Part shown: in pieces, positions 1 through 64,000 of the stretch | Layout: the number at the start of each line of letters is the position of its first letter | Numbering within the stretch: the first letter of the stretch is position 1 | Origin: Escherichia coli | GTDB lineage: Bacteria; Pseudomonadota; Gammaproteobacteria; Enterobacterales; Enterobacteriaceae | Length of the DNA stretch: 64,000 bases | Direction: 5' to 3' (one strand) | Assembly (NCBI RefSeq): GCF_030013595.1 | Contig: NZ_CP122768.1 | The notes under the pieces: model-generated | Seen by the model: only the letters and a program-made list of their open reading frames with translations | The model's database searches: none | What the model was told of the DNA's origin: nothing | Translations under genes and position numbers: made by a program

Positions 1-883
1 TTCTCTTTTTAAACTGTATGTCTTCTGGATTTCCCACTAACTGACTGAAATCTCCTTTCATAACTCTTTCGCTTGTTTCAAAGAGCTGTATTGCTATCGA
101 GTCGATTAATTCCTTTTTGGACAGAGATGCTTGTTCATAAAATTTGGTGACTAACTCTGTTGGTAACTTTCTTGAGACGACTTTAATGGACAGTCTCTGA
201 AATAGGTAAGGTGCCACCACGCCCACACTGAAAGGGTGAATCCTCCCTGGATTTAATAATTTTATTGTGACGTTTTCAAAAACTAGCTCATTGATTTTAC
301 TATTTATGAATTCCATTAAATACTTATCTAATGATAATGTTACCGACGCAACCGCTTCTATCACTTGTTTAAATGGCTCGCCTTTCAAGGATTTAAAAAA
401 CTCTTTGTTATAACCAAAGAAATCCACAAAACCTAAATTTATTCGATTTTCTTCTTTAGTATTTGAAATGCGAATTTGAAGTTGTTTTAAGTCTTCATCG
501 GTCAAGTATTTTAAACCATAGTCATCAAGCGCGTTACGTATAACTTTATCTGCAGATTCTAAGTCGATTACAGTTTTTACATTAAAAAACAATGATAACA
601 ATGAATCATACTTATGAACTCGCAAGGTTAAATCTGTTGCATTTGATGCGGTTACATTTATACGTCTCAAAAGATCAATAACTTTACTAATTGGTAGGCT
701 GTTTTCAAAAATTTTGAATGACTCGTATTCAGATACAACATCTTTTATATACTTACTGATAGTATGAGACTTTATTTCCACCTCAACTTCGGTTGAGTAA
801 GAATGAATTAGTGAGTTTGTAGTTTCAGCGATGTCATTTGATACATACAACTTATATTCGAAACAATCAGGAGCGGGAAGCAA
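1..883 (-). CDS. hypothetical protein, partial (continues past left window edge); AT-rich accessory gene
   Basis: Open minus-strand frame from 883 to position 1 (>290 codons, translated by hand); no in-frame ATG near the 5' end, candidate GTG start at 779-781 after GAAG; different frame from the upstream ORF; ~30% GC. Confidence 0.4.
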   Translation of the reverse strand, partial: MLPAPDCFEYKLYVSNDIAETTNSLIHSYSTEVEVEIKSHTISKYIKDVVSEYESFKIFENSLPISKVIDLLRRINVTASNATDLTLRVHKYDSLLSLFFNVKTVIDLESADKVIRNALDDYGLKYLTDEDLKQLQIRISNTKEENRINLGFVDFFGYNKEFFKSLKGEPFKQVIEAVASVTLSLDKYLMEFINSKINELVFENVTIKLLNPGRIHPFSVGVVAPYLFQRLSIKVVSRKLPTELVTKFYEQASLSKKELIDSIAIQLFETSERVMKGDFSQLVGNPEDIQFKKR

Positions 884-1233
884 CTATTATCAATAATGGA
901 AAACAATAAAAATTTAATTATTTCTCTTAATGCTTGCGGTCTAGTTATTCTACCTTGCATTTTTTTACATTGTATTAAACCACTTACAACACCGTTATGG
1001 TATAGCACGCAGTCGCGTCCTCTTTCAGAAACTCCTTGCATTAAAGATATTGAGGATATATTTTTATGCTTTCCATCTTCAATTTCGTTCTTTACTAACA
1101 AATAACATAGCAACTCAAATTCTCGATCACCTAATTCTGAAAAGGGAAGCAATCCGATACCAGAATCTATAGTCCATGGTCTATATCCTGATTGAGCCTC
1201 GATATTAATTTGTTCGTCACTGATTTTTTTCAC
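808..1233 (-). CDS. hypothetical protein with PD-(D/E)xK-like motif (GRD...16 aa...IQCK)
   Basis: 141-aa ORF, GTG start at 1231-1233 with AAGGAG 6 nt upstream; AT-rich; motif recognised by eye only. Confidence 0.45.
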   Translation of the reverse strand: MKKISDEQINIEAQSGYRPWTIDSGIGLLPFSELGDREFELLCYLLVKNEIEDGKHKNISSISLMQGVSERGRDCVLYHNGVVSGLIQCKKMQGRITRPQALREIIKFLLFSIIDNSCFPLLIVSNISCMYQMTSLKLQTH

Positions 1234-1248
1234 TTAAATCTCCTTCTA

Positions 1249-1277
1249 ATCTTATTGACCTACTCCCTACATTGTAA
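1249..1277 (-). promoter_or_regulatory. putative sigma70 promoter (TTACAA-17-TAAGAT) for the 808..1233 ORF
   Basis: -35/-10 hexamers with 17-bp spacer read on minus strand just upstream of the RBS. Confidence 0.3.
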
Positions 1278-1548
1278 CAGGGGATGATGATAAGGTGTAT
1301 CTTTCGAGCTATAAGCACGATAAATAAGTGATTAAAAATGACTCTTTAAACTATTTTAATTTAAAAAATTAATTGTTAGTTCTAATTATGGTATGAGGGC
1401 ATTTTCGGCATAGTTCTAACCATATACTTTGGTAAAAATGACTGTTACGGAACAGACCATAGTAATGCCTGCTATTGGCACGGAGCGGGCCGCCTGAGCG
1501 CCGTGGGGTCTGCAAACGGTAAGCATACCGATAACTATACGCTTGGCC

Positions 1549-1968
1549 TTAGTAACTTTTGCTCCCCTCAATAAATCCGCCATCTTTTATCGGACTGCAA
1601 TGTCCTTCTTCATCAATCAGTTGCTCGTCTTTCAGGTAGGTATATCGATAGATAATTGAGCCATTATCCATCTCACCATTGGTTCGTTTCATTAGGAGAG
1701 TAAAATGTAACGGGCTGTCCCTATATCGAGCTATTCCATGAATATTGGCAAGTACCTCATATTGACGCTCAGGTGATAACCCTTTAAATACATCGAGATA
1801 TCCATGGAATGTTCCATAGAGTGAAGAAGTGTAGATCAGTCGCTGCTCTGGACCAGTAACTTTAAGAGTAATTTGTTCACCCGTATTACAGGTTAGCTTG
1901 GCGGGAAATGTCTCAGCCTGAGCAGAAGAAATAGTCAAGCTTAAAATTATCAGGTAGCAATATTTCAT
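1549..1968 (-). CDS. small secreted/periplasmic protein of unknown function
   Basis: ATG at 1966-1968 gives 139 aa with N-terminal signal peptide MKYCYLIILSLTISSAQA; two Cys in mature part; longer track ORF has an implausible N-extension. Confidence 0.5.
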   Translation of the reverse strand: MKYCYLIILSLTISSAQAETFPAKLTCNTGEQITLKVTGPEQRLIYTSSLYGTFHGYLDVFKGLSPERQYEVLANIHGIARYRDSPLHFTLLMKRTNGEMDNGSIIYRYTYLKDEQLIDEEGHCSPIKDGGFIEGSKSY

Positions 1969-2250
1969 GTGATTAGAATGTCCAAAACTAACATGTATAC
2001 TCGGGATTCTATAACTAGTTGGATGTAGACCCAAGATGTATTGGACTATTCTTCGGTTGTAGTTGGTCAAATCATATATTTTATGTCAGCAATGTCTACT
2101 TTTGGCACATAGCAGACCAGAGACACTGGCGTAAAGCCATGGAGGATCGGTGGGAGGAGGTAAAAATCCTCTCATGCAAAAAATACGCAAAATCGATAAC
2201 AGTTGGAAATCATTCAATACTCGCACTATCGGAAGTTCACCAGCCAGTCG

Positions 2251-2298
2251 TAGCACGTTCTTGCATATGACGTGGCTACGGGTTTCGAGACCGACCCG
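2251..2298. repeat. degenerate direct copy (~85%) of the pin 3' end plus its downstream hairpin
   Basis: Aligns base-by-base with 3272..3320; contains imperfect dyad GTAGCACG..CGTGGCTAC. Confidence 0.5.
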
Positions 2299-2376
2299 AT
2301 CATCAAACGAAACATAAAATTAGCTCACATTATGAGGAAAGGTATCTTTTTGCGCTATGTAAATTCAAAGGGTTAG

Positions 2377-3246
<870 letters not shown>

Positions 3247-3271
3247 GTCTTTAAGTGATAAGCATAAACCG

Positions 3272-3320
3272 CAGCACGATCTTGCATACGACGTGCTACG
3301 GTTTCATTTATCTCCGACCG
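3272..3320. terminator. hairpin between convergent GIY-YIG gene and pin (likely bidirectional terminator); partner of repeat at 2251..2298
   Basis: Dyad AGCACG-13 nt-CGTGCT followed by GGTTTCATTT; overlaps last pin codons. Confidence 0.45.
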
Positions 3321-3894
3321 GAAACTTCTTATACAAAGTCGATACACCCACATCGTAGATAATCGCCACCTTCTGGCGAGGAGTTCCTGCTGCAATTAAT
3401 CTTCCGGCTTGTGCCCATTGTTCTGGTGTAAGTTTGGGACGACGTCCACCAATTCGTCCCTGTGCGCGAGCAGCTTCCAGTCCAGCTTTTGTTCGTTCAA
3501 CAATCAGTTCACGCTCCATTTCAGCCAGGGCACCCATCACATGAAAGAAAAAGCGTCCCATTGGTGTGCTGGTATCAATTGAATCCGTCAGACTATGAAA
3601 GTTGATGCCTCGTTCGCGCAACTCCTCCACCAACACGACAAGATGCCGCATACTACGCCCCAGCCGATCCAGCTTCCAGACAACCAGAGTGTCACCTGCC
3701 GATAATGTCCTGAGCAGTTTTTTCAGTCCCGGCCTTTCGGACTTTGTGCCGCTTATCTTGTCTTCAAAAATCAGCTCGCATCCTGCACAGTTCAGCGCAT
3801 TACGTTGTAGATCTGTGTTCTGGTCATTTGTTGATACGCGTACATAGCCAATAAGCATGGTAGATCCCCCTGACAAAAGCAGGAATGATGCCAT
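3304..3894 (-). CDS. pin: DNA invertase Pin (Gin/Hin/Cin serine recombinase family)
   Basis: 196-aa ORF begins MLIGYVRVSTNDQNTDLQRNAL, near-identical to recalled e14 Pin. Confidence 0.95.
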   Translation of the reverse strand: MASFLLLSGGSTMLIGYVRVSTNDQNTDLQRNALNCAGCELIFEDKISGTKSERPGLKKLLRTLSAGDTLVVWKLDRLGRSMRHLVVLVEELRERGINFHSLTDSIDTSTPMGRFFFHVMGALAEMERELIVERTKAGLEAARAQGRIGGRRPKLTPEQWAQAGRLIAAGTPRQKVAIIYDVGVSTLYKKFPVGDK

Positions 3895-3912
3895 TTGCTC
3901 GTTATTTCTGCA

Positions 3913-3938
3913 TTTTCATAAACGTTGGTTTGGGAGAA
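3913..3938. repeat. gix/pix-like inversion crossover site (pin-proximal)
   Basis: TTTTCATAAACGTTGGTTTGGGAGAA; reverse complement matches 5774..5799 at ~20/26 and fits the AAACC..GGTTT core of Gin/Hin sites. Confidence 0.6.
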
Positions 3939-4283
3939 GCGGCAAAGAGGAATGTGGGGACAGGAGAAAATCAGGTACCGGATATGAACAGCTTTGGTAA
4001 CTCATTGACCGCCAATGGATACCAGAAATTACCTGGGGGGATGATTATTCAATGGGGGAGTTTTTCTGTCTCACCAACCGGAGGAAGTGTTGGAACAGTT
4101 GATATAACATTACCTGTAGCTTTCCCTGCTGCTTGTCGTTCGGTAAACGCTCTTATTTCAACTAATGATCCTTCTGCCCGTTCTGTGGGCTTTGATATTG
4201 GAAGTACCAACAGAACTAAAATCAGATTTACTTACACTTCTGCTACAACAAATTCAATTTACTGGATGGCTGTGGGGTATTAA
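3939..4283 (+). CDS. alternative tail-fibre C-terminal segment (Sv'-like), silent in this orientation
   Basis: In-frame coding begins at the crossover site; followed by a tail-fibre-assembly gene; upstream part of track ORF 3885.. spans the recombination site. Confidence 0.6.
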   Translation, partial: AAKRNVGTGENQVPDMNSFGNSLTANGYQKLPGGMIIQWGSFSVSPTGGSVGTVDITLPVAFPAACRSVNALISTNDPSARSVGFDIGSTNRTKIRFTYTSATTNSIYWMAVGY

Positions 4284-4285
4284 CT

Positions 4286-4717
4286 ATGGAAAAGACATAT
4301 TATTTTAATCCCTCTGATTCGGGATTTTATATTTCACCAGATAGCCAAACCATTCCTGAGAACGCTACGAAAATAAACTTTACTATTTATTCTGAGTTCG
4401 CAGGAGTTGCATGGCCTGATGGTAAAATACTTGGTTCAGATAAAAATGGTTTTCCAGCATGGCAGGATGCGCCACCACTTACCAGCGAAGAATTAATCTC
4501 AATCGCTGAATCAAATAAACAGCGATTAGTTAATCAGGCCAACGAATACATGAACAGTAAACAATGGCCTGGTAAAGCGGCGATTGGTCGTCTGAAAGGT
4601 GAGGAACTGGCGCAATATAATTTGTGGCTGGATTATCTGGACGCACTGGAACTGGTCGATACTTCCAGTGCGCCAGATATTGAATGGCCTACTCCTCCGG
4701 CAGTTCAGGCCAGATGA
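4286..4717 (+). CDS. tail fibre assembly protein (alternative, U'-like)
   Basis: 143 aa; C-terminal [12 protein letters not shown] motif typical of Tfa proteins; inside invertible segment. Confidence 0.75.
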   Translation: MEKTYYFNPSDSGFYISPDSQTIPENATKINFTIYSEFAGVAWPDGKILGSDKNGFPAWQDAPPLTSEELISIAESNKQRLVNQANEYMNSKQWPGKAAIGRLKGEELAQYNLWLDYLDALELVDTSSAPDIEWPTPPAVQAR

Positions 4718-5294
4718 CATCCGGCGCGGTACTGGTATCTGTTGCCGTCACCGCGTCAATGTAATCCAGCACAGTGTTAAGTCGGGTGGTCTCTGCCTGC
4801 ATCAGCTTCCGCCCGGCCTGCAATTTCAGTTGAATCAGACTAATGGAAGCCATTGCAGTATCAATCAGTGACTGACGTTGTGCTTCTGCCGCGTCTACTG
4901 CGGCGCTATGCTGTGTCTCAGTATCCGTTACCCATTTCTCACCATCCCATTTATCGTATGGCGTTAACGGGGCGATAGTGGTTGTTTTTTCGGGGTAATC
5001 ACCCGGAGTTGTGATTTCTTTGGCGTCTCCCGTTTCGGTGTTATAGACGATTTCACCGCGATGGTCTGGTACATATTCCCATGAGTTAAAATCTGCAGAG
5101 CGGCAGATTGCATAACCAGCTTTGTAGGTGCCTGGAGCATCTAAACAGGAATATGCCGGAATGCCGACACCAACAGCAAGATATTCAGTTGAAGCTGAAA
5201 TATACTCCCGACTCATGACGTCAAAGTTATAAACAGTAATTTCTCCTGCCATAGTGGCAATTAATTCACTGTTTAATTCTGCGTTATTCATCAT
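4689..5294 (-). CDS. tail fibre assembly protein (expressed orientation, U-like)
   Basis: 201 aa; C-terminal [15 protein letters not shown]; directly downstream of tail fibre gene. Confidence 0.8.
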
Positions 5295-6076
5295 GCGGCC
5301 CTCACAATATAATTAAAGGCGATGTTACGTGGACGATTTTCATTTGCTGTTGGAACAACATTTGCCGCCGAGAAGTGAACATCTTGTCGGATTTTTCGGT
5401 CATTAGCGTATGTCATAGACACATTGATGTTATTCCGGACTGAGGTACCTCCGTAAAAAGCTCCACTCACACTTTGAACATCGACAATTGCATTAATTTC
5501 GCTGTTTACGCGCAACTGACCAAAACCGCCAGTAATGTTTCGAATAGCATCTCCTTGCGATGAAAGCAGAGTTCGCCCACTATCCACACCACGTTCATCA
5601 TCCCAGCCACGAATAAACTCACCGCGTAAATCAGGCAATTTATTTGTCGGGTAAGACTTTGCCAGTTCCGGGTATTCTTCAGCAGAAAAAGCCGCACCAT
5701 TGCATTTCAGCCAGCCTGTTGGTGGAGTGGCTGAAGGCCACGGAACAGGCACACCAACGGGTAATGCCGAACCTTCTCCCAAACCAAGGTTTTCGAGAGC
5801 TGTTTTCACCGTGCCATCCGATTTGATATCGCCAAACGGATTCTTGCGGCTTAACAGCAGCGCACGAAGCGCGGTAAGCAGCTGGTCATGCCGCCCCTTC
5901 TCCAGGCTGGCACCGGATGCCTCCACAACGCTGCAAAGCTCCTCCTGCAACATGTCAAAGTAGTCATCATCCAGATCGGTGGCAGGCGTGCCGGTCTGGG
6001 GGTTACCACGGGTAAAACCGTTCTTACCCGCGCCGAACTTATCCTTCTGCGCGGTTTTCGTGTCTATACGATGCAT
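5291..6076 (-). CDS. tail fibre protein (constant N-part fused to variable C-part)
   Basis: 261 aa; contains second crossover site about 92 codons in; position after Mu gp48-like gene. Confidence 0.8.
5774..5799. repeat. gix/pix-like inversion crossover site (inside tail fibre gene)
   Basis: TTCTCCCAAACCAAGGTTTTCGAGAG, inverted repeat of 3913..3938. Confidence 0.6.
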
Positions 6077-6079
6077 GGA

Positions 6080-6664
6080 TTACTCCGGATATTTAAAAAT
6101 CACATAGGTATGCGACGGGCAGAGTTTGTTAAGAACACACTCGACAACGGTGTCCCCCCAGAAGCGCAGCGCGGAATCACAGGGATCGCCACATGTCATC
6201 CAGGTGGTGTTGGTGGCGGCTGGCATGTTGACCTGCCAGTAATACCGCCATTCAGGCGCATTCACCGCGTCAGTACAGGCCGATGAGCAGGTGAACGTGC
6301 TTTTGTCGTATCGCGTGATGTTGGCATCCAGTCTGCCCAGGGCAGCAAGCTGTGCAAGATAAAAATTCTCGTTGATGCCGCCCGCCAGGTTAACCTTCGC
6401 ATCCAGCCGTTGCTGACGCTGGCGAAGGGTCTGTGTCCCTGTAGGAATACATTCATCCGGCAGGCCGCACAGACGCTCCCAGCGATTTATCAGTTCGGTG
6501 GTGGTGCGCGGATCCAGCTCCCGCATCAGGGCATCCGCACGCTGATGAACGCGGGTTAATGACGGTGCCGCACCGGCAATCGCCGGATCGCTGGCTGACC
6601 ACGCCGGACCGGGCGGCAACAGTGCTGACAACAGACGGATGTAATCATCGTTTGTCACGTCCAT
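6080..6664 (-). CDS. Mu gp48-like tail protein (YmfQ/DUF2313 family)
   Basis: 194 aa; resembles e14 YmfQ-type protein; position between baseplate J and tail fibre. Confidence 0.75.
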
Positions 6665-7713
6665 GAAATCGCCCCCAGAACCGCCAGTTCATTTTTTGCA
6701 ATGGTGATATTGTCCGCCGGTGCAAGCAACTGATGGCTGTATTCCCCGTTCGCACCGGAAATCGCTTCACTGATACGTGACACCTTCAGTTCTCCCTGCG
6801 GATAACCATCACGCAGCAGGAACGAACGCAACTCCGCGGTGATGGCAGCCCGTATTTCCGGTGTGTCCGGCGTAACACGGATATGAAAATCCACCGTATG
6901 TGCCACCGGCCTGAACACATACAAATCAGAGCCTGCCACCGGGGCCAGTGGCCCGATATGTTGTCTTGCCGCCGTTTCCGTTGATTCTTCCGGAATGGGA
7001 TTAATCAGGTCACTGCTGGCAATCATCACACCGACAGTCCCCGTTCCCATCCAGTGTCGGTATGTCCATGCGCGGGTAATGCCAGGCACTTCTTTAGCCC
7101 AGACGACATAGTCCCCGTCAGCCCCGCCCTGCGGCGTCCAGTAATACCGCTCAATGACGCGGGCGCGCCACGTTTCCAGCTCTTCAGTATCAAATCCGCC
7201 TGTCAGGGTGTCAGCCACACCGGAAGACGGCAGACCATTCACCGGCGTGACCAGGATTAATGCCGTACCGTCGTCAGCGTTACCGACCGCACCTGCACTT
7301 GAGCAGGCGATCGGCACGCGCAGGACACCACCGGAGCTGATTGCATCGTCAGTTGTCGTGTACTGCACCAGGTCATCGCGCTGAATAACACTCCCGGCAG
7401 TCACCTTCAGGCCATCGCTGACACCTTCCCAGCGCATATACCCGCTGGCAACCGTGGCTCCCTTGCGCGGACACCGTTTCATCGCAGCATGTCGCGCCAA
7501 CCAGGACTCATCGCACAGGTCAGGCAGCATATTCATTGCCAGATAATCGATGTAACCGTAGACCGTATGCAGCGCCGCCGCATACACCTTTGCCCGCACG
7601 TCTTCATCCATGCGCCGGAGCGTGTCGCTGACGTCCAGCCTGGCGAATAAATCGTTACGGAGCATACTGATATTTTCTGCCAGCGTCGGGCGCTGAAATT
7701 CACTGTCCGCCAT
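6655..7713 (-). CDS. baseplate J-like protein (Mu gp47-like)
   Basis: 352 aa; family resemblance and synteny. Confidence 0.8.
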
Positions 7714-8128
7714 GCGTTATCGCACTCCACAGATCATCAAAAGAAATCATTACTGGTCCATCACGACGCCAGAGGGTGATACTGTTACCCAGCTCATTAA
7801 TCCCGGTGCGGCGGATATCCAGATCAATACGGGACACCACGCCGTCATCAGTCATCCATTGCAGGCATTCGCGGATATATCCCCTTACCGTCTGCACCAG
7901 CTGATTGGTCAGTTTGCTGCGCTGAAGCAGCCACAGTCGGGAGCCGTAACGGTCATTCTGTACCGCAGGCCAGGTATCCCCCCACCATCCCATCGGGACG
8001 TCGGCATTGTCATCAGGCTCCGCCCGCCGCCAGGTGAACAGGGAAATCACCACGGCGCGGGTCAGCGGATCCAGCGGTGCGCTGGCGCAGGTGCGTTTAC
8101 CGTTCACCGTCAGCCACAGTTCCATCAT
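7700..8128 (-). CDS. baseplate protein, GPW/gp25-like (Mu gp46-like)
   Basis: 142 aa; synteny in Mu-like baseplate block. Confidence 0.75.
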   Translation of the reverse strand: MMELWLTVNGKRTCASAPLDPLTRAVVISLFTWRRAEPDDNADVPMGWWGDTWPAVQNDRYGSRLWLLQRSKLTNQLVQTVRGYIRECLQWMTDDGVVSRIDLDIRRTGINELGNSITLWRRDGPVMISFDDLWSAITHGGQ

Positions 8129-8673
8129 GCCTCCATCGCTTTATCAGGTTTGTCGGTGTTACTGCCCTGACCGTTCTCTCTGTGACGATGCCCGTTATAG
8201 GCAAGCCGCATCGCTGACATGGTGGTGCCGCCGGAGTCGCACAGGTCTTTCACTTGTCCGGTCACTTCCAGATCCATTTCAAAACGTGCTTCAGTTGCAT
8301 TGCGAAACGTGATCGTTTTCCCTGCACCGTCCACCACGATCCCCTCCCGGGTCAGCGTCACAGACTGCCCCTGATCGTCATAGACAGCCACCTCACCCGT
8401 CTGCAGCCCTTTCAGGCGGTAGCGCCGGTCCGACACCGTAACAACCACCGCATGAGAACGGTCGCCATCCGGAAACAACACCACCGCTTCCGCACCGCTG
8501 TTTGCCCTTGCGGTAAAACCGTAGGGTTCAAGATGTTCAACCCCGGCTTTGGGTTCACCGGCAATCAGGGACACATCCACGGTCTGACATTTCGTGGCGG
8601 CACTGATGCTTTTCACCACGGCCCGCCCAATCAGGCCGAGAAGTTGTCGCTGCATGGCTTCAATCGTCCTCAT
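8125..8673 (-). CDS. baseplate assembly protein V / spike (Mu gp45-like)
   Basis: 182 aa; synteny and family resemblance. Confidence 0.75.
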   Translation of the reverse strand: MRTIEAMQRQLLGLIGRAVVKSISAATKCQTVDVSLIAGEPKAGVEHLEPYGFTARANSGAEAVVLFPDGDRSHAVVVTVSDRRYRLKGLQTGEVAVYDDQGQSVTLTREGIVVDGAGKTITFRNATEARFEMDLEVTGQVKDLCDSGGTTMSAMRLAYNGHRHRENGQGSNTDKPDKAMEA

Positions 8674-9752
8674 CAGAACGGGTCCTCCTGTACTCTGGCT
8701 TTTTTCTTTTTCCGCGCGCCGGGGGCTTCGGGTCCAGGCAGATAAGCATCAGGCGGGCCGACACGGATTTCCGTCAGGGTGCCGTTCTGGTCCTGAGTAA
8801 ACGTGACTTCCGAGACAAGCAGTTCGGTATTGTCGAAACCACAGACCGGATCGAAGACAATCACCCGCTGGTTGGGCTGCCACAGCGTACCGTTACCCTG
8901 TCGCCAGCCCTGCACCACATAGGTGGTTTCATCCGTCCGCGCCGCCCGTTGCCGGGCTTCAAAGTCAGCACGCGCAATACAGCCTGCCCCCGTAGCCTGC
9001 CCTGTCTGCCTGATATACATCGGACGGTAACGGGCAATAAATGCGTCTTCTGTGCGGGCCCGCAGCGCGGTGGTGGTGGCCTCACCGAAATCATCGTCGT
9101 TTCCGGCACGCTGCCCCGCCACCTGGTAAACAGAAAACCGCTCCCGGATACTCTTCTCCGTATCGCAGGAAAGGATGTTTTCCCCGAGTACCAGCGCGGT
9201 ATGTGCCCGCGTTGAGCCAATACCGCCAATCACCAGCCTGCCGTGCGAGTCGTCGTAAGCCAGCGCCTGCTGCTGACCGAGTATTTTGTTGATCACCTCG
9301 ATCACCGTTTCACCGTGATCAGGCTGGACATCAGGAATAACACCCGACGGCGCACCGCTGTTCACCACCTCAATGCCGAAAGGCGCAGCAAGCGCCTGCG
9401 CAATCTGTACCAGCGATCGTCCGTTAAACTGTGTCGGTTCGGCTGCACAGTCAATCAGGTCAGCGGTCAGACTACGTCCGGCAATACCGGTGCTGACCGA
9501 ACGGGCATCGTAACGAACGGGCGTCGCCTCCACCCAGCCAGTGATCACCAGCTCATCACCAATCAGCACTTCCACTTTTGAACCGTTTTTAATGCGCGGC
9601 TGAAGCGTGGTGATACCCTCATCTCCCGGCCACTGGCGGGTGATCTCCACACTGAAATCCCGCGCCAGTCGTTCAACACCGGCACCGATGCGCACCGATG
9701 TCCAGCCATTCCACTCCCGGCCATTTACCCGTAGCGTGACGTTATCGTTCAT
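8673..9752 (-). CDS. Mu gpP-like tail protein (baseplate hub)
   Basis: 359 aa; synteny after DNA circulation protein. Confidence 0.8.
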   Translation of the reverse strand: MNDNVTLRVNGREWNGWTSVRIGAGVERLARDFSVEITRQWPGDEGITTLQPRIKNGSKVEVLIGDELVITGWVEATPVRYDARSVSTGIAGRSLTADLIDCAAEPTQFNGRSLVQIAQALAAPFGIEVVNSGAPSGVIPDVQPDHGETVIEVINKILGQQQALAYDDSHGRLVIGGIGSTRAHTALVLGENILSCDTEKSIRERFSVYQVAGQRAGNDDDFGEATTTALRARTEDAFIARYRPMYIRQTGQATGAGCIARADFEARQRAARTDETTYVVQGWRQGNGTLWQPNQRVIVFDPVCGFDNTELLVSEVTFTQDQNGTLTEIRVGPPDAYLPGPEAPGARKKKKARVQEDPF

Positions 9753-19910: not shown

Positions 19911-21129
19911 TGGCGTTATCCTTCTGCTTACCGGCTTTACTGCCATCGGAGGGCTTCGTGGTCATGTTCATCGGTGTGAGATAGACATCACCACCGGGAC
20001 GCGGATTCATATCTTCCAGGTCGCGGCAGTCATTGGGAGAGTAAATTCCCCAGTTGATCCCGGTGGCGTAGGCTTCAAAACGGGACTTCATATCCCCGCG
20101 CAGTAACGCCCCGGCGTTAAATTTGGCGTAATAAACACCCTGCTTACTTTTTCGTACCAGTCCGGTGTTGATCCGCTGCTCAATGCGGGTCAGATACGGC
20201 ACCAGTGAATAGTTGATAAATCCGAGCCCCAGCTCTTCGATATTGTTGAAGGTGGCGCGATCGGTGTTCTGCACCATGTGCAATGGCACACGGAACAGAC
20301 GACAAATTTCTTCAAGCTGAAACTTGCGGGTTTCCAGGAACTGGCTGTCCTCTGCGTTCAACGCCATCGACTTCCAGTCCAGCCCCATCTCAAGGATCAT
20401 CGGGCGGTGAGCATTGCCAAGCCCGGTGTGACGCTCCTCAAAATCTTTCTTCAGGCGCTCATAAGCCTGATCCGACAGCGTCTGCTCTGTACGCAACACA
20501 CCCGACGTCACCGCGCCATTGCTGAACAGTCTGGCCCCGTGCTCTTCGGTCGCTGCCGCCAGCGATATTGCCTCGCGGGCATAGGCGATGGGATTCAGCC
20601 CCACCAGTCCGTCCAGCGTCAGCGTGCGCACATGCCAGATATCCTCCTGGCTCAGTACATCCGTGGAGCCATCCGGGAATGTGACCTGATAGATCGGCTC
20701 CCAGCTACTGTTAAGCTTCGGTACCACACAGCCGGGATCGACGGGCAGCAGTTCAGCCACTTCGCCAAATGCTTTCACTTTGTAGGCGTAAAAGTTTCCC
20801 CGCAGGCACAGACAGGTGACCACCAGCTCCCAGAACTCCTGCGGCGTCATATAGTCATTGGGATGCGTGGAGATCAGCTTATGCAGACGTTCGCCAGTGG
20901 CTCTCTGCTTCAGGCTGCCGTTCAGGTGATACAGGTTGCAGGGCAACATCCCGACCGACTCCGCCAGCACCCTGACACAGGAAAAAACCGCCGTCAGTCG
21001 CATGGCCCGCTGGCTGCTGATCTGCTTTCCGGTATAGGTGTCGTAGGACAACCCGATAGCATCCGCCAGCTCTGCTGGCGTGGTCACCGGTGCGTCACTT
21101 TTTCGTTGAAATAATCCCGAAAAGAACAC
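19888..21129 (-). CDS. portal protein
   Basis: 413 aa; between terminase and protease. Confidence 0.9.
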   Translation of the reverse strand: MFFSGLFQRKSDAPVTTPAELADAIGLSYDTYTGKQISSQRAMRLTAVFSCVRVLAESVGMLPCNLYHLNGSLKQRATGERLHKLISTHPNDYMTPQEFWELVVTCLCLRGNFYAYKVKAFGEVAELLPVDPGCVVPKLNSSWEPIYQVTFPDGSTDVLSQEDIWHVRTLTLDGLVGLNPIAYAREAISLAAATEEHGARLFSNGAVTSGVLRTEQTLSDQAYERLKKDFEERHTGLGNAHRPMILEMGLDWKSMALNAEDSQFLETRKFQLEEICRLFRVPLHMVQNTDRATFNNIEELGLGFINYSLVPYLTRIEQRINTGLVRKSKQGVYYAKFNAGALLRGDMKSRFEAYATGINWGIYSPNDCRDLEDMNPRPGGDVYLTPMNMTTKPSDGSKAGKQKDNANADETTS

Positions 21130-21311
21130 TATTTACCTCCGCCGACAGACGACTGTGTACGGTCGAGATATCGCGCCACCAGCCACGACCAGAACAGGCA
21201 CAACGCCCCGGCAACAACAAACCCCGCCGGGGGATAAATCAGCCAGGCACCATACGCCAGCAAAAGCGCCCCCAGCACGCCCACCAGAGGCGCGAGAATC
21301 AGCATGATCAT
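21129..21311 (-). CDS. small two-helix membrane protein
   Basis: 60 aa, two hydrophobic segments; between terminase large subunit and portal. Confidence 0.35.
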
Positions 21312-21322
21312 AATTACCTCAG

Positions 21323-23056
21323 TTAAAGCGAGCGGATCCCATAGGACTCAATGTGGTCAGACAACGTGTCTTCTTTCTCGTACAGCATGGCTCTGCCAAC
21401 CGCCATAATCAGCGCAACTGCACCATCGATTTTGTTTTCCGCCTGCTCTTTGACGGGCTTCACCACATCATCGTTACCCGGAATGGTTTTGCCGACCACG
21501 TTGCCGATACACCAGGTCATGATGGGATTGCCATCATGATGAAAGCGCCCCGATTCAATTGCCGCTTCCAGCTCTTTCATCGGGTCGGACATGTTGGTGT
21601 AGTTCTGAATGATAGTGATGGGGTTCAGGTCTTCATCAGCCAGGTCATGTGACAGCCCGGTCGCCCCGAAGGGGTCGATGGGTGACTCACTGACCGGGCT
21701 GATTTTGTTCGCCGCTTTGGCCTCCTCGAGGATGTAGCGATAATCCACCTCCGCACCATCGGTAACGGTCAGAACGCCCATTACCACCCATTTCTGAAAG
21801 CGTTCGGCTGTCCGTCGATCTTCATTTTTCTCGACACTGTACACCGTGTCATACGGTACCCAGAAACGCGGGGCCACACTGTAGTAATGCGTTTTACCGT
21901 CAATCTCGCGGGTATAAAGTCGCGCCATGCTGTTCATATCCAGCTTACGCGCCAGGTCAAAGGCCAGAATGCACGGCTGCCCCTCGAACTGCTCAAGGGT
22001 CAGTGATTTATCCTCGCAGCTCTGCCAGCTCACCAGGTTGAAATACGCCGAACGCGCCGACACCCAGATATTGAGGTGCTTTGTTTTAAAGACGTTTGCC
22101 AGACGGGCGTTATTTTTCGCACGCTGCTGCTGACTTAACAAAAATTCGCGATAAACCGACACGCCAATATTCGGGTTAGCTTTTTCCAGCACCTGCGGGT
22201 CGGTCCAGTCATCGCCTTCGTCAACGGTATAGATGATCCCGAACAGTTCATCGTTGGGTACCGACCCGTTGAGCATCTCGATAACTTCCCGCCGCTTGTC
22301 GTAGCACGGCCCCTCAATGTTGTACCCGGCAGTAGTAATGGCCCACATCAGTGGCTGACGTCGCGCCCCCATCCCGGTAAGCATCGTGGTGTAAAGCGCA
22401 TCGGTGGCGTGCTCGTGATATTCATCCACCACCGCACAGTGGGGTGATGATCCATCACCGGGGTTACCGATCAGCGGTTCAAACCGCGCGCCATCCTCCG
22501 GACGGTTCATGTTTGAGGCGTTAACCTCAATCCCGAACGCTTCCGTCAGCATGGGCGTGCGTTTACACATCAGTCGCGCCGGGCGAAAGACTTCCCACGC
22601 CTGTTTCTCTGTCGTGGCACCGGAATACACTTCCGCGCCAAACTCGTTATCACAGGCAAAACAATACAGGGCAACACCGGCAGAGATTGCTGATTTGCCG
22701 TTCTTACGGGGGATTTCGGTATACACCTCCCGGAAGCGGCGCAACCGGGTGCCTTTATTGACCCAGCCAAACGCACAGCAGATCACAAAGAGCTGCCACG
22801 GCTCCAGCGTGATGGGCATCCTCTTGAATGCCCACTCACCCTTGGTGTGCGGCAACAGCTGAATAAATTTGGCGGCCCGTTCAGCCAGGTCCTTGTCGAA
22901 GCGGTAACGAAACGACTTACTTTTTTCCGCCATCAGGTCATCAAGATGGCGCTGGCAGGCCTGAATCACAAACTGGCAGGCCACAATCTTTCCGCGAACG
23001 ACATCCCGGGCATACTGATTGGCAGCATTTACGTTGGGGTAAGATTTCCGGCTCAT
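21323..23056 (-). CDS. terminase large subunit
   Basis: 577 aa; ATPase-nuclease family resemblance. Confidence 0.9.
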
Positions 23057-23556
23057 GATTCGATGATTTTCAGAAACGGGTTAGTAGCTTTCTTCTGCCC
23101 CGCCAGGCCAATCAGACGCTGGCGGCTGCTGGGGTCGAGTCCGAGCATTGCCCCCGTGCTGCTCATCTCGGACTCCTGTTCTTTTTTGGCGGTCAGCTCA
23201 GGATTTTTGACCATACCGCCCATTGCACCGGTGATGGTGTTGCCCTGTCTGGCAATATTTTTCACGGCACGTCGCCAGAACTCATAGGCCACACACCACC
23301 GCTCAAGCACCGCGAGGTCAGTCACGCACAGCAGGCCCTGACCGCAAAGTTCTTTAGTTGTCAGTTGCCACATGATCGTGGCGAGAGGGAGATCTTCTTC
23401 AGCGAACCACTCCGGTGGCTCAACACCTTTGATGGGCGTAAAAACAGGTTCATCTTTATTCAGGGCTCGCTTGCCGGGGTTTCCGGCCAGCGCCTTGCGC
23501 GCCGTTGGCTTGGGGCGACGCCCGGAACGCCCCGCCGTTCCAGCCATATGCGGCAC
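23053..23556 (-). CDS. terminase small subunit (P27 family)
   Basis: 167 aa; 4-nt overlap with large subunit. Confidence 0.8.
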
Positions 23557-23672
23557 TCCTGGTTAAATTTCATTTTTCGCGGGTATAAAAAAACGATGGG
23601 GCGGGCAGTCCGGAAGACGTCAGGTCACAGAGATTTGACCCGCCCCTCCCCTCAGACAGTTGAGAATTATTA

Positions 23673-24023
23673 TCACTTTAGCCGTTCACGGGCCGTCTTC
23701 GCCTTATGGCACGGCCAGCACAGGCTCTGCAGATTACTGTCTGCATCGGTGCCGCCATGCGCTTTAGGGATGATGTGGTCAACGGTTTTCGCCTCACGCA
23801 CCACACCAGCACGCAGACATAACTGACACAGGCCTTTGTCACGCTTCAATATGCGCGCGCGGATACTGTCCCACTTCGAACCGTAGCCGCGCTGATGACG
23901 GGATTGCCCCGGCTTGTATTGTTTCCAGCCTTCGTTTTTGTGGCTTTCGCAGTAGCCTGACGGGTCTGTAGTGGTATTACGGCAGCCGCGAACGCGGCAG
24001 GCTTTTGGGATTCGTGATGGCAT
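23673..24023 (-). CDS. HNH endonuclease (packaging-associated)
   Basis: HNH motif DHIIPKAHGGTDADSNLQSLCWPCHKAKT plus Cys-rich zinc ribbon; ATG 24021-24023 with GGAG 5 nt upstream. Confidence 0.85.
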   Translation of the reverse strand: MPSRIPKACRVRGCRNTTTDPSGYCESHKNEGWKQYKPGQSRHQRGYGSKWDSIRARILKRDKGLCQLCLRAGVVREAKTVDHIIPKAHGGTDADSNLQSLCWPCHKAKTARERLK

Positions 24024-24149
24024 ATGTACTCCAATGAAGAAGCCACCGACATAGCCTCCTCCATTCATCGTGAAACTATTTTCATCTACGCAGTCATGAA
24101 TTCTTTGTAGAGTTGTGATCAATACAACTCACTAATGGAGAGGCTTGTC

Positions 24150-24171
24150 CAACACGTTGGACAAGTTTCCT
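24150..24171. repeat. perfect 10-bp inverted repeat with 2-bp spacer (CTTGTCCAAC-AC-GTTGGACAAG), then T-rich tract
   Basis: Read directly; could be an operator or an orphan + strand terminator. Confidence 0.4.
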
Positions 24172-24246
24172 GTTTGATTTACTGGACACTATAGAAGGAC
24201 AGAATGCCTTCCTCACTCGAATAACATTAATTAAGGAGGTTCAACA

Positions 24247-25575
24247 CTGATGAATCCCCTAATGATTTTGGTAAAAATCATTAAGTTAAGGTGGATACAC
24301 ATCTTGTCATATGATCAAATGGTTTCGCGAAAAATCAATAATCAGACAACAAGATGTGCGAACTCGATATTTTACACGACTCTCTTTACCAATTCTGCCC
24401 CGAATTACACTTAAAACGACTCAACAGCTTAACGTTGGCTTGCCACGCATTACTTGACTGTAAAACTCTCACTCTTACCGAACTTGGCCGTAACCTGCCA
24501 ACCAAAGCGAGAACAAAACATAACATCAAACGAATCGACCGATTGTTAGGTAATCGTCACCTCCACAAAGAGCGACTCGCTGTATACCGTTGGCATGCTA
24601 GCTTTATCTGTTCGGGCAATACGATGCCCATTGTACTTGTTGACTGGTCTGATATTCGTGAGCAAAAACGACTTATGGTATTGCGAGCTTCAGTCGCACT
24701 ACACGGTCGTTCTGTTACTCTTTATGAGAAAGCGTTCCCGCTTTCAGAGCAATGTTCAAAGAAAGCTCATGACCAATTTCTAGCCGACCTTGCGAGCATT
24801 CTACCGAGTAACACCACACCGCTCATTGTCAGTGATGCTGGCTTTAAAGTGCCATGGTATAAATCCGTTGAGAAGCTGGGTTGGTACTGGTTAAGTCGAG
24901 TAAGAGGAAAAGTACAATATGCAGACCTAGGAGCGGAAAACTGGAAACCTATCAGCAACTTACATGATATGTCATCTAGTCACTCAAAGACTTTAGGCTA
25001 TAAGAGGCTGACTAAAAGCAATCCAATCTCATGCCAAATTCTATTGTATAAATCTCGCTCTAAAGGCCGAAAAAATCAGCGCTCGACACGGACTCATTGT
25101 CACCACCCGTCACCTAAAATCTACTCAGCGTCGGCAAAGGAGCCATGGGTTCTAGCAACTAACTTACCTGTTGAAATTCGAACACCCAAACAACTTGTTA
25201 ATATCTATTCGAAGCGAATGCAGATTGAAGAAACCTTCCGAGACTTGAAAAGTCCTGCCTACGGACTAGGCCTACGCCATAGCCGAACGAGCAGCTCAGA
25301 GCGTTTTGATATCATGCTGCTAATCGCCCTGATGCTTCAACTAACATGTTGGCTTGCGGGCGTTCATGCTCAGAAACAAGGTTGGGACAAGCACTTCCAG
25401 GCTAACACAGTCAGAAATCGAAACGTACTCTCAACAGTTCGCTTAGGCATGGAAGTTTTGCGGCATTCTGGCTACACAATAACAAGGGAAGACTTACTCG
25501 TGGCTGCAACCCTACTAGCTCAAAATTTATTCACACATGGTTACGCTTTGGGGAAATTATGAGGGGATCTCTCAG
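24247..25575 (+). mobile_element. IS10, complete 1329-bp copy
   Basis: Outside end CTGATGAATCCCCTAATGATTTTGG at 24247, inside end CTGAGAGATCCCCTCA (reverse complement) at 25560-25575; flanks GGTTCAACA and TATTAAGCG differ, so no 9-bp duplication. Confidence 0.95.
24354..25562 (+). CDS. IS10 transposase
   Basis: 402 aa beginning MCELDILHDSLYQFCPELHLKRLNS, matches recalled IS10 transposase over its length. Confidence 0.97.
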   Translation: MCELDILHDSLYQFCPELHLKRLNSLTLACHALLDCKTLTLTELGRNLPTKARTKHNIKRIDRLLGNRHLHKERLAVYRWHASFICSGNTMPIVLVDWSDIREQKRLMVLRASVALHGRSVTLYEKAFPLSEQCSKKAHDQFLADLASILPSNTTPLIVSDAGFKVPWYKSVEKLGWYWLSRVRGKVQYADLGAENWKPISNLHDMSSSHSKTLGYKRLTKSNPISCQILLYKSRSKGRKNQRSTRTHCHHPSPKIYSASAKEPWVLATNLPVEIRTPKQLVNIYSKRMQIEETFRDLKSPAYGLGLRHSRTSSSERFDIMLLIALMLQLTCWLAGVHAQKQGWDKHFQANTVRNRNVLSTVRLGMEVLRHSGYTITREDLLVAATLLAQNLFTHGYALGKL

Positions 25576-25604
25576 TATTAAGCGTCAATGAGCGTCTGGA
25601 AAGA

Positions 25605-26519
25605 ATGAAAGGCAGGCGCTCAGACATTACGGTGACAGAATGGCTTGATAAATATATTTCTATCCAGGAGGACAGGCTGCAACATAATGAACTAAGACCC
25701 AACTCCTATCGGCAAAAAGGCAAACCCATTCGTCTTTTCCGTGAGCATTGTGGAATGCAACACCTCAAGGATATTACCGCACTTGATATTGCCGAAATAA
25801 TTGATGCTGTAAAGGCTGAAGGTCATAACAGGATGGCGCAAGTCGTGAGAATGGTGTTGATCGACGTCTTCAAAGAAGCACAACACGCAGGACATGTTCC
25901 GCCAGGATTTAACCCAGCGCAGGCAACAAAACAACCGCGAAATCGAGTAAACCGCCAAAGATTGTCACTGCCCGAATGGCAGGCAATATTTGAAAGCGTA
26001 AGCAGACGGCAGCCCTATTTAAAATGCGGCATGCTACTTGCTCTTGTTACTGGACAACGTTTAGGCGATATCTGCAATTTGAAATTCTCTGATATATGGG
26101 ACGACATGTTGCACATTACTCAGGAAAAAACCGGTTCAAAACTTGCTATTCCGCTTAACCTGAAATGCGATGCTCTGAATATTACCCTTCGTGAAGTTAT
26201 ATCTCAGTGCAGGGATGCTGTTGTTAGTAAATATCTGGTCCATTACCGTCACACTACCTCTCAAGCAAACAGAGGAGACCAGGTTTCTGCAAATACTCTG
26301 ACAACGGCTTTTAAAAAGGCCCGGGAAAAATGTGGCATAAAATGGGAGCAAGGAACTGCGCCCACATTTCATGAGCAGCGATCTCTGTCAGAACGGTTAT
26401 ATCGGGAACAGGGTCTGGATACGCAAAAGTTGTTAGGCCATAAATCCAGAAAAATGACCGACCGATACAATGATGATCGTGGTAAAGACTGGATTATCGT
26501 AGATATCAAAACAGCATAG
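25605..26519 (+). pseudogene. lambda-family tyrosine integrase lacking the N-terminal arm-binding domain
   Basis: 304 aa aligning to lambda Int from about residue 65; catalytic motifs (HxxR, LLGH, DRY) intact; frame closes at a stop inside the IS10 end. Confidence 0.8.
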
Positions 26520-26529
26520 AAAATAGCCA

Positions 26530-26565
26530 GTTTTGGGGAAGGGTTTTGGGGAAAGTTTTGGGGAA
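26530..26565 (+). promoter_or_regulatory. three direct 11-bp repeats GTTTTGGGGAA (candidate integrase arm-type sites)
   Basis: Copies at 26530, 26543, 26555 between int stop and icd stop. Confidence 0.4.
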
Positions 26566-26580
26566 GATTTTACATCATCA

Positions 26581-26609
26581 TAAAACAACGGGCGTGTTAT
26601 ACGCCCGTT
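26581..26609 (-). terminator. icd transcription terminator
   Basis: 9-bp stem AACGGGCGT/ACGCCCGTT, 5-nt loop, U-rich tail on minus strand just after icd stop. Confidence 0.6.
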
Positions 26610-26632
26610 TCAATATTTAACACATGTAGAGA

Positions 26633-27883
26633 TTACATGTTCTTGATGATTGCATCACCAAACTCGCTGCATTTCAGCAGTTTAGCACCTTCCATCAGAC
26701 GTTCGAAGTCATAGGTTACGGTCTTGGCGTTGATTGCGCCTTCCATACCTTTAACAATCAAGTCTGCGGCTTCAGTCCAGCCCATATGGCGCAGCATCAT
26801 CTCAGCGGAGAGAATAATAGAGCCTGGGTTTACTTTGTCCTGACCGGCATATTTCGGCGCAGTACCGTGGGTGGCTTCAAACAGGGCGCATTCGTCACCG
26901 ATGTTTGCGCCTGGGGCGATACCGATACCGCCGACCTGTGCAGCCAGAGCGTCAGAAATGTAGTCACCGTTCAGGTTCATACAGGCGATAACATCATATT
27001 CAGCCGGACGCAGCAGGATCTGTTGCAGGAATGCGTCAGCAATCACGTCTTTAATGACGATCTCTTTGCCGGTATTCGGGTTTTTAACTTTCAGCCACGG
27101 GCCGCCGTCGATCAGTTCACCGCCAAACTCTTCACGCGCCAGCTGGTAGCCCCAGTCTTTAAACGCGCCTTCGGTGAACTTCATGATGTTGCCTTTGTGC
27201 ACCAGGGTCACAGAGTCACGATCGTTAGCAATTGCGTATTCGATCGCTGCACGAACCAGACGTTTGGTGCCTTCTTCCGAACACGGCTTAATACCGATAC
27301 CGCAATGTTCCGGGAAGCGAATTTTCTTCACGCCCATCTCTTCACGCAGGAATTTAATCACTTTCTCGGCGTCGGCAGAGTCAGCTTTCCATTCGATACC
27401 CGCATAAATGTCTTCCGAGTTTTCACGGAAGATAACCATATCGGTCAGTTCAGGGTGTTTAACCGGGCTTGGAGTGCCCTGATAGTAACGTACCGGACGC
27501 AGGCAGATGTAGAGATCCAGTTCCTGACGCAGGGCAACGTTCAGAGAGCGAATACCGCCACCAACCGGAGTGGTCAGCGGACCTTTAATGGCAACGCGAT
27601 ATTCACGAATCAGATCAAGGGTTTCAGCAGGCAGCCAGACATCCTGACCATAAACCTGTGTGGATTTTTCACCGGTGTAAATTTCCATCCAGGAGATTTT
27701 ACGCTCGCCTTTATAGGCTTTCTCGACTGCAGCGTCGACCACTTTCAGCATGGCTGGGGTTACATCTACACCGATTCCATCACCTTCAATGTAAGGGATA
27801 ATCGGATTTTCAGGAACGTTGAGTTTGCCGTTTTGCAGGGTGATCTTCTTGCCTTGTGCCGGAACAACTACTTTACTTTCCAT
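26633..27883 (-). CDS. icd: isocitrate dehydrogenase (NADP)
   Basis: 416 aa, [45 protein letters not shown]; full-length match to recalled E. coli Icd. Confidence 0.97.
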
Positions 27884-28054
27884 TCACCTCTCCTTCGAGC
27901 GCTACTGGTTTGCTCGTCTGCCACCACGTTGCATATGCGTTTGCGTCCTGCGATACGGATGCTTTAGAGCAATTTTTTGTTAATGATTTGTAATTGGCTT
28001 GTCAATACTACCCTATTGTTTGCCGTCATGAAAGATGCGCGTTATTAGGCTATA

Positions 28055-28708
28055 ATGCGGCAATTCATAATCTCTGAAAATACCATGCAAAAAACTTCTT
28101 TTAGAAATCACCAGGTTAAGCGATTCAGCTCGCAACGTTCTACCAGGCGTAAACCTGAAAACCAGCCCACGCGTGTGATCCTGTTCAATAAACCCTACGA
28201 TGTTCTTCCGCAGTTCACCGATGAAGCCGGACGCAAAACATTAAAAGAATTCATCCCGGTTCAGGGCGTTTATGCAGCAGGTCGTCTTGACCGCGATAGC
28301 GAAGGGTTACTGGTGCTGACCAATAACGGCGCGTTGCAGGCGCGTTTAACCCAGCCGGGTAAACGCACCGGAAAAATCTATTATGTGCAGGTGGAAGGTA
28401 TTCCCACACAAGACGCACTTGAAGCCTTGCGCAATGGCGTAACCTTAAATGATGGCCCTACCCTGCCCGCAGGCGTAGAGCTGGTTGACGAACCCGCGTG
28501 GTTATGGCCGCGGAATCCACCAATTCGTGAACGCAAAAGTATTCCCACCAGCTGGCTGAAGATCACCTTATATGAAGGACGTAATCGCCAGGTGCGCCGC
28601 ATGACCGCCCATGTTGGTTTCCCCACGCTGCGACTGATTCGCTATGCGATGGGTGATTACTCTTTGGATAATCTTGCCAACGGCGAATGGCGAGAAGCGA
28701 CAGATTAA
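28055..28708 (+). CDS. rluE: 23S rRNA pseudouridine synthase E
   Basis: 217 aa; sequence and synteny next to icd. Confidence 0.9.
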
Positions 28709-28717
28709 GGACGCAAA

Positions 28718-29179
28718 ATGTTTAAACCGCACGTTACCGTTGCTTGCGTGGTGCACGCAGAAGGCAAATTTTTAGTCGTTGAAGAGACGATTAATGGTAA
28801 AGCGTTATGGAACCAACCTGCCGGGCATCTGGAAGCCGATGAAACCTTAGTGGAAGCCGCCGCCCGTGAGCTGTGGGAAGAAACCGGCATCAGCGCGCAA
28901 CCGCAACACTTTATTCGTATGCATCAGTGGATTGCGCCAGATAAAACGCCGTTTTTGCGTTTCCTGTTTGCTATTGAGCTTGAGCAAATATGCCCGACCC
29001 AGCCTCATGACAGCGATATCGACTGCTGCCGTTGGGTTAGCGCCGAAGAAATTTTACAGGCGTCAAATCTTCGTTCGCCACTGGTGGCGGAAAGTATTCG
29101 TTGTTATCAAAGCGGGCAACGCTATCCGCTAGAGATGATTGGCGATTTTAACTGGCCTTTTACAAAGGGTGTCATCTAA
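28718..29179 (+). CDS. nudJ: Nudix phosphatase NudJ
   Basis: 153 aa with Nudix box; synteny. Confidence 0.9.
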
Positions 29180-29232
29180 AAGGCTGCGTGATAGAATACG
29201 CCGCCTTGAAGTTCAATGTCGTGAGTGATCCA

Positions 29233-30339
29233 ATGTCTGAAACCGCAAAAAAAGTAATCGTCGGCATGTCCGGCGGTGTCGATTCCTCCGTTTCTGCCTG
29301 GCTGTTGCAACAACAGGGATATCAGGTCGAAGGCCTGTTTATGAAGAACTGGGAAGAAGACGACGGTGAGGAATATTGCACAGCGGCAGCGGATCTGGCT
29401 GATGCCCAGGCTGTCTGCGACAAGCTCGGCATTGAACTGCACACCGTTAACTTTGCTGCCGAGTACTGGGACAACGTCTTCGAACTGTTCCTTGCCGAAT
29501 ATAAAGCCGGTCGCACGCCGAATCCGGATATTCTGTGCAACAAAGAGATCAAATTTAAAGCCTTCCTCGAATTTGCCGCTGAAGATTTAGGTGCCGATTA
29601 TATCGCTACCGGTCATTACGTACGTCGGGCAGATGTCGATGGCAAGAGCCGCCTGCTGCGTGGTCTGGACAGCAATAAAGACCAGAGCTACTTCCTTTAT
29701 ACGCTCAGCCATGAGCAGATTGCGCAAAGCCTGTTCCCGGTCGGCGAACTGGAAAAACCGCAGGTGCGTAAGATTGCTGAAGATCTCGGTCTGGTCACCG
29801 CGAAGAAAAAAGACTCTACCGGCATTTGCTTCATTGGCGAGCGTAAATTCCGCGAGTTCCTGGGCCGTTATCTCCCGGCGCAACCGGGCAAAATCATTAC
29901 CGTCGATGGCGATGAAATTGGTGAGCACCAGGGGCTGATGTATCACACCCTCGGTCAGCGTAAAGGTCTGGGTATCGGTGGCACCAAAGACGGCACCGAA
30001 GAACCGTGGTATGTGGTCGATAAAGACGTCGAAAACAACATTCTGATTGTTGCGCAGGGCCATGAACACCCGCGTCTGATGTCTGTCGGTCTGATTGCCC
30101 AGCAGCTGCACTGGGTCGATCGCGAGCCGTTCACCGGTACTATGCGTTGCACAGTAAAAACCCGCTATCGCCAGACCGAGATCCCGTGCACCGTCAAGGC
30201 GCTGGACGATGATCGCATTGAAGTGATTTTCGATGAGCCGGTTGCCGCCGTGACGCCGGGCCAGTCTGCCGTTTTCTATAACGGTGAAGTGTGCCTCGGT
30301 GGCGGTATTATTGAGCAGCGTCTGCCGCTGCCGGTCTGA
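29233..30339 (+). CDS. mnmA: tRNA-specific 2-thiouridylase
   Basis: ATG at 29233 ([22 protein letters not shown]-loop) gives 368 aa; track ORF has 15 extra codons. Confidence 0.92.
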
Positions 30340-30374
30340 TTATTATCTTTACTTAAAACAAGGAAGCAGTGAAC

Positions 30375-31016
30375 GTGGCAAAGAATTACTATGACATCAC
30401 CCTCGCCCTAGCCGGTATTTGTCAGTCGGCACGCCTGGTGCAACAACTCGCTCACCAGGGGCATTGTGATGCCGATGCGCTACACGTCTCACTCAACAGT
30501 ATTATTGATATGAACCCCAGCTCGACGCTGGCGGTTTTTGGCGGCAGCGAAGCCAACCTGCGCGTCGGGCTGGAAACCTTGCTCGGCGTGCTCAATGCCA
30601 GCAGTCGCCAGGGCTTAAACGCTGAGTTAACCCGCTACACACTCAGCCTGATGGTGCTTGAGCGCAAACTCTCCTCAGCGAAAGGTGCGCTCGACACTCT
30701 GGGCAACCGGATCAACGGCCTGCAACGCCAGCTCGAACACTTCGATTTACAGTCCGAAACGCTGATGAGCGCGATGGCTGCTATCTATGTTGATGTGATT
30801 AGCCCGCTTGGCCCGCGCATTCAGGTAACCGGTTCCCCTGCTGTACTGCAAAGCCCACAAGTGCAGGCGAAAGTTCGCGCAACCCTGCTGGCAGGCATTC
30901 GCGCCGCCGTGCTCTGGCACCAGGTTGGCGGCGGACGTCTGCAACTGATGTTTTCTCGTAATCGCCTGACCACTCAGGCAAAACAAATTCTTGCTCATTT
31001 AACCCCGGAGTTGTGA
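30375..31016 (+). CDS. hflD: high-frequency lysogenization protein HflD
   Basis: GTG start at 30375 gives [21 protein letters not shown], 213 aa. Confidence 0.9.
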
Positions 31017-32390
<1,374 letters not shown>

Positions 32391-32481
32391 GCCTCAAAAC
32401 AGTGCCGGATGGCGATGCTGTCCGGCCTGCTTATTAAGATTATCCACTTTTTCTTTTTTCACTTTACCTCCCCTCCCCGCT

Positions 32482-32498
32482 GGTTTATTTAATGTTTA
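32482..32498 (+). promoter_or_regulatory. PhoP box in phoPQ promoter (GGTTTA-N5-TGTTTA)
   Basis: GGTTTATTTAATGTTTA about 60 bp upstream of phoP start, matching the known direct-repeat consensus. Confidence 0.7.
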
Positions 32499-32558
32499 CC
32501 CCCATAACCACATAATCGCGTTACACTATTTTAATAATTAAGACAGGGAGAAATAAAA

Positions 32559-33230
32559 ATGCGCGTACTGGTTGTTGAAGACAATGCGTTGTTACGTCAC
32601 CACCTTAAAGTTCAGATTCAGGATGCTGGTCATCAGGTCGATGACGCAGAAGATGCCAAAGAAGCCGATTATTATCTCAATGAACATTTACCGGATATTG
32701 CGATTGTCGATCTGGGATTGCCAGACGAGGACGGTCTGTCACTGATTCGCCGCTGGCGTAGCAATGATGTTTCACTGCCGATTCTGGTATTAACCGCCCG
32801 TGAAAGCTGGCAGGACAAAGTCGAAGTATTAAGTGCTGGCGCTGATGATTACGTGACTAAACCATTTCATATTGAAGAGGTGATGGCGCGAATGCAGGCA
32901 TTAATGCGGCGTAATAGCGGTCTGGCTTCACAGGTCATTTCGCTACCCCCGTTTCAGGTTGATCTCTCTCGCCGTGAATTATCTATTAATGACGAAGTGA
33001 TCAAACTGACCGCGTTCGAATACACCATTATGGAAACGTTGATACGCAATAATGGCAAAGTGGTGAGCAAAGATTCGTTAATGCTCCAACTCTATCCGGA
33101 TGCGGAGCTGCGGGAAAGCCATACCATTGATGTACTGATGGGACGTCTGCGCAAAAAAATTCAGGCACAATATCCGCAAGAAGTGATTACCACCGTTCGC
33201 GGCCAGGGCTATCTGTTCGAATTGCGCTGA
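32559..33230 (+). CDS. phoP: two-component response regulator PhoP
   Basis: 223 aa, [32 protein letters not shown]. Confidence 0.97.
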
Positions 33231-34690
33231 TGAAAAAATTACTGCGTCTTTTTTTCCCGCTCTCGCTGCGGGTACGTTTTCTGTTAGCAACGGCAGCAGT
33301 AGTATTGGTGCTTTCGCTTGCCTACGGAATGGTTGCGCTGATCGGTTATAGCGTCAGTTTCGATAAAACCACGTTTCGGCTGTTACGTGGCGAGAGCAAT
33401 CTGTTCTATACCCTTGCGAAGTGGGAAAACAATAAGTTGCATGTCGAGTTACCCGAAAATATCGACAAGCAAAGCCCCACTATGACGCTAATTTATGATG
33501 AGAACGGGCAGCTTTTATGGGCGCAACGTGACGTGCCCTGGCTGATGAAGATGATCCAGCCTGACTGGCTGAAATCGAATGGTTTTCATGAAATTGAAGC
33601 GGATGTTAACGATACCAGCCTCTTGCTGAGTGGAGATCATTCGATACAGCAACAGTTGCAGGAAGTGCGGGAAGATGATGACGACGCGGAGATGACCCAC
33701 TCGGTGGCGGTAAACGTCTACCCGGCAACATCGCGGATGCCAAAGTTGACCATTGTGGTGGTGGATACCATTCCGGTGGAGCTAAAAAGTTCCTATATGG
33801 TCTGGAGCTGGTTTATCTATGTGCTCTCAGCCAATCTGCTGTTAGTGATCCCGCTGCTGTGGGTCGCCGCCTGGTGGAGTTTACGCCCCATCGAAGCCCT
33901 GGCAAAAGAAGTCCGCGAACTGGAAGAACATAACCGCGAATTGCTCAATCCAGCCACAACGCGAGAACTGACCAGTCTGGTACGAAACCTGAACCGATTG
34001 TTAAAAAGTGAACGCGAACGTTACGACAAATATCGTACGACGCTCACCGACCTGACCCATAGTCTGAAAACGCCACTGGCGGTGCTGCAAAGTACGCTGC
34101 GTTCTCTGCGTAGTGAGAAGATGAGCGTCAGTGATGCTGAACCGGTAATGCTGGAGCAAATCAGCCGCATTTCACAGCAAATTGGCTACTACCTGCATCG
34201 TGCCAGTATGCGCGGCGGGACATTGCTCAGCCGCGAGCTGCATCCGGTCGCCCCACTGCTGGACAATCTCACCTCGGCGCTGAACAAAGTGTATCAACGC
34301 AAAGGGGTCAATATCTCTCTCGATATTTCGCCAGAGATCAGCTTTGTCGGTGAGCAGAACGATTTTGTCGAGGTGATAGGCAACGTGCTGGATAATGCCT
34401 GTAAATATTGCCTCGAGTTTGTCGAAATATCTGCAAGGCAAACAGACGAGCATCTCTATATTGTGGTCGAGGATGATGGCCCCGGTATTCCATTAAGCAA
34501 GCGAGAGGTCATTTTCGACCGTGGTCAACGGGTTGATACTTTACGCCCTGGGCAAGGTGTAGGGCTGGCGGTAGCCCGCGAAATCACCGAGCAATATGAG
34601 GGTAAAATCGTCGCCGGAGAGAGCATGCTGGGCGGTGCGCGGATGGAGGTGATTTTTGGTCGCCAGCATTCTGCGCCGAAAGATGAATAA
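33230..34690 (+). CDS. phoQ: sensor histidine kinase PhoQ
   Basis: 486 aa; overlaps phoP stop; H-box and ATP-binding motifs. Confidence 0.97.
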
Positions 34691-34765
34691 ATATGTCCAT
34701 ACTTCACGCATTACGTTAAGCATCCGTTATAATCGGTTGCAGATACCAGCCTGTGGATGCTTAAC

Positions 34766-35887
34766 ATGGAATACCAACTCACTCTTAACTGGCCCGATTT
34801 TCTTGAACGTCACTGGCAGAAACGCCCGGTGGTGTTAAAACGCGGCTTTAATAATTTTATTGACCCAATCTCTCCAGACGAGTTGGCGGGTCTGGCGATG
34901 GAAAGCGAAGTCGACAGTCGACTGGTCAGTCATCAGGATGACAAATGGCAGGTCAGCCACGGTCCATTCGAAAGCTACGATCATCTCGGTGAAACTAACT
35001 GGTCATTGTTAGTGCAAGCAGTGAACCACTGGCATGAGCCGACCGCCGCGCTGATGCGACCGTTCCGTGAACTACCGGACTGGCGTATTGATGATCTGAT
35101 GATCTCTTTTTCCGTACCTGGCGGCGGCGTCGGCCCGCATCTCGATCAGTACGACGTGTTTATCATTCAGGGTACCGGACGTCGTCGCTGGCGAGTGGGC
35201 GAAAAGCTGCAAATGAAACAGCACTGCCCGCACCCGGATCTGTTACAGGTTGATCCGTTCGAAGCCATCATTGATGAAGAACTGGAGCCAGGCGATATTC
35301 TTTATATTCCGCCAGGATTCCCCCATGAAGGCTACGCGCTGGAAAATGCGATGAACTATTCCGTCGGTTTTCGCGCACCAAATACGCGGGAACTGATTAG
35401 CGGATTTGCCGATTATGTGCTGCAACGTGAACTGGGCGGCAACTACTACAGCGATCCGGATGTCCCACCTCGCGCTCATCCTGCGGACGTTCTACCGCAA
35501 GAAATGGATAAACTGCGTGAGATGATGCTTGAATTGATCAACCAGCCGGAACACTTTAAACAGTGGTTTGGCGAGTTTATATCCCAGTCACGTCATGAAC
35601 TGGATATCGCGCCACCAGAGCCGCCTTATCAGCCGGATGAAATCTACGATGCGCTAAAACAAGGTGATGTGCTGGTGCGCCTGGGTGGTCTGCGCGTATT
35701 GCGCATTGGCGACGACGTGTATGCCAATGGTGAGAAGATCGATTCCCCGCACCGTCCGGCACTGGATGCGCTCGCCAGCAACATTGCGCTGACCGCGGAG
35801 AATTTTGGTGATGCATTGGAAGATCCGTCATTCCTCGCGATGCTCGCAGCGCTGGTCAATAGCGGGTATTGGTTCTTCGAAGGGTAA
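34766..35887 (+). CDS. roxA: ribosomal protein hydroxylase (JmjC/cupin)
   Basis: ATG at 34766 gives MEYQLTLNWPDFLERHWQKRP, 373 aa (ycfD). Confidence 0.9.
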   Translation: MEYQLTLNWPDFLERHWQKRPVVLKRGFNNFIDPISPDELAGLAMESEVDSRLVSHQDDKWQVSHGPFESYDHLGETNWSLLVQAVNHWHEPTAALMRPFRELPDWRIDDLMISFSVPGGGVGPHLDQYDVFIIQGTGRRRWRVGEKLQMKQHCPHPDLLQVDPFEAIIDEELEPGDILYIPPGFPHEGYALENAMNYSVGFRAPNTRELISGFADYVLQRELGGNYYSDPDVPPRAHPADVLPQEMDKLREMMLELINQPEHFKQWFGEFISQSRHELDIAPPEPPYQPDEIYDALKQGDVLVRLGGLRVLRIGDDVYANGEKIDSPHRPALDALASNIALTAENFGDALEDPSFLAMLAALVNSGYWFFEG

Positions 35888-35902
35888 GTTTGGATTTAAG
35901 CC

Positions 35903-35934
35903 GGATGCGGCATCACATGCCGCATCCCTTTTCG
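35903..35934. terminator. bidirectional terminator between convergent roxA and pepT
   Basis: 11-bp stem GGATGCGGCAT/ATGCCGCATCC then CTTTTCGC. Confidence 0.6.
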
Positions 35935-35935
35935 C

Positions 35936-37162
35936 TTACTTCCGTTGCGCCGTCAACTCGGCAATACGGACGATCACCTGCACCGCTTTTTCCATACCTT
36001 CCAGAGTCACAAACTCATGCTTACCATGATAGTTGTAACCGCCAGTGAACAGGTTCGGGCACGGTAATCCCATAAACGACAACTGCGCGCCGTCGGTACC
36101 GCCGCGGATCGGTTTCAGTTCCGGTTCAATATCGCAGTCACGCATCGCCTGCTGGGCGATATCGAGAATATGCGGATGCTCAACCACTTTCTCGCGCATA
36201 TTGTAGTAACTGTCTTCAATCACCAGTTCAATGTAGCAATCAGGGTGTAACCCTTTGCCCACTTTTTTGGCGATCTCCATCATTTTGCGTTTACGCGCTT
36301 CAAACTGCTTACGATCAAAATCACGAATGATGTAGTGCATATCGGCCCGTTCAACGGTGCCTTTCATGCTCGCCAGGTGATAGAAACCTTCATAGCCTTC
36401 TGTCATTTCCGGGCTTTCATTTGCCGGAACTTCCGCATGAATACGTGCCGCCAGCGAAAGCGCATTTACCATCACTCCTTTCGCCGTGCCCGGGTGAACA
36501 TTGTTACCGACAATTTTGATATTGACCGACGCGGCGTTGAAGTTTTCAAACTCCAGTTCGCCTACGCCACCACCATCAACGGTGTAAGCCCAGCGGGCAT
36601 CGAAGGCGTCAACATCAAAATGTTTCGCCCCTTTGCCCACTTCTTCATCCGGGGTAAAGGCGACGCGAATATCACCATGCGGAATGTTTTTTTGTTGTAA
36701 TACCGCCAGCGCGGTCATGATTTCTGCAATACCTGCTTTGTCATCGGCACCTAACAAGGTTTTACCATCGGTGGTAATCAGCGTCTGACCCAGTAGCTGA
36801 TGCAGCACCGGGAACATAACCGGTGATAAAACTTCATCGCCGATACCCAGCGCAATATCGCCACCGCGATAGTTTTCAACAATTTGCGGATTCACATTTT
36901 TGCCGCTGCAATCCGGTGAGGTATCCACATGAGAAATAAAGCCAATCGCCGGGATATCGCCAGGGACGTTAGCCGGTAACGTCGCCATCAAAGTGCCCTT
37001 CTCACTTAAGGTCACATTGATAAGCCCCATCTCTTCGAGCTGCTCTTTCAGCAGATGCAATAACTTCCATTGGCCTTCCGTGCTGGGAACCTGTCTCACC
37101 CCTGCCTTTGATTGGGTATCCAGAGACACGTAGTTCAAAAATCGCTCAAGTAGTTTATCCAT
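35936..37162 (-). CDS. pepT: peptidase T (tripeptide aminopeptidase)
   Basis: Met at 37162 gives [21 protein letters not shown], 408 aa; track ORF has 14 extra codons. Confidence 0.92.
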
Positions 37163-37411
37163 GTAGTCACCCTCACTTTTTGTGACAACATTATTAAGAA
37201 GCAAGAAAAGACAAACATTGCGTCAGGTCACTTTTACCCCTGCAAGCGGGAATATTTATCAGCATTACCTTAATGAATATAAAGCTAAGCCAGTAATTCA
37301 CAACAAAGATTGGCGATTCAAGCGGTTTGCCGTAGAATTACCGCCCTCATTAAGAGTCACCAAGGTGGTTAACCACAAACCCCGCATCGGTAAGCCATCC
37401 GTTGCGTTTAC

Positions 37412-38548
37412 ATGGGACAGAGTAAAAAATTGAATAAACAACCGAGTTCGCTTTCACCGCTGGTGCAATTGGCGGGAATTCGCAAATGCTTTGATGGTAA
37501 AGAGGTCATTCCCCAGCTGGATCTGACTATCAACAATGGCGAGTTCCTCACGCTGCTTGGCCCTTCTGGCTGCGGTAAAACAACCGTTCTTCGCCTGATT
37601 GCAGGTCTGGAAACTGTTGATTCCGGACGCATCATGCTGGATAACGAGGACATCACCCACGTTCCGGCGGAAAACCGCTATGTGAACACTGTTTTCCAAA
37701 GCTACGCACTTTTCCCCCACATGACCGTGTTCGAAAATGTGGCCTTTGGGTTACGCATGCAAAAAACCCCCGCTGCTGAAATTACGCCCCGCGTGATGGA
37801 AGCCCTGCGGATGGTGCAGCTGGAAACCTTCGCTCAACGCAAACCGCATCAGCTCTCTGGTGGTCAACAGCAACGCGTCGCCATTGCCCGCGCGGTGGTT
37901 AACAAGCCTCGTCTGTTGTTGCTGGATGAGTCGCTCTCAGCGCTGGATTACAAACTGCGCAAGCAAATGCAGAACGAGCTGAAAGCGTTACAGCGTAAGC
38001 TTGGCATTACATTCGTCTTCGTGACTCACGACCAGGAAGAAGCACTCACCATGTCGGACAGGATTGTGGTGATGCGCGATGGTCGCATTGAGCAAGACGG
38101 CACGCCGCGTGAAATCTATGAAGAGCCGAAAAACCTGTTTGTTGCTGGGTTTATTGGCGAAATCAATATGTTTAACGCCACTGTCATCGAACGTCTAGAC
38201 GAGCAGCGCGTACGCGCCAACGTTGAAGGCCGCGAATGTAATATCTACGTTAACTTCGCCGTTGAACCGGGGCAAAAACTGCATGTTCTGCTGCGCCCGG
38301 AAGACTTACGTGTTGAAGAGATTAACGACGACAACCACGCTGAAGGGCTGATTGGTTACGTTCGCGAGCGTAACTACAAAGGCATGACGCTGGAGTCGGT
38401 TGTTGAACTGGAAAATGGCAAGATGGTGATGGTCAGCGAATTCTTCAATGAAGACGATCCTGACTTTGACCACTCTCTCGACCAAAAAATGGCCATTAAT
38501 TGGGTAGAAAGCTGGGAGGTCGTACTGGCTGATGAAGAACACAAGTAA
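37412..38548 (+). CDS. potA: spermidine/putrescine ABC transporter ATPase
   Basis: 378 aa, Walker [10 protein letters not shown] and ABC signature LSGGQQQRV. Confidence 0.97.
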
Positions 38549-39395
38549 GTTCCAGAATGTAGTGATTGTCACTATTGTCGGTTGGCTTGTGTTGTTTGTC
38601 TTTCTGCCCAACCTGATGATCATTGGCACCAGCTTTTTGACCCGCGACGACGCCAGTTTCGTCAAAATGGTCTTTACGCTGGATAACTACACGCGTCTGC
38701 TCGATCCGCTCTATTTTGAAGTGCTATTGCACTCGCTGAATATGGCGCTGATCGCCACCCTCGCCTGCCTGGTGCTGGGCTATCCTTTTGCCTGCTTTCT
38801 GGCGAAGCTGCCACACAAGGTGCGTCCGCTGCTGCTGTTTCTGCTGATTGTTCCGTTCTGGACCAACTCATTGATTCGTATCTACGGGCTGAAAATTTTC
38901 CTCAGCACCAAAGGCTATCTCAACGAGTTTTTGCTCTGGCTGGGCGTTATTGATACACCAATTCGCATCATGTTCACGCCCAGTGCGGTGATTATCGGTC
39001 TGGTTTACATTCTGCTACCGTTTATGGTGATGCCGCTGTACTCCAGTATCGAAAAACTGGATAAGCCGTTGCTGGAGGCGGCGCGCGATCTCGGTGCCAG
39101 CAAGTTGCAGACCTTTATCCGCATCATTATCCCACTGACGATGCCGGGAATTATTGCCGGATGTTTGCTGGTGATGCTGCCAGCGATGGGCCTGTTCTAT
39201 GTGTCCGACCTGATGGGCGGTGCGAAAAACCTGCTGATCGGTAACGTCATCAAAGTACAGTTCCTCAATATTCGTGACTGGCCGTTTGGTGCAGCCACCA
39301 GCATTACGCTGACTATCGTAATGGGCCTGATGTTGCTGGTTTACTGGCGCGCTTCTCGTTTGCTGAATAAGAAGGTGAGCGATATAGATAATTAA
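38532..39395 (+). CDS. potB: spermidine/putrescine ABC transporter permease; extreme C-terminus differs from recalled K-12 and potC does not follow
   Basis: Multi-TM permease; ends ...[12 protein letters not shown]; next 230 bp non-coding then prophage genes; true start may be an internal GTG. Confidence 0.85.
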
Positions 39396-39622
39396 TCCTT
39401 TATATTCAATGAAATAAGTTGGTTTTTAAAGGGTTTTATTGTTGAAGGCAACCGCGTTGTGTCTTTCACCAAAATCAATCAGTTGCGTTCTGGTTTTGGA
39501 GAATGTTTTTTGAGGCTTTTTGTTAAAGCCTGTTATGCATTGCCTCAATTAATAACCGTTTCCCCAGCCCTCCCAACCTTCAAAAGTCGGGAGGGTTCTA
39601 AACACCAGTTGCGATTGATTTA

Positions 39623-40195
39623 TTAGCCAATACCAAACGCTCGGATTGAACCCAAATCCTCCAGATTGTTCAGATCCTCTTTCATTTCACGCTGACGGCG
39701 ATAAATCTCGTCATTGCGATCGACCTGAGCCTGCGCCATTGCTGCCGCCAGCTCCTGAAGCTGTGCCATTGTCAGAGTGACAAGGTTATTTGCTGCATCC
39801 CCCCATCCCAGCGTTGACCGCGTACCTGCAACCTTTGTCGCCATTGCCACGGGCGCAATACGACTTATTGAGTCTGCACCACCATTCCAGGTACGACCGT
39901 TCCATTCGAACGTGAACGGCTGCGCCTCCTGTTCTGTGCGCCATGCTTCGATTTCCTGGCGTTTGGCGGCTTTTGCTGCTTCCAGCATTTCAGGTGATAC
40001 AGTGAACGGGGCTATATCCCCCCATTTACCGCTTTGCAGCTCCTGCCAAATTTGCTGGCCTGTTGTTGCTGTGTCTTCTGGTGTAGATGTGTAGGGGATG
40101 AAATCTTTCATCCCCTCAAATAACACTTCACAGTCAATTGCGCCATTCTCCAGCCTGCGGGCGTTTTTGATTTCTTTTATTTTTATCCCATTCAT
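39623..40195 (-). CDS. putative tail fibre chaperone/accessory protein
   Basis: 190 aa directly downstream of a tail-fibre gene. Confidence 0.45.
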   Translation of the reverse strand: MNGIKIKEIKNARRLENGAIDCEVLFEGMKDFIPYTSTPEDTATTGQQIWQELQSGKWGDIAPFTVSPEMLEAAKAAKRQEIEAWRTEQEAQPFTFEWNGRTWNGGADSISRIAPVAMATKVAGTRSTLGWGDAANNLVTLTMAQLQELAAAMAQAQVDRNDEIYRRQREMKEDLNNLEDLGSIRAFGIG

Positions 40196-41598
40196 CAGGA
40201 AACTCTCACAAACAGACCGAAAATAAAATCGCTGGTCGCCTGAGTGCTGTTGCCCAGAGAGACATAGGCTCCCGAAAAGTGGCGTCCAGTATCCAGCACA
40301 TACCGTGGTGCTCCGTCATTCGACACTATAACAGCGCAGGGAATCAGAGTGCTGCCGCTTACGCTGTCACCACGTTTTATCGTATATTCATCAGTATTTG
40401 CTGCACGGTACGCGGCCTGAGTTAAGCCGCCAACTGCCACATCTCTGAATGGTACGTCGTACCACGGGCCAGCTATGTTATACAGCCATCTCGCACCATC
40501 TATCGCGGTTAAGTTTTGACTCAGGCATGTCCAGCGTATGTTCGTACTGTCCGCCCTGACCTCACAACAATACACGTCCTGATTAACCCCGTTAAAAATG
40601 ACAAACTTATCGCGCCTGTTTTGATTTTCATGCGTTGCTGTTTCCAGCATTTTTATCTCTACCTCTCCGCTAAAAACAACCCCTTCTATAATGTCCTTGG
40701 AATATGGGCCACCATATTGAACGACAAGATAGCGCCCCGGGGGAGTGGTCTGTACCCAAGAAGCAAATGTTGCTGATGTCGCGTATTTATCAAACTCCTT
40801 ACGTTGTGTGGGATACGCGCCATAACCGAAAGCTCCCGGAAGTGCCACACAACCTTCAGTTCGGTTGTAAATGTCTGTTTGTACATCCATCGTTGCAGCA
40901 CTTTTCAACCCCAGATTGTCTCGGGATTCCTGCTGAGCATCTTCCCCCTCTGCTGCAATTTCTGACAGGTGATTCGCCGTTTTCAGCGTTGCAGATAACG
41001 CAACATCAATATCATCTCTGGCCTGCTCTGCATCGGATGCGGCCTGTTTGGCGGCTTCAGCATCCTGCCTGACTTCTTCGGCGGTATCCTCAACCTGCGA
41101 GGCCAGCTGTTCAACGCGCTGCGTGTTTTCCTCCACAGCATTTGTATTCTGCTGAACATTATCTGCCAGCGTTTCAACCTGCTCTTTTATCAGAGCTGCC
41201 GCTTCAGCATGTTGCCCTGCCTGTCGTTCGCTTTCCGCTGCCGCTTCCGCGCTCTGCTGCGCCTGCACCACCAGTTCTTCGAACCGCTTAACAACATCTG
41301 GCTTCAGGTCGCCTTCATCGAGAGCGGTCAGGAAGTCGTTCAGCGTGCCGTGCTTTGAATCGTCGTAAACCGAAATATCACCGACACAATATTCTCTTTC
41401 AATACATGACCGAAGATAAACGTCATATCTTCCGGTCTGAGCCTCAAATGCATATTCTCCTGCCGGCCCCGTCACCACTGTTGCCACCGTTCTCATGACC
41501 ACTGCGGATGTATTCTGTCGGGCTTTCAGAATAATATGGTATCCGGACATGGGGAGTCCCGCACCATCCGTCAGCACACCCGAAATTAATACAGACAT
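40195..41598 (-). CDS. side tail fibre protein
   Basis: 467 aa; conserved prophage tail-fibre N-terminus, long coiled-coil, divergent C-terminal domain. Confidence 0.75.
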   Translation of the reverse strand: MSVLISGVLTDGAGLPMSGYHIILKARQNTSAVVMRTVATVVTGPAGEYAFEAQTGRYDVYLRSCIEREYCVGDISVYDDSKHGTLNDFLTALDEGDLKPDVVKRFEELVVQAQQSAEAAAESERQAGQHAEAAALIKEQVETLADNVQQNTNAVEENTQRVEQLASQVEDTAEEVRQDAEAAKQAASDAEQARDDIDVALSATLKTANHLSEIAAEGEDAQQESRDNLGLKSAATMDVQTDIYNRTEGCVALPGAFGYGAYPTQRKEFDKYATSATFASWVQTTPPGRYLVVQYGGPYSKDIIEGVVFSGEVEIKMLETATHENQNRRDKFVIFNGVNQDVYCCEVRADSTNIRWTCLSQNLTAIDGARWLYNIAGPWYDVPFRDVAVGGLTQAAYRAANTDEYTIKRGDSVSGSTLIPCAVIVSNDGAPRYVLDTGRHFSGAYVSLGNSTQATSDFIFGLFVRVS

Positions 41599-41622
41599 GT
41601 TTATTTCCTGATTCAGAAAACA

Positions 41623-42711
41623 TTAACCAAAATAATTGACGCCTTTTTTCTTGCCACTGGCTTTCCCCTTTGCAGAAATATCCGTGGTCAGTGACAGATT
41701 CAGCGTAAATCCCTGTCCCGGTACCAGTGAAAACTCCACAGACTCAGCCTGCCAGTGATGGTCCTCACGCACACCAAATCCCTGCGTGACAAAACGCATC
41801 TCCGCCCCTGCTTTCAGCAGTTCCGGCCTGCAGGGCAACGTTATCGTCATCTGGCGTCCGACTTTCTGCACACGTTTAACCTTCGACTCTGCACAGTGTT
41901 TTGCGGTGCCCTGGTCAGGCTGGGTAAACGGATGCCGCTTATCTGTTGACTCCACGTCAACTTTAACTTCACGTGTGCGTCCGTCACGGGCATCAAAATA
42001 CCGGACCCCAACTTTCCCGCTCTTTTTATCCCCCTTCGCACCACCCGCAGCGCCCTGTCGCTCACCTTCACGATAATCCCAGTCTGATACCATACCCGGT
42101 GTAATGGTTATCTCAGGCGCATTTCTGCCCCCCGTACTCTGTGATGCCCCGTATTCCAGAAATAACCAGTAGCCATTGGTCGGTTTACTGGTGGCGCCGT
42201 ACATACCTGCAATGCGGGACAAGAGGGCAGCATCAGATTCTGATGACTGCATCACCCACGGGATATGAATATCAGCAAGCACCGATGAGACGCGCGCCAC
42301 CAGATTATTTTCAGTGGCGATGGTGTTCACCAGGTCGCCCAGTGTGATATCGCTGAAAGCCCGGGTTTTCAGTGCGGTCACGTCTGCGCCATGTTTTGAC
42401 GCATTCATGGGGGCTGCGGTGGCATAAATGGTGAGCCGGCGGGGAGGACCACCGCTTGCCACCTGACAGACGGTAAAACTGCCTTTATTGACCAGATTTC
42501 CGTTGAACCCCAGTCCCAGCGTTAGCACCGCGCCTTTCGGTGGTAACGCCAGCGTCTCGCTGAACAGCGTTATCATCAGTTCATCGGACCGCTTTGTGGC
42601 TGCACCATTATCGGTATATCGCAGTTCAGCCAGCCCCCGTTTCAGGGCCTTCGTGATATCCTGGCCTTCCGCTGTCAGGCTGAAATCCGGCTGATATTCA
42701 TTCAGTCCCAT
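41623..42711 (-). CDS. P2 gpD-like tail protein
   Basis: 362 aa; synteny after gpU/gpX. Confidence 0.85.
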   Translation of the reverse strand: MGLNEYQPDFSLTAEGQDITKALKRGLAELRYTDNGAATKRSDELMITLFSETLALPPKGAVLTLGLGFNGNLVNKGSFTVCQVASGGPPRRLTIYATAAPMNASKHGADVTALKTRAFSDITLGDLVNTIATENNLVARVSSVLADIHIPWVMQSSESDAALLSRIAGMYGATSKPTNGYWLFLEYGASQSTGGRNAPEITITPGMVSDWDYREGERQGAAGGAKGDKKSGKVGVRYFDARDGRTREVKVDVESTDKRHPFTQPDQGTAKHCAESKVKRVQKVGRQMTITLPCRPELLKAGAEMRFVTQGFGVREDHHWQAESVEFSLVPGQGFTLNLSLTTDISAKGKASGKKKGVNYFG

Positions 42712-42920
42712 AACTGAAACGTCTCCTTCACTTCCGGTTCATATACCCAGTCCGGCAACACGATTTCCACTCCCGACGGATAGACCGGACCAAGGTCAGC
42801 CAGCCCGGGATTGGCTTCCAGTACCGCCGCCAGTGACTGGTTAAGCCCGGCACTGCCATAGTGTCTCTGACAGATGTCATCCAGCATATCGCCGTCAGTG
42901 GTCCGCCAGTTTTTCGCCAT
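42702..42920 (-). CDS. P2 gpX-like tail protein
   Basis: 72 aa; synteny. Confidence 0.8.
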   Translation of the reverse strand: MAKNWRTTDGDMLDDICQRHYGSAGLNQSLAAVLEANPGLADLGPVYPSGVEIVLPDWVYEPEVKETFQLWD

Positions 42921-43389
42921 AGTATTTCAGCTCCAGTGTGAACGTTTTGTTCTTTGGCGCCCCGCCGGGAAGAAAGGACGTGGTGTTATCTGAATAGGCG
43001 GTTGCCACGAAATACCCCATCACATCGCCTGTACTTGAGACCAGTAACTGCGGGGCCGGATTGTCATCCACCATCTGAACCAGCGTATCAAGGGCATCCA
43101 TTCCCACACCGTCACGAAATCCCGCATGCACCATGCCTTCAAGGGTTATTGTTCTGGCCCCCTTACCGGTATACTGCAGCAGGTCGTTTTTTCCGATAAG
43201 CTGCTGTTCATCCCATCGCCATTCCATAGTGCGCTTCATGGCGTTATAGGCTGCCGTATCAATACTGAATTCAAACTCACCAAACGACAGCATGACGCGG
43301 GAGGCGACATCCGTTAATGAACCCACCGCATCCCATGCTTCACGTTCAAGCCGGTTTACGCCCCAGCCCAGCAAATCCACCATGTTCAC
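42895..43389 (-). CDS. P2 gpU-like tail protein
   Basis: 164 aa; synteny after tape measure. Confidence 0.8.
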   Translation of the reverse strand: MNMVDLLGWGVNRLEREAWDAVGSLTDVASRVMLSFGEFEFSIDTAAYNAMKRTMEWRWDEQQLIGKNDLLQYTGKGARTITLEGMVHAGFRDGVGMDALDTLVQMVDDNPAPQLLVSSTGDVMGYFVATAYSDNTTSFLPGGAPKNKTFTLELKYYGEKLADH

Positions 43390-45044
43390 CCCCAGAATGC
43401 ATCACCATCGGTCATGCGGGAACGCTGACCAAAATTAATATCTCCCAGATTTTTCGTTACCCTGTCTGCCAGTTGTCCGGCATCCTCGCCGGGCTTCTGG
43501 GTGATGTTAAATTCCGCCCGTATCTGATACGTGGGTTTTACTTCCACCCGGCTGATACTGCCGGGGGTATGCTGAAGCGCTGAAAGGCGGTCAGCCTCCC
43601 CCGATGCGGGTTCCTGACGAGTTTTCTGTAGTTGATCGCGGGCAGCGCGAACACGCTCCCTCGCCCCATCAAAATCAGGTTCTTCCTTCGGTCCCAGCAA
43701 AGGATCGAGAAATGCATCAAACTTTTTATCGTCATGGTTCCAGGGGAGATAACCGCGGGTGTCTTTATAAGCCTGTACAACCTGTTTCGTCAGCTCCGGA
43801 TTTTTCCTGAGCAGTTCATCAAACCATTCACCCTGACCGTTTTTCTGCGCCACCGCTCTCGCCAGCTCAGGCGAACCCATTTTTGCCAGATATTCCAGCA
43901 CCTCTCGCCGGTCCTCCCGCGAATCATCCGCCAGCCCCCACTCAATGGCTTTCTGCGTTATTCCTGCAAGAACTTTTCCGAATTTCCACATCCACTCGGA
44001 CAAATCGATCAACGCCGGCAGGGCATCATCAAGGATAAATGCCTGAATCTTCTCAAGGCCACCCTCCTTAAACCAAGCCGCAAGATCATCCGTCACCTGT
44101 TGGATACGTGGCGCAAGCTCATTACCCAGTTGTCCGCTGATTTCATCAATGGAAGAACTCAAAACATTACGGAGATTTGACAGCGCCACATGCCCCTGAA
44201 CTGCGCCATCAGCCCCTTCTTTTGTCACCAGGTTATAGCGTTTCTGCTCACTGATAAGCTCCCGGAAGGTTTTTCCTGACAGACGCATCCAGGTCAGAAT
44301 TTTATTGGCCTCCCCCCCAAACAGCGCATCTGCCATCCCCGCCGCCTGCTGCTCATTCTCCACCTGCAGTAAGCGATCAAACAAAAATTCGACCTGTTCC
44401 TGGTTGTTTTTTCCGGCCATTACGCCCGCTTTCAGCCCCAGTTTACCGAATACCTCCTGAATGGCTCCTTTGTCCGTGGCACCATTATCATCGTCAAAAA
44501 CCTTGTTCCGGTATTCCTCAAACAGATCACCAATGTTTTCGCCGTTTAACCCCATCTGACGGCCCAGTGAATCCCACGCCGCATAGGTTTCGTAATCCAC
44601 CCCATAACTCCGGGCTATCCCTGCCCGCTCTGCCGTTTCCGAATTCCGGTTCAGTACCGCGCTGGCACCTGCTGCCAGCGTCAGCCCGGAACCAACAGAG
44701 AGCCCGAGTCCGGTTTTAAGAAATGTCCCTGCCCGTCCTTTCCAGCGTTCCAGGCGCTCTGCCCGTTCAAGCTGGCGATTAAATCGCTCCTGCTCCGCTG
44801 CAGCATCATTGATTTTCCGTTTCAGCTTTTCATACTGCTTTCGCAGATCGGTAATATCCTGCCCTGCCAGTACGCCAGCCTGAATTTTTCGCTTCAGTAC
44901 ATCCTGCTGACGCGTCAGGCGTGCCACTTCCTGTGTCGCACCAGCCAGACCTCGCTTCAGCCCCTCTGTCGATTTTTTCCACGACGGGTCAATAGTGCCG
45001 CCGATCCGGATATTCGCTCTGAGGTTATCGCCCACCGTTGCCAT
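43386..45044 (-). CDS. tail tape measure protein (gpT-like)
   Basis: 552 aa, helical; between gpE/E' and gpU. Confidence 0.9.
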   Translation of the reverse strand: MATVGDNLRANIRIGGTIDPSWKKSTEGLKRGLAGATQEVARLTRQQDVLKRKIQAGVLAGQDITDLRKQYEKLKRKINDAAAEQERFNRQLERAERLERWKGRAGTFLKTGLGLSVGSGLTLAAGASAVLNRNSETAERAGIARSYGVDYETYAAWDSLGRQMGLNGENIGDLFEEYRNKVFDDDNGATDKGAIQEVFGKLGLKAGVMAGKNNQEQVEFLFDRLLQVENEQQAAGMADALFGGEANKILTWMRLSGKTFRELISEQKRYNLVTKEGADGAVQGHVALSNLRNVLSSSIDEISGQLGNELAPRIQQVTDDLAAWFKEGGLEKIQAFILDDALPALIDLSEWMWKFGKVLAGITQKAIEWGLADDSREDRREVLEYLAKMGSPELARAVAQKNGQGEWFDELLRKNPELTKQVVQAYKDTRGYLPWNHDDKKFDAFLDPLLGPKEEPDFDGARERVRAARDQLQKTRQEPASGEADRLSALQHTPGSISRVEVKPTYQIRAEFNITQKPGEDAGQLADRVTKNLGDINFGQRSRMTDGDAFWG

Positions 45045-45161
45045 AACACTGCTTCCTCTCTTCCGCCTCTGCCAGCATTATTGCCACAAAATCCTCATAC
45101 GGCAGTGCCATCACATCTCCGGGTGACCACCCGAACCATACTCCGGCACGCCGTATCGCCA

Positions 45162-45470
45162 TCAGGATGTTTTCTTCTTCCGCCGGACCGGCGGCAGCAA
45201 AAAAACATTAAACTGCCGCTCCAGGGCCAGGTAATCACACGCTTCCATGTTCATCATGTCTGCCGCGTCCATCCCGCACAGACCGGCAATCATATCCAGA
45301 TCAGCCTCTGCTTCCGGTTTGGTACTCCGGCGATGCAACAGACGATCGCGGACGGTGGGCGCACGCATGGTGACGTGCGTGATCGTCTGTCCTGATGCGG
45401 TGACATACGGCACGGATAACACAATTTCCACGCAGCTGGCAGGAACACTGTTTTTTTCCGACATAAGCAT
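45162..45470 (-). CDS. tail assembly chaperone gpE (E' by -1 frameshift ending near 45027)
   Basis: 102 aa; slippery site near 3' end; -1 frame extends about 58 codons to a stop overlapping tape-measure start. Confidence 0.8.
   Translation of the reverse strand: MLMSEKNSVPASCVEIVLSVPYVTASGQTITHVTMRAPTVRDRLLHRRSTKPEAEADLDMIAGLCGMDAADMMNMEACDYLALERQFNVFLLPPVRRKKKTS
45199..45205 (-). other. programmed -1 frameshift site (TTTTTTG on minus strand)
   Basis: Run of 7 A on + strand inside gpE; same heptamer as the classical P2 E/E' site. Confidence 0.7.
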
Positions 45471-45522
45471 CTCCTAAAAAAAGAAAAGGCGGCCTGAGCC
45501 GCCTGAATGGCAGATCCCCGGA

Positions 45523-46041
45523 TTAAACCCGGATGATTTTTTTCAGATCCGACAGAACATTAACGCCGTTAATACGACGTACAAATTCCTCCGGAATAAT
45601 GCAGATGGTTTCCAGGCCATCGACAGCCTGACGGTAATAACTCAGTGACATTTCCACTGTCACCGAAGCCTCTGCCTGTGATGTTGCCGGACGTGCATCC
45701 GGCGTGATACTGGTGATCATCCCCTGCAGGGTTTCCACCTGTCCGCTGGTCGCATTTCCCACCCGATAAGCCTGGCGCACAACAATCTCCGGCGAATAAA
45801 GCCCGGCCTGCAATCCCAGCAGCGTAAGCATGGCAACATCATAACCATAAATCTTAAACGAACAGGTCAGCGCTTCCATGCCGTCATCCACTGCCACCGG
45901 TGCATCCATTGCGCCGGTTTTGATATCCACTGTCGTGATATTAATGGCAGGCGGCGTGTATTCATGCGCACCCTGAAGGCGGATCCCGCCAGGAAGAAAT
46001 AACGCCCATGCACGCAACAGTTTTTTTTCACCCGTAATCAT
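45523..46041 (-). CDS. tail tube protein (FII-like)
   Basis: 172 aa; follows sheath. Confidence 0.9.
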   Translation of the reverse strand: MITGEKKLLRAWALFLPGGIRLQGAHEYTPPAINITTVDIKTGAMDAPVAVDDGMEALTCSFKIYGYDVAMLTLLGLQAGLYSPEIVVRQAYRVGNATSGQVETLQGMITSITPDARPATSQAEASVTVEMSLSYYRQAVDGLETICIIPEEFVRRINGVNVLSDLKKIIRV

Positions 46042-47513
46042 ACCGTCAGTTCCTCCAGCGCCAGTTTATTGTTAATCATTGCCCGCAGTGTCAGGCGCTC
46101 CAGTGGTGACTTCGGCCCAAAGTCATAATCGATATACAACTGCCCTGCCGCCAGGGTTTCTGCTGTATTCAGTTCATCATTCAGCCAGGCGCTGCCACCG
46201 TGGATCGCACCCAGATTTTTAAGCTGACGCATATAGGCATTAATGCTGCCAAGAATGTCGTCTGCCACATCCCGATCAAGCGGGCGATCGACATAAGGCA
46301 ACATGGCCTCCTGGATACTGTCCTCAATCACATCTGCAGTGCGACGTACCGGTTCAAAGCGCCACTGACTGTGGGATGTGCACAGACGGTTACCCCAGTG
46401 TTTAAAACCGTCATGGCGAATAATGGTGGAGATATTTTCCATGTTCAGCAGGTTTGCCGTGCAGTTCTGCTCCCCGAGAATAAACGTATCCACCTGCTCC
46501 AGACCGGTGATATTCATCACGTCCTGGTTTGATTTGGACCACCACCACCCTTTTTCATAATCAATACGGGCACGCAGCCCGGCAGCACGAGCCGAATATG
46601 GACGAAATACCGTTTGCCCGCTGTCATCCGTCACTGACACGCGCGGACGCAGCAGCTCCACACGTCCGCCAAATGACGCGCGCCGCTGAACCACATCCTG
46701 CGGCGTTGCCATTGAGGGCGAGTCAATATAGGCCACAGCCCGCAACTTCGCGGCATACGTTTCCAGCGCCTTTGCCACGCCATCATCCTCACTGTACCCC
46801 GTGGCAATGAGGATGCGCGGTTGATAGCCTGTCACGCCCTTACTTTCTGTCAGCGCCTCCATGGCCTGAATCACCGCCGCACGCTGTTCGGCCTCTTTCG
46901 CCTTTGCTTTACTTTCTGCGCGCACCACAATCACCAGCGCACCAGTCTGGTCAAAAATATCACGCAGGGCCGGGTATAATGTTCCGGCTGTGCCCAGTTT
47001 CCCCGCCTGAGTAATGGCCCCTGCCACCACCACCGGTGTGTTGACCGGGAACGCCTCATCTTCCCCGCCGGATAACGTCAGGCTGAACGGCGACACCACT
47101 TTATTTTCAGCGCCTCCTGCATTCAGGGTGCTGGCAGCCGCCGTCACAGGCGAATCCCCCAGCGCATTCACCACTTCAGTCACACAATCCACCGTGGCGT
47201 TAACCTGGCTGTGTTCGTCCGTCCCCAGTGTTATCGTCAGGGTCGTACCTTTCAGCGAGGCCACTGTCTGCGCGTTTTGTTCCGTGGCAGCCACGGCAAC
47301 AACCGAAATCTTATTACCGACCCGACCTTCCTGTTTCGCCGTGAAATCCAGCGCCGTTCCCAGCAGCCAGGAACCGGCTGTGCCGGAAGCGCACACACCA
47401 CCAGAGGCGTCCGGCGCTGTCCCCACCAGGCCAATCACTGCCGTGGAGATGGTTTGCACGGCAACCGTGCCTGTCGTCAGTTCAATGGTTTCAACACCAT
47501 GTAATCCGGACAT
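46038..47513 (-). CDS. tail sheath protein (FI-like)
   Basis: 491 aa. Confidence 0.9.
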   Translation of the reverse strand: MSGLHGVETIELTTGTVAVQTISTAVIGLVGTAPDASGGVCASGTAGSWLLGTALDFTAKQEGRVGNKISVVAVAATEQNAQTVASLKGTTLTITLGTDEHSQVNATVDCVTEVVNALGDSPVTAAASTLNAGGAENKVVSPFSLTLSGGEDEAFPVNTPVVVAGAITQAGKLGTAGTLYPALRDIFDQTGALVIVVRAESKAKAKEAEQRAAVIQAMEALTESKGVTGYQPRILIATGYSEDDGVAKALETYAAKLRAVAYIDSPSMATPQDVVQRRASFGGRVELLRPRVSVTDDSGQTVFRPYSARAAGLRARIDYEKGWWWSKSNQDVMNITGLEQVDTFILGEQNCTANLLNMENISTIIRHDGFKHWGNRLCTSHSQWRFEPVRRTADVIEDSIQEAMLPYVDRPLDRDVADDILGSINAYMRQLKNLGAIHGGSAWLNDELNTAETLAAGQLYIDYDFGPKSPLERLTLRAMINNKLALEELTV

Positions 47514-47567
47514 ACATTTCTCCCATAAAAAAACCGCCCTCAGGCGGTCAGATGATTAACTTCTTTT

Positions 47568-48113
47568 TCAGGTATTTTGTGGCTGCTCAGGCCAGCTAAT
47601 ATTGTTGTAAGTGGTCTTATCCGTAATAGCGCTGAAATCCATCGCCTGCAGCGATTTCGCGTAAATGCGGTACGCTTTGAGCTTTTCCCTGTCTTCGTCA
47701 CTGATTAATCCCAGCAGCAGGTCTTTTTCCCATTCGCTGGTCATGATGCTGACCTGTTTTAACAGTGCATCACGCTCATCTTCCGCTTTAAGTTTGTAGT
47801 CAAAAACAAATTCATCATTGCGGTAGAACCAGTATCCCGACGCCTCAATGCGACGATTAGCGGTAATATCCGGCAACTCAATCACACTTTTATTTTCCGG
47901 GCAGATTGAGGTGATGTCTTTTCCGACCCAGACCACTTCGCCAGTTTCAACATAAATAACTTTCAGAGTGTCTGGCTGAAATTTTTCCTGGGCTTCGTGC
48001 CATTCCTGACCATCATCGGAGAACAGCCACAATAAAAATTTATGCTGTCGTGCCAGCTGGTATTGCTCAATTGTTTTAGGGTTTTGTGCCGTAAGATTTT
48101 TTAAGTGCATCAT
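47568..48113 (-). CDS. tail fibre assembly protein (gpG-like)
   Basis: 181 aa downstream of tail fibre. Confidence 0.7.
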   Translation of the reverse strand: MMHLKNLTAQNPKTIEQYQLARQHKFLLWLFSDDGQEWHEAQEKFQPDTLKVIYVETGEVVWVGKDITSICPENKSVIELPDITANRRIEASGYWFYRNDEFVFDYKLKAEDERDALLKQVSIMTSEWEKDLLLGLISDEDREKLKAYRIYAKSLQAMDFSAITDKTTYNNISWPEQPQNT

Positions 48114-48115
48114 GA

Positions 48116-49465
48116 TTACAAACTCGCTACATTTCGCCAGACACCATTAATCAGAACCTGCACCGGGCGTGCATTGGCCCAGTCCACACTTTCACCGCCA
48201 TCAACACCACTCAGTAAATGACCTGATGGCGCATTTCCTCCGCGTCCAATACCAATGGCACCTCCCAGACGCACATCCTGCACACCACCTGTTCTGGTCT
48301 GGTAACGGGCATCAAAATTTCCGTAGTTTGATGGAACCATCTGCCCGTTTACGGCAAACGTTATGCTGTTATCCGTATTCCTCTGACTGTAAAAATGCCA
48401 GCCAGAATCATCACCAAGCTCTGCAACAACAGGCCTTGAGGAATTTCCCCATAGACTAAATCTTGCACTCTTCGTGGAAGAACTGTCACACGACAGCGTG
48501 AACTTTCTTAAATTGCCGGTCGAGAGATTTTCTAATGCCAGCACACCGTTTTTTGTAAAACGAAAGGCGTTGTGTCCCTCTGCAAACACATTAATAACAC
48601 CGCGTCCGCCCCACTTAAAACCGGTATTGCTATCACAGAGCGTGAGTGATTTTTCACCCAGATTGTTCTCATTACCGATGCCAATCCTGTCACCAATAAC
48701 CACATCGCCCTGGCGCAGGTTAATGGAAATGGGCCGCAGTGGGCCAATATCACCATTTTCTCCATGGTCTTCCTGCGTGGGAATGAAGTGCAGGTAATCT
48801 TCTGAACGACGAAAAATCAGGCCAAAAGCCTCGTTGAAAATCCTCAGCGCATTAACACCACGGATTTTCAGTTCCCCGGTCATGGTGTCACCATCACGCT
48901 GAACGGCATTTTTTGCCTTGTCCACCGTGGGTTTTAATCCGAGGTTTTCAACAGCCTCATCCTTGTCTTCCACATCCGAAAGATTCTTTTTTCGTTGCAG
49001 ATAGCGTCTGTCTCCGATTTCCTGAGTAATAATGGCCCTGTCCGGATCAACTTCCAGCACCACGTTTTGTGCGTGCGTCAACCCAAGAACCAGCGTCAGA
49101 ATAACTTCCTTGATAACGGAGTCCGTCTGGTCTGGTAAAAAGGTGTCGGGATAACGTCCGTACGCGATAAGCGTACCTCTGTCGCTGATCATCCCCAGTT
49201 CACGAAGGGTTTTACCGGGGTATGATTTACAGTCAATCACAATATCCCCGCTGATGAAGCCCTCCTCCACCGCACCGTCGGAAAAGGGTTCCTGCCCGAA
49301 TTCGCCGTACAACGATGTCATTGCTGCCATTTCATCCGGCGTGGATGGCAATGCACGCCCGCCCCCGTCACCAAGCAGAACATGCCGGACGGTCACGGTT
49401 TGCCCGTTCTGATATGCTGCTTCAATTTCTGCAGCGCCGGACGTTGTCAGAATCAGTCCATTCAT
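48116..49465 (-). CDS. tail fibre protein (gpH-like)
   Basis: 449 aa following baseplate I. Confidence 0.8.
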   Translation of the reverse strand: MNGLILTTSGAAEIEAAYQNGQTVTVRHVLLGDGGGRALPSTPDEMAAMTSLYGEFGQEPFSDGAVEEGFISGDIVIDCKSYPGKTLRELGMISDRGTLIAYGRYPDTFLPDQTDSVIKEVILTLVLGLTHAQNVVLEVDPDRAIITQEIGDRRYLQRKKNLSDVEDKDEAVENLGLKPTVDKAKNAVQRDGDTMTGELKIRGVNALRIFNEAFGLIFRRSEDYLHFIPTQEDHGENGDIGPLRPISINLRQGDVVIGDRIGIGNENNLGEKSLTLCDSNTGFKWGGRGVINVFAEGHNAFRFTKNGVLALENLSTGNLRKFTLSCDSSSTKSARFSLWGNSSRPVVAELGDDSGWHFYSQRNTDNSITFAVNGQMVPSNYGNFDARYQTRTGGVQDVRLGGAIGIGRGGNAPSGHLLSGVDGGESVDWANARPVQVLINGVWRNVASL

Positions 49466-50052
49466 ACACCTGCCTCACTCTGCCCGCCTGTGGGCACTGT
49501 CTTTGTTGTCACACCGGTACTTCTGATTTTTTCTGTCGCCATCACATAGCCGTAACCAAATCCACGCCCTGTGCTGTTCCCGTAAACGTGAATACTGAAC
49601 CAGCTGCGCAGATTTTTGGCACGGAGCACCGCATGCTTCAGATCCTGATGATCATTCATCAGCACCGGTAAATCTTTCTGCTCCACGTTCAGACGGAAGG
49701 TATACGGCTCCCCGGGTGGGGTCTGCTCATACCACTCAACAATCTGCGACCGGAAGGGACTGTCAGCCAGCGATGCCATCAGCGCCGCTTTAGTCCCTCT
49801 GTGGCGGTGGATGTATGCAGCACGTTTTATCGCAGACCGTTTTTCCGCCTCCGTCCAGTGTTCATTCCAGGTGTCCACCGCCATTTCCCAGGCCAGCCAT
49901 GGCAGCAATTCAGCAGGACATAAATCGGGATTTTTGACATAGCGGATCAGACATACTGCGATTTCCGCCAGCATATCACCGGCGGTACTGTCCACCACCC
50001 GCTCTGCCCGGCTGGCACTGACCGGCAGTATGCTCCTGATATCGTCATTCAT
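49462..50052 (-). CDS. baseplate protein gpI-like
   Basis: 196 aa; synteny. Confidence 0.8.
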   Translation of the reverse strand: MNDDIRSILPVSASRAERVVDSTAGDMLAEIAVCLIRYVKNPDLCPAELLPWLAWEMAVDTWNEHWTEAEKRSAIKRAAYIHRHRGTKAALMASLADSPFRSQIVEWYEQTPPGEPYTFRLNVEQKDLPVLMNDHQDLKHAVLRAKNLRSWFSIHVYGNSTGRGFGYGYVMATEKIRSTGVTTKTVPTGGQSEAGV

Positions 50053-50959
50053 CAGTTGTCTCCACCTTATTCAGCGTTACCTTGCGGCACCACGGTGCCT
50101 GCCCCATCGCAGGAACGATATCACTGCCCGGAGAGGTCAGATTCACCGTAATCACCCCGGTCTGGTGAAGGGCACCATCCATGCCAGAACGGGATGCCAC
50201 CGAGCCAATCAGGTGGACGCTGTCAGTGTATGACTGCAGCGCCTTGCGGGCATTTGCCATAACCAGTTCACCATCCAGTCCGTAGGGAATATGAATATCC
50301 GCCACCACATCGTAGGGAATAATTTCTGCCGTCCGGACACTGACAAAATCCGTCAGGGGACGGGTTTCATCATCACAGACTGATGCTGCCACCTTATCCA
50401 GCAGGGGTTGTGATGCAGTGCCATTTCCGGACCGGGATAACACATAAAGAAAAACACGCCCTTCCTGTGAATGCGTTTCCGGCCCGTAAGCCTTCACATC
50501 CAGCACATCAGGATCAGCACTTTGCGCAAAATAGTGGTACGCATTTTTCGCGCCGGCGGTGCTCAGCCGTGCCCATGACAACTGGATACGTTCGCGAAAA
50601 GCGTCATCATCTTCATACACCGCAGGCGTGGGCGGAATGGTGCTGTCATCTGCCGGGGTAATCACCAGACGCTGCACCTGAAAATTCGCACCAATCTGAT
50701 CCAGGTCGTTCCTCCGGGCACTCGCAAGCAATACACCCCGGACAGCATCATTGACCTGCTGGCGCATCAGCGCCACGCGAAAAGCCAGCGCCTCTGCCCA
50801 TTTATACGCCGGATCGGATTCCACCAGGGCCGAAAACAACGTGTCCAGCTCCTGATACTTCGTCACTATCTGAGTGACCAGCACAGCAGTGTCCGGCACC
50901 TCCACCGCATCCGGTACCGGTATCGCAGACAGATCAATAATTGCCTGAGACGTTGCCAA
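50045..50959 (-). CDS. baseplate protein J
   Basis: 304 aa; synteny. Confidence 0.9.
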   Translation of the reverse strand: MATSQAIIDLSAIPVPDAVEVPDTAVLVTQIVTKYQELDTLFSALVESDPAYKWAEALAFRVALMRQQVNDAVRGVLLASARRNDLDQIGANFQVQRLVITPADDSTIPPTPAVYEDDDAFRERIQLSWARLSTAGAKNAYHYFAQSADPDVLDVKAYGPETHSQEGRVFLYVLSRSGNGTASQPLLDKVAASVCDDETRPLTDFVSVRTAEIIPYDVVADIHIPYGLDGELVMANARKALQSYTDSVHLIGSVASRSGMDGALHQTGVITVNLTSPGSDIVPAMGQAPWCRKVTLNKVETTDE

Positions 50960-51290
50960 TTTTTATCTCCTCGAGTCGAATCGTATCCTGAGTTTCGTTA
51001 TTCACCCCGACAAGCGTCAGCCACGCGCTTCCTTCTCCTGTCCACGTCACTTCCACCCGCCGGAGAGTCAGGCGGGGTTCCCAGCGTTCAAGGGCGGTTA
51101 CCGTTTCGCGAACAATTCTCACCCGCGTGAAATCATCCTGTGGGTTATCAAGCAGACTGAAAAGTCTGCTGCCGTATTCCCTGAGCAGGACCCGGCTGCC
51201 GGCCGGTGTTGACAAAATATCAGTGACGGACTGGCGCAGATGTTCGTTACCGTGCAGATATCTGCCGGTGGCTGAATCAATACCAATCAT
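50934..51290 (-). CDS. baseplate protein W (GPW/gp25 family)
   Basis: 118 aa; synteny. Confidence 0.85.
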   Translation of the reverse strand: MIGIDSATGRYLHGNEHLRQSVTDILSTPAGSRVLLREYGSRLFSLLDNPQDDFTRVRIVRETVTALERWEPRLTLRRVEVTWTGEGSAWLTLVGVNNETQDTIRLEEIKIGNVSGNY

Positions 51291-51323
51291 GTTGTTTATT
51301 CCGGAAAAAGAACTGAAAGGAGA

Positions 51324-51947
51324 TTACATTTGCTGACCAGGCTGTCCGGTGCTGCCACCACTGTCGCCCCGGTGATTGTGACCGTTATAGACAATTCTGA
51401 TTTGACTCATCGTTCCGTGATAATCAGAAACCTCACCACCGACCATCAGATCCGCCTTAACCACCGCCTCAGCATTCATGGTTGCTTTACCCTGTACGGT
51501 CAGGGTATCTGTGATTTCTACCGGACCGTCCAGGGTTCCCCTGCCGGTAATTTTATAGCTGCCGCCTTCAGCCAGCGTGATGGACAGGGCATTAGCCTGA
51601 CGGTCGTAACGGATTTCCGTTCCGGTATCAAACAAAATAACATGTTCGTATTCACTGCCCTCAGGGACAGGAATGGCGTCAATATTGGCCCCCGGATACA
51701 CCCGACCGTTACGCAAATCGCCCGCCTCCGATATCACTGTAACGGCATCTCCGGGAGCCGGGTAATTACTGACCTGCATGTAGCGCCCGGACTGTACCTG
51801 AATCCAGGGCAACGGAGGCGAAAGCACATCCCCGATATCCACCCGAACCATCACCGGGCTACCCGGGATCACCTCGTCCACCACGCCGCGACGGACCATG
51901 TCCGCCACCCTGCGGCGTAACTCTGCCACTTCATCTGCCAGACTCAT
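51324..51947 (-). CDS. baseplate spike protein V
   Basis: Met at 51947 (MSLADEVAELRRR...) gives ~207 aa; longer track ORF overlaps upstream gene by ~100 codons. Confidence 0.8.
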   Translation of the reverse strand: MSLADEVAELRRRVADMVRRGVVDEVIPGSPVMVRVDIGDVLSPPLPWIQVQSGRYMQVSNYPAPGDAVTVISEAGDLRNGRVYPGANIDAIPVPEGSEYEHVILFDTGTEIRYDRQANALSITLAEGGSYKITGRGTLDGPVEITDTLTVQGKATMNAEAVVKADLMVGGEVSDYHGTMSQIRIVYNGHNHRGDSGGSTGQPGQQM

Positions 51948-52497
51948 CACCGGTGCCCTCTGTTTTCCAGATAAGACGATAATCCCGCTCATGTTTCTTG
52001 CCGGTTTCCGGAGCTTTCCCCAGCCAGACTTCCTGTAAAGGCGCACCAGCCGGAACCTCGAACGGATCTTCTCCGACAGGAATATCCTGTTCAAAAGAAA
52101 CGCGGAAAACGATGTAGTCATCCAGAAGCCGGTCGAAGGTATCCACCTCAGCATCAATAAAAACAGCCGGATCAACGTTATCCAGCCCGAACGTGGCCCC
52201 CTCAATCCAGTCAGATAAATCCATCGCCAGACAACGGGCAAAAATCTGCGGTTTTGGCACGTTTTCCGTCTTCCCGGCCCGGTCTGTCACCACAAACAGA
52301 TCACATTTCAGCGTGACCCGCGTCTGCCCGTCGGCAAACTGAGCCTTGTCCCAGCCCGGTACATCCACAAACACGGCAGGCGTCACCAGTTGCGTCACTT
52401 TTTCCGGATACTCATCGGCATCTTCCACCCAGGGAATTTGTTTCAGACTGTCAATCACCGCCTGATGCCAGGCGCCCATCATCAATGGCTCCATCAC
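51931..52497 (-). CDS. phage tail/virion protein (possible tail terminator, DUF1834-like)
   Basis: 188 aa; synteny between morphogenesis genes and baseplate. Confidence 0.45.
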   Translation of the reverse strand: MMEPLMMGAWHQAVIDSLKQIPWVEDADEYPEKVTQLVTPAVFVDVPGWDKAQFADGQTRVTLKCDLFVVTDRAGKTENVPKPQIFARCLAMDLSDWIEGATFGLDNVDPAVFIDAEVDTFDRLLDDYIVFRVSFEQDIPVGEDPFEVPAGAPLQEVWLGKAPETGKKHERDYRLIWKTEGTGDESGR

Positions 52498-53216
52498 TCC
52501 AGCCCCTTAAATACCCGGAATTTCAGTTCATGCTCAAAATTTTTCAGGATCAGTGCTTCCGCATCCGGAAAAACAAAATCCTCTATACGGTTCAGCATGG
52601 CTTCATAAATATCAATTTCCGCTTCACGCACCCTCCGTCGTCCGGATGCCTGTCGGATCAGTATCGTTTTCCTTTTTGATATACGTCCGTTACGATTTTC
52701 CGCTTCGAACTGGTTGATAAAGGCATCATCCGTTGACCAGGTGGTGACAGGCAGGGATTCCCCGGCAGGTTTAAAACTGATCTCCCGAGCCTTCCTGCGG
52801 CTGGAAGCTGGTGCAAAACGCCCCCGCTCATCGCGCAACTGATGGCGTTCGCCGCGTCGTCCCCCACTGATGCGTCCGCGCAGATCGCGTACTTTGATGG
52901 CGTTCAGACCGAACCATACCTTCGCCTCATCAAACTCATCACCGTTACGACGAATGATAAAATTATGCAGAACACGCTTTTTGATCATTTTCTGACTGCG
53001 TGGCGCAACCTGTTTTTTAAACTCTGCCAGGGCCTTCATCCGCAGTGCAGACGCGGCTCTTTTCAGCGCCACGCCCCAGGCTTTACGGATCTGACTTTTT
53101 GACCCACCCAGTTTAGCGATAATTTTCAGCACCTCATCTTCATCAATATCGACAACGAGGTTTCGTGCCAGCCGTCGCTGCCGGGCACTGCTTCGTTCAT
53201 GCTCTCTGACTGCCAT
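52494..53216 (-). CDS. virion morphogenesis protein (basic)
   Basis: Met at 53216 (MAVREHERSS...); Arg/Lys-rich; start choice uncertain. Confidence 0.45.
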   Translation of the reverse strand: MAVREHERSSARQRRLARNLVVDIDEDEVLKIIAKLGGSKSQIRKAWGVALKRAASALRMKALAEFKKQVAPRSQKMIKKRVLHNFIIRRNGDEFDEAKVWFGLNAIKVRDLRGRISGGRRGERHQLRDERGRFAPASSRRKAREISFKPAGESLPVTTWSTDDAFINQFEAENRNGRISKRKTILIRQASGRRRVREAEIDIYEAMLNRIEDFVFPDAEALILKNFEHELKFRVFKGLE

Positions 53217-53604
53217 AACGTTTACTCGGTCGTTCCGGTGCAGCAGGTGTATTTCTCCCGGGCTCTCCACGCGCAAGGGTGATGGTAATCACCCCCTGAC
53301 CCGCAGCGCCTGACTCATCCCAGCCGGGATCGACTACCTGATAGGGTTCGCCGTGGATCATGACCCTGTCATATTTTTTCAGACCGGCGGCCCATGCGCT
53401 CCGGGTAAATAACACGGGCGCAGTATCACGAATTTCGCCGCTGCCAGTGTTCATCCCGGTGTTATCTGCCGGGGCATCAAAAACGGCACGGATTTTTCTT
53501 TCCGTGCCGCCCGGATATATGCTGATTTCCGTCCCCATCGTATCCAGGATGATGTCATCCGCATCACTCATGGCCTGATCGAACAGATTATCGAACATCA
53601 TCAC
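53197..53604 (-). CDS. head-tail joining protein (lambda FII-like)
   Basis: N-terminus MMMFDNLFDQAMSDADDI resembles lambda FII (MADFDNLFDAAIARADETI). Confidence 0.7.
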   Translation of the reverse strand: MMMFDNLFDQAMSDADDIILDTMGTEISIYPGGTERKIRAVFDAPADNTGMNTGSGEIRDTAPVLFTRSAWAAGLKKYDRVMIHGEPYQVVDPGWDESGAAGQGVITITLARGEPGRNTPAAPERPSKRYGSQRA

Positions 53605-53966
53605 TCCCGGATTTTTTCTGCCAGACCGTCTGCCAGCAACGCGGGAACTGTGGCTTCATTAACCAGCACAACACTGGAGGCCCGGGCAAACATCAACATT
53701 TTTCCCGTCACAGCATCACAGGCTGGCATATGCGCCGTTTTCAGCATACGCACCCGGGCGAGTCCCTGCTCAGAATGCATTCCGTCGCCGGATGCATCGT
53801 TGCCCACCTCTTCCTTCCCCGTCTCCTCCCCATCGAATCCAGCGGCCTCCTCCTCCCATTCCGCCAGACGCTGCTCAAGATCGGCTTTTGAACCTGAAAT
53901 ATCTGCTTCACGCCCCAGAATCACTGCCAGTTCCTGCAAACGTTCAGTCATCTGCTCTTTTGTCAT
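53601..53966 (-). CDS. DNA packaging protein (lambda FI-like)
   Basis: Met at 53966 with GGGAGAG RBS; MTKEQMTERLQELAVILGRE resembles lambda FI (MTKDELIARLRSLGEQLNRD). Confidence 0.7.
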   Translation of the reverse strand: MTKEQMTERLQELAVILGREADISGSKADLEQRLAEWEEEAAGFDGEETGKEEVGNDASGDGMHSEQGLARVRMLKTAHMPACDAVTGKMLMFARASSVVLVNEATVPALLADGLAEKIRE

Positions 53967-54016
53967 CACATCTCTCCCGTGCGCTAAAGAAAAAGGCGGG
54001 AATATCCCGCCCTGTC

Positions 54017-55045
54017 TTATTTCACCTGAACCACCACAAACGCATCCGGATCCGGCAGCACCATCAACGGCGCAGACTGCGTCATTGTATATTCGCAACC
54101 AGGATCCCCCACTTCCTCCCAGTGTTTCGGATAACGAATCGCAGAGGTGATCCCTTCACTCAGCGCCTGATTATCCTGGATTGCGCCATAGCAACGGACG
54201 CCCTCCGCCTGAGTGTTTCCCAGAATCAGTGTACCTTCCGGCAGATAACGCTGTTCATCCCCGTTTTCGTCAACATACGTTGTCTTCGCCACCACGACAG
54301 CCAGATCGCCGTACCAGCCCTTAAAGGAAACCACGGAACCCAGGTCTTTCAGTGCGGTTTCCAGCTCAGATTTGGAGCCACGGCGGGTATCCAGTTTTTC
54401 ACGGAACAGTTTAAAACCGTTCAGCATACGCCAGACCGTGCCGTCCATAATCGCGATATTGATGGTACCGGAAGCAAAATCGCAGTACGCATCAAGATCA
54501 TGCGTCGGATCAAAGGTGTCAGCATTCTGCTTTGACCATTCGCGTCCGCCAGCCTGCGTAATGTTATTGGCGGCAGAACGCCCAAAATCCACTTCCACCG
54601 TCTCAAACTGCTCGCCGCTCATAGTGTATTTACCCTGCAGAACAGCACTGACTGCCTGCATTTCTTCCACCTGCACAATCGCCTGCTCTTCCTGTTTCAG
54701 GTTGTCCGTCAGAATACGCAGACGGCGGTAAGCCGGGTCATTAAGGCGGGCCGGATCTTCCCCCGGAAGACGTTCTACAGCCTGCTGATAATCAAAGCGG
54801 TGTTTTGGTTTTACATAACCGGGACGTAACACGCGGGTTTCACCACCACGGCTGCGCAGCACTTTGCCTGACACCACCGGAGACACATACGCCGCAACCG
54901 GTGTTTTGCCGGTAATTTTATCCAGCATGACTTCCTGAGTATGGAAAGTGATCGTGCGACGAAAGAACAGCTCAAGAAACAGCGCACGAAATTTCACTTT
55001 CTGCTCGGTGTACCCGAGTAACTGACGCGTGGTAAATAACCCCAT
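54017..55045 (-). CDS. major capsid protein (lambda gpE family)
   Basis: 342 aa; extended similarity to recalled lambda gpE (YTMSGEQF, SAPLMVLPDPD). Confidence 0.9.
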   Translation of the reverse strand: MGLFTTRQLLGYTEQKVKFRALFLELFFRRTITFHTQEVMLDKITGKTPVAAYVSPVVSGKVLRSRGGETRVLRPGYVKPKHRFDYQQAVERLPGEDPARLNDPAYRRLRILTDNLKQEEQAIVQVEEMQAVSAVLQGKYTMSGEQFETVEVDFGRSAANNITQAGGREWSKQNADTFDPTHDLDAYCDFASGTINIAIMDGTVWRMLNGFKLFREKLDTRRGSKSELETALKDLGSVVSFKGWYGDLAVVVAKTTYVDENGDEQRYLPEGTLILGNTQAEGVRCYGAIQDNQALSEGITSAIRYPKHWEEVGDPGCEYTMTQSAPLMVLPDPDAFVVVQVK

Positions 55046-55114
55046 AATTTATATTCCTTCAGAAACACAAACGGGCCGCATCGCGACCCGTTTTTTCAGT
55101 TAATCACTTCACCA

Positions 55115-55450
55115 TCAGGCGTGGCTGATGGCACTTCCCACAAATGCGTTGGCTTTTTTCACCGCATCCACCGAACCAGGCCAGACCAGCGACTCAGTGG
55201 CAAACGTACCGCTTTTGTAGTACGTCAGCATGGGCTCGGTCCCGGCAAGCGCCAGAGCCAGCACACCCACAGCCGTTCCGGCTTTCTGACCATCCCAGAC
55301 AACCAGTTTTCCGGTGGCGTCATCCACCATCAGTGGCGTCAGTGCAGGTGTGGCAGCACTGATACCACTGGTGGCTGTTGCGGTATGCGCCGGATCGCTT
55401 CCGGCAAAAATGCGCGCATCTGCACGCTTTTCCGTGGTGGTTTTAATCAT
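55115..55450 (-). CDS. head decoration protein (lambda gpD family)
   Basis: 111 aa immediately upstream of major capsid. Confidence 0.85.
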   Translation of the reverse strand: MIKTTTEKRADARIFAGSDPAHTATATSGISAATPALTPLMVDDATGKLVVWDGQKAGTAVGVLALALAGTEPMLTYYKSGTFATESLVWPGSVDAVKKANAFVGSAISHA

Positions 55451-55488
55451 TTTTCAGCCTCCTGATTTATCTGAATTCCGGATATCGC

Positions 55489-57105
55489 TTACGGCATACT
55501 CATCAGCAGGTCTTCCTCACCGCGCCCGGCAGTTCCGCCACCGGAAACCGCACTGGCAGCATGCTGTGCCATAAAGCGATCAAAAAGTGTTTCCTGTGAC
55601 GGTTGCGATGCCGCCGGCGCGGCTGCCAGCAGCGTTTTCGCCTGCGCCACCGTCATTCCCGGTTGTTCTGTCAGTGCCTGTGCAAGTTGCTCGCGCCCTT
55701 TTGCCTCCGGCAGCGCCATAATCTGATCGCCGACACTTGCAGAACCAGCAACCGGTGCCGCCGCCAGTAACGTTTTGGCCTGGTCAACGGTCATTCCCGG
55801 CTGTTCAGCCAGCGCCTGCGCGAGTTGTTCACGCCCTTTTGCTTCCGGTAACGCCATAATCTGATCGCCTGTGCCTGCAGCACCAGCAGCAGGGGCTGCC
55901 GCCAGAAACGCTTTCGCCTGCTCCACCGTCATCCCCGGCTGACCTGCCAGCATCTGTGCCAGTTGCTCACGCCCCTTTGCTTCCGGCAGCCCCATAATCT
56001 GATCGCCCGTGCTGTCAGTACCGGCAACCGGCGCAGCTGCAAGCAACGTTTTCGCCTGCTCAACCGTCATTCCTGGCTGACCTGCCAGCATTTGCGCCAG
56101 TTGCTCGCGCCCTTTCGCCTCCTGACAATTCAGGATCCCCATCACGCGCTGATTTTCCTGGGCCACCGCTTCAGCAACGGTGAGATTTTTAACAGTCATT
56201 GCATTCTCCTTCGTAACAGAGTCATTCAGTACAGAAACCATCACTTCAACGGCATCTGCAGCATTAATCAGTTGATCAGCCAGGCCTGCATCAATGCCTG
56301 CCTGACCGTCATAAACGGCAGCCTCGGTATTCATCACCGCCTCTGAACTCAGCCCCGTATAAAGCGCCACCTTGTCGACAAACATCCGGCGGGCCTCATC
56401 AATACGGCGCTGAAAATCTGCACGCACACCTGCCGGCAATGCCTGAATACTGTTGCCGTCAACCTTATGCTGCCCGGAGTAAATCAGCGTGATGTCCACC
56501 CCTTCCTGTGCCAGTTGTTTCTCGTAACTGGTGTGCGCCATCATCACGCCAATCGAACCAATTTTTGCCGTCTGCGTGACCAGCCGACGGGTACAGGCTG
56601 CCGCCAGCAACATGGCGGCTGAACAGGCCATGTCATTACACAGCGCCCACACGGGCTTCTGTTCCCGCAGACGGTAAATCATGTCAGCACAGTCAAACGC
56701 CCCGGCAGCCTGACCGCCCGGGCTGTCGATATCCAGCAAAATGCCGCGCACATCCGGATCATTCACCGCCATCTGAAGGCGGGCCGTCAGGCCGTCATAG
56801 CCAGTCATGCCGGAGTAAGGCCGCAGGGTACCCAGTTTATGCACCAGCGTGCCGCTCACCGGAAGAATGGCGATGCCATTCTTCACCTGGTAACTCTTTG
56901 CCGGACGCTGACCGCCCGCCATATAGTCAGTCACAGCCAGTTGCATACCATCAGCATCAAGCTGAACAGCCTGCTGAGGAACGGCAAGGCTGCCGGCACC
57001 CATCTCTTTACCCAGCGCGCAAAAGAAAACCCGCGCATAGGCGGGTTCCAGTAAAAGCGGCTCATTAAATGCCATGGCGGCAATATGCGATAAATTACGA
57101 CGCAT
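55489..57105 (-). CDS. head maturation protease/scaffold (S49/ClpP-like, gpC-like) with repeat-expanded C-terminus
   Basis: 538 aa; N-terminal peptidase domain, four 46-aa tandem repeats in C-terminal half. Confidence 0.85.
   Translation of the reverse strand: MRRNLSHIAAMAFNEPLLLEPAYARVFFCALGKEMGAGSLAVPQQAVQLDADGMQLAVTDYMAGGQRPAKSYQVKNGIAILPVSGTLVHKLGTLRPYSGMTGYDGLTARLQMAVNDPDVRGILLDIDSPGGQAAGAFDCADMIYRLREQKPVWALCNDMACSAAMLLAAACTRRLVTQTAKIGSIGVMMAHTSYEKQLAQEGVDITLIYSGQHKVDGNSIQALPAGVRADFQRRIDEARRMFVDKVALYTGLSSEAVMNTEAAVYDGQAGIDAGLADQLINAADAVEVMVSVLNDSVTKENAMTVKNLTVAEAVAQENQRVMGILNCQEAKGREQLAQMLAGQPGMTVEQAKTLLAAAPVAGTDSTGDQIMGLPEAKGREQLAQMLAGQPGMTVEQAKAFLAAAPAAGAAGTGDQIMALPEAKGREQLAQALAEQPGMTVDQAKTLLAAAPVAGSASVGDQIMALPEAKGREQLAQALTEQPGMTVAQAKTLLAAAPAASQPSQETLFDRFMAQHAASAVSGGGTAGRGEEDLLMSMP
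55590..56145 (-). repeat. four in-frame tandem repeats of 138 bp inside the protease/scaffold gene
   Basis: Motif CG(T/C)TTTCGCCTG... recurs at 55633, 55771, 55909, 56047 (period exactly 138); protein repeat LPEAKGREQLAQ.LA.QPGMTV.QAK.LLAAAP.AG. Confidence 0.85.
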
Positions 57106-58666
57106 CGACTTTTTCTCCCGTTGTCTGTCGGATCTGCTGCTGAAACGTGTCCTTTATCCAGATGGGGCGGGGAAGACCCGCTGCCTGTCGCTCCTGGCTT
57201 TCACGCAGTTGCTGGCGGAAAATCTCCTGATAGTCATCGCCCATCAGGGCCAGCTCTTTCTCATACGTGCTTAAACCACCTTCAATACGCATCACCGCTT
57301 CCTGCACTTCCTTAAGGCCATCAATCGCCATGCGACCGGCACCAATCCACTCGGCACGACACCATCCGGAACGGGCCTCCCAGAATGAAAAACGGGATTT
57401 CGGCGGGCGGATCACACCGCGAATAAGTGCTTCCTCCAGCCAGCAGGCAAACATCTGTGATGCCAGTCGACTGGCCACAAATTTTCGTTTGCCCATAAAA
57501 TACCGCCACGACTCATTGGCGGATGCCCTGGCACTGGAATAACTGACCTGTGAATAATCACGGGAAAGCTGTTCATAGGACACCCCCAGTCCGGCAGCGA
57601 TGTAACGTAACAGCGCCTTTTCCAGTTCAGAGAAACCATTATCTGCATTCTGCGCTGTCTGCAGATTCAGTGAATCCCCCGGATAAAGATGCGGAATACG
57701 GACCCCGCCCAGCTTTACCGTATTGGTGGCGTAATAACGCGCGTAGCCTTTCATGATGGTGTTCAGGGGATTTTTACCGCCATCTCCCACCCCGGCGATA
57801 TATTCAAATGCTTTTTCCGAATCCAGCGTGGATTCAATCGTCGCGGCATACATCGCCCGCACCACCGCCGACTGCAGTTGCGTGGCCTGCAGTGTGTCGA
57901 GCATCTTGAGGCGCTCCATGACAGAATAAAACTGGTTGGCCCCGCGCGTCTGTCCGTCCTCCTGCGGCTGAAACACATGGATCATTCCCGGTCGCCCGGA
58001 GGGCAGCGTCGCCGCAATCCGCGTCCAGTTGCTGACACCGTAACCGGGCCAGTCATCTTCCTGAACATGGTAGGCCAGTGCTTTTCCGTACCGGTTGATT
58101 TCCACCCCGGCACGCATAAAACGATCGCCGGTACCATAACCGGGTGTACTGACACGTTTCGGGCTGATGGTTTTGAATTTCGTCCGGAATAATGACGTGG
58201 ATTCCGTATCCCATACGGGCTGGACAAAAATTTCACCGTTAAATGTATGAACGCCCACCCCTTCACGAATAAATTCGGTAAACGAGCGACGCCCCTCCAC
58301 ATCCATCGAACCAAACACCGGATCGCAGAATTCCATCCACGCCGCCTCCACATCTTCAATAAAGGCATGTGAATCGGCTTCCGACATCCCCAGCCAGCGC
58401 CAGTTGGGCCGGTAACTCAGACGAAACATGTGTCCGACGATATGGTCTTTATGAATTTCAACGGCGTTTGCGGCAATACCGTTATTGCGGACCAGATCAT
58501 CCGCACGGGCGTTACCCAGCTGAATGGAAGGTAAGAGCGCCACGTCGGCACTTTCCGGTGCAGGCAGCCATTCCGCAAGCTGCCCGCCAAATCCGGTACC
58601 CCCTCCGGAATACCCCATACTCTGCCGCAGTGGCTGCCCGTGAAGATCCACCAGTTCCCCGTTCAC
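57095..58666 (-). CDS. portal protein (lambda gpB family)
   Basis: 523 aa; synteny. Confidence 0.9.
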   Translation of the reverse strand: MNGELVDLHGQPLRQSMGYSGGGTGFGGQLAEWLPAPESADVALLPSIQLGNARADDLVRNNGIAANAVEIHKDHIVGHMFRLSYRPNWRWLGMSEADSHAFIEDVEAAWMEFCDPVFGSMDVEGRRSFTEFIREGVGVHTFNGEIFVQPVWDTESTSLFRTKFKTISPKRVSTPGYGTGDRFMRAGVEINRYGKALAYHVQEDDWPGYGVSNWTRIAATLPSGRPGMIHVFQPQEDGQTRGANQFYSVMERLKMLDTLQATQLQSAVVRAMYAATIESTLDSEKAFEYIAGVGDGGKNPLNTIMKGYARYYATNTVKLGGVRIPHLYPGDSLNLQTAQNADNGFSELEKALLRYIAAGLGVSYEQLSRDYSQVSYSSARASANESWRYFMGKRKFVASRLASQMFACWLEEALIRGVIRPPKSRFSFWEARSGWCRAEWIGAGRMAIDGLKEVQEAVMRIEGGLSTYEKELALMGDDYQEIFRQQLRESQERQAAGLPRPIWIKDTFQQQIRQTTGEKVDAS

Positions 58667-58872
58667 AGCCCCACTCCTGCCGGGCCGCGACGCCGTCCGG
58701 ATACGCCCAGCGCACTTTCCAGCTCTTCAATATACTGACGCAGTTCACCAATCGTCGCCCGCGAATACTGAACCTGACGCCCGTCCTTGCTGACGGAAAC
58801 CACAGCACGTCCGATCATCAGTTCATGTAATGCCCGGCGGGCATCACAAAGCATTTCATGCGTATAAACCAT
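58663..58872 (-). CDS. head-tail joining protein W
   Basis: 69 aa; ...RQYIEELESALGVSGRRRGPAG resembles lambda gpW C-terminus. Confidence 0.85.
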   Translation of the reverse strand: MVYTHEMLCDARRALHELMIGRAVVSVSKDGRQVQYSRATIGELRQYIEELESALGVSGRRRGPAGVGL

Positions 58873-58875
58873 TCT

Positions 58876-60792
58876 TTATCCTCCACTCAGTGCAGCCGCG
58901 ATTTCTTCCAGACTCATCTCATCGTCGTCCTGCTCATCTCTTCTGGCACGGGCCAGTGCTTCAAGATCCAGCTGCCACCGCTGAACTGAAATACGCAGGG
59001 CAGCATAGGCATATACCAGGCAGTCGAGGGCTTCGTTGCGTCGCCCTTTTTTATCCCACAGCAGTTTCACCCTGCCATTAACCACCTTCTCCACCAGCTC
59101 TTCCGCCACGATCTGACGCGCCTCTTCTTCCGAAAAAATGTCGGGGTTATCAGGAAAACGGAAGGTGTACGGGGCGGCTTCACTGGCAGAGACCACTGGC
59201 AGGGCAAAACGGGCGTACAGCATTTCCTTGACGGTATCGGAGCCCACCTCACACAAAAACACACCACGCTGGTTGCGCTTTTTGGGCATGGTGATCACCG
59301 GCTTGCCGTACACCGATGCCCCTTTTATGGGAAGCACAAAAAAAGTGCCGTGTTTCCTTGAACGCTGATACACAATGTCCTGGTCGATACCACCGGTATC
59401 CCAGCAGACACGGGAAATGGAAATTTCAGTACCGTCAGCATGACGATATTTTTTCCGGATCACCGTATCAACACGTTTAAGGGTGTCCTCGTCTTCCGGT
59501 CGCCCCATGATAATTTGCTTATCAATCAGAAAGGCTTCTTCGCCGGGAGCCCAGCCCCAGACATAAATTTCATAGCGATCTTTCTGGGAGTCGATCCCGG
59601 CGGTCAGGTAAACCACCCGCAGGGGAACCTGCGCACCATAGTGGCAGACCTTTTCCAGTAACAACTCAAAACTCAGCTTTTCTGCCACAGCCTCTTCATA
59701 GGGCTCCCCGAGCGTGGTGTTAATAAACGTCTTGACGCCGTTCGGATCCTTCAGCGCATCCAGCCAGTCATAAACAATCTGTACCCAGGTGGTGAACGGA
59801 CTATACGCCGTCCAGATGTGGAAAGTGACGGAGCGCGGCGGTGGCATCTCCTCATCGCCGGCGCTGTAAAATGCCAGGCCGTCGCGCGTCCACATCCCGG
59901 TATTGTCACAAATCCAGCGCCCGTCGGTCTGGTCAAGTTCCGACTGCCGGATCACACAGCCATTATGTTCACACAGGTAATACACCGTTTCCGGTTTACC
60001 CTTCTCCCATTTCAGGCCAAATGGCGTCGCATCATCGCCAAACTTCAGATACTGGGCCTCCCCGCAATGAGGGCAAGGGACATAAAACCGCATGAAATGC
60101 GCTGATTCATTTGCGGCTTTCTCAATCTGGCAGGAGCCTTTAATTTTTGGCGTTGAGCCACGTATGGATTTAGGCCATACCGAGCCTTCGATACGCTTAT
60201 CGCCAAGCAGCGTCGGCGAACCTTCTTTTTCCACATCCGGTTCAAACGAGGAGAGTTCGTCATAGCAGACCACATCCACAGATTTTTCACGGTAGTTTTT
60301 AGCAGCGGCGCCGCCAAGGCACCAGAAACCCACACCGGAGGAAAAACGCTTCAGGGTGAGTGTATTATCGCGGTGCTTTCTTCCGAACCATGGAGCCAGC
60401 TCCAGCAATGCAGGAACATCCCTGATCGTTGGCTCAACATGAGATTTCATGAAATCTTCTGCAGCAGAATCTGTTGGCTGAAAAAGCAGACTGTTACGGG
60501 ATTTATGCTCAATAAAATAAGCCTCCACCCCCAACAGCATTTTGGTGTAACCAACGCGCGCCGATTTAATCAGATTAACGGTGCGGATCCGGTCATTTCC
60601 CATGCTGTTCATAATGGCAACCTGAAACGGCAGGGTTTCCCATTGTCCGGGAGTGTATGAAGATTCTTTCGGCAGATAATAATGTTGATCAGCCCACTGA
60701 ACCGTCGTCAGTGGAACCGGAATATTGAGAGATAAAAGCCCTGTAGCTATCGCACCGGCTGCATTAGCTGCCTTCTGTGCGTCTGAAATCAT
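58876..60792 (-). CDS. terminase large subunit (lambda gpA family)
   Basis: Track ORF 652 aa; internal Met at 60792 reduces overlap with small subunit; VEWADANYYLPKES-type motif. Confidence 0.92.
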
Positions 60793-61312
60793 CAATCCAC
60801 CTGCCCACGTTTTCACCGGCTTTAGCTGCAACATTGGAGGCTTTCGCGATTTCAGTTTTCACCACATCAAGGTGTGACGGTGAAATATCCGGATATTTAC
60901 GCTGTAATGTCAGCGGCACACGTACAAGTATCCCCGAAATCTCCTGTGCCACACGTTGCAGAATGAAGGTAAACAATTCTGTTTCCAGCACCAGCCCTTC
61001 TTCACGGGCATTTTTCAGCTCCTGTGCGTCAGCCTGTGCTTTGGTTAACCGGTAGCGTTCATAGTCAATGGTGCCGGGTTGTAAATCTGATTCTGCAGTC
61101 GCACGCAAATCTTCCAGTTCTTTGCGGAGCTTTTCGTTTTCGATATCTTTTTCCCGCTGCGCATACCACTCAATGGCTTCTGCAGTATTGAACATGGCTT
61201 CGATACCTTTGCCTCCCCCCGACAAAACTCTCAGCCCCTGACTTTGCCAGCCAGTGATTGTTCTGACATCGCACTCAAAAATTTCCGCCAGTTTCTTTTT
61301 GTTAACCTTCAC
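60764..61312 (-). CDS. terminase small subunit (lambda Nu1 family)
   Basis: 182 aa; [26 protein letters not shown] vs lambda Nu1 MEVNKKQLADIFGASIRTIQNWQEQG, similarity throughout. Confidence 0.9.
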
Positions 61313-61319
61313 GGCACAT

Positions 61320-61520
61320 ATTCCTCACAAAAAGAAGAAAGGATCTCAAAACGCTTTTTTCAGCGAAAAATCACCGCTGCCAGATCCTTTCTTTTTTTAA
61401 GAAAACTCTATTAAACAACAGGTTAGCCAGAAGAAGAACGGATCTGCTTTTTCCCTGAAAATTTTCATAAATAGCGCGTTTTTGCGCGTCCCCAGACCCT
61501 CGGTGTTTCAGGTTCCAGAA
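61320..61520 (-). other. cos region (cosB-like Nu1-binding and IHF elements; cosN nearby)
   Basis: Minus strand has CGCTATTTATGAAAATTTTC and CCGTTCTTCTTC, both present in lambda cos; the segment corresponding to lambda cosN differs. Confidence 0.55.
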
Positions 61521-61612
61521 AGGACCCGTTGAAATGGGAGTAATTATCATTTACACGCTCTAACACCTGCATTATCGCAACCCCTCACACAGAAGGGCTG
61601 CTGTAATGCCTG

Positions 61613-62011
61613 TTACTCACGAATCAGGCGAGCACTCTTACCATTCATTTCAATACGCGAATACTGCGGTTTACCATCAATGATGTCTGTCATCACGAAC
61701 ATCTCACCCGGCTGCAGTTCAACTACTGCGCCTTCCGGCAATTTCATGCAGGCAAATACCGGACAACCAGGATGACGATCATCTTCTGTTGCTTCCAGCA
61801 TTGACTCACCAAACCACTCCGTCGTGGCGCGACCATCAGCTGCTTTGTAGTGGATCAAGTACTGGTTTTCGCCATCCGCATACTGCGCGCGGGCTTTAAC
61901 CTCACCCCATTCATCACTGATGCGCATCTCCACCAGTTGAGACAACTCAAACTTAAACGGAGCAGCATCAGCACCAATTACAATCGGTTTGCTTTCTGTT
62001 TTTTCCATCAT
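61613..62011 (-). CDS. hypothetical protein between lysis cassette and cos
   Basis: 132-aa ORF, no recognisable motifs. Confidence 0.4.
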   Translation of the reverse strand: MMEKTESKPIVIGADAAPFKFELSQLVEMRISDEWGEVKARAQYADGENQYLIHYKAADGRATTEWFGESMLEATEDDRHPGCPVFACMKLPEGAVVELQPGEMFVMTDIIDGKPQYSRIEMNGKSARLIRE

Positions 62012-62182
62012 CGTCTCCTGATATCAAAGCCCGTCGCCGCACCGGGCACTGATCAACATTTGAGTATTCGCGGCGACAGAAAGAATTTATTTTATTGAGT
62101 AGCCACAAACACAGAATTTCATGCTTTCCGGACGCTGGCGCACTCTTCATTTTTCAGCAAAATATTCTGCTCTTACAGGCGA

Positions 62183-62359
62183 TCAGTTCTGCAGACACTG
62201 CCGAACACCGTCGACAATTTCACAGACCAGAGAAGCGGTATCGAAAAGCTGGCGCGCTTTATCCAGGCTGACGCATCCCACCAATAAAAAAGGCACCAGT
62301 ATCGCTACCCATTTCGCCGCCGTTCGCGGCATTCTGTGTGTCCAGTGTTTTCGCGTCAT
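62183..62359 (-). CDS. candidate small lipoprotein (58 aa)
   Basis: Hand-translated MTRKHWTHRMPRTAAKWVAILVPFLLVGC...; basic n-region, hydrophobic core, lipobox LVGC; mature 30 aa with 3 Cys; below track cutoff. Confidence 0.35.
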   Translation of the reverse strand: MTRKHWTHRMPRTAAKWVAILVPFLLVGCVSLDKARQLFDTASLVCEIVDGVRQCLQN

Positions 62360-62360
62360 A

Positions 62361-62474
62361 TCACCACCAACGCACAGCCCAAATCAGAACAGCGACCGCC
62401 ACAAGGCGAATTGCAAAGGCCGCAGCCCTTGTCAAATCAAGGCTCGCGGGAGTTTCCACTTCAATACCTTTCAT
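62361..62474 (-). CDS. candidate 37-aa single-pass membrane peptide overlapping the lipoprotein start
   Basis: MKGIEVETPASLDLTRAAAFAIRLVAVAVLIWAVRWW; GAGG 9 nt upstream of ATG; stop sits 1 nt before lipoprotein ATG. Confidence 0.3.
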   Translation of the reverse strand: MKGIEVETPASLDLTRAAAFAIRLVAVAVLIWAVRWW

Positions 62475-62560
62475 AATGGACAACCTCAAAAAGAATCTTT
62501 TATACTTTCCCACGAGGATTTTCTCCGTACTCACTACTCACAATTTCCTCTCTGACGTGA

Positions 62561-62607
62561 AAACTCAAAACCCCGGACTGTTCCAGCAGCCGGGGTTTTG
62601 TTTTTTT
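62561..62607. terminator. strong bidirectional rho-independent terminator
   Basis: CCCCGG..CCGGGG stem flanked by AAACTCAAAA upstream and TTTTGTTTTTTT downstream. Confidence 0.7.
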
Positions 62608-62887
62608 ATTTACTGCCCTGGGTGCGGCATCTGGCTATTTCACCCCTGGCTTTACTGTCACCGCGACAGATACAACGCACCGTGTCTCCGGTCAACGTGG
62701 TAATGTAAGCCTCATCCTCTTTTTCTACCGGAATACATGGAATATCCCCGCCCCGGCAATACTCAATTTTTGCTGCAAGATGAGTGTCACGCGGATAGAA
62801 CTCCAGACGATACATATCTCCCAGGACATGCACTTCCTCAACCTGGCGACCATCCTCAGTTACGGTAATTTTTTTCAGTGCGTACAT
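62606..62887 (-). CDS. small Cys-rich protein of unknown function (93 aa)
   Basis: ATG at 62885-62887 with GGAGG 5 nt upstream; C-terminus has CxxxxC...CxC...C; flanked by terminators. Confidence 0.5.
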   Translation of the reverse strand: MYALKKITVTEDGRQVEEVHVLGDMYRLEFYPRDTHLAAKIEYCRGGDIPCIPVEKEDEAYITTLTGDTVRCICRGDSKARGEIARCRTQGSK

Positions 62888-62915
62888 ACGTACCTCCGTT
62901 CTTTCGTTTTTTGAG

Positions 62916-62942
62916 CAATAAAAAAGCCGCTCATGGCGGCCC
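62916..62942 (-). terminator. rho-independent terminator after endolysin gene
   Basis: GCCGC-loop-GCGGC hairpin followed on minus strand by six U. Confidence 0.55.
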
Positions 62943-62957
62943 TGTATGTTTTGCAAG

Positions 62958-63341
62958 CTATCGCTTCAATTGAAAATGAGGCCCGTCTTTCAGTGTTTTC
63001 CAGTCCCCGCCCCATTCGATGGCAGTTCCCAGCTCTGCGGCAGCCTGCTTAAATGCCTGCGCGATTTTCTCGTACAGAGGCCAGTCCCATGACACCTGGC
63101 TGCCAACCCAGGCCACAACATCCACCGCATCACCGGTCAGGTGGCGGCTGTTCATGGTCTGGCTCTTACCTTCTGCAACCAGCTGTTTCTGGCGTTCTTT
63201 CGTGCGCAGGCCCTCCGTAATACCGAAATCAACCTCCGACAGTTCAAGGGCGCGGCGAACTACAGCAACCAGCTGTGGTTTGACGCCTTCCAGATTTTTC
63301 TCGCTCCGGCGGCTGAATCTGAATTTACCCGACATATTCAC
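62958..63341 (-). CDS. endolysin, peptidase M15 family
   Basis: 127 aa with zinc-binding pattern SRHLTGDAVD ... DGPHFQL. Confidence 0.8.
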   Translation of the reverse strand: MNMSGKFRFSRRSEKNLEGVKPQLVAVVRRALELSEVDFGITEGLRTKERQKQLVAEGKSQTMNSRHLTGDAVDVVAWVGSQVSWDWPLYEKIAQAFKQAAAELGTAIEWGGDWKTLKDGPHFQLKR

Positions 63342-63574
63342 CTCAACAATGGAAAGATTCTTGTGACGTTCCCGCGTGCGCGTATCACCAGCACGCAGAA
63401 CAGCAGATTAAAAAACACATCCAGCCAGCCCGTTGCTAACGGGCGACCACACAGATAGCTGAGAGGCGAAAAGGCATACAGCAGCGTCAGCAGCCAGGCC
63501 AGCCATGACATCAGCGGTTTATGCCTGGAATCGCGACGACGATAAAAAAGAGCGTCAGCACGATAACCGTGCAT
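63338..63574 (-). CDS. small membrane protein of lysis cassette (possible holin/antiholin)
   Basis: 78-aa track ORF with hydrophobic segments; 4-nt overlap with endolysin start. Confidence 0.4.
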   Translation of the reverse strand: MHGYRADALFYRRRDSRHKPLMSWLAWLLTLLYAFSPLSYLCGRPLATGWLDVFFNLLFCVLVIRARGNVTRIFPLLR

Positions 63575-63601
63575 AACGCCACATTCAGTAATCCGGGAAG
63601 G

Positions 63602-63994
63602 TTACTTAACATTACCGCCTCCTCCGCCTCGCAGGCGGGAGAACCGTCCTGACACCAGCGATGCGATATCCTGCTGGTGGATGAACGACAGAATCTTCAC
63701 CGACACCACAGACACCAGCACTGCACACAGCGCGTCGACAGATTTACTGTGAAGCCCCAGTTTTTCGACCAGATAAGACGCCATCACATCCGCCCCCAGT
63801 ACGCCGATAATAAACGACACCAGAAAATGCGCCGCCACCCGCCAGACAGAAAGCGCCTGCGGCATCGTTGCCACAAACAACGCCCCCGCGAACGCACCAA
63901 ACACAATCCCGAAATCCGTTCCGGTGAACAGCCCGAATACCGTCGCCCCTCCGAGCGCAGCCGCCGTGCCGGAACCGGATAAGGGTTCAGACAT
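63602..63994 (-). CDS. putative holin-like multi-TM membrane protein
   Basis: 130 aa, Gly/Ala-rich hydrophobic helices; heads the lysis cassette. Confidence 0.45.
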   Translation of the reverse strand: MSEPLSGSGTAAALGGATVFGLFTGTDFGIVFGAFAGALFVATMPQALSVWRVAAHFLVSFIIGVLGADVMASYLVEKLGLHSKSVDALCAVLVSVVSVKILSFIHQQDIASLVSGRFSRLRGGGGGNVK

Positions 63995-64000
63995 ACTTTT

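Follow-up and report, generated by a model that had tools for sequence, protein, structure and literature searches.

Two overlapping open reading frames at the left end of the window, the whole 64,000-nucleotide stretch of Escherichia coli DNA analyzed here, are one gene of 488 codons, which by its alignment to intact alleles is inactivated in this copy by a 1-nt deletion at codon 117. The gene encodes a nuclease core of the PD-(D/E)xK type, a helical extension and an all-helical C-terminal domain. On balance we favor the reading that this is the dead copy of a gene for a one-polypeptide Mrr-type nuclease which works without a conserved partner, is probably directed against phages or other mobile elements, and would be controlled by its C-terminal domain.

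One gene in two reading frames

The region is AT-rich, as the initial annotation had remarked, with a G+C content of 33% versus 52% for the whole window. Both of the overlapping frames described there are present, and they lie on the minus strand, which had been left unstated. The truncated ORF (1233..808, minus strand) has 141 codons and begins with a GTG at 1233..1231, which is also the RefSeq-annotated start of the intact allele. A Shine-Dalgarno sequence, AAGGAG (1240..1245, minus strand), can be read 6 nt upstream of this GTG. The second minus-strand frame had been described as open for more than 290 codons with no ATG start; it runs without a stop for 294 codons, starting at TTG 883..881 and reaching the left window edge, and overlaps the first frame by 76 bases. 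Scanning for promoters and terminators around the start of the gene revealed sites no more numerous than in shuffled sequence.

We searched 5,426 complete E. coli genomes by megablast with window positions 1-1400, and 29 of them contain the segment at ≥99% identity. In most of these the match to the 1400-base query was 1401 bases long and lay under one annotated CDS, and 24 of the 29 genomes carry the gene as one continuous frame. The intact CDS of strain ECONIH4, located at NZ_CP026399.1 2096010-2097476, is 1467 nt long and encodes 488 aa (WP_000723924.1, named 'hypothetical protein'). Alignment to loci L001 (ECONIH4) and L002 showed that the window differs from the intact CDS by one deleted T and three substitutions. 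The frameshift site is at 882..883 (minus strand), where the window has TT and the intact alleles have TTT (GATAATAG[T]TTGCTT), a 1-nt deletion at codon 117/118. Full-length homologues in other bacteria (~160 clusters) all have a single frame of about 485 codons.

Codons 1-117 remain in the native frame (883..1233, minus strand) and cover most of the Mrr-type PD-(D/E)xK core (α1, β1, β2, β3, and α2). They are followed by the out-of-frame tail of the truncated ORF (808..882, minus strand), which consists of 24 aberrant codons and a stop at 810..808. The remaining parts are in the shifted frame, also on the minus strand. Codons 118-135 (830..882) encode the end of the nuclease core including β4 (residues 126-131), which is lost from the truncated product. 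Codons 136-240 (515..829) encode the α/β helical extension 'N2', as placed by domain-wise HMM searches, alignment, and the reach of the LmuA model, and codons 245-411 (2..502) encode the first two thirds of the family-specific all-helical C-terminal domain. The second frame corresponds to codons 118-411 of the same 488-codon gene. The 'large unknown partner' of the initial annotation is accordingly no separate protein but the remainder of this polypeptide, namely the helical extension and a C-terminal domain without known relatives. The window holds the first 411 codons of the gene, and codons 412-488 lie left of window position 1. The window allele could give at most a 141-residue fragment lacking β4 and all regulatory parts, which should be inactive. 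Since only this fragment can be made, the window copy is either a pseudogene or the result of a homopolymer sequencing error.

Repeated inactivation in E. coli

Besides the ΔT of the window, at least four other independent lesions were found in E. coli. Strain B1S11 has lost an A from an A7 run at codon 90, strain 1297KP carries C729A leading to Y243*, strain ECONIH5 has an IS5 insertion at nt ~100-104, and strain PD7 has an IS1 insertion with loss of nt 169-1028. As read from these alleles, the E. coli gene has been inactivated at least five separate times. Real decay of the gene does occur, because the lesions of 1297KP, ECONIH5, and PD7 cannot be homopolymer errors. Five independent knock-outs hint at a cost of keeping the gene active.

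Two accounts of the broken frame compete with a genuine pseudogene. The initial annotation had left the choice between a two-gene operon using a GTG start at 779-781 and one gene split by a frameshift, and the single 1467-nt CDS of WP_000723924.1 decides for the latter. In the operon, or in a variant with programmed frameshifting, both frames, the small nuclease ORF as well as the large one downstream of it, would be expressed, an idea that could draw on the 76-nt frame overlap and on the TTG at 883..881 and GTG at 781..779 in the second frame. However, this GTG is the internal codon V151 of the intact gene and has no ribosome-binding site of its own. The junction AAT AGT TGC does not fit the X XXY YYZ pattern of slippery sites, the frame break is not kept in homologues, and the lesions vary in kind and position from strain to strain, which is a pattern of decay and not of recoding; programmed frameshifting was dropped on these grounds. 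Both the two-gene and the recoding readings are rejected because all full-length relatives, like the 24 E. coli genomes with a continuous frame, have the gene in one piece, and we consider them extremely improbable. The annotation of the window is corrected to a single pseudogene instead of an operon. More weight is due to the possibility that a homopolymer was misread or misassembled and that the gene is intact in the source strain. The lesion is the loss of one base from a 3-base run, B1S11 shows a similar loss in its A7 run, and the CX15 assembly described below illustrates how error-prone some such records are. Against this, a 3-base run is short for systematic error, and true inactivation is seen elsewhere, by Y243* in 1297KP, IS5 in ECONIH5, and IS1 with a deletion in PD7. 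An error is an unlikely explanation, and the ΔT lesion of the window is probably real too. A sequencing error would in any case alter only the status of the window copy and not the identity of the gene.

Nuclease core

The initial annotation had proposed a PD-(D/E)xK nuclease from an acidic residue followed by GRD and, 16 residues later, IQCK. We found this motif in ORF 1233..808 (...SERGRDCVLYHNGVVSGLIQCKK...). Written with residue numbers it reads ...SERGRD(74)CVLYHNGVVSGLIQ(88)CK(90)K..., and the spacing from D74 to K90 is indeed 16 residues. On the minus strand, E40 is encoded at 1116..1114, D74 at 1014..1012, Q88 at 972..970, and K90 at 966..964.

The intact protein was modeled with AlphaFold2 from a 30-sequence alignment (mean pLDDT 83). 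In the model, residues ~30-135 form α(36-52), β(61-65), β(75-79), β(82-90), α(98-114), and β(126-131), and this α-β-β-β-α-β order is the canonical one of PD-(D/E)xK enzymes. E40 is located in helix 36-52, D74 just before strand 75-79, and Q88 and K90 at the end of strand 82-90, so that the motif residues occupy the canonical positions of the fold. E40, D74, Q88, C89, and K90 are invariant in all 30 full-length homologues, down to 31% identity, and in 31 of 31 N-terminal modules including those of fusion proteins, down to 21% identity. The motif is no chance match, because these residues are invariant in homologues. Fold, motif position, and conservation together back the initial nuclease call.

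The query has no match to Pfam PF04471 (Mrr_cat), whereas 4 of the 30 full-length relatives and 3 of the 31 N-terminal modules match it at E≤1e-3, 24 of the 31 modules do so at E≤0.1, and one cluster has a precomputed PF04471 match. In structure, the catalytic domain is best matched by Mrr-family and modification-dependent enzymes, namely AF1548 (PDB 1y88), AspBHI, MspJI, and LlaBIII. Sequence similarity of the query to this Mrr-family catalytic domain is marginal and below any Pfam threshold. Unlike in these four enzymes, the nuclease is here an N-terminal domain followed by about 350 residues without counterpart, and no DNA-recognition domain is detectable. The model and the conserved residues support the assignment of residues 1-135 as an Mrr-type PD-(D/E)xK nuclease core, for which metal-dependent DNA cleavage is predicted. 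Searches with the whole protein against Pfam, NCBIfam, PHROGs, and PDB sequences gave nothing usable, and no PADLOC, NCBIfam, or PHROG family spans the whole protein.

C-terminal domain

The intact protein is soluble, has a mass of about 56 kDa, and is acidic over its whole length (net charge about -11). It has no Walker A motif, no membrane segment, and no NTPase Pfam match. Membrane association was considered and dropped, the hydrophobic segment being absent. In the AlphaFold2 model, residues 136-220 form the helical α/β extension, residues 220-244 a low-confidence linker, and residues 245-488 an all-helical domain. This C-terminal domain has no match to any Pfam family or solved fold and no detectable relatives. 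In domain-wise HMM and profile searches it was found only behind this nuclease module, and a C-domain profile search for other effectors ahead of the domain returned only fragments of the same family.

PDB profile searches with full-length, N-module, and C-domain alignments gave chance matches only; a monooxygenase (3mcs, E 0.002-0.003) was judged to be one of these. The most conserved motif of the C-terminal domain, LQxRIxxxxxxxRxxLGxVDFFGYxxEFF, is located at residues 249-289 (window ~370..490, minus strand). A similarity of this motif to residues 70-108 of influenza haemagglutinin HA2 (whole-sequence E 0.008, domain E about 3) was also judged to be chance.

Distribution and modular reuse of residues 1-240

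We searched 1.84 billion representative proteins exhaustively with HMMER and obtained 558 hits. In a 50%-identity library the family comprises 65 clusters at E≤1e-30 and 397 at E≤1e-10, from Proteobacteria and Bacteroidota. When the query was split into three profiles, all three parts were present in 156 of the 261 retrieved proteins, and these 156 are 440-520 aa long. Residues 1-240 alone are found at the N-terminus of at least 35 representative clusters of longer proteins (800-1600 aa), and the long fusion proteins sampled contain a STAND NTPase or TPR repeats. One of them, P0198, has a P-loop STAND NTPase (Pfam nSTAND_NTPase5 and nSTAND3) and corresponds to the PADLOC candidate PDC-M54A. 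Wherever the nuclease core occurs, STAND-NTPase and TPR fusions included, the extension 136-240 accompanies it.

The gene was absent from 50,697 sequenced phage genomes by tblastn, and on plasmids the same type of search found two records only, one of which is a mis-assembled chromosomal contig. Our search of the literature turned up neither a mention of WP_000723924 nor a solo LmuA-like system. The family is widespread yet still annotated as hypothetical, and it joins a known defence effector to what is presumably a new control domain, with no partner gene needed.

Similarity to Lamassu, Avs, and prophage defence nucleases

The closest characterized relative of the nuclease module is LmuA of Lamassu (PDLC03852; PDB 9nxx, 9hr5, and 9ux8), to which the N-terminal ~190 residues, comprising the nuclease and the start of the helical extension, are homologous. 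One PADLOC LmuA model, PDLC03852, matches the query only weakly (E 0.0036), and 8 of 10 relatives match it better, down to 1.3e-8. Every alignment places residues ~35-190 on positions 18-175 of the 336-position model, which limits the similarity with LmuA to its nuclease half. Foldseek also ranks LmuA structures first, with 9nxx_D as the top match. Because the LmuA model and the STAND and TPR fusion proteins share this nuclease half, residues 1-240 are, by sequence comparison, a mobile effector module used in an LmuA subtype of Lamassu, in Avs-like proteins, and in the ~485-aa family.

The layout of LmuA is the same, with a nuclease, a linker, and a helical C-terminal domain. LmuA is an inactive monomer that cuts DNA only when its C-terminal domain builds a tetramer pairing two nuclease domains, and the isolated N-terminal part of LmuA is toxic once artificially dimerised (bioRxiv 10.1101/2025.03.14.643221; bioRxiv 10.1101/2025.04.02.646746). 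A common logic, in which the nuclease is active only when the C-terminal domain joins copies, is likely by analogy. The conserved C-terminal domain of Lamassu LmuA, which binds LmuB/LmuC and tetramerises, is however not found here, and no SMC-like LmuB neighbor is adjacent in the annotated and Pfam contexts or in BLASTP comparisons of ±4 kb at 8 loci.

With Avs/STAND-NTPase proteins (Avs4, PDB 8dgf; PDC-M54A), only the N-terminal module is in common. The 488-aa family lacks the P-loop and repeat sensor of Avs and has the 245-residue helical domain instead. Among E. coli prophage defence genes, proteins that begin with an Mrr-family nuclease and continue with a non-catalytic C-terminal domain have been described (Vassallo et al. 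2022, PMC9519451). The single-gene defence nucleases obtained in that study by functional selection, for example PD-T4-3 and a protein with an Mrr nuclease and a beta-propeller, are likewise prophage cargo. In contrast to the beta-propeller protein, the C-terminal domain is here helical, and no PADLOC model of those systems matches.

Genomic context

The gene belongs to an e14-like prophage, of which no further gene is visible beyond it in the window. Down the coordinates, the order is icd (26633..27883) with an integrase beside it, tail/baseplate genes, the Pin invertase, PD-T4-3, a 139-aa orphan gene, and the target gene. PD-T4-3, a GIY-YIG nuclease gene known as a validated single-gene defence system (2473..3246, plus strand), matches PADLOC PDLC04031 over its full length (E 2e-140), is named 'LEM-3-like GIY-YIG' in RefSeq, and lies 1.2 kb from the target gene.

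Together, PD-T4-3 and the target gene form a small defence islet after pinE. The islet cargo is variable, because PD-T4-3 is missing at the same place in strain B1S11. The 139-aa ORF between them (1549..1968, minus strand; WP_001333214.1) has a hydrophobic, signal-peptide-like N-terminus. Neither NCBIfam nor PADLOC has a model that matches it, and the homologues in other taxa lack it as a neighbor. A toxin-antitoxin pair formed with this upstream gene was considered and dropped, the 139-aa gene being absent from other loci.

In seven other taxa the settings differ. Homologues are located at the ends of P2-like prophages (Enterobacter and Pseudomonas), in small integrase islets (Stutzerimonas and Burkholderia), and in an Acinetobacter island. 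Further settings are beside a HepT/MNT toxin-antitoxin pair and in a Bacteroidota-type conjugative element, where the gene adjoins a large methyltransferase-helicase and a pair of OLD-like ATPase-nuclease and UvrD helicase whose domain content is Gabija-like. When all ORFs within ±4 kb in eight diverse loci were compared by all-against-all BLASTP, no common neighbor was found.

Proposed function and alternatives

From these comparisons we infer that the intact protein is probably a stand-alone anti-phage or anti-mobile-element nuclease. By analogy, the C-terminal domain (245-488) may hold the nuclease module inactive as a monomer. Upon an infection cue, it would drive self-association, and self-association would pair two nuclease cores into a working DNA-cleavage site. 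Such oligomerisation-dependent logic has been demonstrated for Avs tetramers. It has also been demonstrated for the LmuA tetramers of Lamassu (bioRxiv 10.1101/2025.03.14.643221; bioRxiv 10.1101/2025.04.02.646746). The role of the C-terminal domain as sensor or oligomeriser is pure inference, as the domain occurs only behind this nuclease module and no effector swapping was seen. Points against the proposed function are that the gene is missing from the sequenced phage genomes, that no PADLOC, NCBIfam, or PHROG family spans the protein, and that Mrr_cat does not match the query. We tentatively raise the further possibility, which we would not yet call likely, that the ~485-aa family is an undescribed self-contained immune nuclease in which the 245-residue helical domain, with a new fold, senses infection and drives activating oligomerisation. 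If true, this would be a third, minimal switch for the Mrr/LmuA-type module, besides SMC sequestration in Lamassu and the STAND NTPase in Avs-like proteins. If validated, the family would add a compact single-gene system to defence catalogues, and would provide a simple model for a nuclease effector that is silenced and then released without an ATPase.

The most serious rival to a stand-alone immune nuclease is a type IV modification-dependent restriction endonuclease, in which the Mrr-type domain would cut foreign-modified DNA recognised by the rest of the protein. The structural matches of the catalytic domain to AF1548, AspBHI, MspJI, and LlaBIII are consistent with such an enzyme. So is the position of the gene behind the Pin invertase in the terminal part of an e14-like prophage, itself inserted next to icd, since the gene would fill the slot after pinE that is presumably held by mcrA in the e14 of E. 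coli K-12. However, no domain for binding modified DNA (SRA, winged helix, etc.) is detectable and the non-catalytic parts are acidic, which makes a type IV enzyme improbable in our judgement. Still less credit is due to the idea of a degenerate Lamassu effector, orphaned by the loss of LmuB/LmuC and functionless by itself. The PADLOC LmuA model on the N-terminal half, the first rank of LmuA in Foldseek, and the repeated inactivation of the gene in E. coli would all fit an orphan, and some UniRef homologues are named DUF4297, which we take to be the older name of the Cap4/LmuA nuclease domain. But the C-terminal domain is unrelated to that of LmuA and yet well conserved, and with no SMC-like neighbor found, we regard the orphan explanation as very unlikely.

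Other features of the prophage and its flanks

Different DNA abuts the prophage end in different strains, as seen from the flanks of the gene. In ECONIH4, the region downstream of the intact gene (L001 11411..19401) holds an IS66 element followed by a CP4-type island; the island carries ykfI/yafW and encodes an antirestriction protein, a JAB-domain protein, and a WYL-domain regulator. B1S11, 1297KP, and PD7 have a LysR-gene fragment and paoD after the gene instead. The E. coli CX15 record 'plasmid unnamed5' (L020, NZ_CP081745.1) is an 18-kb linear record which duplicates the prophage end and the neighboring island. It contains many frameshifted genes and looks like an assembly by-product, not a replicon.

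An IS10-type insertion sequence (24292..25562) lies beside icd, close to the end of the prophage that carries the integrase, and encodes a 402-aa IS4-family transposase with the RefSeq name ISVsa5; its antisense RNA, RNA-OUT, is found at 24292..24361 (Rfam RF00240, 98.8 bits). At the other end, the Pin/Gin-type serine invertase (3304..3894, minus strand) adjoins tail-fibre-assembly genes at 4286..4717 (plus strand) and 4689..5294 (minus strand). Window positions 3304..5300 are an invertible host-range segment of an e14/Mu-like tail module, and this segment has the opposite orientation in the extra contig of CX15.

Follow-up and report, generated by a model that had tools for sequence, protein, structure and literature searches.

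Introduction

Within a 64-kb window of Escherichia coli DNA (the whole stretch analysed here), two genes on the minus strand are separated by a 315-bp spacer in which a GC-rich patch, several short dyads, and a duplicated 11-nt motif stand out from AT-rich surroundings. The question that this locus raises is what such a patch is and why it lies between these two genes. An earlier note on the same DNA considered a small structured RNA, a pair of protein-binding sites, or a remnant. Comparison of the spacer with related loci in prophages, genomic islands, and plasmids leads us to favour, with a probability of about 0.72, a reading in which the spacer would be the seam between two independently mobile, promoter-bearing cassettes, with the GC-rich island as a recombination-type junction.

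The spacer and its genomic setting

According to the open reading frame calls, positions 1234–1548 form the exact gap between a 139-aa gene and a 488-aa gene (Table 1), in agreement with the earlier description of a 315-bp intergenic spacer. In 60-nt windows, the G+C content reaches 0.63 at 1450–1509 and 0.60 at 1480–1539, compared with 0.13–0.40 over 1300–1449 and 0.387 for the entire spacer; the GC-rich patch that had been noticed (60–63% over 1450–1539 against 13–40% around it) is thus genuine, as are its short dyads, which correspond to the hairpin at 1530–1517 and to the inverted site arms at 1490–1467. The spacer is found as a single copy, at an identity of at least 99%, in 38 of 5426 complete E. 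coli genomes. It is also present on a few plasmids, with IS5-family elements inserted into the plasmid copies, and was not found in the GenBank phage collection.

The 139-aa protein has homologs of 63–99% identity in Klebsiella, Pectobacterium, and Citrobacter, and gave no match in Pfam or PADLOC. The 488-aa protein is predicted to carry a PD-(D/E)xK, Cap4/Mrr-like nuclease at its N-terminus; its 120 homologs include some named DUF4297 and one with PF04471 (Mrr_cat), and a weak match to LmuA was also obtained. A search of genome contigs with this protein recovered two distant loci only. The window copy of the 488-aa gene has lost 1 bp near position 882, which disrupts its reading frame.

The locus is the variable cargo end of a pinE-type prophage. 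To its right lie a PD-T4-3 GIY-YIG defence gene (2473–3246; PADLOC 2e-140), the pinE invertase, invertible tail-fibre genes, and baseplate genes. The locus of E. coli CT02 is nearly identical to the window and extends past the 488-aa gene into ~125 nt of sequence, a constant segment of ~300 bp, and a 47-nt copy of the thrW 3′ end, which is the prophage att repeat and adjoins a CP4-like island. Decayed thrW att repeats were considered and rejected, as the resemblance to the 3′ end of tRNA-Thr is in the wrong orientation.

The duplicated motif, TAAAAATGACT, is indeed present twice (1333–1343 and 1433–1443), with the two starts 100 bp apart and 89 bp lying between the copies, rather than the 87 bp given in the earlier note. 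These are its only two copies in the 64 kb on either strand, and with flanking bases included the match covers 13 of 14 positions. When the spacer was shuffled 2000 times with its dinucleotides preserved, 1.45% of the shuffles contained an exact direct repeat of at least 11 nt, which makes the duplication nominally unusual. Nevertheless, relatives show AGCAACTCTCT, ATTAATTCGCT, and similar sequences in place of the first copy, and the second, which lies over a semi-conserved −10-like block, is not kept in any relative compared; the duplication is therefore lineage-specific and probably fortuitous. The suggestion of a protein-binding site pair accordingly does not hold for TAAAAATGACT, whose copies are unconserved, but is right in spirit for the GC-rich island, where an element of protein-binding type is found.

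Table 1. Coordinates of the features in and around the spacer (positions in the 64-kb window).
Feature	Position	Strand	Remarks
488-aa gene, 5′ part (cassette 2)	1–1233	−	GTG start at 1233; Shine-Dalgarno AAGGAGA at 1245–1239
AT-rich 5′ region of the 488-aa gene	1234–1460	−	Travels with the 488-aa gene; conserved upstream of homologs
Extended −10, TGTTACAAT	1279–1271	−	Invariant upstream of the 488-aa homologs compared
CTTATCATCATC	1294–1283	−	Precedes the extended −10
TAAAAATGACT, copy 1	1333–1343	+	Proximal to the 488-aa gene; unconserved among relatives
TAAAAATGACT, copy 2	1433–1443	+	Overlaps a semi-conserved −10-like block (TATCAT/TATAAT in relatives)
Block GTAAC-N-GTCATTT	about 1450–1436	−	Within the 5′ region of the 488-aa gene
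Class-1 recombination-type site, CCCGCTCC GTGCCAA TAGCAGGCATTACT	1461–1489	−	29 nt; matrix score 40.6, the highest of all found
Parts of this class-1 site	left arm 1490–1482; centre GTGCCAA 1481–1475; right arm 1474–1467	−	
Linker, CCACGGCGCTCAGGCGG	1490–1506	−	Related to the CTTCAGCTCAG linker of complete junctions
Degenerate class-2 remnant, ACCGTTTG followed by CAGACC	1507–1524	−	Reverse orientation; aligned with L005 4455–4490 and with complete junctions
Hairpin CGGTA-TGCT-TACCG, then TTTG	1517–1530	−	Predicted DNA fold; weakly terminator-like; 3′ flank of the 139-aa gene
139-aa gene (cassette 1)	1549–1968	−	Signal-peptide-like N-terminus; upstream of the spacer; stop TAA at 1551–1549
Candidate promoter of the 139-aa gene, sigma-70-like TAGACA-16-TATGAT	2071–2098	−	From a scan; 10/12 matches, by consensus only; −35 inside the right arm of the 2116–2088 site
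Second class-1 site, TCTGCTAT GTGCCAA AAGTAGACATTGCT	2088–2116	−	Matrix score 36.9; 5′ boundary of the 139-aa module and pinE-side edge of the hotspot

Homology breakpoints in the spacer

The two sides of the spacer keep different company. Positions 1481 to 1234 align upstream of 488-aa homologs in Pectobacterium aroidearum (locus L014), Pantoea (L015), and two metagenome contigs (L017 and L027), where these homologs occupy unrelated contexts; a conserved AT-rich region of ~245 nt precedes them, and the homology begins abruptly at GTGCCA, with unrelated sequence further upstream. On the other side, positions 1513–2113 are 92% identical to Pectobacterium odoriferum (L005), which includes an identical sequence for the 1517–1530 hairpin, and weaker similarity continues to about 1462, past which L005 has a different sequence and a different next gene. 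Homologs of the 139-aa gene that are more distant have the coding region alone in common. The stretch from 1549 to about 1462 thus travels with the 139-aa gene and that from 1481 to 1234 with the 488-aa gene, and their overlap, the sequence common to the homologies of both sides, is a 29-nt site, CCCGCTCC GTGCCAA TAGCAGGCATT (1489–1461, minus strand). At its other end, the homology with L005 stops at 2113, within a second site of the same class (2116–2088).

Read along the minus strand, the GC-rich island would comprise, in order, the 3′ flank of the 139-aa gene with its hairpin, a decayed class-2 site, a linker, and an intact class-1 site, and the remaining AT-rich part of the spacer would be the promoter and 5′ region of the nuclease-like 488-aa gene. 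From their agreement with consensus elements, we infer that CTTATCATCATC and TGTTACAAT constitute the promoter of this gene. Predicted starts of transcription lie near 1264 and 2064.

Anatomy of the site family

A position weight matrix (PWM) derived from eight boundary sites matched the 64-kb window solely at the two class-1 sites listed in Table 1, compared with 0.3 matches at a score of at least 12 in shuffled windows. Each site of the family has inverted arms of 7–8 bp (consensus GTCCGCTC / GAGCGGAC) around an asymmetric centre. Class-1 centres read GTGCCA(R) and class-2 centres GAGCGA(R) (TCGCTC on the reverse strand). Simple tyrosine recombinases usually have core sites built in this way, from arm, centre, and arm. 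The right arms of both window sites (TAGCAGGCATTA and AAGTAGACATTG) conform to (N)AGYRGAC(A/G)TT, the right-arm pattern of class 1.

Within a locus, class-1 sites are always co-oriented and class-2 sites always have the opposite orientation. A typical junction, which is about 85 nt long and GC-rich, consists of a class-2 site in reverse orientation, a linker of ~20 nt (CTTCAG...), and a class-1 site in forward orientation. At the window, the remnants of the class-2 arms and the linker are present (1524–1490) and the class-2 centre is absent: relative to L005, L040, L037, L038, and L014, the remnant lacks TCGCTC and about four more bases, ~10 bp altogether. Judging from this alignment, the window island is probably such a junction from which the class-2 centre has been removed by a deletion of ~10 bp.

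Homology breaks at or within a site when the window is compared with L005, L014, L015, L017, L027, L033, and L034, and class-1 sites also mark homology breakpoints in Pectobacterium, Pantoea, and other E. coli prophage hotspots. Among L033, L034, and the window, the 2116–2088 site has a constant left flank and a variable right flank. One observation counts against the rule that the right arm travels with the cassette: at the 5′ site of the 139-aa module, E. coli and Pectobacterium differ more in the right arm than in the module next to it, which the rule fails to predict. Furthermore, the conservation of the sites could in part reflect promoter function, as the right arm overlaps a −35-like hexamer.

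A small tyrosine recombinase adjoining the sites

The variant locus L034 has, 20 nt from a site, the C-terminal 34 aa of a tyrosine recombinase, and this fragment led to full-length relatives of 200 aa, hereafter int200. The protein is a catalytic-domain-only tyrosine recombinase (Pfam Phage_integrase, 5e-19) in which the catalytic R, K, HxxR, H, and Y, as read from the sequence, are all present; it has no NCBIfam equivalog, and its similarity to structures in the PDB is only distant (XerD and XerA). A class-1 site lies 20 nt past the int200 stop codon in all 12 loci examined, which comprise plasmids of Pantoea and Kosakonia together with ten contexts in E. coli (chromosome, prophage, or island). 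Neither the left arm nor GTGCCA varies among these loci, and the right arm and the downstream genes differ. Together with a divergent gene for HEC-08, int200 forms a unit that is itself bracketed by class-1 sites; HEC-08 is an experimentally validated HEPN defence protein (bioRxiv 10.1101/2024.01.29.577857).

Among complete E. coli genomes, 863 of 5426 (16%) encode int200. Homologs that are 50–64% identical occur on plasmids of beta- and alphaproteobacteria, Shewanella, and Vibrio, and one of them, on a Shewanella plasmid, has a type I restriction-modification operon as its neighbour. At five loci of such distant homologs, the sequence after the stop codon gave no convincing alignment to the enterobacterial site; it is GC-rich or palindromic in three of them (Cupriavidus, Achromobacter, and Phaeobacter), the other two being those of Shewanella and Vibrio.

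The adjacency of int200 to the sites is a direct observation. We infer that int200 is the enzyme acting on them, an assignment that rests on adjacency in other loci because the window has no recombinase gene (a tblastn search of the 64 kb with int200 gave no match) and few viral sites have one nearby; the sites may still be active. The window junction itself is probably a relic, serving now only as a 3′ flank and promoter region, since int200 is absent from the window, the class-2 site has suffered the ~10-bp deletion, and the 488-aa gene is frameshifted. If provided in trans, int200 could nonetheless act on its intact class-1 site. The idea of a remnant in the earlier note was therefore right in spirit, a relic junction being the most likely state of the locus, although it applies to another sequence than TAAAAATGACT.

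Footprints of recombination in other loci

The same E. coli hotspot can hold other cargo between the constant att-side segment and the pinE side, including a Ppl/TrlF ATPase and a 4-fold beta-flower (Bflower) protein, and high-scoring sites lie at the boundaries of both. Across the hotspot variants, the left flank on the pinE side, including the left arm, is constant, and the right arm and the sequence that follows it vary. The defence content of such prophage ends includes PD-T4-3, Ppl, and HEC-08.

Insertion/deletion polymorphisms at the sites are precise. Locus L049 contains a 1.3-kb cassette that is absent from island L040, where the lone site consists of the left half of one L049 site and the right half of the other. 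Similarly, L040 carries a 5.7-kb iron-uptake module that is absent from L044, with the crossover inside the class-2 centre TCGCTC. Additionally, a 4.27-kb segment common to prophage L041 and L040 ends at sites.

Among viral sequences, at least 120 contigs match a 22-nt degenerate site pattern, compared with about 1–2 expected by chance according to a rough estimate. The 79 viral sites analysed have 38 distinct left flanks and 56 distinct right flanks, and the commonest left flank (20 of the 79 sites) is joined to 14 different right flanks. An int200-like match was found in five of these 79 loci, indicating that integrase-less arrays are the rule in prophages.

Alternative explanations

The most durable competitor, which we nevertheless regard as unlikely, holds that the spacer is purely regulatory, with a terminator of the 139-aa gene, a promoter/operator of the 488-aa gene, and GTGCCA...GACATT as an operator or −35 element shared through a common transcription factor. 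Several features agree with this: the right arm of the 2116–2088 site supplies the −35 of the sigma-70 match, promoter-like sequences lie directly past the site in the cassettes, a small hairpin follows the stop codon, and the dyad symmetry of the site would also suit a dimeric regulator. However, it leaves unexplained why homology between unrelated replicons starts or stops inside the motif, why single sites at insertion polymorphisms are exact left/right hybrids, and why the motif lies 20 nt past the recombinase stop codon in every examined locus. Furthermore, a scan of 1100–2500 for intrinsic terminators (a GC-rich stem of at least five pairs followed by a T-run) was empty; the CGGTA/TACCG hairpin, with only TTTG after its stem, fell below the threshold. 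The regulatory and recombination roles are compatible and not mutually exclusive. As for particular elements, a sigma-54 promoter (TGGCAC-N5-TTGC, plus strand) was rejected because its −12 element is unconserved across the sites, and a LexA box and Pin/Hin crossover sites were rejected because of misfits in both spacing and sequence.

A chance or decayed feature with no present role, such as an old coding fragment, a REP- or MITE-like repeat, an insertion sequence end, or an integron attC, is in our judgement very improbable. The rarity of the single-copy island in E. coli, the IS5-family insertions in its plasmid copies, and the frameshift in the neighbouring 488-aa gene would all fit decay, and the part of this explanation that sees a relic in this genome is compatible with a cassette junction. 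In contrast, the absence of repetition within genomes rules out a REP- or MITE-like element; no attC signature (a GTTRRRY/RYYYAAC pair) occurs on either strand of 1461–1535, which holds local palindromes only; the polymorphisms show neither short target-site duplications nor terminal inverted repeats, the whole site being duplicated instead; and the site family occurs far above chance. An attC-like long hairpin, in which the class-2 site, linker, and class-1 site would fold together as single-stranded DNA, was also considered. When folded, three complete junctions had z-scores between −2 and −2.7, and the window island, L038, and L014 were all near 0; only a small palindrome formed at each site, and the single-strand analogy was consequently dropped. 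The interpretation of GGGGTCTGC as a Tn3-family inverted repeat was abandoned given the homology pattern. A true Tn3-type inverted repeat was seen only at the truncated end of L027.

The remaining alternative, that the GC-rich island is a small structured RNA (an sRNA derived from the 3′ UTR of the 139-aa gene or a cis-regulatory leader of the 488-aa gene), has only the slimmest chance of being correct: the island directly follows a stop codon, is GC-rich amid AT-rich sequence, contains short dyads, and shows one compensatory change in a GCCCGCT/AGCAGGC stem between E. coli and Pectobacterium, but the apparent stem is the inverted-arm pair of the DNA site, whose arms vary freely among loci, and the conservation is divided between two modules instead of spanning a single transcript. 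Rfam gave no match in 1234–1548 even at E ≤ 10 and ARAGORN found no tRNA or tmRNA in the spacer, just as the earlier note had failed to assign the patch to a tRNA or known family. Folding energies of the spacer are ordinary on both strands (z of −0.99 and +0.95), the island folded as DNA is no better than its shuffles (z of −0.43 and −0.14), and the RNAalifold consensus of five homologous leaders amounts to only −6.15 kcal/mol over 235 columns, so that the note's suggestion of a structured RNA is left unsupported. A cassette seam accounts for the odd GC-rich patch without invoking a new RNA.

Proposed mechanism and implications

In the mechanism that we propose, int200, encoded elsewhere, would exchange strands within the centre of a site. 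Between co-oriented sites of one class, a cassette would thereby leave, enter, or be replaced by another, and in this way defence genes and other cargo would reach further prophages, genomic islands, and plasmids. In its full form, the model has int200 capturing and excising promoter-bearing cassettes and shuffling them between prophage ends, plasmids, and tRNA-linked islands, with integrase-less site arrays left behind; many of these cassettes would be anti-phage, such as those for HEC-08, Ppl, and nuclease-like proteins. We would give even odds that this full shuffling model is both correct and new, that is, that int200 and two classes of palindromic sites (~24–30 bp) constitute an undescribed cassette system of Proteobacteria that is integron-like and mechanistically distinct. 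A search of the literature, including the exact site strings, found no description of such a recombinase-site-cassette system in a coverage that was incomplete, especially for subscription journals, and a prior description of the int200 system elsewhere may exist.

Defence islands and prophage hotspots are known for their fast turnover. To our knowledge, the molecular means by which single genes move has not been established for most of them, and a site family with a candidate recombinase in about one-sixth of E. coli genomes would give this turnover a testable mechanism. If true, the model could also explain defence genes that are "embedded" inside other defence loci, as in the case of the Shewanella int200 homolog. 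In practical terms, the site signature would help to delimit cargo cassettes and to predict defence genes through "guilt by cassette", and the pair of int200 and its site might yield a compact tool for genome engineering.

Comparison with known systems

Phage morons and prophage hotspots (P2/P4, or mcrA beside pinE in e14) resemble the window locus in that self-contained transcription units of foreign composition lie at a prophage end, between tail-fibre/invertase genes and att, and are strain-variable and include defence genes. These are defined by position, whereas the window boundaries carry a specific site family, no member of which was found in e14 of E. coli K-12 (pinE plus mcrA).

The FimB/FimE invertases are likewise catalytic-domain-only recombinases of about 200 aa that act on short inverted-repeat sites, and int200 has weak NCBIfam matches to "tyrosine-type DNA invertase" (25 bits against a cut-off of 222). 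Unlike the Fim system, in which the sites flank a single invertible promoter, the int200 sites lie at cassette boundaries.

In the pdif modules of Acinetobacter plasmids, which depend on XerC/XerD, short sites flank discrete units of cargo and often form oppositely oriented pairs; the modules occur in many replicon contexts, often with no dedicated recombinase adjoining. The dif/pdif consensus has an 11-6-11 layout (GGTGCGCATAA-TGTATA-TTATGTTAAAT), a 28-bp site with 11-bp XerC and XerD arms and a centre of 6–8 bp. The window site bears no resemblance to dif, cer, or pdif (by direct comparison with the dif consensus), a dedicated small recombinase adjoins the site in many int200-type loci, and int200 scores 50 and 32 bits against the XerC and XerD models, whose cut-offs are about 330.

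The sfx sites of shufflons (on which Rci acts in IncI plasmids such as R64) have the same layout as the int200 sites: the left arm varies, the 7-bp core is asymmetric, and the right arm is conserved. The R64 sfx core, GTGCCAA, is identical to the core of both window sites (PMC4176322, PMC11852207). In contrast, the right arm (N)AGCRGACATT differs from the conserved 12-bp arm of sfx, TCCGGTACGTGG (sfx sequences from PMC4176322). Moreover, int200, with 200 aa, lacks the extra C-terminal domain of the larger Rci; its sites are co-oriented between whole genes, unlike the inverted sfx sites within pilV segments; and insertions and deletions are seen instead of inversions.

A parallel in terms of organization is provided by integrons, which comprise an IntI integrase, an attI site, and cassettes bounded by attC sites, and by CALINs, which are attC clusters without an integrase. 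As in integrons, a tyrosine recombinase gene is directly followed by a primary site with a unique left arm, co-oriented site arrays separate single-gene cassettes, and the same platform is joined to many cassettes; as in integrons and CALINs, many arrays lack a nearby integrase, and the cargo is rich in defence genes. Nevertheless, int200 scores 58.2 bits against a cut-off of 220 in the XerA/integron-integrase model, and its 200 aa compare with about 320 aa for IntI, which has an integron-specific insertion. The sites are palindromes of 24–30 bp of a double-strand type (GTGCCA/GAGCGA), in contrast to attC hairpins of 57–141 nt with RYYYAAC/GTTRRRY; they fall into two classes of opposite orientation, and the cassettes bear their own promoter-like regions. 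The cassette logic thus resembles that of integrons and integrase-less attC clusters, yet the enzyme and the sites both fall outside the integron definition.

Leader and inactivation of the 488-aa nuclease-like gene

At least two independent insertions of IS5-family elements (ISKpn26 or IS5) have struck the spacer between the 139-aa gene and the 488-aa nuclease-like gene, moving the two genes apart on IncHI2-size and 106-kb plasmids and in strain ECONIH5. Within the conserved leader of the 488-aa gene, an exact 9-nt direct repeat, TAGTTCTAA, occurs in two copies 34 bp apart and is partly kept in relatives as GTTATAACT; this pair could constitute a putative regulator-binding pair.

Relative to E. 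coli CT02, which carries a nearly identical locus, the 488-aa gene in the window contains a 1-bp deletion (AAA to AA) at about 882, and the frameshifted gene is cut to 141 codons (808-1233). In two near-identical contigs (L031 and L032), the gene is truncated at codons 105 and 95, respectively. Such repeated inactivation hints that the gene is either toxic or dispensable. In a metagenome contig (L027), the sequence GGGG...GGAACGAAAACGTACGTTAAG, a terminal inverted repeat of the Tn3 family, breaks the cassette's 3′ flank downstream of the 488-aa homolog.

Features of the window, of a Shewanella plasmid (L173), and of a Pantoea plasmid (L037)
Feature	Location	Strand	Details
IS5-family insertion points	window, near 1382 and near 1493		equivalents in L002, L003, L004
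9-nt direct repeat	window, 1377-1385 and 1411-1419		minus strand reads TTAGAACTA
PD-T4-3 single-gene anti-phage system, LEM-3-like GIY-YIG	window, 2473-3246	+	PADLOC 2e-140
CssrB, partial Rfam match	window, 3270-3326	-	32.4 bits vs gathering score 76; E 8e-4
int200 homolog	L173, 3992-4588		56% identical; Shewanella baltica plasmid pSBP1
Dihydrodipicolinate-synthase-family genes (two)	L037, 2990-3883; 10225-11118	+; -	Pantoea plasmid pPANA10
Recombination-type sites	L037, 3939 (class 1); 10170 (class 2)	+; -	opposite orientation, different class

The pinE side and the prophage boundary

The PD-T4-3 gene lies between pinE and the hotspot-edge site and is flanked by neither a class-1 site (centre GTGCCA(R)) nor a class-2 site (centre GAGCGA(R)). 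The CssrB match spans the 3′ hairpin of the Rfam family only and is probably a mere terminator hairpin downstream of pinE.

No tRNA genes were found in the window by ARAGORN. At about 10100 in locus L001, outside the window and to the left of position 1, a copy, 47 nt long, of the 3′ end of thrW (tRNA-Thr) marks the att site of the prophage; beyond this site a CP4-6-like island (yafW/ykfI) follows in tandem integration. Similarity between the window and CT02 ends at about 23.9 kb, and the remainder of the window's prophage is thus unlike that of CT02.

Other int200 loci and the integrase-adjacent site

On pSBP1, the homolog of int200, the 200-aa catalytic-domain-only tyrosine recombinase, immediately adjoins a type I restriction-modification operon (hsdM/hsdS), a suggestive clue to the "embedding" of defence genes within other defence loci. 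In pPANA10, the two dihydrodipicolinate-synthase-family genes are inverted relative to each other, each being followed by a site, and int200 resides within the 6-kb segment between these sites, which may be invertible.

In an island locus (L040) and an E. coli hotspot variant (L034), the site adjoining the integrase gene lies 20 nt after the int200 stop codon, and its constant left arm belongs to a small hairpin, GGGCTGC-AACA-GCAG(C/T)CC; this putative element could serve as a terminator or form part of an attI-like primary site.

Follow-up and report, generated by a model that had tools for sequence, protein, structure and literature searches.

The window, as we call the whole stretch of Escherichia coli DNA that was analysed (64,000 nucleotides of contig NZ_CP122768.1, assembly GCF_030013595.1), contains a 139-codon gene on the minus strand that we refer to as the barrel gene, after the predicted fold of its product. 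The ATG is at 1968 and the TAA at 1549-1551. Its left neighbour, a gene for a 488-aa nuclease-like protein, continues past the left edge of the window, and on its right is a GIY-YIG gene (Table 1). This arrangement had been described from the letters of the DNA before any database was searched, and the list of open reading frames, the translation and the RefSeq annotation all confirm it. RefSeq holds the identical protein as WP_001333214.1, a "hypothetical protein" encoded by, for example, E. coli ECONIH4 and D2.

The open reading frame is a genuine gene and not a chance frame. Pairwise comparisons of well-diverged homologues by the Nei-Gojobori method gave Ka/Ks values of 0.10-0.16, indicating that the frame is under purifying selection. 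The frame could be extended upstream to a TTG at 2070. However, there were eight non-synonymous changes and one synonymous change within this extension (Ka/Ks of 2.4), and we therefore ruled out the longer open reading frame and take the ATG at 1968 to be the start. RefSeq has two gene models on this same DNA, and the shorter one cuts off the signal peptide described below; any screen based on localisation would be misled by it.

Table 1. Positions of the barrel gene, its parts and its surroundings in the window.
Feature	Position	Strand	Basis or remark
Gene for 488-aa nuclease-like protein	start 1233	-	runs off the left end of the window
Barrel-gene coding sequence, stop codon included	1549..1968	-	open reading frame list, RefSeq annotation, homologues, Ka/Ks
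Predicted signal peptide, residues 1-18, MKYCYLIILSLTISSAQA	1915..1968	-	n/h/c layout and -3/-1 rule; low pLDDT
Mature domain, residues 19-139, 121 aa, 13.8 kDa, pI 5.8	1552..1914	-	predicted eight-stranded up-and-down beta-barrel
Portable cassette	1382..2231		blastn of the window against fetched loci
Promoter-like motif TTGGGT-17 nt-TAGAAT	2006..2034	-	ends ~38 nt upstream of the ATG
Second promoter-like site TAGACA-16-TATGAT (10/12)	2071..2098	-	consensus scan
Weak hairpin directly after the stop codon	1518..1548	-	RNA fold -8.7 kcal/mol, z -0.3 versus shuffles
GIY-YIG gene	2473..3246	+	

The barrel protein belongs to a small sequence family that is undescribed, although its fold and its genomic role as a "moron" (an autonomous cargo gene) are of kinds already known. 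Homologues at 63-88% identity are present in Klebsiella, Citrobacter, and Pectobacterium. Among 5.8 billion proteins, the family amounts to 11 clusters at 90% identity, all in mobile elements of Enterobacterales. When 1.8 billion representatives were searched exhaustively with a profile, nine matched, eight of them small stand-alone proteins or fragments. The ninth, a repeat-rich protein of 1878 aa that matched over a 37-residue stretch (E 3e-6), was judged to be spurious. The gene is present in 38 of 5426 complete E. coli genomes (0.7%), always at an identity of at least 99.8%, and its copies there (39 records) are on 30 chromosomes and 9 plasmids. No relatives were found in 100,044 species-representative genomes and no matches in 50,697 deposited phage genomes; IMG/VR holds three identical copies, on prophage-type contigs.

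Searches of family and structure collections supported the statement in the sequence-only reading that the protein has no recognisable family. None of 13 family members matched Pfam, the barrel protein had no match in NCBIfam or PADLOC, and there was no match to PDB sequences, either with the single sequence or with a profile. The only match in PHROGs was weak: five of the 13 members matched phrog_24265 (function not annotated), with a best E of 0.002. WP_001333214.1 is mentioned nowhere in the literature, and no paper ties a prophage-encoded lysozyme inhibitor to such a setting.

The product of the barrel gene is very probably a genuine exported beta-barrel protein. We evaluated the export signal with rules (a positive n-region, a hydrophobic h-region 7-15 residues long, and a small residue at both -3 and -1) and not with SignalP. 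The precursor begins with MKYCYLIILSLTISSAQA followed by ETF; a lysine in the n-region precedes a hydrophobic core of 13 residues, and positions -3 to -1 read A-Q-A. When the segment is split into MK, YCYLIILSLTISS, and AQA before the E, the positive n-region, the h-region, and the small residues at -3 and -1 are all present. Signal peptides of 17-19 residues were found in every full-length relative, with K or R near the start, A, V, or G at -3, A or C at -1, and a hydrophobic 10-residue window with a Kyte-Doolittle value of 1.9-2.7. The layout is conserved among these relatives although the sequence drifts. The most divergent member had first been called as a 101-aa fragment; its open reading frame extends to 135 aa and begins with a signal peptide. 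The typical Sec signal peptide that had been proposed from the sequence was thus upheld by these rules, in the barrel protein and in its full-length relatives.

The details of the signal peptide point to a soluble protein released into the periplasm. The signal peptide does not end in a lipobox ([LVI][ASTVI][GAS]C); its cleavage region reads S-A-Q-A before the E, and the full-length relatives have no lipobox either. C4, the only early cysteine of the precursor, is inside the n/h region, and the one relative with a cysteine at -1 reads A-Q-C, which is not a lipobox. No twin-arginine motif was found in the signal peptides of the barrel protein and its full-length relatives. In the AlphaFold2 model, pLDDT was <50 at residues 9-15, indicating that the signal segment is outside the fold. 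Based on this layout, signal peptidase I is predicted to cleave after A18, and the final location of the protein would be the periplasm. These features are different from those of Cap15, a CBASS effector and cyclic-nucleotide receptor that has transmembrane helices and a cytoplasmic barrel and is encoded in a CD-NTase operon. The barrel precursor has instead a single 13-residue hydrophobic stretch with an AXA cleavage site, that is, a predicted cleavable signal peptide leading to the periplasm. No CBASS genes were found in the contexts examined, and neither the barrel gene nor its neighbours had a CBASS match in PADLOC.

The mature protein is predicted to fold as a streptavidin-like, eight-stranded up-and-down barrel, a likeness that does not imply homology to any one family. 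The sequence-only reading had proposed structure prediction as a check, and two AlphaFold2 runs (one with 11 close homologues, the other with 13 sequences down to 39% identity) gave the same model, with a mean pLDDT of 86-87 and a pTM of 0.79. Across the mature domain the block means were ~79-96, with the minimum toward the C-terminus. The all-beta model has its strands at residues 19-27, 32-37, 43-48, 52-64, 70-82, 85-96, 105-113, and 116-126 and a short extra C-terminal strand at 132-135. In fold comparisons, many other eight-stranded meander barrels, both soluble and membrane-embedded, ranked behind the avidins, and Foldseek also put avidins first, with weak statistics (E ~0.01, TM 0.37-0.56). 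Nothing was found at E<=0.001 among the viral structures in BFVD.

Conservation across the family is consistent with the predicted barrel. In eight of eight strands the more hydrophobic face had the lower alignment entropy, which fits a soluble barrel with a buried hydrophobic core and is the opposite of what is expected for a lipid-facing membrane barrel. The same reading had counted two cysteines. This is right for the mature protein (C27 and C124), whereas the precursor, with C4, has three. C124, in strand 8, is invariant across the family, and C27, in strand 1, is nearly so (at least 90%). Because these two strands are neighbours in a closed eight-stranded meander, the model indicates that a C27-C124 disulfide probably closes the barrel. 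The other invariant positions are polar (E41, Q42, R43, E71, E134, K137, and the C-terminal Y139), and the mature protein has nine tyrosines and no tryptophan. Variability is strong on the outer face of the strand 7-8 hairpin, where the entropy is 2.1-2.3 bits compared to 0.9-1.3 for the other outer faces.

The barrel gene is an autonomous cargo cassette with its own promoter-like motif. By blastn, positions 1382-2231 of the window were 100% identical to a segment of an IncHI1B-type plasmid, identity to a second plasmid type spanned 1493-2231, and a core at 1513-2113 was 92% identical to an integrative element of Pectobacterium. In Klebsiella and Citrobacter, nucleotide identity with the window barely exceeded the open reading frame. 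The upstream boundary at 2231 was the same in three otherwise unrelated contexts, and the downstream side was abutted by ISKpn26 at one of two positions, 1382 or 1493. The gene thus moves as a cassette of 0.6-0.85 kb. There were no flanking repeats of a transposon-like unit around the cassette, and no Rfam match within it.

The signals around the gene were conserved to different extents. The motif TTGGGT-17-TAGAAT was kept in the homologues from Pectobacterium, K. pneumoniae, and K. aerogenes and in the metagenomic homologue, in upstream regions that have otherwise diverged, and the Citrobacter version reads TTTGGC-17-TAAGAT. We recognised this motif by eye; the consensus promoter scan did not report it. 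The site that the scan did report, farther upstream, is conserved in the E. coli and Pectobacterium copies only, and the number of sites that the scan reported was no higher than expected from shuffled sequence. The terminator scan found no terminator at the barrel gene, and the hairpin after the stop codon was no better than shuffles; a strong hairpin at this place is present in the Klebsiella homologue alone. The G+C content of the barrel region is ~0.39-0.43, compared to 0.55-0.60 in the tail genes.

These properties are largely those of a moron: a promoter-like motif, deviating G+C, a discrete boundary, and a position at the prophage end were found, and a terminator was not. Like the lambdoid morons bor, lom, and sodC at prophage ends, the barrel gene is a single gene with its own promoter-like motif and low G+C (~40% versus 55-60% in the tail genes), and in the Citrobacter and Klebsiella prophages it is the last gene before host DNA. 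The barrel gene differs from them in that it is unrelated in sequence, its product is predicted to be neither a lipoprotein nor an outer-membrane barrel, and it is also found on plasmids and in an integrative element.

The barrel gene recurs in one type of neighbourhood, the defence and cargo hotspots of mobile elements, and not next to a partner gene. On E. coli chromosomes its carrier is an e14-like prophage with genes for a Mu-type baseplate; the barrel gene is in the cargo region at the prophage end, beyond pinE, where it lies between the gene for the 488-aa hypothetical protein (with which it is co-oriented) and PD-T4-3. These three genes were also retained together in a decayed prophage remnant. 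In other strains the pinE-adjacent site holds an ATP-dependent endonuclease gene, or a lipase-family gene and PD-T4-3. In Citrobacter, K. pneumoniae, and K. aerogenes the barrel gene is the last gene before host DNA, at the end of a lambdoid prophage, and a metagenomic Enterobacterales contig has it at such an end or close to one. The copies in lambdoid prophages adjoin SRAP, umuDC, or dinI, in either orientation, and in K. pneumoniae a PD-T4-7-like gene is two genes away.

Several carriers are not prophages. In Pectobacterium the gene is inside an integrative element with integrases and a relaxase. In E. coli and Salmonella its carriers are plasmids of 210-260 kb (one typed as IncHI1B) and an IncFIB phage-plasmid of 106 kb, with ISKpn26 beside the gene in every case. 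A relative with 39% identity is on IncFIB conjugative plasmids of Atlantibacter, between an orphan DNA methylase gene and partition genes, with ArdA and SSB genes beyond the methylase gene. The earlier description of the gene as prophage cargo is therefore correct for the variable, mostly defence-type cargo region at the end of the e14-like prophage, but the gene is not specific to prophages.

The GIY-YIG neighbour in the window is PD-T4-3, also called CMoRE. It matched the PADLOC model for PD-T4-3 with E 2e-140 and the crystal structures 9U75 and 9U7U with E 1e-172 and 1e-150. CMoRE is a single-gene type IV restriction enzyme for DNA with hydroxymethyl- and glucosyl-hydroxymethyl-cytosine (PMC12923530; bioRxiv 10.1101/2024.12.20.629700). 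Because it works as a single gene, the barrel protein is not part of it. The region upstream of PD-T4-3 was covered to at least 80% in at least 127 E. coli records, compared to 39 records with the barrel gene.

We considered what an exported protein in these settings might do, including whether it serves a neighbouring nuclease system. A role as an accessory component of PD-T4-3/CMoRE, of the 488-aa protein, or of the GIY-YIG protein encoded on the Atlantibacter plasmids is suggested by several arrangements: in two settings unrelated to each other the barrel gene adjoins a GIY-YIG gene, on E. coli chromosomes it has the same orientation as the 488-aa gene, and in the Atlantibacter plasmids it has a 4-nt start/stop overlap with the upstream gene, which is GIY-YIG by its RefSeq name. 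However, the two GIY-YIG proteins are unrelated by BLAST, PD-T4-3 is active alone (PMC12923530; bioRxiv 10.1101/2024.12.20.629700), its upstream region is found in more records than the barrel gene, and the copies on plasmids and in Klebsiella, Citrobacter, and Pectobacterium are without all three partners. GIY-YIG proteins of the Atlantibacter type form a family of at least 820 clusters and normally occur solo, and that nuclease gene has been lost from a related contig on which the barrel gene is still present. Furthermore, an exported protein cannot meet a cytoplasmic nuclease. A functional link to any of the three genes is largely refuted by this distribution, and we regard an accessory role as very improbable. 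An orphan immunity protein, spread by mobile elements and directed against a periplasm-acting toxin from competing bacteria (a type VI effector, or a bacteriocin of the colicin M or pesticin type), would fit a small, predicted periplasmic, putatively disulfide-bonded single-domain binder fold that is encoded by a stand-alone gene on diverse mobile elements. But in the contexts examined there was no gene for a secreted toxin or a secretion system beside any family member, no toxin-linked parent pair was visible among the nine profile matches in 1.8 billion representatives, and the protein has no match in NCBIfam, which holds many immunity families. We consider this function unlikely.

The barrel itself suggests other functions. 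Eight-stranded barrels such as avidins, lipocalins, and YceI-type proteins bind small molecules, and the protein might sequester a periplasmic vitamin, lipid, signal, or antibiotic: avidin is the closest fold, and E41, Q42, R43, E71, E134, K137, and Y139 could line one end of the barrel. The streptavidin-like meander that the model shares with avidin and streptavidin is a likeness of fold and not of membership, since there was no match to the Pfam avidin family (PF01382) and identity to avidins is only 5-13%. The biotin pockets of avidins are lined with tryptophan, and the mature barrel protein, with no tryptophan, has no such pocket. In addition, barrels of this kind match one another generically, and the invariant polar cluster may merely be structural, anchoring the C-terminal tail. 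Sequestration of a small ligand is thus also unlikely. The protein might instead be an inhibitor like PliC and MliC (PF09864), acting on host lysozyme or, like T4 Spackle, on the muralytic enzyme of an incoming phage tail. It shares with PliC and MliC the general build of an exported eight-stranded barrel (predicted, in our case) with cysteines in the first strand and near the C-terminus, and the pI of the mature protein is mildly acidic (5.8). Against this, PF09864 matched none of 13 members (E<=1), and hhalign against the MliC alignment gave a probability of 10% over 46 columns, covering the signal peptide and the first strands only. The segments that are invariant in the MliC alignment, S69-Y75 (SxSGAxY, SASGARY in MliC) and Y80-G86 (YxxxS/TKG, YVFWSKG), have no convincing aligned counterpart; there is only a loose "VFKG" resemblance, in which the lysine is not invariant in the barrel family. 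PliC and MliC are encoded by chromosomal core genes, whereas the barrel gene is rare mobile cargo, and its presence in a plant pathogen (Pectobacterium) speaks against animal lysozyme as the specific target. The PF09864 and hhalign results exclude membership in the PliC/MliC family; they concern membership and not a lysozyme-inhibiting mode of action, which we think quite unlikely. Finally, a small outer-membrane beta-barrel of the Lom/Ail/OmpX kind is extremely improbable. The mature protein has only 121 residues, with three strands of no more than six residues and short loops throughout; the hydrophobic faces are conserved in all eight strands, the opposite of a lipid-facing surface; acidic residues are present on both faces of strand 8; and the cysteine pair is conserved, C124 invariably and C27 almost so. 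The outer-membrane beta-signal follows a hydrophobic pattern, which the C-terminal K-S-Y does not fit. The remaining probability, beyond the functions weighed here and the one put forward next, belongs to none of these.

Based on the exported barrel, the cysteine pair, the invariant polar residues, the variable face of strands 7 and 8, and the mobile carriers, which occur in animal-associated as well as plant-pathogenic Enterobacterales and often have anti-phage genes nearby, we infer that the protein is a periplasmic binding protein that protects its carrier. The cargo gene moves alone among mobile elements of Enterobacterales and has its own promoter-like motif. The product would be exported by Sec and cut after Ala18 to give a soluble, periplasmic 13.8-kDa barrel of eight strands, stapled by C27-C124. 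This barrel might act as a stoichiometric binder that guards the carrier cell, either by binding a phage component that crosses or opens the envelope, or by binding a host component that the phage uses, such that entry is blocked. By analogy with known exclusion proteins, we tentatively rank such a superinfection-exclusion-type block to phage entry first among the possible functions. It is conceivable, if rather doubtful, that the protein is the founder of a family of single-gene periplasmic proteins with a streptavidin-like barrel that are anti-phage (entry-blocking) or anti-toxin, spread across prophages, integrative elements, conjugative plasmids, and phage-plasmids as a sub-kilobase cassette that settles in the hotspots also used by nuclease defences of the cytoplasm.

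Observations on the carriers and on the family bear on an entry block from both sides. The gene recurs beside PD-T4-3/CMoRE, a PD-T4-7-like gene, and a solo GIY-YIG nuclease gene and at the variable pinE hotspot, and it was kept with its two neighbours in the decayed prophage. There are also periplasmic precedents, Llp and the HXS system. On the other hand, family searches linked the protein to none of the characterised exclusion, immunity, or inhibitor proteins, and deposited phage genomes, all 50,697 of them, gave no match. Guilt by association is weak, as prophage ends and the accessory regions of plasmids also hold cargo that is not for defence (SRAP, umuDC, dinI). Ka/Ks is low overall, with nothing to suggest an arms race; strong variability is confined to the outer face of the strand 7-8 hairpin.

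Small exported proteins encoded by cargo genes routinely keep the label "hypothetical", and only a few of the known bacterial defences work in the periplasm, before the DNA of the phage has entered the cell. If the barrel protein blocks entry or neutralises a periplasmic toxin, it would be a compact and readily transferable module for protection at the level of the envelope, and there would be a reason for the location of its gene together with nuclease defences. If it has neither role, it is a rare accessory gene of limited consequence.

The closest functional parallels to the proposed entry block are small exclusion proteins. T4 Spackle and P1 Sim are precedents for entry blockers in the periplasm. 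These two, T5 Llp, phi80 Cor, and the HXS effector are all small, exported, encoded by mobile elements, and active at the envelope, where they block phage entry. None has a sequence relation or a detected fold relation to the barrel protein, and Llp and Cor are lipoproteins, whereas the barrel protein has no lipobox. The genes for these exclusion proteins are found in a setting like that of the barrel gene, as cargo beside defence genes.

The gene to the right of the barrel gene (the gene for the predicted exported eight-stranded beta-barrel) encodes a GIY-YIG protein that, from its matches to PADLOC and to a PDB structure, is identified as PD-T4-3, now named CMoRE. CMoRE has been characterised as a type IV restriction enzyme, encoded by a single gene, that targets phage DNA containing hydroxymethyl- and glucosyl-hydroxymethyl-cytosine (PMC12923530). 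Its gene in the window is flanked by a 26-nt direct repeat (2249-2274 and 3270-3295, 88% identical), the second copy of which lies immediately 3' of the pinE stop codon. The repeats are placed as if the PD-T4-3 cassette had inserted via recombination at the repeat sequence. Overlapping 3270-3326 (-) there was also a weak match to the Rfam family CssrB (E 5.5e-4; 32 bits, below the gathering threshold of 76).

Features of the barrel gene neighbourhood in the window and at comparison loci
Feature	Position	Strand	Remarks
488-aa hypothetical protein gene	window 1-1233	-	left neighbour of the barrel gene; extends past the window start
~100-nt element	window 2178-2286		recurrent in E. coli genomes
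GIY-YIG gene, PD-T4-3 (CMoRE)	window 2473-3246	+	PADLOC E 2e-140; PDB 9U75 E 1e-172
pinE invertase	window 3304-3894	-	within region 3304-6076
ISKpn26 (IS5-like element)	L016 7587-8786; L017 7476-8675		plasmid loci; adjoins the 3' side of the barrel gene
246-aa GIY-YIG nuclease gene and 39%-identical barrel relative	L018 5255-6390; L021 3255-4390		Atlantibacter IncFIB plasmids
345-aa gene matching PD-T4-7	L008 9423-10460		K. pneumoniae prophage end; PADLOC E 2.4e-34

The ~100-nt element marks the junction at which cargo cassettes switch. More than 3000 of the 5426 complete E. coli genomes carry it, at up to seven sites per genome, and the boundary of the barrel cassette at 2231 falls within it. 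In PGAP annotation, part of the element appears as a pseudogene labelled 'capsid protein'. The element directly abuts pinE in strain ET210, and in Citrobacter it comes after a lambdoid tail-fibre gene. Adjoining pinE in the window, two opposed tail-fibre assembly genes lie in an invertible tail-fibre segment. Its orientation in the window matches that in strain ECONIH4 and is reversed in strain D2, a difference consistent with active Pin-mediated inversion. In a 2025 paper (PMC12529663), Pin inversions in cryptic prophages were reportedly connected to a block of T2 adsorption.

The left neighbour of the barrel gene is disrupted in the window. An intact version of the 488-aa protein (WP_000723924.1) is found in ECONIH4 and D2, and the window copy has a frameshift near 874-883, where the tblastn match breaks at residues 118-120. 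The protein has a PD-(D/E)xK-like motif at its N-terminus and a weak PADLOC match to LmuA (E 0.0036); searches of Pfam, NCBIfam and PDB gave no match.

Relatives of the barrel gene have other neighbours. At the K. pneumoniae lambdoid prophage end, the PD-T4-7-matching gene is two genes away from the barrel homologue, and SRAP and umuDC are further cargo. In Atlantibacter, the GIY-YIG nuclease gene is upstream of the barrel relative and the two share a 4-nt overlap. The family of this nuclease is large, with at least 820 clusters, and is solo outside the Atlantibacter pairing; in Salmonella, a gene of this type is also at a prophage end, adjoining tail-fibre genes. The nuclease may represent a defence system of one gene that is as yet uncharacterised.

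The barrel gene has two RefSeq gene models on one DNA sequence, of 139 aa and 129 aa. The longer model (WP_001333214.1) is used on chromosomes and one Salmonella plasmid, and the shorter (WP_223596848.1, WP_244584287.1), which starts at TTG codon 11, on other plasmids. The export prediction would be masked by the 129-aa model because it removes most of the signal peptide. The plasmid copies of window 1549-1968 at L016 and L017 (7031-7420 in both) are beside ISKpn26, whose junctions 3' of the gene differ in position (window equivalents 1382 and 1493) between two mutually unrelated plasmid backbones.

Follow-up and report, generated by a model that had tools for sequence, protein, structure and literature searches.

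Does the DNA between pin and the tail-fibre gene of this Escherichia coli prophage form a site-specific inversion switch, and does that switch still serve a host-range function in a prophage that is visibly decayed? Working across the window (by which we mean the whole 64-kb stretch of DNA analysed), we conclude, with a probability of about 0.9, that the locus is a P segment of the e14 type, i.e., a member of the Din (Gin/Cin/Hin/Pin) family of site-specific inversion switches. The sequence-only reading had proposed a host-range switch of the Gin/Cin/Pin type, and this proposal is supported on every part that sequence can address, namely the invertase, the sites, the in-frame cassettes and the occurrence of both orientations. 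The segment looks fully functional. The e14-type P segment is already known, textbook phase-variation biology, and the cassette alleles found here differ from those of K-12; beyond correct annotation, the importance of the locus is small, as a clean and apparently functional example of such a switch. In this host, it is most likely a still-active leftover and not a working host-range device.

Crossover sites and alternative tail-fibre genes

The features on which the argument draws are the following, in the order of their coordinates in the window:

3304..3858, minus strand: pin, a DNA invertase and small serine recombinase of 184 aa (Pfam Resolvase and HTH_7)
3769..3840, minus strand: putative recombinational (Fis) enhancer at pin nt 19-90, placed by position
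3885-4283, plus strand: pin-proximal ORF in the present state, for a product of 132 aa, with its ATG in the pin-side flank, outside the segment
3913..3938, no strand: pin-proximal crossover site (pix), with its centre TT at 3925-3926
3926..4283, plus strand: alternative gp53-like tail-fibre C-terminus, currently unjoined to the constant part (Pfam Gp53-like_C, 9e-19)
4286..4717, plus strand: assembly chaperone of the gp53-like C-terminus, 143 aa (Pfam Caudo_TAP, 4.7e-30)
4689..5294, minus strand: TfaE-like assembly chaperone of the currently fused C-terminus, 201 aa (Pfam Caudo_TAP, 4.8e-30)
5291..5786, minus strand: currently fused collar-type (StfE-like) C-terminus (Pfam phage tail Collar domain, 1.1e-15)
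5774..5799, no strand: distal crossover site (pix), inside the fibre gene, with its centre AA at 5786-5787
5787..6076, minus strand: constant N-terminal part of the fibre, 97 codons, outside the segment
6080-6664: ymfQ (Mu Gp48-like), which, like baseplate J, precedes the fibre gene in the late operon

A 26-bp inverted repeat pair with an AAACC..GGTTT core had been proposed at 3913..3938 and 5774..5799 as the boundary of a segment of ~1.9 kb. The pair is indeed found at these coordinates, and its crossover centres lie 1861 bp apart, in keeping with the proposed length, but the repeat is not perfect: in the 26-bp register, 3913-3938 (TTTTCATAAACGTTGGTTTGGGAGAA) and 5774-5799, the latter read as its reverse complement (CTCTCGAAAACCTTGGTTTGGGAGAA), agree at 21 of 26 positions, and only the 15-nt inner halves (3925-3939 and 5773-5787) are identical. 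Likewise, the right site carries the core without change (AAACCAAGGTTT), while in the left site a single base deviates from it (AAACGTTGGTTT). A repeat finder pairs 3920-3939 with 5773-5792 at 19/20 positions, and none of 100 shuffles of 2500-7500 gave an inverted repeat of this quality. The central dinucleotides, AA at 5786-5787 and TT at 3925-3926, are the same once the sites are read as inverted. The locus displays two inverted 26-bp sites that are imperfect dyads around AA with equal central dinucleotides, carry the Din consensus and are close to P1 cix and Mu gix. Both are 100% identical to the e14 P-segment sites of K-12 (MG1655), the pin-proximal one when read as its reverse complement (TTCTCCCAAACCAACGTTTATGAAAA) and the distal one as TTCTCCCAAACCAAGGTTTTCGAGAG. 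We also considered extra crossover sites, as in shufflon- or Min-like multi-inversion systems, and rejected them, as only two sites were recovered, whether the query was the 26-mer, its 15-mer inner half or the AAACCNNGGTTT core: the 15-mer CTTCTCCCAAACCAA occurs in just two places in the 64 kb with up to two mismatches allowed, and AAACCNNGGTTT has four further weak hits, no more than expected by chance.

Between these sites, two tail-fibre C-termini and their assembly genes are arranged in opposed pairs, as had been claimed, with each C-terminus followed by its own Caudo_TAP chaperone and both chaperones lying within the segment. One pix is situated inside the fibre gene, at the codons for ENLGLGE, so that a flip swaps all that follows residue ~97. 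As the segment now lies, the collar-type C-terminus is in frame with the constant 97-residue N-terminus (261 aa in all); flipping the segment in silico places the gp53-like C-terminus in frame with the same constant part, giving an open frame of 215 aa that is identical at 215/215 residues to WP_000554683.1 of E. coli strain FHI_NMBU_10. The chaperone genes are tightly spaced behind their partners, with the start of the 201-aa chaperone overlapping the fibre-gene stop as ATGA and that of the 143-aa chaperone lying 2 nt after the stop of the gp53-like cassette. The fibre gene is best annotated as an orientation-dependent fusion. The second set had been described as silent and oppositely oriented; the orientation holds, and the silence has to be qualified in view of the ORF at 3885-4283, which has its own ATG outside the segment. 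Within the collar-type C-terminus, there is also a patch (5348-5580) that differs from the closest relatives.

The invertase and the two states of the segment

Pin displays the architecture of a small serine recombinase, with a catalytic Resolvase domain (1.4e-51) bearing the nucleophilic Ser9 and a C-terminal helix-turn-helix (HTH_7, 6.4e-15). Its residues 1-181 align end to end with the Gin structures 3UJ3/4M6F (E 1e-92), and 180 of its 184 residues are identical to those of K-12 PinE. It is the sole invertase of the window, in which tblastn found no second one. In the P1 record, the enhancer used by Cin is annotated at cin nt 19-90. Over the same stretch (nt 19-90), pin shares 79% identity with P1 cin and 76% with Mu gin, compared to 72% and 68% for the rest of pin, and is 100% identical to K-12 pinE. 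By analogy, inversion by Pin would depend on Fis and this putative enhancer, the Fis sites of which are placed provisionally, from position and homology. An earlier assignment of these sites to two G-N13-C motifs, at pin nt 53 and 101 with a spacing of 48 bp, was dropped in favour of the P1-enhancer-homologous nt 19-90. Pin further contains a QAGRL motif (QxxRL) along with K46, K47 and R50, which we take, in our own numbering of the Hin sequence, to be the counterparts of Hin Q151/R154/L155 and of the basic Hin residues 47/48/51. These residues of Hin contact Fis or the enhancer and are described as conserved in enhancer-dependent invertases only (PMC3798978).

Drawing on Hin and Gin, we envisage that Pin, made from the gene adjoining the segment, would bind the two 26-bp pix sites as dimers, and that the bound dimers would synapse with a Fis-bound enhancer in the 5' end of pin. 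Cleavage by Pin at the central AA/TT, a 180-degree rotation and religation would then flip 1861 bp. In the present state, the constant N-terminus joined to the collar-type C-terminus (261 aa) is followed by the 201-aa chaperone, and in the other state the constant N-terminus joined to the gp53-like C-terminus (215 aa) by the 143-aa chaperone.

Both states are found among relatives. Nine complete E. coli genomes carry the flipped junction over its full 800 nt at 97.5-99.8% identity, a tenth does so at 88% coverage, and the relatives show an inversion of the whole segment with breakpoints inside the shared 20 nt (3920-3939; 5773-5792). Between two near-clonal pig isolates, LCP30S3_I5 and HCP5S3_I2 (chromosomes of 5,270,552 and 5,270,553 bp), the segment is exactly inverted between these sites; the 12,167 flanking nt are 100% identical, and both isolates share one and the same IS3 insertion in ymfQ. 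The exact configuration of the window occurs in no complete E. coli genome searched; for 3200-6800, the best match covers 93% of the query at 98.2% identity, and for 20000-30000, no record reaches 80% coverage. The finding is thus not a single orientation coupled to an inactive pin, which would have spoken against the sequence-only reading: relatives show both orientations, and pin is intact here. We infer that inversion is probably ongoing in this strain itself, assemblies of which may accordingly show either orientation.

Could the switch instead be stuck, with intact-looking sites and pin but an orientation frozen through too little Pin or a defective promoter? A simple scan detected no sigma-70 promoter above shuffle expectation for pin or the pin-proximal ORF, inspection by eye of the 82 nt upstream of pin revealed weak hexamers only, and the prophage is otherwise decaying (tape-measure amber, IS10 and truncated integrase; see below), all of which would fit such an arrest. 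Nevertheless, we regard it as unlikely, because the pix sites are those of K-12, pin matches K-12 pinE without a difference over nt 1-225, the gene is free of frameshifts and stops, and between pix and the pin ATG the DNA does not differ from the lineage of the very recently flipped pig isolates. Moreover, other Pin paralogues of E. coli are reported to be able to act in trans on these sites (PMC12529663).

An e14-type switch in a decayed prophage

Several features place the prophage in the e14 lineage: it is integrated at icd (26633-27883, beside the integrase remnant), as is e14 of K-12, encodes a Mu-like baseplate with ymfQ and has pinE at its distal end; PGAP names ymfQ and pinE in relatives. 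The attR copy of icd is absent from the window and lies outside it. The P segment and PinE of e14, a cryptic prophage of E. coli K-12, were reportedly first described by Plasterk and van de Putte in 1985, in EMBO J 4:237 (as cited in PMC12529663 and PMC4272514). P-segment inversion by PinE has been seen in clonal K-12 cultures by whole-genome sequencing and PCR (PMC4272514), and the K-12 segment is locked in pinE and pinE pinQ mutants (PMC12529663). Aside from the sites and Pin, the likeness to this experimentally studied system extends to the gene order (ymfQ, fibre, chaperone, chaperone, fibre C-terminus, pin), YmfQ (186/194 residues identical), the first 105 fibre residues, which include the 97-codon constant part (102/105 identical to StfP), and the 201-aa chaperone (171/199 identical to TfaE). 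In contrast, the cassettes have diverged: the gp53-like C-terminus represents another allele than that of StfP (43/103 identical), the collar-type C-terminus shares only 102 of 162 aligned residues with StfE, and the 143-aa chaperone is similar to TfaP in its C-terminal half (53/78 identical) but different in its N-terminal half. The segment also differs in length (1861 bp, versus 1797 bp reported for K-12) and is inverted relative to the MG1655 reference, and the prophage has retained a complete head and tail module, which is lost in e14 of K-12. Beyond pin lies a gene for the PD-T4-3 anti-phage nuclease (GIY-YIG), where K-12 has mcrA.

The sequence-only reading held that an amber codon in the tape-measure gene, unless suppressed, blocks particle formation. 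The amber is present, as TAG at 12826-12828 in place of the CAG of a relative, but the damage goes beyond it. Directly between the HNH/terminase genes and a 5'-truncated integrase adjoining icd lies IS10 (24247-25575), and no lysis, replication or regulatory genes are found between the terminase module and icd, an interval that in a fuller relative is occupied by lysis genes. The prophage is a non-inducible remnant, and particles are not expected without a helper. We identified no late activator in the remaining prophage, of which the stretch left of pin is only partly annotated. With the early/lysis region lost and no late activator identified, the fused fibre gene may be entirely unexpressed. 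As a prophage without particle production, the locus offers a possible natural test of a host-level (anti-phage) role of e14-type inversion.

Such a role has a precedent in K-12, where inversion of the e14 P segment produces StfE2, a protein that blocks T2 adsorption (PMC12529663, 2025). By extension, the segment of the dead prophage might have been kept for the host, with a short receptor-binding protein masking outer-membrane receptors as proposed for StfE2. As the orientation here is opposite to that of the MG1655 reference, the pin-proximal ORF has, like StfE2, an StfP-like (gp53-like) C-terminus. Compatible with retention for the host are also the mostly synonymous change in pin relative to K-12 (11 synonymous versus 4 non-synonymous codon differences), the recent flip in the even more decayed prophage of the near-clonal pig isolates, and the adjoining PD-T4-3 gene. 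If it were so, the Pin switch would be a selected phase-variable host function that toggles the pin-proximal ORF (ATG 3885) versus the fused fibre, the switch and the adjacent PD-T4-3 would form a small anti-phage island, and the 2025 claim for StfE2 of K-12 would be extended to a different cassette allele. However, the gp53-like C-terminus is so distant from that of K-12 StfP (the 43/103 given above) that the T2 result is not directly transferable, and the published StfE2 effect stems largely from over-expression. Furthermore, an AGGA directly abuts ATG 3885 with zero spacing, a poor ribosome-binding context, the scan found no promoter-like site upstream, and the ORF is matched by no PADLOC model. 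The purifying selection on pin, for its part, could predate the loss of phage activity. Hence, we consider retention for a host function quite improbable and favour the e14-type switch as a still-active leftover.

Relationship to Mu, P1 and other phages

Outside e14-type prophages, the layout has a parallel in the G segment of Mu (~3 kb), in which the constant S N-terminus likewise lies outside and the S/U and S'/U' cassettes within, and gin is located immediately outside, with the 5' end facing the segment. The Mu baseplate has its counterpart here in Gp48/YmfQ and baseplate J, and Pin aligns with Gin over 181 residues at the E-value given above, the two genes being ~70% identical at the DNA level. 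The differences are in the central dinucleotide of gix, which is GA in place of AA, and in the fibre, which in Mu is ~500 aa long with a longer constant part than the 97 residues found here. P1/P7 cix, on the other hand, is very similar to pix and shares its AA centre (TTCTCTTAAACCAAGGTTTAGGATTG versus TTCTCCCAAACCAAGGTTTTCGAGAG here), and the enhancer annotated in the first 90 nt of P1 cin corresponds to the stretch over which pin is 79% identical. The C segment of P1/P7 is ~4.2 kb long, and in P1 cin points toward it, with cixL overlapping the 3' end of cin, whereas pin has its 5' end on the segment side.

SfV-like Shigella phages (SfI, SfII, SfIV and SfV) share the baseplate, ymfQ and the constant fibre N-terminus at 95-97% identity, but their homology ends exactly at the distal pix (window 5773). 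Neither pin nor the segment was found in these four phages at megablast sensitivity, and their fibres are apparently fixed. A conserved fibre motif is indeed encoded by the perfect 15 nt, and the boundary coincides with a mosaic junction in these phages, but we hold it to be highly improbable that the repeat is just the LGLGE coding motif of two opposed fibre genes, inverted by general homologous recombination with no dedicated switch, since RecA-dependent exchange would be inefficient over a shared stretch of just 15-20 nt, the sites span 26 bp and have the consensus and dyad described above, an intact Din invertase adjoins them, and the K-12 segment is locked in the pinE and pinE pinQ mutants already mentioned. 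P2-like phages (Escherichia phage P2 from O157:H43 T22 and Salmonella phage MET_P1_103_31) match in the invertase, both chaperones and part of the cassette at 86-88% DNA identity, but have a different baseplate and constant fibre part; the matches cover only 43-45% of the 3.6-kb query. Their match to the invertase and cassette points to an invertase-plus-cassette module that is common to different phage types.

An e14-type segment with two opposed fibre cassettes

We found that the locus belongs to the e14 P-segment/PinE system and carries cassette alleles other than those of K-12; it is already known biology. The Gin/Cin/Pin-type switch proposed in the sequence-only reading is supported by sites that are those of K-12 e14, by the near-identity of Pin to K-12 PinE (180/184 residues) and by both orientations in public genomes. 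The segment, i.e., the invertible DNA between the two crossover (pix) sites, and its surroundings comprise:

3304-3858, minus: pin, encoding a 184-aa protein with Resolvase and HTH_7 domains
3913-3938 and 5774-5799, inverted orientation: crossover site pair, 26 bp each
5291-6076, minus: tail-fibre gene, after ymfQ (Mu Gp48-like) and baseplate J
within the segment, minus: collar-domain C-terminus, now fused to give a 261-aa fibre
within the segment, minus: 201-aa Caudo_TAP chaperone, its start overlapping the fibre stop as ATGA
within the segment, plus: gp53-like C-terminus
within the segment, plus: 143-aa Caudo_TAP chaperone, beginning 2 nt past the gp53-like C-terminus
3885-4283, plus: 132-aa ORF of the unfused cassette, with its own ATG in the pin-side flank, outside the segment

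The inverted repeat pair claimed earlier is present at its coordinates, with the AAACC..GGTTT core exact at the right site (AAACC-AA-GGTTT); the left core (AAACG-TT-GGTTT) has one mismatch, and in that register the two sites are identical at only 21/26 positions. Their inner halves (3925-3939, 5773-5787) match over 15 nt with no mismatch, and a repeat finder pairs 3920-3939 with 5773-5792 at 19/20. Serine invertase strand exchange needs identical central dinucleotides, and those of the two sites, TT (3925-3926) and AA (5786-5787), are equal after allowing for the inverted orientation. The pair is not a chance repeat, since a 19/20 inverted repeat arose in 0/100 shuffles of 2500-7500, the 15-mer inner half occurs at two places only in the 64 kb even at ≤2 mismatches, and the remaining weak core-pattern matches are at chance level. 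The sites flanking the e14 P segment of K-12 MG1655 are 100% identical to both 26-mers; P1 cix is a close match to their consensus and Mu gix a weaker one.

Like e14, the prophage lies at icd, and it resembles its K-12 counterpart in YmfQ (186/194 identical), the constant fibre N-terminus (102/105 within the first 105 residues) and the 201-aa chaperone (171/199 to TfaE). The cassettes are different alleles from those of K-12, the gp53-like C-terminus being identical to that of StfP at 43/103 positions and the collar-type C-terminus to StfE at 102/162, and between its flanks the segment lies in the reverse of the orientation in the MG1655 reference. The gene directly past pin (2473-3246, plus) matches the anti-phage protein PD-T4-3, a GIY-YIG nuclease, over its full length (PADLOC E 2e-140; Pfam LEM-3_GIY-YIG) and fills the slot of the restriction gene mcrA in K-12 e14.

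Both predicted cassettes, each a fibre C-terminus with its assembly gene, were found in opposed orientation. The distal site lies inside the tail-fibre gene, at ENLGLGE codons, and an in-silico flip between the central dinucleotides places the gp53-like C-terminus in frame behind the 97 constant codons, yielding a 215-aa fibre. The set described as silent is indeed unfused and oppositely oriented, but it has its own ATG and forms the ORF at 3885-4283, which overlaps the region upstream of pin on the opposite strand and whose equivalents in relatives are annotated by PGAP. Anti-phage activity has been attributed to StfE2, the corresponding K-12 product (PMC12529663). As AGGA directly abuts the ATG, a poor ribosome-binding context, and no promoter-like site was seen for this ORF, we keep its product as putative.

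Within the collar-type C-terminus, a patch of ~230 nt (5348-5580) is unaligned with the closest genomes (E. coli FY10, A2 and FHI_NMBU_10) and matches a different strain group, which suggests recombination within the receptor-binding region. The chaperone genes are convergent, their 3' ends overlapping by 29 nt (4689-4717), and an 18-nt inverted repeat (4627-4644/4753-4770) stems from the conserved LDY(L/I)DA motif, for which each of the two strands codes.

Both orientations in related genomes

Flipping was tested on public genomes of relatives of the window strain. The junction predicted for the flipped state, which joins the constant part to the gp53-like C-terminus, is present with 97.5-99.8% identity across all 800 nt in nine complete E. 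coli genomes and at 88% coverage in a tenth; the present-orientation junction occurs in about 30. The entire segment is reversed in strains A2 and FHI_NMBU_10, with alignment breakpoints within the shared 20 nt (3920-3939, 5773-5792), and the predicted 215-aa fibre is the annotated WP_000554683.1 of FHI_NMBU_10 (215/215).

The inversion is clearest between LCP30S3_I5 and HCP5S3_I2, near-identical isolates that a single study obtained from pig faeces. They have chromosomes of 5,270,552 and 5,270,553 bp, a common IS3 insertion splitting ymfQ and flanks of 100% identity over 5,051 and 7,116 nt, and their segments are exactly inverted (NZ_CM149862.1/NZ_CM149870.1, 4122000-4136000). Judged from these chromosomes, the lineage is clonal and the flip recent. 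Their prophage, in which an OB-fold gene comes straight after the DNA-circularisation gene, is at least as decayed as that of the window; the exact inversion therefore indicates that heavy decay of the element has left the switch active. In clonal K-12 cultures, both orientations were found together by whole-genome sequencing and PCR (PMC4272514), and in pinE and pinE pinQ mutants the K-12 segment is reported to be locked (PMC12529663).

Decay of the prophage

11761-13593, minus: tape-measure gene, with TAG at codon 256 (12826-12828)
24247-25575: IS10, 1329 bp, directly following the HNH and terminase genes
25578-26519: 5'-truncated tyrosine integrase, abutted by IS10 and adjoining icd
26633-27883: icd

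The tape-measure amber noted earlier is confirmed as an in-frame TAG where the close relative FY10 has CAG (Gln), and a glutamine-inserting suppressor would give back FY10's residue. The defect had been put down to this amber, but the decay is far greater, extending to IS10, the truncated integrase and lost regions. The stretch from the terminase module to icd, in which a fuller relative has lysis genes, is devoid of genes for lysis, replication or regulation. As the early, regulatory and lysis regions of fuller relatives are missing, the prophage cannot be induced; given so defective an element, the fused orientation denotes a fibre joined in frame, not necessarily expressed. One reading that departs from the ordinary is left, retention of the switch for an anti-phage function at host level, and we regard it as improbable.

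Between the tape-measure and DNA-circularisation genes, an AT-rich ORF (11139-11669, minus; 176 aa, 34% GC) is missing in FY10, has no match in Pfam, NCBIfam or PADLOC and looks like a moron.

Pin, its predicted enhancer and related phages

The sole invertase in the window, Pin retains the nucleophilic Ser9, and its residues 1-181 can be aligned with those of Gin in structures 3UJ3/4M6F (E about 1e-92). The first 225 nt of pin show no differences from K-12 pinE, and the 82 nt between pix and the pin start codon are the same in the window and the pig-isolate lineage. In the P1 record, nt 19-90 of cin are annotated as the Cin enhancer. Over the colinear part of pin (3769-3840), identity reaches 79% with P1 cin and 76% with Mu gin, against 72% and 68% in the rest of pin. 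In our numbering of the Hin sequence, Hin Q151/R154/L155 presumably correspond to QAGRL of Pin, and the basic Hin residues 47/48/51 to K46/K47/R50. On that correspondence, Pin has the Fis/enhancer-contact residues reported as conserved only in enhancer-dependent invertases (PMC3798978). We infer by analogy that the pin system would have a functional enhancer and depend on Fis. As in Hin/Gin (PMC3798978), Pin dimers at both sites would assemble with the Fis-bound enhancer and cut the DNA at the central dinucleotide, and subunit rotation would then bring about strand exchange.

In the functional SfV-like phages SfI, SfII, SfIV and SfV, the DNA for the baseplate and the constant part of the fibre is 95-97% identical to that of the window. 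This homology stops exactly at the distal pix (5773), and no pin or segment match was found in these four at megablast sensitivity. The pix site with its LGLGE coding motif also marks a mosaic boundary in tail fibres that apparently do not invert. P2-like phages match the invertase and chaperones at 86-88%. From these comparisons, the invertase-plus-cassette unit behaves as a module moving between phage types, and the crossover site doubles as a mosaic boundary.

A further 26-nt inverted repeat (22/26; 2987-3012 and 3863-3888) encloses the entire pin and the 3' end of the PD-T4-3 gene, with one arm over the pin ribosome-binding region; it is unlike a pix site in appearance, and the probability of its arising by chance is roughly estimated at <0.01 in a region of 5 kb.

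Follow-up and report, generated by a model that had tools for sequence, protein, structure and literature searches.

Does the open reading frame (ORF) squeezed between the terminase large subunit (TerL) and portal genes of this prophage encode a real small protein, or is it a chance ORF, and what would a hydrophobic peptide of 60 residues do beside the portal? The frame lies in a 64,000-nucleotide stretch of Escherichia coli DNA, the whole of which is referred to hereafter as the window. A first-pass annotation had described a 60-aa two-helix hydrophobic ORF at 21129-21311, in a 12-bp-tight gap between TerL and portal. The ORF was confirmed on the minus strand and has its own Shine-Dalgarno site; its spacing to the TerL stop is 11 nt, near the earlier figure. 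The features of the locus are as follows.

21323..23056, minus strand: TerL gene, the usual but non-obligatory upstream neighbour (Pfam TerL_ATPase and TerL_nuclease; phrog_9)
21323..21325, minus strand: TerL stop codon, TAA
21312..21322, minus strand: TerL-ymfR spacer of 11 nt, CTGAGGTAATT, which holds GAGG (read from the sequence)
21317..21320, minus strand: ymfR Shine-Dalgarno site, GAGG, inside the 11-nt spacer (read from the sequence)
21129..21311, minus strand: ymfR coding sequence, 60 codons and a TAG stop (ORF list; phrog_502 match)
21136..21140, minus strand: portal Shine-Dalgarno site, GGAGG, embedded in ymfR codons 57-59 (G-G-G)
21127..21129, minus strand: portal GTG start, which shares 1 nt with the ymfR TAG (TAGTG), a translational-coupling junction
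19888..21129, minus strand: HK97-family portal gene, the conserved downstream partner (Phage_portal PF04860, E=1.9e-108; phrog_12)

The translation matches YmfR (b1150), encoded by the cryptic prophage e14 of E. coli K-12, at every residue, and its residues 1-55 match the phrog_502 profile (E=2.5e-28). The ORF is a real prophage gene, already named and catalogued as ymfR. The window prophage is inserted at icd, the e14 attachment locus, and the K-12 copy has the same protein, slot, coupling signals and length as the window gene. In e14 the terminase and portal neighbours survive as truncated genes or pseudogenes, whereas both are intact in the window prophage. Of 5426 complete E. coli genomes, 1389 contain the ymfR region, named 'protein YmfR' by PGAP among the matches listed. 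A set of 5.8 billion proteins contained 167 YmfR homologues, and a profile search recovered 382 clusters at E<=1e-3. L37 of phiP27 and SfII_03 of SfII, both labelled 'putative integral membrane protein', the CDS Sb3 carried by the ST64B record, and gp3 of phiKO2, a further phrog_502 member, all resemble the window gene in length, coupling signals and position between TerL and portal. Annotation of the small gene is inconsistent, as it is missing from the SfV, SfIV and PY54 records. PHROG files phrog_502 under 'moron, auxiliary metabolic gene and host takeover'.

The signals around the gene are shared as well. The start context TAAC[T/C]GAGGT[A/C]ATT-ATG is common to SfII, phiP27, ST64B, K-12 e14, phi467, Ec bR120 and Ec HS4, and the portal start is preceded by GGAGG or GAGGG in 10 of 10 relatives. 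YmfR proteins in the homologue alignment end in GGK, GGE or GGD; this C-terminal GG[K/E/D] is conserved because the portal GGAGG site is embedded in codons 57-59. No promoter-like site was detected in 20800-21700. The position of ymfR and its ribosome-binding sites support a reading in which TerL, YmfR and portal would be translated serially. The G+C content of ymfR, 0.61 as compared with 0.54-0.56 in the neighbouring genes, is raised because of its Gly, Ala and Leu codons.

The frame itself was conserved in related prophages, and the first-pass annotation's choice between a small protein and a chance ORF fell to the former. The sense frame was open in all 10 relatives picked by flanking-DNA similarity, among which the numbers of variable sites at the three codon positions were 35, 25 and 55. 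Comparison of the window gene with that of Klebsiella phi6.3 gave a dS of 1.15, a dN of 0.31 and an omega of 0.27; overall, omega was about 0.17-0.4, indicating purifying selection. Among 67 distant coding sequences the median omega was 0.36, a value biased downward since these loci were found via the conserved motif, and the entropies by codon position were 0.98, 0.72 and 1.39. Outside the central motif omega was 0.54, and the short cytoplasmic tail was the least conserved segment. Residues G11, G14, G21, W23, P28, G30, G35, S42 and R/K47 were kept among proteins that are 30-45% identical, with synonymous sites saturated. An early scan of IMG/VR gave 80 loci, nearly all encoding an identical protein, with four distinct proteins in the close set; these loci were left out of the selection test because they had been selected on protein. 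Together, the open frame and the purifying selection rule out a chance ORF; ymfR is a conserved coding gene within the operon for late head morphogenesis.

The same comparisons dispose of non-coding readings of the locus, the probability of which we regard as negligible since conservation refutes them in practice. A 78-aa antisense ORF does run across the region (21090..21326, plus strand), but it is closed by two or three stops in the Klebsiella and Yersinia copies, in which the sense frame is always open, and the codon-position substitution pattern fits the sense frame. The SfII authors annotated an internal rho-independent terminator, corresponding to a hairpin at 21293..21266 on the minus strand; this hairpin is weak, leaning on G-U pairs and followed by four U only, and its U-run is lost in the Klebsiella copy. 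Termination here would, besides, be hard to reconcile with the portal and capsid genes that lie downstream. A structured RNA was rejected, the fold z-score being +0.61 and Rfam giving no match. The low synonymous divergence among E. coli-type copies had prompted the idea of constraint at the nucleotide level. Sliding-window comparison pointed instead to mosaic recent exchange: identity to phiP27 was 93-98% across ymfR and the 5' end of the portal gene, and no such island was seen against the Klebsiella or Yersinia copies.

YmfR is strongly hydrophobic (GRAVY +1.22), with two hydrophobic stretches around YPPAG, and AlphaFold2 returned a helical hairpin (H2-25 and H27-56; mean pLDDT 77.7). The predicted segments are as follows.

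Residues ~2-24: first transmembrane helix, TM1
Residues 25-30: periplasmic turn, I25-Y-P-P-A-G30
Residues ~31-46: second transmembrane helix, TM2
Residues 47-60: cytoplasmic basic tail

Across 63 homologues, lysine and arginine averaged 0.06 per sequence in the loop as compared with 2.67 in the C-terminal tail. The predicted topology is that of a hairpin in the inner membrane whose N- and C-termini face the cytoplasm, with the short YPPAG turn in the periplasm. Both helices carry conserved glycine motifs, and some versions, one of them located just ahead of a portal gene, are tandem duplications with two hairpins. Foldseek searches against viral models retrieved only uncharacterized small proteins (E>=0.027), and no PDB sequence was matched significantly in a profile search.

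The first-pass annotation had also held that HK97-type modules usually have no gene at this place. This is true of HK97 and of Pseudomonas phage D14E, in which TerL and portal overlap directly, but not of the present lineage: of the 13 module types picked by similarity of TerL DNA, 11 carried a two-helix small ORF in the slot. The portal ORF, of the HK97 family, begins at the stop of the small ORF in 59 of 61 distinct family members, and 57 of these 59 junctions are overlaps of 1 nt (36) or 4 nt (21). Even in the distant members P0157, P0163 and P0165 the next gene is a Phage_portal or phrog_12 gene. Of 53 eligible distinct members, 42 have TerL as the immediate upstream gene. Mosaic phages show which neighbour the small gene travels with. 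SfV has a TerL 97% identical to that of the window, a portal only 29% identical and a small ORF of a different type; in phi467 the corresponding identities are 39% for TerL, 92% for YmfR and 99% for the portal. In such module exchanges the sequences show the small gene going with the portal and not with TerL. This tight linkage could also stem simply from the portal ribosome-binding site and start being embedded in the small ORF.

On these grounds we propose, with low confidence, that the YmfR hairpin may be accessory to the portal, with which it would act on the cytoplasmic side of the inner membrane. While the procapsid is being nucleated, the hairpin could serve as a tether or chaperone for the subunits of the portal or for its ring, as a functional analogue of T4 gp40. 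It would probably work as an oligomer, as the glycine motifs conserved on both helices and the tandem-duplicated versions suggest. The factor would be accessory and not universal, because HK97 and D14E lack the small gene; judged from these modules, which do without it, YmfR cannot be a general requirement of HK97-type portal function. The step from hairpin to portal factor draws on gene linkage. Against it, contact with the portal would fall to the cytoplasmic tail, which is short and the least conserved segment. T4 gene 40 is not known to adjoin the portal gene, and we know of no membrane step described for HK97-type head assembly.

Several established identities were considered for the protein and found no support. 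In records ON470603, ON470584 and PQ793804 the ORF is labelled 'head-tail joining protein W'. BLASTP with lambda gpW (an approximate query sequence) gave no alignment at E<=100. Moreover, gpW is soluble but YmfR consists almost wholly of transmembrane segments, and the GRAVY value and two TM helices are incompatible with that identity; the label looks like a positional mis-annotation. YmfR has two TM helices, and its short tail, with R47, D50, R51 and K60, has only a modest net charge. A class II (two-TMD) holin, a small protein with a charged C-terminal tail, was rejected, as ymfR lies in the head module and not beside an endolysin gene, and neither YmfR nor 63 family members matched the Pfam holin families; assignment to any other known Pfam domain likewise found no support. 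A close relative in E. coli YPE10 has separate genes for a lambda-family holin, a GH24 endolysin and spanins ~3.5 kb upstream of ymfR. A moron with its own promoter and terminator is not supported either: 20800-21700 has no promoter-like site, the sole terminator-like hairpin is internal to the ORF, weak and not conserved, and ymfR is only 11 nt from TerL and overlaps the portal gene by 1 nt. Nor is its presence patchy, as that of a moron would be, given the occupancy of the slot in the sampled module types.

The broader notion of a late membrane effector outside assembly, which would act in superinfection exclusion or a block to DNA entry, in lysis timing or membrane potential, or in host takeover, is rather unlikely on our estimate. 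Effectors of this kind are typically small membrane proteins with two helices and a short basic tail, PHROG places phrog_502 in the moron and host-takeover category, and HK97 gp15, a membrane moron that mediates superinfection exclusion, would be comparable in kind. Some related modules (HK97 and D14E) do without the gene, as is usual for accessory genes, and it has stayed intact in the decayed e14 while its terminase and portal neighbours were truncated. Against this, ymfR is translationally coupled on both sides with no promoter or conserved terminator of its own, a two-helix small ORF fills the slot in 11 of the 13 module types, and the G+C content of ymfR is accounted for by its Gly, Ala and Leu codons. 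Strict co-inheritance with portal type would be unexpected for an exclusion or lysis function, relatives already possess a complete lysis cassette, and PADLOC defence models gave no family at E<=1.

The junctions themselves suggest a reading in which the ORF is a spacer for translational coupling, such that termination at the portal start sets the rate of portal synthesis and the peptide has little or no function. The portal ribosome-binding site and start embedded in its 3' end, the preponderance of 1- and 4-nt overlaps, the C-terminal GG[K/E/D] explained by GGAGG and the relaxed selection on most residues outside the central motif all fit this reading. We nonetheless judge it improbable, since an amino-acid motif has been kept at 30-45% overall identity with saturated synonymous sites, the two-helix architecture is preserved in three cross-matching PHROG families, and in HK97 and D14E a direct overlap of TerL with portal is enough for coupling, with no ORF in between. 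More improbable still is a minor virion or ejection protein at the portal vertex that inserts into the inner membrane of the recipient during DNA entry. In its favour, ymfR belongs to the head module and is inherited together with the portal, and YmfR is hydrophobic enough for membrane insertion, but a protein of 60 aa that is almost all TM helix has no soluble part for retention in the capsid, and literature searches found no virion proteomics evidence for YmfR.

Expression of the gene is documented at the RNA level. An SOS-inducing antibiotic conjugate raised the ymfR transcript (log2FC 4.52) along with the other e14 genes (PMC10012262). Literature searches found no protein-level evidence of YmfR expression. 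In the literature searched, 'ymfR' occurs only in lists of e14 deletions, in one table of transcriptome data and in one list of ASKA clones, with no functional study, and nothing relevant came up for small membrane proteins encoded between a terminase and a portal gene.

As ymfR was already catalogued, its detection is not news in itself; the point of interest is the pattern around it. A two-helix membrane protein coupled to the portal occurs in a large share of head modules of the P27/SfII/phiE125 type, in phages of Enterobacterales, Vibrio, Burkholderia, Pseudomonas and marine Gammaproteobacteria. If YmfR were a portal assembly factor, membrane-associated head initiation would not be peculiar to T4. 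If it were not, the gene would still be a cheap and well-defined target, as it encodes just 60 aa and belongs to a prophage family of E. coli K-12 that has relatives open to induction.

Beyond the YmfR family itself, sister families of small hairpins occupy this slot: phrog_7105 (SfV, EPP-1, VW-6S and QHHSV-1), phrog_4810 (Vibrio phage Her and Pseudomonas PP9W2) and gp3 of Burkholderia phiE125. Like YmfR, these proteins are of 50-68 aa, with two hydrophobic helices, glycines on both and a basic tail, and their genes sit between TerL and an HK97-family portal gene, overlapping one or both. Their profiles cross-match phrog_502 (E 1e-4 to 1e-15). They differ in lacking the YmfR-type turn motif [SA][YF]GAWL[IV]YPPAG, and the portals of the phages that carry them are only 28-58% identical to that of the window. 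Class II holins and membrane morons likewise include small inner-membrane proteins of temperate phages with an N-in/C-in two-helix topology. Unlike morons of the HK97 gp15 type, ymfR has no promoter or terminator of its own, is distributed as part of the core module and is coupled to the portal. In T4, gp40 is a viral chaperone required for the membrane-bound gp20 portal initiator (PMC9958956). The role that YmfR may share with gp40 is assembly of the portal initiator at the inner membrane, which is purely a functional analogy. By extension, and speculatively, phrog_502, phrog_7105 and phrog_4810 might form one widespread superfamily of portal-coupled membrane proteins that tether or chaperone the portal, in which case the inner membrane would be the site of procapsid nucleation in many phages of the HK97 lineage, as it is in T4 with gp40; we consider this doubtful at present.

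The small gene ymfR lies between the genes for the terminase large subunit (TerL) and the portal, on the same strand as both:

19888..21129, minus strand: HK97-family portal gene (PF04860, E=1.9e-108), downstream of ymfR
21129..21311, minus strand: ymfR, 60 codons and a TAG stop
21323..23056, minus strand: TerL gene (Pfam TerL_ATPase and TerL_nuclease), upstream of ymfR

The ORF listing and hydropathy confirmed the ORF that the first-pass annotation had placed at 21129-21311 between TerL and portal. The gap is indeed tight, measuring 11 nt instead of the 12 bp proposed; this spacer between the TerL stop and the ymfR ATG, CTGAGGTAATT, contains GAGG. The ymfR TAG overlaps the portal GTG start by 1 base (TAGTG), and the GGAGG ribosome-binding site of the portal gene is built from the last glycine codons of ymfR. 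A scan of the region revealed no promoter-like site of ymfR's own. YmfR is strongly hydrophobic (GRAVY +1.22); its two hydrophobic stretches flank Y-P-P-A-G, and a short polar basic tail follows them.

Relatives were chosen by flanking-DNA similarity, to keep the sample free of bias from the small protein: SfII, phiP27, ST64B, K-12 e14, phi467, two E. coli prophages, Klebsiella phage ST101-KPC2phi6.3 and Yersinia phage YeP1. In all of them the ymfR frame was open, and all share its start context and its stop/start overlap with the portal gene; the variable sites at codon positions 1, 2 and 3 numbered 35, 25 and 55 of 60. Comparison of the window with the Klebsiella copy gave dS=1.15, dN=0.31 and omega=0.27; omega was 0.17 between Klebsiella and another E. 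coli-type copy. Among 67 distinct distant coding sequences from IMG/VR, which were retrieved via the central motif, the median pairwise omega was 0.36 (0.54 without that motif), with column entropies of 0.98, 0.72 and 1.39 at the three codon positions. An antisense 78-aa ORF (21090..21326, plus strand) is broken by two to three stops in the copies from Klebsiella and Yersinia. The first-pass annotation had left the choice between a real small protein and a chance ORF to frame conservation and codon substitution; the open frame in all relatives, the excess of third-position variation and omega values of 0.17-0.36 decide for the former, and the probability of a chance ORF is negligible given that the frame is conserved among related prophages. 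We conclude that ymfR encodes a conserved protein and belongs to the late head operon, placed in series with TerL and portal by its tight start and stop contexts.

Non-coding readings of the region were also considered. The SfII authors' putative terminator is a hairpin inside ymfR (window 21266..21293, minus strand; GCGCCTCTGGTGGGCGTGCTGGGGGCGC then TTTTG). We rejected it as a terminator: the hairpin is weak and depends on G-U pairs, only four U follow, and the U-run is absent in the Klebsiella copy. A structured RNA was likewise rejected, the fold of the region being no better than that of shuffled sequences (z=+0.61), and Rfam gave no match for it.

The gene is already known. The window protein is identical in sequence to K-12 MG1655 YmfR (b1150), encoded in cryptic prophage e14 between a truncated terminase gene (ymfN/aaaE) and the portal fragment beeE. 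By blastn, ymfR with short flanks was present in 1389 of 5426 complete E. coli genomes, and most matching regions, among the matches listed, bore the name 'ymfR: protein YmfR'. The same ORF is recorded as phiP27 L37 and SfII SfII_03, both labelled 'putative integral membrane protein', and as CDS Sb3 in ST64B. YmfR matched PHROG family phrog_502 ('membrane protein') at E=2.5e-28 and none of the Pfam, NCBIfam or PADLOC families; by every feature tested, the window gene belongs to the YmfR/phrog_502 family. No functional study of ymfR was found in the literature searched. In K-12 the ymfR transcript is raised, together with those of the other e14 genes, by a siderophore-antibiotic conjugate that induces SOS (log2FC 4.52; PMC10012262). 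What is modestly new is the breadth and strictness of portal coupling, which yields a testable hypothesis.

A word-indexed search returned 167 homologues, almost all of them 59-61 aa long; they come from Escherichia, Shigella, Salmonella, Citrobacter, Klebsiella, Enterobacter, Yersinia, Hafnia and Buttiauxella. When 1.84 billion cluster representatives were searched with a profile, 382 clusters matched at E<=1e-3, of which 27 reached E<=1e-10, the named members including Marinobacter and Neptuniibacter. The conserved core comprises G11, G14, G21, W23, P28, G30, the invariant G35, S42 and R/K47, with the turn motif [SA][YF]GAWL[IV]YPPAG[FY]I. AlphaFold2, run on a 63-sequence alignment, modelled a hairpin of two helices (H2-25 and H27-56; mean pLDDT 77.7). 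In the turn, lysines plus arginines average 0.06 per aligned sequence, as against 2.67 in the C-terminal tail, and distant members carry basic N-terminal extensions. The positive-inside rule is well established for membrane protein topology; because of this charge distribution, YmfR is predicted to be an inner-membrane hairpin with both ends cytoplasmic and the YPPAG turn periplasmic. Tandem double hairpins of 102-122 aa also occur (family proteins P0152, P0165 and P0176; loci L185 and L187), P0165 immediately preceding a portal gene. P0176 is part of a divergent head module, beside a Peptidase_S78 prohead protease, its neighbours being unrecognised. Together with the glycine motifs, the tandem forms suggest that the hairpin works as a dimer or a larger oligomer.

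Downstream sequence was sufficient for 61 distinct family members, and in 59 of these an HK97-family portal ORF begins at the stop of the small ORF, overlapping it by 1 nt in 36 and by 4 nt in 21 of the 59. TerL lies directly upstream in 42 of 53. Phage_portal genes also follow very distant members known only from short metagenomic contigs. SfV has a TerL 97% identical to that of the window, a small ORF of a different type and a portal of 29% identity; conversely, phi467 has a TerL of 39% identity, a YmfR 92% identical and a portal 99% identical. In mosaic phages the small gene is thus inherited with the portal and not with the terminase. In both E. coli bR_120 and phi467 a junction falls exactly at the TerL stop, a different TerL type (39% aa identity) being followed by ymfR and portal of the window's type. 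Among E. coli-type copies synonymous divergence is exceptionally low (dS 0.106 against phiP27, flanks 0.8-1.4): around window 21040..21340, ymfR and roughly the first 130 nt of the portal gene are 93-98% identical to phiP27, as compared with 75-80% in the flanks. This stretch proved to be a mosaic patch of recent exchange over ymfR and the portal 5' end; comparisons with the Klebsiella and Yersinia copies revealed no such island.

The supposition that HK97-type modules usually have no gene in this slot holds for HK97 proper and fails for the present lineage. Of 13 head-module types sampled, all sharing TerL DNA similarity with the window, 11 carry a 49-68-aa two-helix ORF there: SfII/P27/ST64B, Klebsiella phi6.3, YeP1, PY54, phiKO2, SfV/EPP-1, Halomonas QHHSV-1 (frameshifted), Pseudomonas VW-6S, Burkholderia phiE125 (gp3), Vibrio phage Her and Pseudomonas PP9W2. 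These ORFs belong to phrog_502, phrog_7105 and phrog_4810, whose profiles cross-hit. In HK97 and Pseudomonas phage D14E, TerL and portal overlap directly; since these phages do without it, the small hairpin protein is accessory and not universally required for HK97-type heads.

Several records misrepresent the gene. The ORF is present and unannotated in SfV (locus L168, U82619.2, 2072..2233; encoding MKSLIADVIGLAGFGLLTCGVYLQFGMAPALILSGALLLVGALAMARRGTRAA, phrog_7105 type), PY54 (locus L178, AJ564013.1, around 2066..2260; YmfR type) and SfIV (KC814930.1, 2382..2483). In QHHSV-1 (locus L183, 2079..2266) a frameshift splits the copy into the annotated 30-aa QHH_52 and a second helix in another frame; in Her (locus L171, about 2075..2281) the annotated GTG start of Her_0062 removes the first helix, the full ORF beginning MKIAIITYLL. 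ON470603.1, ON470584.1, ON470580.1 and PQ793804.1 label the ORF 'head-tail joining protein W'. We rejected this identity, YmfR having no detectable similarity to lambda gpW. The label resembles a positional mis-annotation, probably because lambda-like phages carry the Ad1/gpW gene between terminase and portal (PMC7996906). The 1764-bp record OR844959.1 ('Enterococcus phage Efm 3-10') is assigned to a phage of Enterococcus faecium; across TerL-ymfR-portal it shares 96% identity with this E. coli/Salmonella prophage DNA, and it is probably contamination or a mislabelled fragment.

The prophage adjoins icd, the e14 attachment locus, and retains its head genes and a Mu-like contractile-tail gene region (about 800..24100). 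Its icd-proximal end is arranged as follows:

23673..24122, minus strand: HNH endonuclease gene
24354..25562: IS4-like ISVsa5-family transposase ORF, upstream of the HNH endonuclease gene
between the transposase ORF and icd: site-specific integrase ORF
26633..27883: icd

At 23673..27883 the prophage's early region is apparently absent, and the element looks like an IS-truncated e14/SfII-type prophage. Within 23053..24122 the HNH endonuclease gene directly precedes a small terminase gene of the P27 family, an arrangement typical of HNH-dependent cos-packaging modules and repeated at the locus of a distant family member (L085).

As to function, we tentatively favour an accessory, portal-linked membrane factor. 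This is the most economical hypothesis because the only invariant association of ymfR is with the portal; against it, the tail expected to face the portal is both short and variable, and the linkage could follow simply from the ORF containing the ribosome-binding site and start of the portal gene. A membrane effector expressed late, for example one for exclusion or lysis timing, is somewhat less probable. PHROG places the family in its moron category, but YmfR lacks moron-like features, its relatives have a separate lysis cassette and the linkage is portal-specific; neither its context nor profile searches point to a holin. That ymfR is a coupling ORF with an unimportant peptide is improbable, the amino-acid motif being kept while synonymous divergence is saturated, and we give still less credence to a virion or ejection protein.

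As a portal-linked factor, YmfR would anchor the portal to the cytoplasmic side of the inner membrane, or serve as its chaperone there, while the procapsid is being initiated. T4 offers a precedent, likened by function: its gp20 portal initiator is membrane-bound and requires the viral chaperone gp40 (PMC9958956), the role here proposed for YmfR.

What the first reader, a model, noticed from the sequence alone, without database searches (positions are those of the whole stretch)
24097..24246. Phage RNA polymerase promoter look-alikes, a perfect palindrome and a strong RBS abutting IS10
Within 150 bp left of IS10 the + strand carries AATACAACTCACTAATGGAGAG (17/22 to the T7 promoter), a perfect 10-bp inverted repeat, ATTTACTGGACACTATAGAAGGA (exact 13-mer GACACTATAGAAG of the SP6 promoter), then TTAATTAAGGAGGT. 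Neither motif equals a vector consensus and no single-subunit RNA polymerase gene is in the window, so function is unproven, but a 13/13 match is unlikely by chance. They may be relics of the deleted early region or part of an engineered or foreign segment.
Basis: seen in the sequence. Interest (0 to 1): 0.35.

Follow-up and report, generated by a model that had tools for sequence, protein, structure and literature searches.

The report
Virulent-phage promoter trap in prophage
A dormant virus in this E. coli-type chromosome carries, side by side, the genuine transcription start signals of two families of killer phages; in intact copies these are wired to a tiny membrane-peptide gene, which looks like an alarm only an invader's own RNA polymerase could trigger, but here IS10 has cut the peptide gene off.

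Summary
Window 24120-24142 is a Berlinvirus (T7-supergroup) type promoter. It scores 32.7 bits on a matrix built from 17 real promoters; the next best site in the 64 kb scores 7.7. Window 24177-24199 is a perfect K1E/K1-5 (Vectrevirus, SP6-group) promoter. The palindrome between them is a repeated element of SP6-like phage genomes. The segment is neither engineered nor an early-region relic. It is native intergenic DNA between the HNH/terminase genes and the lysis genes of an SfIV/HK97-like prophage, and it occurs in 631 of 5,426 complete E. coli genomes. In intact copies the strong ribosome-binding site starts a 40-aa hydrophobic ORF. Klebsiella temperate phages carry an analogous cassette at the same position, with Klebsiella-specific promoters (Berlin type, Kp7 type, Drulisvirus type) and 36-38-aa hydrophobic peptides under purifying selection. 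My best explanation (inferred, untested) is an infection-triggered cassette: the invading phage's RNA polymerase transcribes a small membrane-active peptide that aborts or blocks the infection. In this window IS10 (24247-25575) removed the payload from the second base of its start codon onward. I found no description of this in the searchable literature.

The parts
24120..24142 (+). Berlinvirus/T7-supergroup type promoter, positions -17 to +6 (CAATACAACTCACTAATGGAGAG); predicted start G at 24137
   Evidence: It scores 32.7 bits on a matrix from 17 PhiV-1 promoters, against 13.4-40.6 for the real promoters scored leave-one-out. The SfIV version matches the PhiV-1 promoter between genes 16 and 17 at 27/28. 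The -12..-8 CAACT variant also occurs in the PhiV-1 promoter at 13533. This is the least diverse non-coding block in 41 prophage haplotypes (pi 0.010, lowest 3.3% of 23-nt windows).
24144..24165 (.). Perfect palindrome CTTGTCCAAC-AC-GTTGGACAAG; the stem can extend to 24140-24169 (13 pairs, then a U-rich tail). It copies a repeated element of SP6-like (Molineuxvirinae) phage genomes.
   Evidence: The repeat was confirmed. As RNA the stem folds at -18.6 kcal/mol with z = -3.0, and the simple scan flags it as terminator-like. GTCCAACACGTTGGAC occurs 7-9 times in each of UAB_Phi78, KpnP_VR702 and Kp7, and K1E carries the GTCTCACGTGTGAGAC form. Prophage variants switch between exactly these two forms.
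24177..24199 (+). Vectrevirus (K1E/K1-5) type promoter of the SP6 group, -17 to +6 (ATTTACTGGACACTATAGAAGGA); predicted start G at 24194
   Evidence: It is identical over 25 nt, flanks included, to the K1E promoter at 13932 and equals the consensus of 11 K1E promoters. It matches dozens of Vectrevirus genomes at 28/29 and scores 29.7 bits on a Zindervirus/VR702 matrix.
24194..24232 (+). Leader of the predicted transcript, with a possible 5' hairpin GAAGG(24194-24198)/CCTTC(24207-24211)
   Evidence: The leader is conserved in all variants. Its fold energy is not significant, so the hairpin is only a possibility.
24233..24240 (+). Strong Shine-Dalgarno sequence AAGGAGGT. In intact relatives it lies 6 nt before the ATG of a 40-aa ORF.
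   Evidence: In L001 the sequence reads AAGGAGGTTCAACATG and the ORF runs 4207-4329. The SD-to-ATG block has pi 0.012. The ORF is intact and exactly 40 aa in about 99 loci.
24246..24246 (+). Last base of the cassette: the A of the payload start codon, which is the breakpoint with IS10
   Evidence: The alignment of the window to seven intact relatives ends here. The BLAST match of 24040-24247 stops at 24246.
24247..25575 (+). IS10 (1,329 bp). Its transposase ORF at 24354-25562 has the same orientation as the promoters. There is no 9-bp target duplication (GGTTCAACA versus TATTAAGCG), so a deletion removed the payload, lysis genes, early region and the 5' end of int.
   Evidence: Based. Matches are annotated as an IS4-like ISVsa5 family transposase.
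23673..24023 (-). HNH endonuclease gene of the prophage packaging module, followed leftward by the small (23053-23556) and large (21323-23056) terminase genes
   Evidence: Pfam assigns HNH, Terminase_4 and TerL. RefSeq annotation of homologues agrees.
25605..26519 (+). Integrase ORF (304 aa) beginning 30 bp to the right of IS10, probably truncated at its 5' end (inferred from its position; no full-length homologue was compared); icd follows at 26633-27883 on the minus strand
   Evidence: Pfam assigns Phage_integrase and Iso_dh.

Best explanation
The 150 bp are the control region of a prophage-borne cassette whose payload is missing in this window. Intact cassettes have a fixed order. First comes a genuine-type promoter for the RNA polymerase of T7-supergroup (Berlinvirus-like) phages. 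Next is a palindrome copied from SP6-like phages, then a genuine-type promoter for SP6-group polymerases (K1E/K1-5 type in this window). A short leader and a strong ribosome-binding site follow, and then a 40-aa hydrophobic ORF that ends inside the antisense of the last codons of the spanin gene Rz1.

The proposed mechanism is as follows. In a lysogen the cassette is silent, because the host polymerase has no promoter there. When a virulent T7-like or SP6-like phage infects and makes its own polymerase, that enzyme transcribes the cassette. The small peptide is made in quantity and acts on the inner membrane, for example by depolarisation, premature lysis or interference with holins. The infection is aborted or blocked, which protects sister lysogens.

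What is shown here is the sequence identity to real promoters, the architecture and its conservation, host-matched promoter sets in two bacterial genera, purifying selection on the Klebsiella peptides, and the absence of a polymerase gene in the window. Transcription by the invader's polymerase, silence in the lysogen, membrane activity and a defence phenotype are all inferred.

In this window IS10 replaced everything after the first base of the start codon. The cassette is therefore disarmed, and the promoters now point into IS10.
For: (1) The motifs match genuine promoters, flanks included. The SfIV cassette matches the Berlinvirus PhiV-1 gene-17 promoter at 27/28 and a Zindervirus UAB_Phi78 promoter at 31/32. 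The window matches K1E at 25/25. Matrix scores fall within the range of real promoters and far above background.

(2) The palindrome is also a phage element, and prophage variants carry exactly the two forms that distinguish the phage genera: CCAAC/GTTGG and CTCAC/GTGAG.

(3) The elements are in tandem, in the same orientation, directly upstream of a conserved strong SD and a short ORF. That ORF is intact and 40 aa long in about 99 loci.

(4) The same architecture sits at the same genomic position in Klebsiella temperate phages, with Klebsiella-relevant promoters. One is a Berlin-type promoter. One is a perfect Kp7-type promoter, whose consensus occurs 13 times in Kp7. One is the Drulisvirus motif TTAATGTTACAGGAGTAGGA, present 4 times in RCIP0044, with the perfect copy just after its RNA polymerase gene.

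(5) The Klebsiella payloads are 36-38-aa peptides with one strongly hydrophobic stretch (GRAVY 0.65-1.69). Their pN/pS is 0.34-0.62 at pS up to 0.70. They are absent from virulent phages.

(6) In E. coli the C-terminal 20 codons show 3 synonymous and 0 non-synonymous changes, and the same 3 changes are non-synonymous in the antisense Rz1 frame.

(7) The promoter cores are less diverse than their flanks: pi is 0.010 and 0.050, against 0.07-0.13 in the flanks.

(8) No sigma-70-like promoter was detected around the cassette, and no phage-type polymerase gene is in the window.

(9) The cassette is frequent: 631 of 5,426 complete E. coli genomes.
Against: There is no experimental evidence at any step.

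Some prophage variants carry changes at positions that are invariant in real promoters: GACAGTATAGG, CACTACAG, and CACTTTAG in all SfIV-type copies. The diversity of the SP6-type core is not unusually low (21st percentile). Two variant forms, ACTTGAC and AATGGAC..GAGG, match no known Autographiviridae contig.

The N-terminal half of the E. coli peptide has pN/pS of about 2, so its exact sequence is not conserved. The E. coli peptide is only moderately hydrophobic (GRAVY 0.45-0.73). No known toxin or defence family matches any payload.

The sigma-70 scan is insensitive: it also missed the promoter that iss must have. The hairpin with its U-rich tail could terminate part of the transcripts from the first promoter. 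From general knowledge, T7-like phages degrade host DNA, which limits the time window for expression. No perfect SP6/K1E-type promoter was found in 100,044 species-representative genomes, so the phenomenon may be narrow.
Confidence: 0.55

Rival explanations
1. The promoters are functional and trans-activated, but the small ORF is not the point. The invader's processive polymerase would read on into downstream DNA. That DNA includes iss/bor, which lies in the same orientation in many E. coli prophages. It also includes the antisense of the lysis and late-regulatory genes. In a lambdoid layout the leftward immunity and exclusion genes would lie further on; this last step is inferred from general knowledge of lambda and was not checked in these prophages.
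For: iss lies about 180 bp downstream of the ORF on the same strand in L001, L004, L006 and L007. No terminator-like site lies between the ORF and iss. Other same-strand accessory genes lie further on: DUF3800 in L001 and gp48/gp49 in SfIV. The N-terminal half of the E. coli peptide is not conserved.
Against: The strong SD and start codon are conserved, and an ORF of 36-40 aa is kept in both genera. The Klebsiella peptides are under purifying selection. SfIV-type and Klebsiella cassettes have no iss, and there the transcript immediately runs antisense into Rz1.
Confidence: 0.15
2. The cassette is a neutral relic: short pieces of virulent-phage DNA captured by illegitimate or short-homology recombination during mixed infections and carried along without function.
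For: Similarity extends a few bases beyond the promoter cores, as direct copying would give. Some variants show decay at critical positions. Two variants match no known phage.
Against: This would require independent capture of only regulatory elements, with no coding DNA, from two or three phage subfamilies. They would have to land in the same orientation and order in front of an SD and small ORF, and this would have to happen separately in E. coli and Klebsiella phages with host-matched promoter sets. The promoter cores are less diverse than the flanks. The cassette persists in 11.6% of complete E. coli genomes.
Confidence: 0.12
3. The cassette acts as a DNA-level decoy. The promoters and palindrome bind and divert the invader's polymerase, or an unknown palindrome-binding factor, and no product is needed.
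For: The cassette copies the palindrome as well as the promoters, in the same palindrome-spacer-promoter arrangement seen in the phages.
Against: A single chromosomal copy cannot titrate an abundantly made polymerase (general reasoning). The idea does not explain the conserved SD and ORF or the purifying selection on the peptides.
Confidence: 0.06
4. The cassette is parasitic. The promoters recruit the invader's transcription-primed replication or packaging machinery to amplify or mobilise prophage DNA.
For: From general knowledge, T7 promoters serve as replication origins in T7. The cassette lies near cos and the terminase genes.
Against: The promoters point away from cos and the packaging genes. 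No concatemer-junction or packaging signal of the virulent phages was found: only the promoters and the palindrome are shared.
Confidence: 0.03
5. The segment is an engineered vector remnant or a chance resemblance.
For: T7 and SP6 promoters occur together in cloning vectors (general knowledge).
Against: The sequences equal wild Berlinvirus and K1E promoters, not the vector consensus. They are co-directional. The segment is in 631 natural genomes from humans, animals and water, and in phage SfIV. The chance expectation is 0.00.
Confidence: 0.01

Closest known systems
Phage T7-type expression unit (class III promoter, 5' stem-loop leader, strong SD, as before gene 10) and its SP6/K1E equivalents
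   Same: The promoter sequences fall within the natural range of the phage families. The transcript would start with a hairpin. A strong SD follows within about 40-100 nt.
   Different: The unit lies in a temperate siphovirus-type prophage that has no single-subunit polymerase. It combines promoters of different specificity groups in tandem, which no single virulent phage needs.
hok/sok exclusion of phage T4, and type I toxins in general (own knowledge: Pecota and Wood 1996)
   Same: A very small hydrophobic peptide would be the effector, made only once a virulent phage has taken over the cell.
   Different: In hok/sok the trigger is the decay of an antisense RNA after host transcription is shut off. 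Here the proposed trigger is direct transcription by the invader's polymerase. No antisense antitoxin RNA, known RNA family or host promoter was found, and no sequence relation to known toxin families was found.
Trans-activation between a resident element and an infecting phage: P2 Ogr acting on P4 late promoters, and helper-induced PICI/SaPI islands (own knowledge)
   Same: A resident mobile element carries control sequences that respond to the transcription apparatus or regulators of a different, infecting phage.
   Different: Those elements use the helper in order to spread, and they respond to activators of the host polymerase or to antirepressors. Here the promoters belong to a foreign polymerase and the payload is one tiny ORF, not a life-cycle programme.
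Engineered phage-triggered suicide cassettes, such as the lactococcal phi31 promoter fused to a lethal restriction cassette (Djordjevic et al. 1997) and T7-promoter-driven toxic genes (own knowledge)
   Same: The design principle is the same: a phage-specific promoter drives a harmful gene, so that only infected cells express it.
   Different: Those are man-made. This would be a natural, widespread version with several specificities.
Lambdoid 'morons' at the junction of the lysis cassette and the packaging genes, such as bor/iss
   Same: It occupies the same insertion site and the same orientation, opposite to the late operon, and iss sits right next to it in many copies.
   Different: As I recall, morons typically carry their own host-type promoter and terminator and are expressed in the lysogen. 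No host-type promoter was detected here.

Membership tests
T7-supergroup (Studiervirinae, Berlinvirus-type) RNA polymerase promoter | A 23-bp consensus from -17 to +6, matched as well as genuine promoters match it | tested here: met
   The site scores 32.7 bits, against 13.4-40.6 (median about 32) for 17 PhiV-1 promoters scored leave-one-out. The SfIV version matches the PhiV-1 gene-17 promoter at 27/28.
T7-supergroup (Studiervirinae, Berlinvirus-type) RNA polymerase promoter | A cognate single-subunit RNA polymerase encoded by the same genome | tested here: not met
   tblastn with three phage polymerases against the window gave nothing (best E 0.004). The annotated stretches of homologous prophages that I fetched (4.6-8.2 kb around the cassette) list no polymerase gene. 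It is therefore an orphan promoter that could act only in trans.
T7-supergroup (Studiervirinae, Berlinvirus-type) RNA polymerase promoter | Specific initiation by the cognate polymerase | not testable with these tools
   This needs in vitro transcription or 5'-end mapping during infection.
SP6-group (Molineuxvirinae, Vectrevirus K1E/K1-5 type) promoter | The consensus ATTTACTGGACACTATAGAAG | tested here: met
   The window is identical over 25 nt to the K1E promoter at 13932 and equals the consensus of 11 K1E promoters. It matches many Vectrevirus genomes at 28/29.
SP6-group (Molineuxvirinae, Vectrevirus K1E/K1-5 type) promoter | Specific initiation by the cognate polymerase | not testable with these tools
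   This needs an experiment.
Cloning-vector T7/SP6 promoter pair | Exact vector consensus sequences in convergent orientation around a polylinker, within vector backbone | tested here: not met
   The T7 consensus has no match within 3 mismatches. The SP6 consensus differs at 3 positions. Both motifs are on the + strand, about 57 bp apart. The flanks are prophage DNA found in 631 genomes.
Type I toxin-antitoxin system | A small hydrophobic toxin peptide of under about 60 aa | tested here: inconclusive
   Intact relatives encode 36-40-aa peptides with a hydrophobic stretch. Toxicity is untested, and no known toxin family matches. In the window the ORF is deleted.
Type I toxin-antitoxin system | A cis- or trans-encoded antisense RNA antitoxin with its own promoter | tested here: not met
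   No Rfam family matched in L001, L002 or L111. No sigma-70-like promoter was found on either strand, although that scan is weak.
Abortive-infection / superinfection-exclusion system | Reduced phage yield or plating, with or without death of the infected cell | not testable with these tools
   This is a phenotype. No PADLOC model matches the payload.
Intrinsic (hairpin plus U-tract) terminator | A stable GC-containing stem followed by a run of U | tested here: inconclusive
   The stem has 13 pairs with 5 G-C, followed by the tail CUGUUUGAUU, and folds at -18.6 kcal/mol. The same palindrome in the phages often lacks a U-tract.

The most novel reading that the evidence does not exclude
Temperate phages of Enterobacteriaceae carry arrays of decoy-like but functional promoters, each specific for the RNA polymerase of a different group of virulent Autographiviridae. 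These arrays act as infection sensors that make the invader itself transcribe a small membrane-active peptide. This would be a natural antiviral (or inter-phage competition) principle in which recognition is encoded in a promoter rather than in a sensor protein or guide RNA.
Probability: 0.5. Interest if true: 0.92.

Novelty: categorically new. Interest (0 to 1): 0.8.

Why it matters
If the model is right, recognition of a virus is encoded in about 23 bp of DNA per virus family, with no sensor protein. As far as I know, this sensing logic has not been described for natural anti-phage systems.

It would also explain part of the resistance of lysogens to T7-like, SP6-like and KP34-like phages, which are the workhorses of phage therapy against E. 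coli and Klebsiella. The promoter set in a strain's prophages could then predict which therapeutic phages will fail.

It would add a family of very small, unannotated effector peptides; RefSeq annotates no gene at this spot in the E. coli genomes sampled.

It would set up a readable arms race between the specificity loops of phage polymerases and the promoter variants in prophages.

The model is directly testable with commercial or easily purified polymerases and with existing phage collections.

Tried and rejected
1. I searched for the exact IS10 junction in 5,426 complete E. coli genomes. No record covers it, so the source strain stays unidentified.

2. I scanned 100,044 species-representative genomes for near-perfect SP6/K1E-type promoters (ATTTASKKGACACTWTAGAAG) and found 0 hits. 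The hoped-for catalogue of other cassettes was not obtained.

3. I tested whether the variants ACTTGACACTATAGAAG and AATGGACACTATAGAGG equal promoters of other phages. In IMG/VR they occur only in the prophage cassettes, apart from one chance hit inside a coding region, L110.

4. I compared the payload peptides with Pfam, PHROGs, NCBIfam and PADLOC and found nothing.

5. I searched Rfam on three intact loci and found nothing relevant.

6. I folded the leaders to look for a switch that would hide the SD in read-through transcripts. There was no significant structure beyond the palindrome, so I dropped the idea.

7. I first read the CCAAC/GTTGG to CTCAC/GTGAG change as RNA covariation. I revised that when both forms turned out to be the genus-specific versions of the phage palindrome.

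8. I first thought motif 5 of the Klebsiella cassette preceded the Drulisvirus polymerase gene. The annotation shows it follows that gene.

9. Nine full-text literature searches and two papers read (the SfIV genome paper and the E. coli pangenome defence screen) gave no description of such promoters in prophages. That library is incomplete, so this is not proof of novelty.

Full report
**1. What is in the window**

- AATACAACTCACTAATGGAGAG is at 24121-24142.
- The perfect 10-bp inverted repeat has arms at 24144-24153 and 24156-24165.
- ATTTACTGGACACTATAGAAGGA is at 24177-24199.
- TTAATTAAGGAGGT is at 24227-24240.

IS10 runs from 24247 to 25575. The ungapped match of the first motif to the T7 consensus is 15/22, not 17/22.

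The surrounding genes are those of an HK97/SfIV-like prophage, all on the minus strand:
- HNH endonuclease, 23673-24023
- small terminase, 23053-23556
- large terminase, 21323-23056
- portal, 19888-21129

To the right of IS10 lie an integrase ORF (25605-26519, 304 aa, apparently truncated at its 5' end) and icd (26633-27883). The sequences flanking IS10, GGTTCAACA and TATTAAGCG, are not a 9-bp target duplication. IS10 therefore marks a deletion that removed everything between the cassette and int. No phage-type RNA polymerase gene is in the window.

**2. The motifs are not chance and not vector look-alikes**

The SP6 consensus with up to 3 mismatches hits only this site, against 0.00 expected. 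I built position matrices from 17 promoters of the Berlinvirus PhiV-1 and from 20 promoters of the SP6-like phages UAB_Phi78 and KpnP_VR702.

| Site | Score (bits) | Real promoters, leave-one-out | Next best in the window, both strands |
|---|---|---|---|
| 24116-24142 (T7-type) | 32.7 | 13.4-40.6 | 7.7 |
| 24175-24201 (SP6-type) | 29.7 | 19.4-40.7 | 15.6 |

The 'AAT' before the start, which makes the first motif look like a poor T7 promoter, is the normal form in Berlinvirus (…ACTCACTAATGGGA…). The CAACT at -12 to -8 also occurs in a natural PhiV-1 promoter.

The second motif is not an imperfect SP6 promoter. It is a perfect promoter of the E. coli phages K1E and K1-5 (Vectrevirus). The 25 nt TGATTTACTGGACACTATAGAAGGA are identical to the K1E promoter at 13932, and ATTTACTGGACACTATAGAAG is the consensus of 11 K1E promoters.

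In Shigella phage SfIV the homologous segment carries two other close matches. One is aatcaatacgactcactaatggggagg, 27/28 to the PhiV-1 promoter between genes 16 and 17. The other is tacttgatttaggtgacactttagaaggacag, 31/32 to a UAB_Phi78 promoter.

**3. The palindrome is a phage element too**

GTCCAACACGTTGGAC and close variants occur 7-9 times in each of UAB_Phi78, KpnP_VR702 and Kp7. Most copies are in intergenic DNA just before promoters or ribosome-binding sites. K1E carries GTCTCAC(A/G)TGTGAGAC in the same kind of place.

The window's palindrome-spacer-promoter stretch is about 85% identical to KpnP_VR702 14418-14470. Among prophage variants the palindrome switches between exactly these two forms. 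I first read that switch as RNA covariation, but it is better described as tracking the two phage versions. The function of the element in the phages is unknown to me.

**4. Where the segment belongs**

The 208 bp left of IS10 occur in 553 complete E. coli genomes. The longer intact region occurs in 631 of 5,426, nearly always on the chromosome. It also occurs in five E. coli phage records and in SfIV. It always lies between the HNH gene and the end of the lysis cassette, and the promoters point away from HNH.

In intact copies AAGGAGGT is followed after 6 nt by the ATG of a 40-aa ORF, for example MFHSTNHQAVIMAASVCATDLFRFTLSLIHFYLTGSPLSF. RefSeq does not annotate it. The last 18 codons overlap, in antisense and in the same triplet phase, the 3' end of Rz1. 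In prophages that have gained the iss/bor gene they overlap a remnant of Rz1 instead.

In the window IS10 follows the first base of that ATG. The payload is gone and the promoters now face the IS10 transposase gene.

**5. Variation and selection in the E. coli cassette**

An IMG/VR scan with the leader sequence gave 94 stretches and 24 distinct 160-mers. The ORF is open and exactly 40 aa in about 99 loci, with 20 peptide variants.

Nucleotide diversity (pi) in 41 haplotypes is as follows.

| Block | pi |
|---|---|
| T7-type core | 0.010 (lowest 3.3% of 23-nt windows) |
| SD-to-ATG | 0.012 |
| SP6-type core | 0.050 (21st percentile) |
| Non-coding flanks | 0.07-0.13 |
| HNH coding sequence | 0.149 |

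The SP6-type core varies mainly at -12 to -10, the positions that differ between phage genera. Some variants also carry changes at positions invariant in real promoters, and two forms match no known phage. So the SP6-type promoters in part of the population may be decaying or tuned to unsampled phages.

Between the two main clades the N-terminal 20 codons differ by 15 non-synonymous and 2 synonymous changes. The C-terminal 20 codons differ by 3 synonymous changes only, and those three are non-synonymous for the antisense Rz1 frame. This suggests the small ORF's frame is the constrained one there.

**6. An independent second case in Klebsiella**

Just past the Rz1 stop, in the same antisense orientation, five Klebsiella temperate phages carry an analogous cassette: Kp4864-1, PDP110P1, RCIP0114, ST13-OXA48phi12.5 and ST101-KPC2phi6.1. 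About 40 IMG/VR contigs carry it as well. Its order is:
- a palindrome;
- a T7-supergroup promoter, such as TTAATGCGACTCACTATAGAGAGAGG, whose nearest matches are Berlinvirus-group promoters;
- the GTCCAAC…GTTGGAC palindrome;
- AATAGTGGCGAGTATAGAAC, a perfect copy of the promoter consensus that occurs 13 times in the Klebsiella phage Kp7 (Molineuxvirinae);
- TTAATGTTAC(NN)GAGTAGGA, which occurs four times on the coding strand of the KP34-like Drulisvirus RCIP0044, with the perfect copy between the stop of the polymerase gene and the next gene;
- a further unexplained motif;
- a strong SD;
- an ORF of 36-38 aa.

The peptides fall into three families. Each has one strongly hydrophobic stretch (GRAVY 0.65-1.69). 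Their pN/pS is 0.34-0.62 at synonymous divergence up to 0.70, so they are real genes under purifying selection.

The family I searched by tblastn (MLEVLNSLAP…) is present only in temperate phages. No payload family matches any Pfam, NCBIfam or PADLOC model.

The architecture is thus conserved across genera, while the promoter set matches the virulent phages of each host:
- E. coli: K1E type plus Berlin type
- SfIV: SP6 type plus Berlin type
- Klebsiella: Kp7 type, Drulisvirus type and Berlin type

**7. Interpretation**

The simplest reading is a cassette that only an infecting Autographiviridae phage can switch on, through its own polymerase, to produce a small membrane-active peptide. Supporting details are the lack of a detectable host-type promoter (weak evidence) and the resemblance of the layout to a phage late expression unit.

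The effect of the peptide is inferred only from its size and hydrophobicity, and from the precedent of small membrane toxins in phage exclusion (hok/sok against T4, own knowledge). Possible effects are depolarisation, premature lysis, or interference with the invader's holin or DNA entry.

The rival readings are listed with their weights in the Rival explanations section. They are read-through into iss or further genes, a neutral recombination relic, a DNA decoy, and parasitic replication. Engineered origin and chance are excluded.

**8. Novelty**

Nine full-text searches found no description of prophage-borne promoters for virulent-phage polymerases. Neither did the SfIV genome paper (PMC3851460) or the E. 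coli pangenome defence screen (PMC9519451). The library is incomplete, so this is absence of evidence.

The nearest concepts are P2/P4 trans-activation, hok/sok exclusion, and man-made phage-triggered suicide cassettes.

**9. Verdict for this window**

The finding is a real, non-random feature: the disarmed control region of such a cassette. The mechanism is inferred and could be tested with simple experiments.

Noticed in passing
window 24247-25575, with flanks 24238-24246 and 25576-25584: IS10 has no 9-bp target duplication (GGTTCAACA versus TATTAAGCG). It joins the first base of the cassette's start codon to a position 30 bp before an integrase ORF that is followed by icd. An IS10-associated deletion therefore seems to have removed the lysis, regulatory, replication and immunity genes of this e14-site prophage. 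No complete RefSeq E. coli genome has this junction.
   Followed up: partly
window 24250-24414 (+): Because of the insertion, the cassette's strong SD (24233-24240) now lies 9 nt before an ATG inside the IS10 outside end, which opens a fortuitous 54-aa ORF. The IS10 transposase gene (24354-25562) is co-oriented with the two phage promoters, so an infecting phage's polymerase would read into it.
   Followed up: no
L013 (UAB_Phi78), L014 (KpnP_VR702), L015 (K1E), L118 (Kp7): SP6-like phages carry 7-9 copies of a genus-specific 16-20-bp palindrome: GTCCAACACGTTGGAC, or GTCTCACGTGTGAGAC in K1E. Most copies lie before promoters or ribosome-binding sites, but some lie inside the polymerase, primase and ligase genes. 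I do not know its function.
   Followed up: partly
L111 600-960; L114-L117 about 660-1080: Klebsiella temperate phages have an analogous cassette with three verified promoter types and a further motif, AAGTTACACAA(T/G)AGAA, just before the SD. That motif matches nothing in Kp7 or in the Drulisvirus RCIP0044.
   Followed up: partly
L001 4510-4803; also L004, L006, L007: In many E. coli copies the iss/bor lipoprotein gene lies about 180 bp downstream of the small ORF on the same strand. A 3' remnant of Rz1 is left between them, and a second Rz gene lies beyond iss. This looks like a recombination that brought in a lambda-type Rz-bor segment.
   Followed up: no
L009 1203-1397 (-): One E. coli prophage (strain EC17CM13) has an extra 64-aa gene inserted between HNH and the cassette.
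   Followed up: no
L070: In one IMG/VR variant unrelated sequence replaces the T7-type promoter and the left arm of the palindrome, with the breakpoint inside the palindrome. The SP6-type promoter, the SD and the start of the ORF are kept.
   Followed up: no
L015 38777-39310; L014 38525-39058: In K1E and KpnP_VR702 the large terminase gene is annotated as split in two by a homing endonuclease gene.
   Followed up: no
L001 3985-4335, used as a query against E. coli genomes (H129, NZ_CP104788.1): One genome holds only the SD-plus-ORF part of the cassette (query positions 199-351, 98% identity), next to a gene annotated as phage tail sheath. The payload may therefore also occur in another phage context without these promoters.
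   Followed up: no
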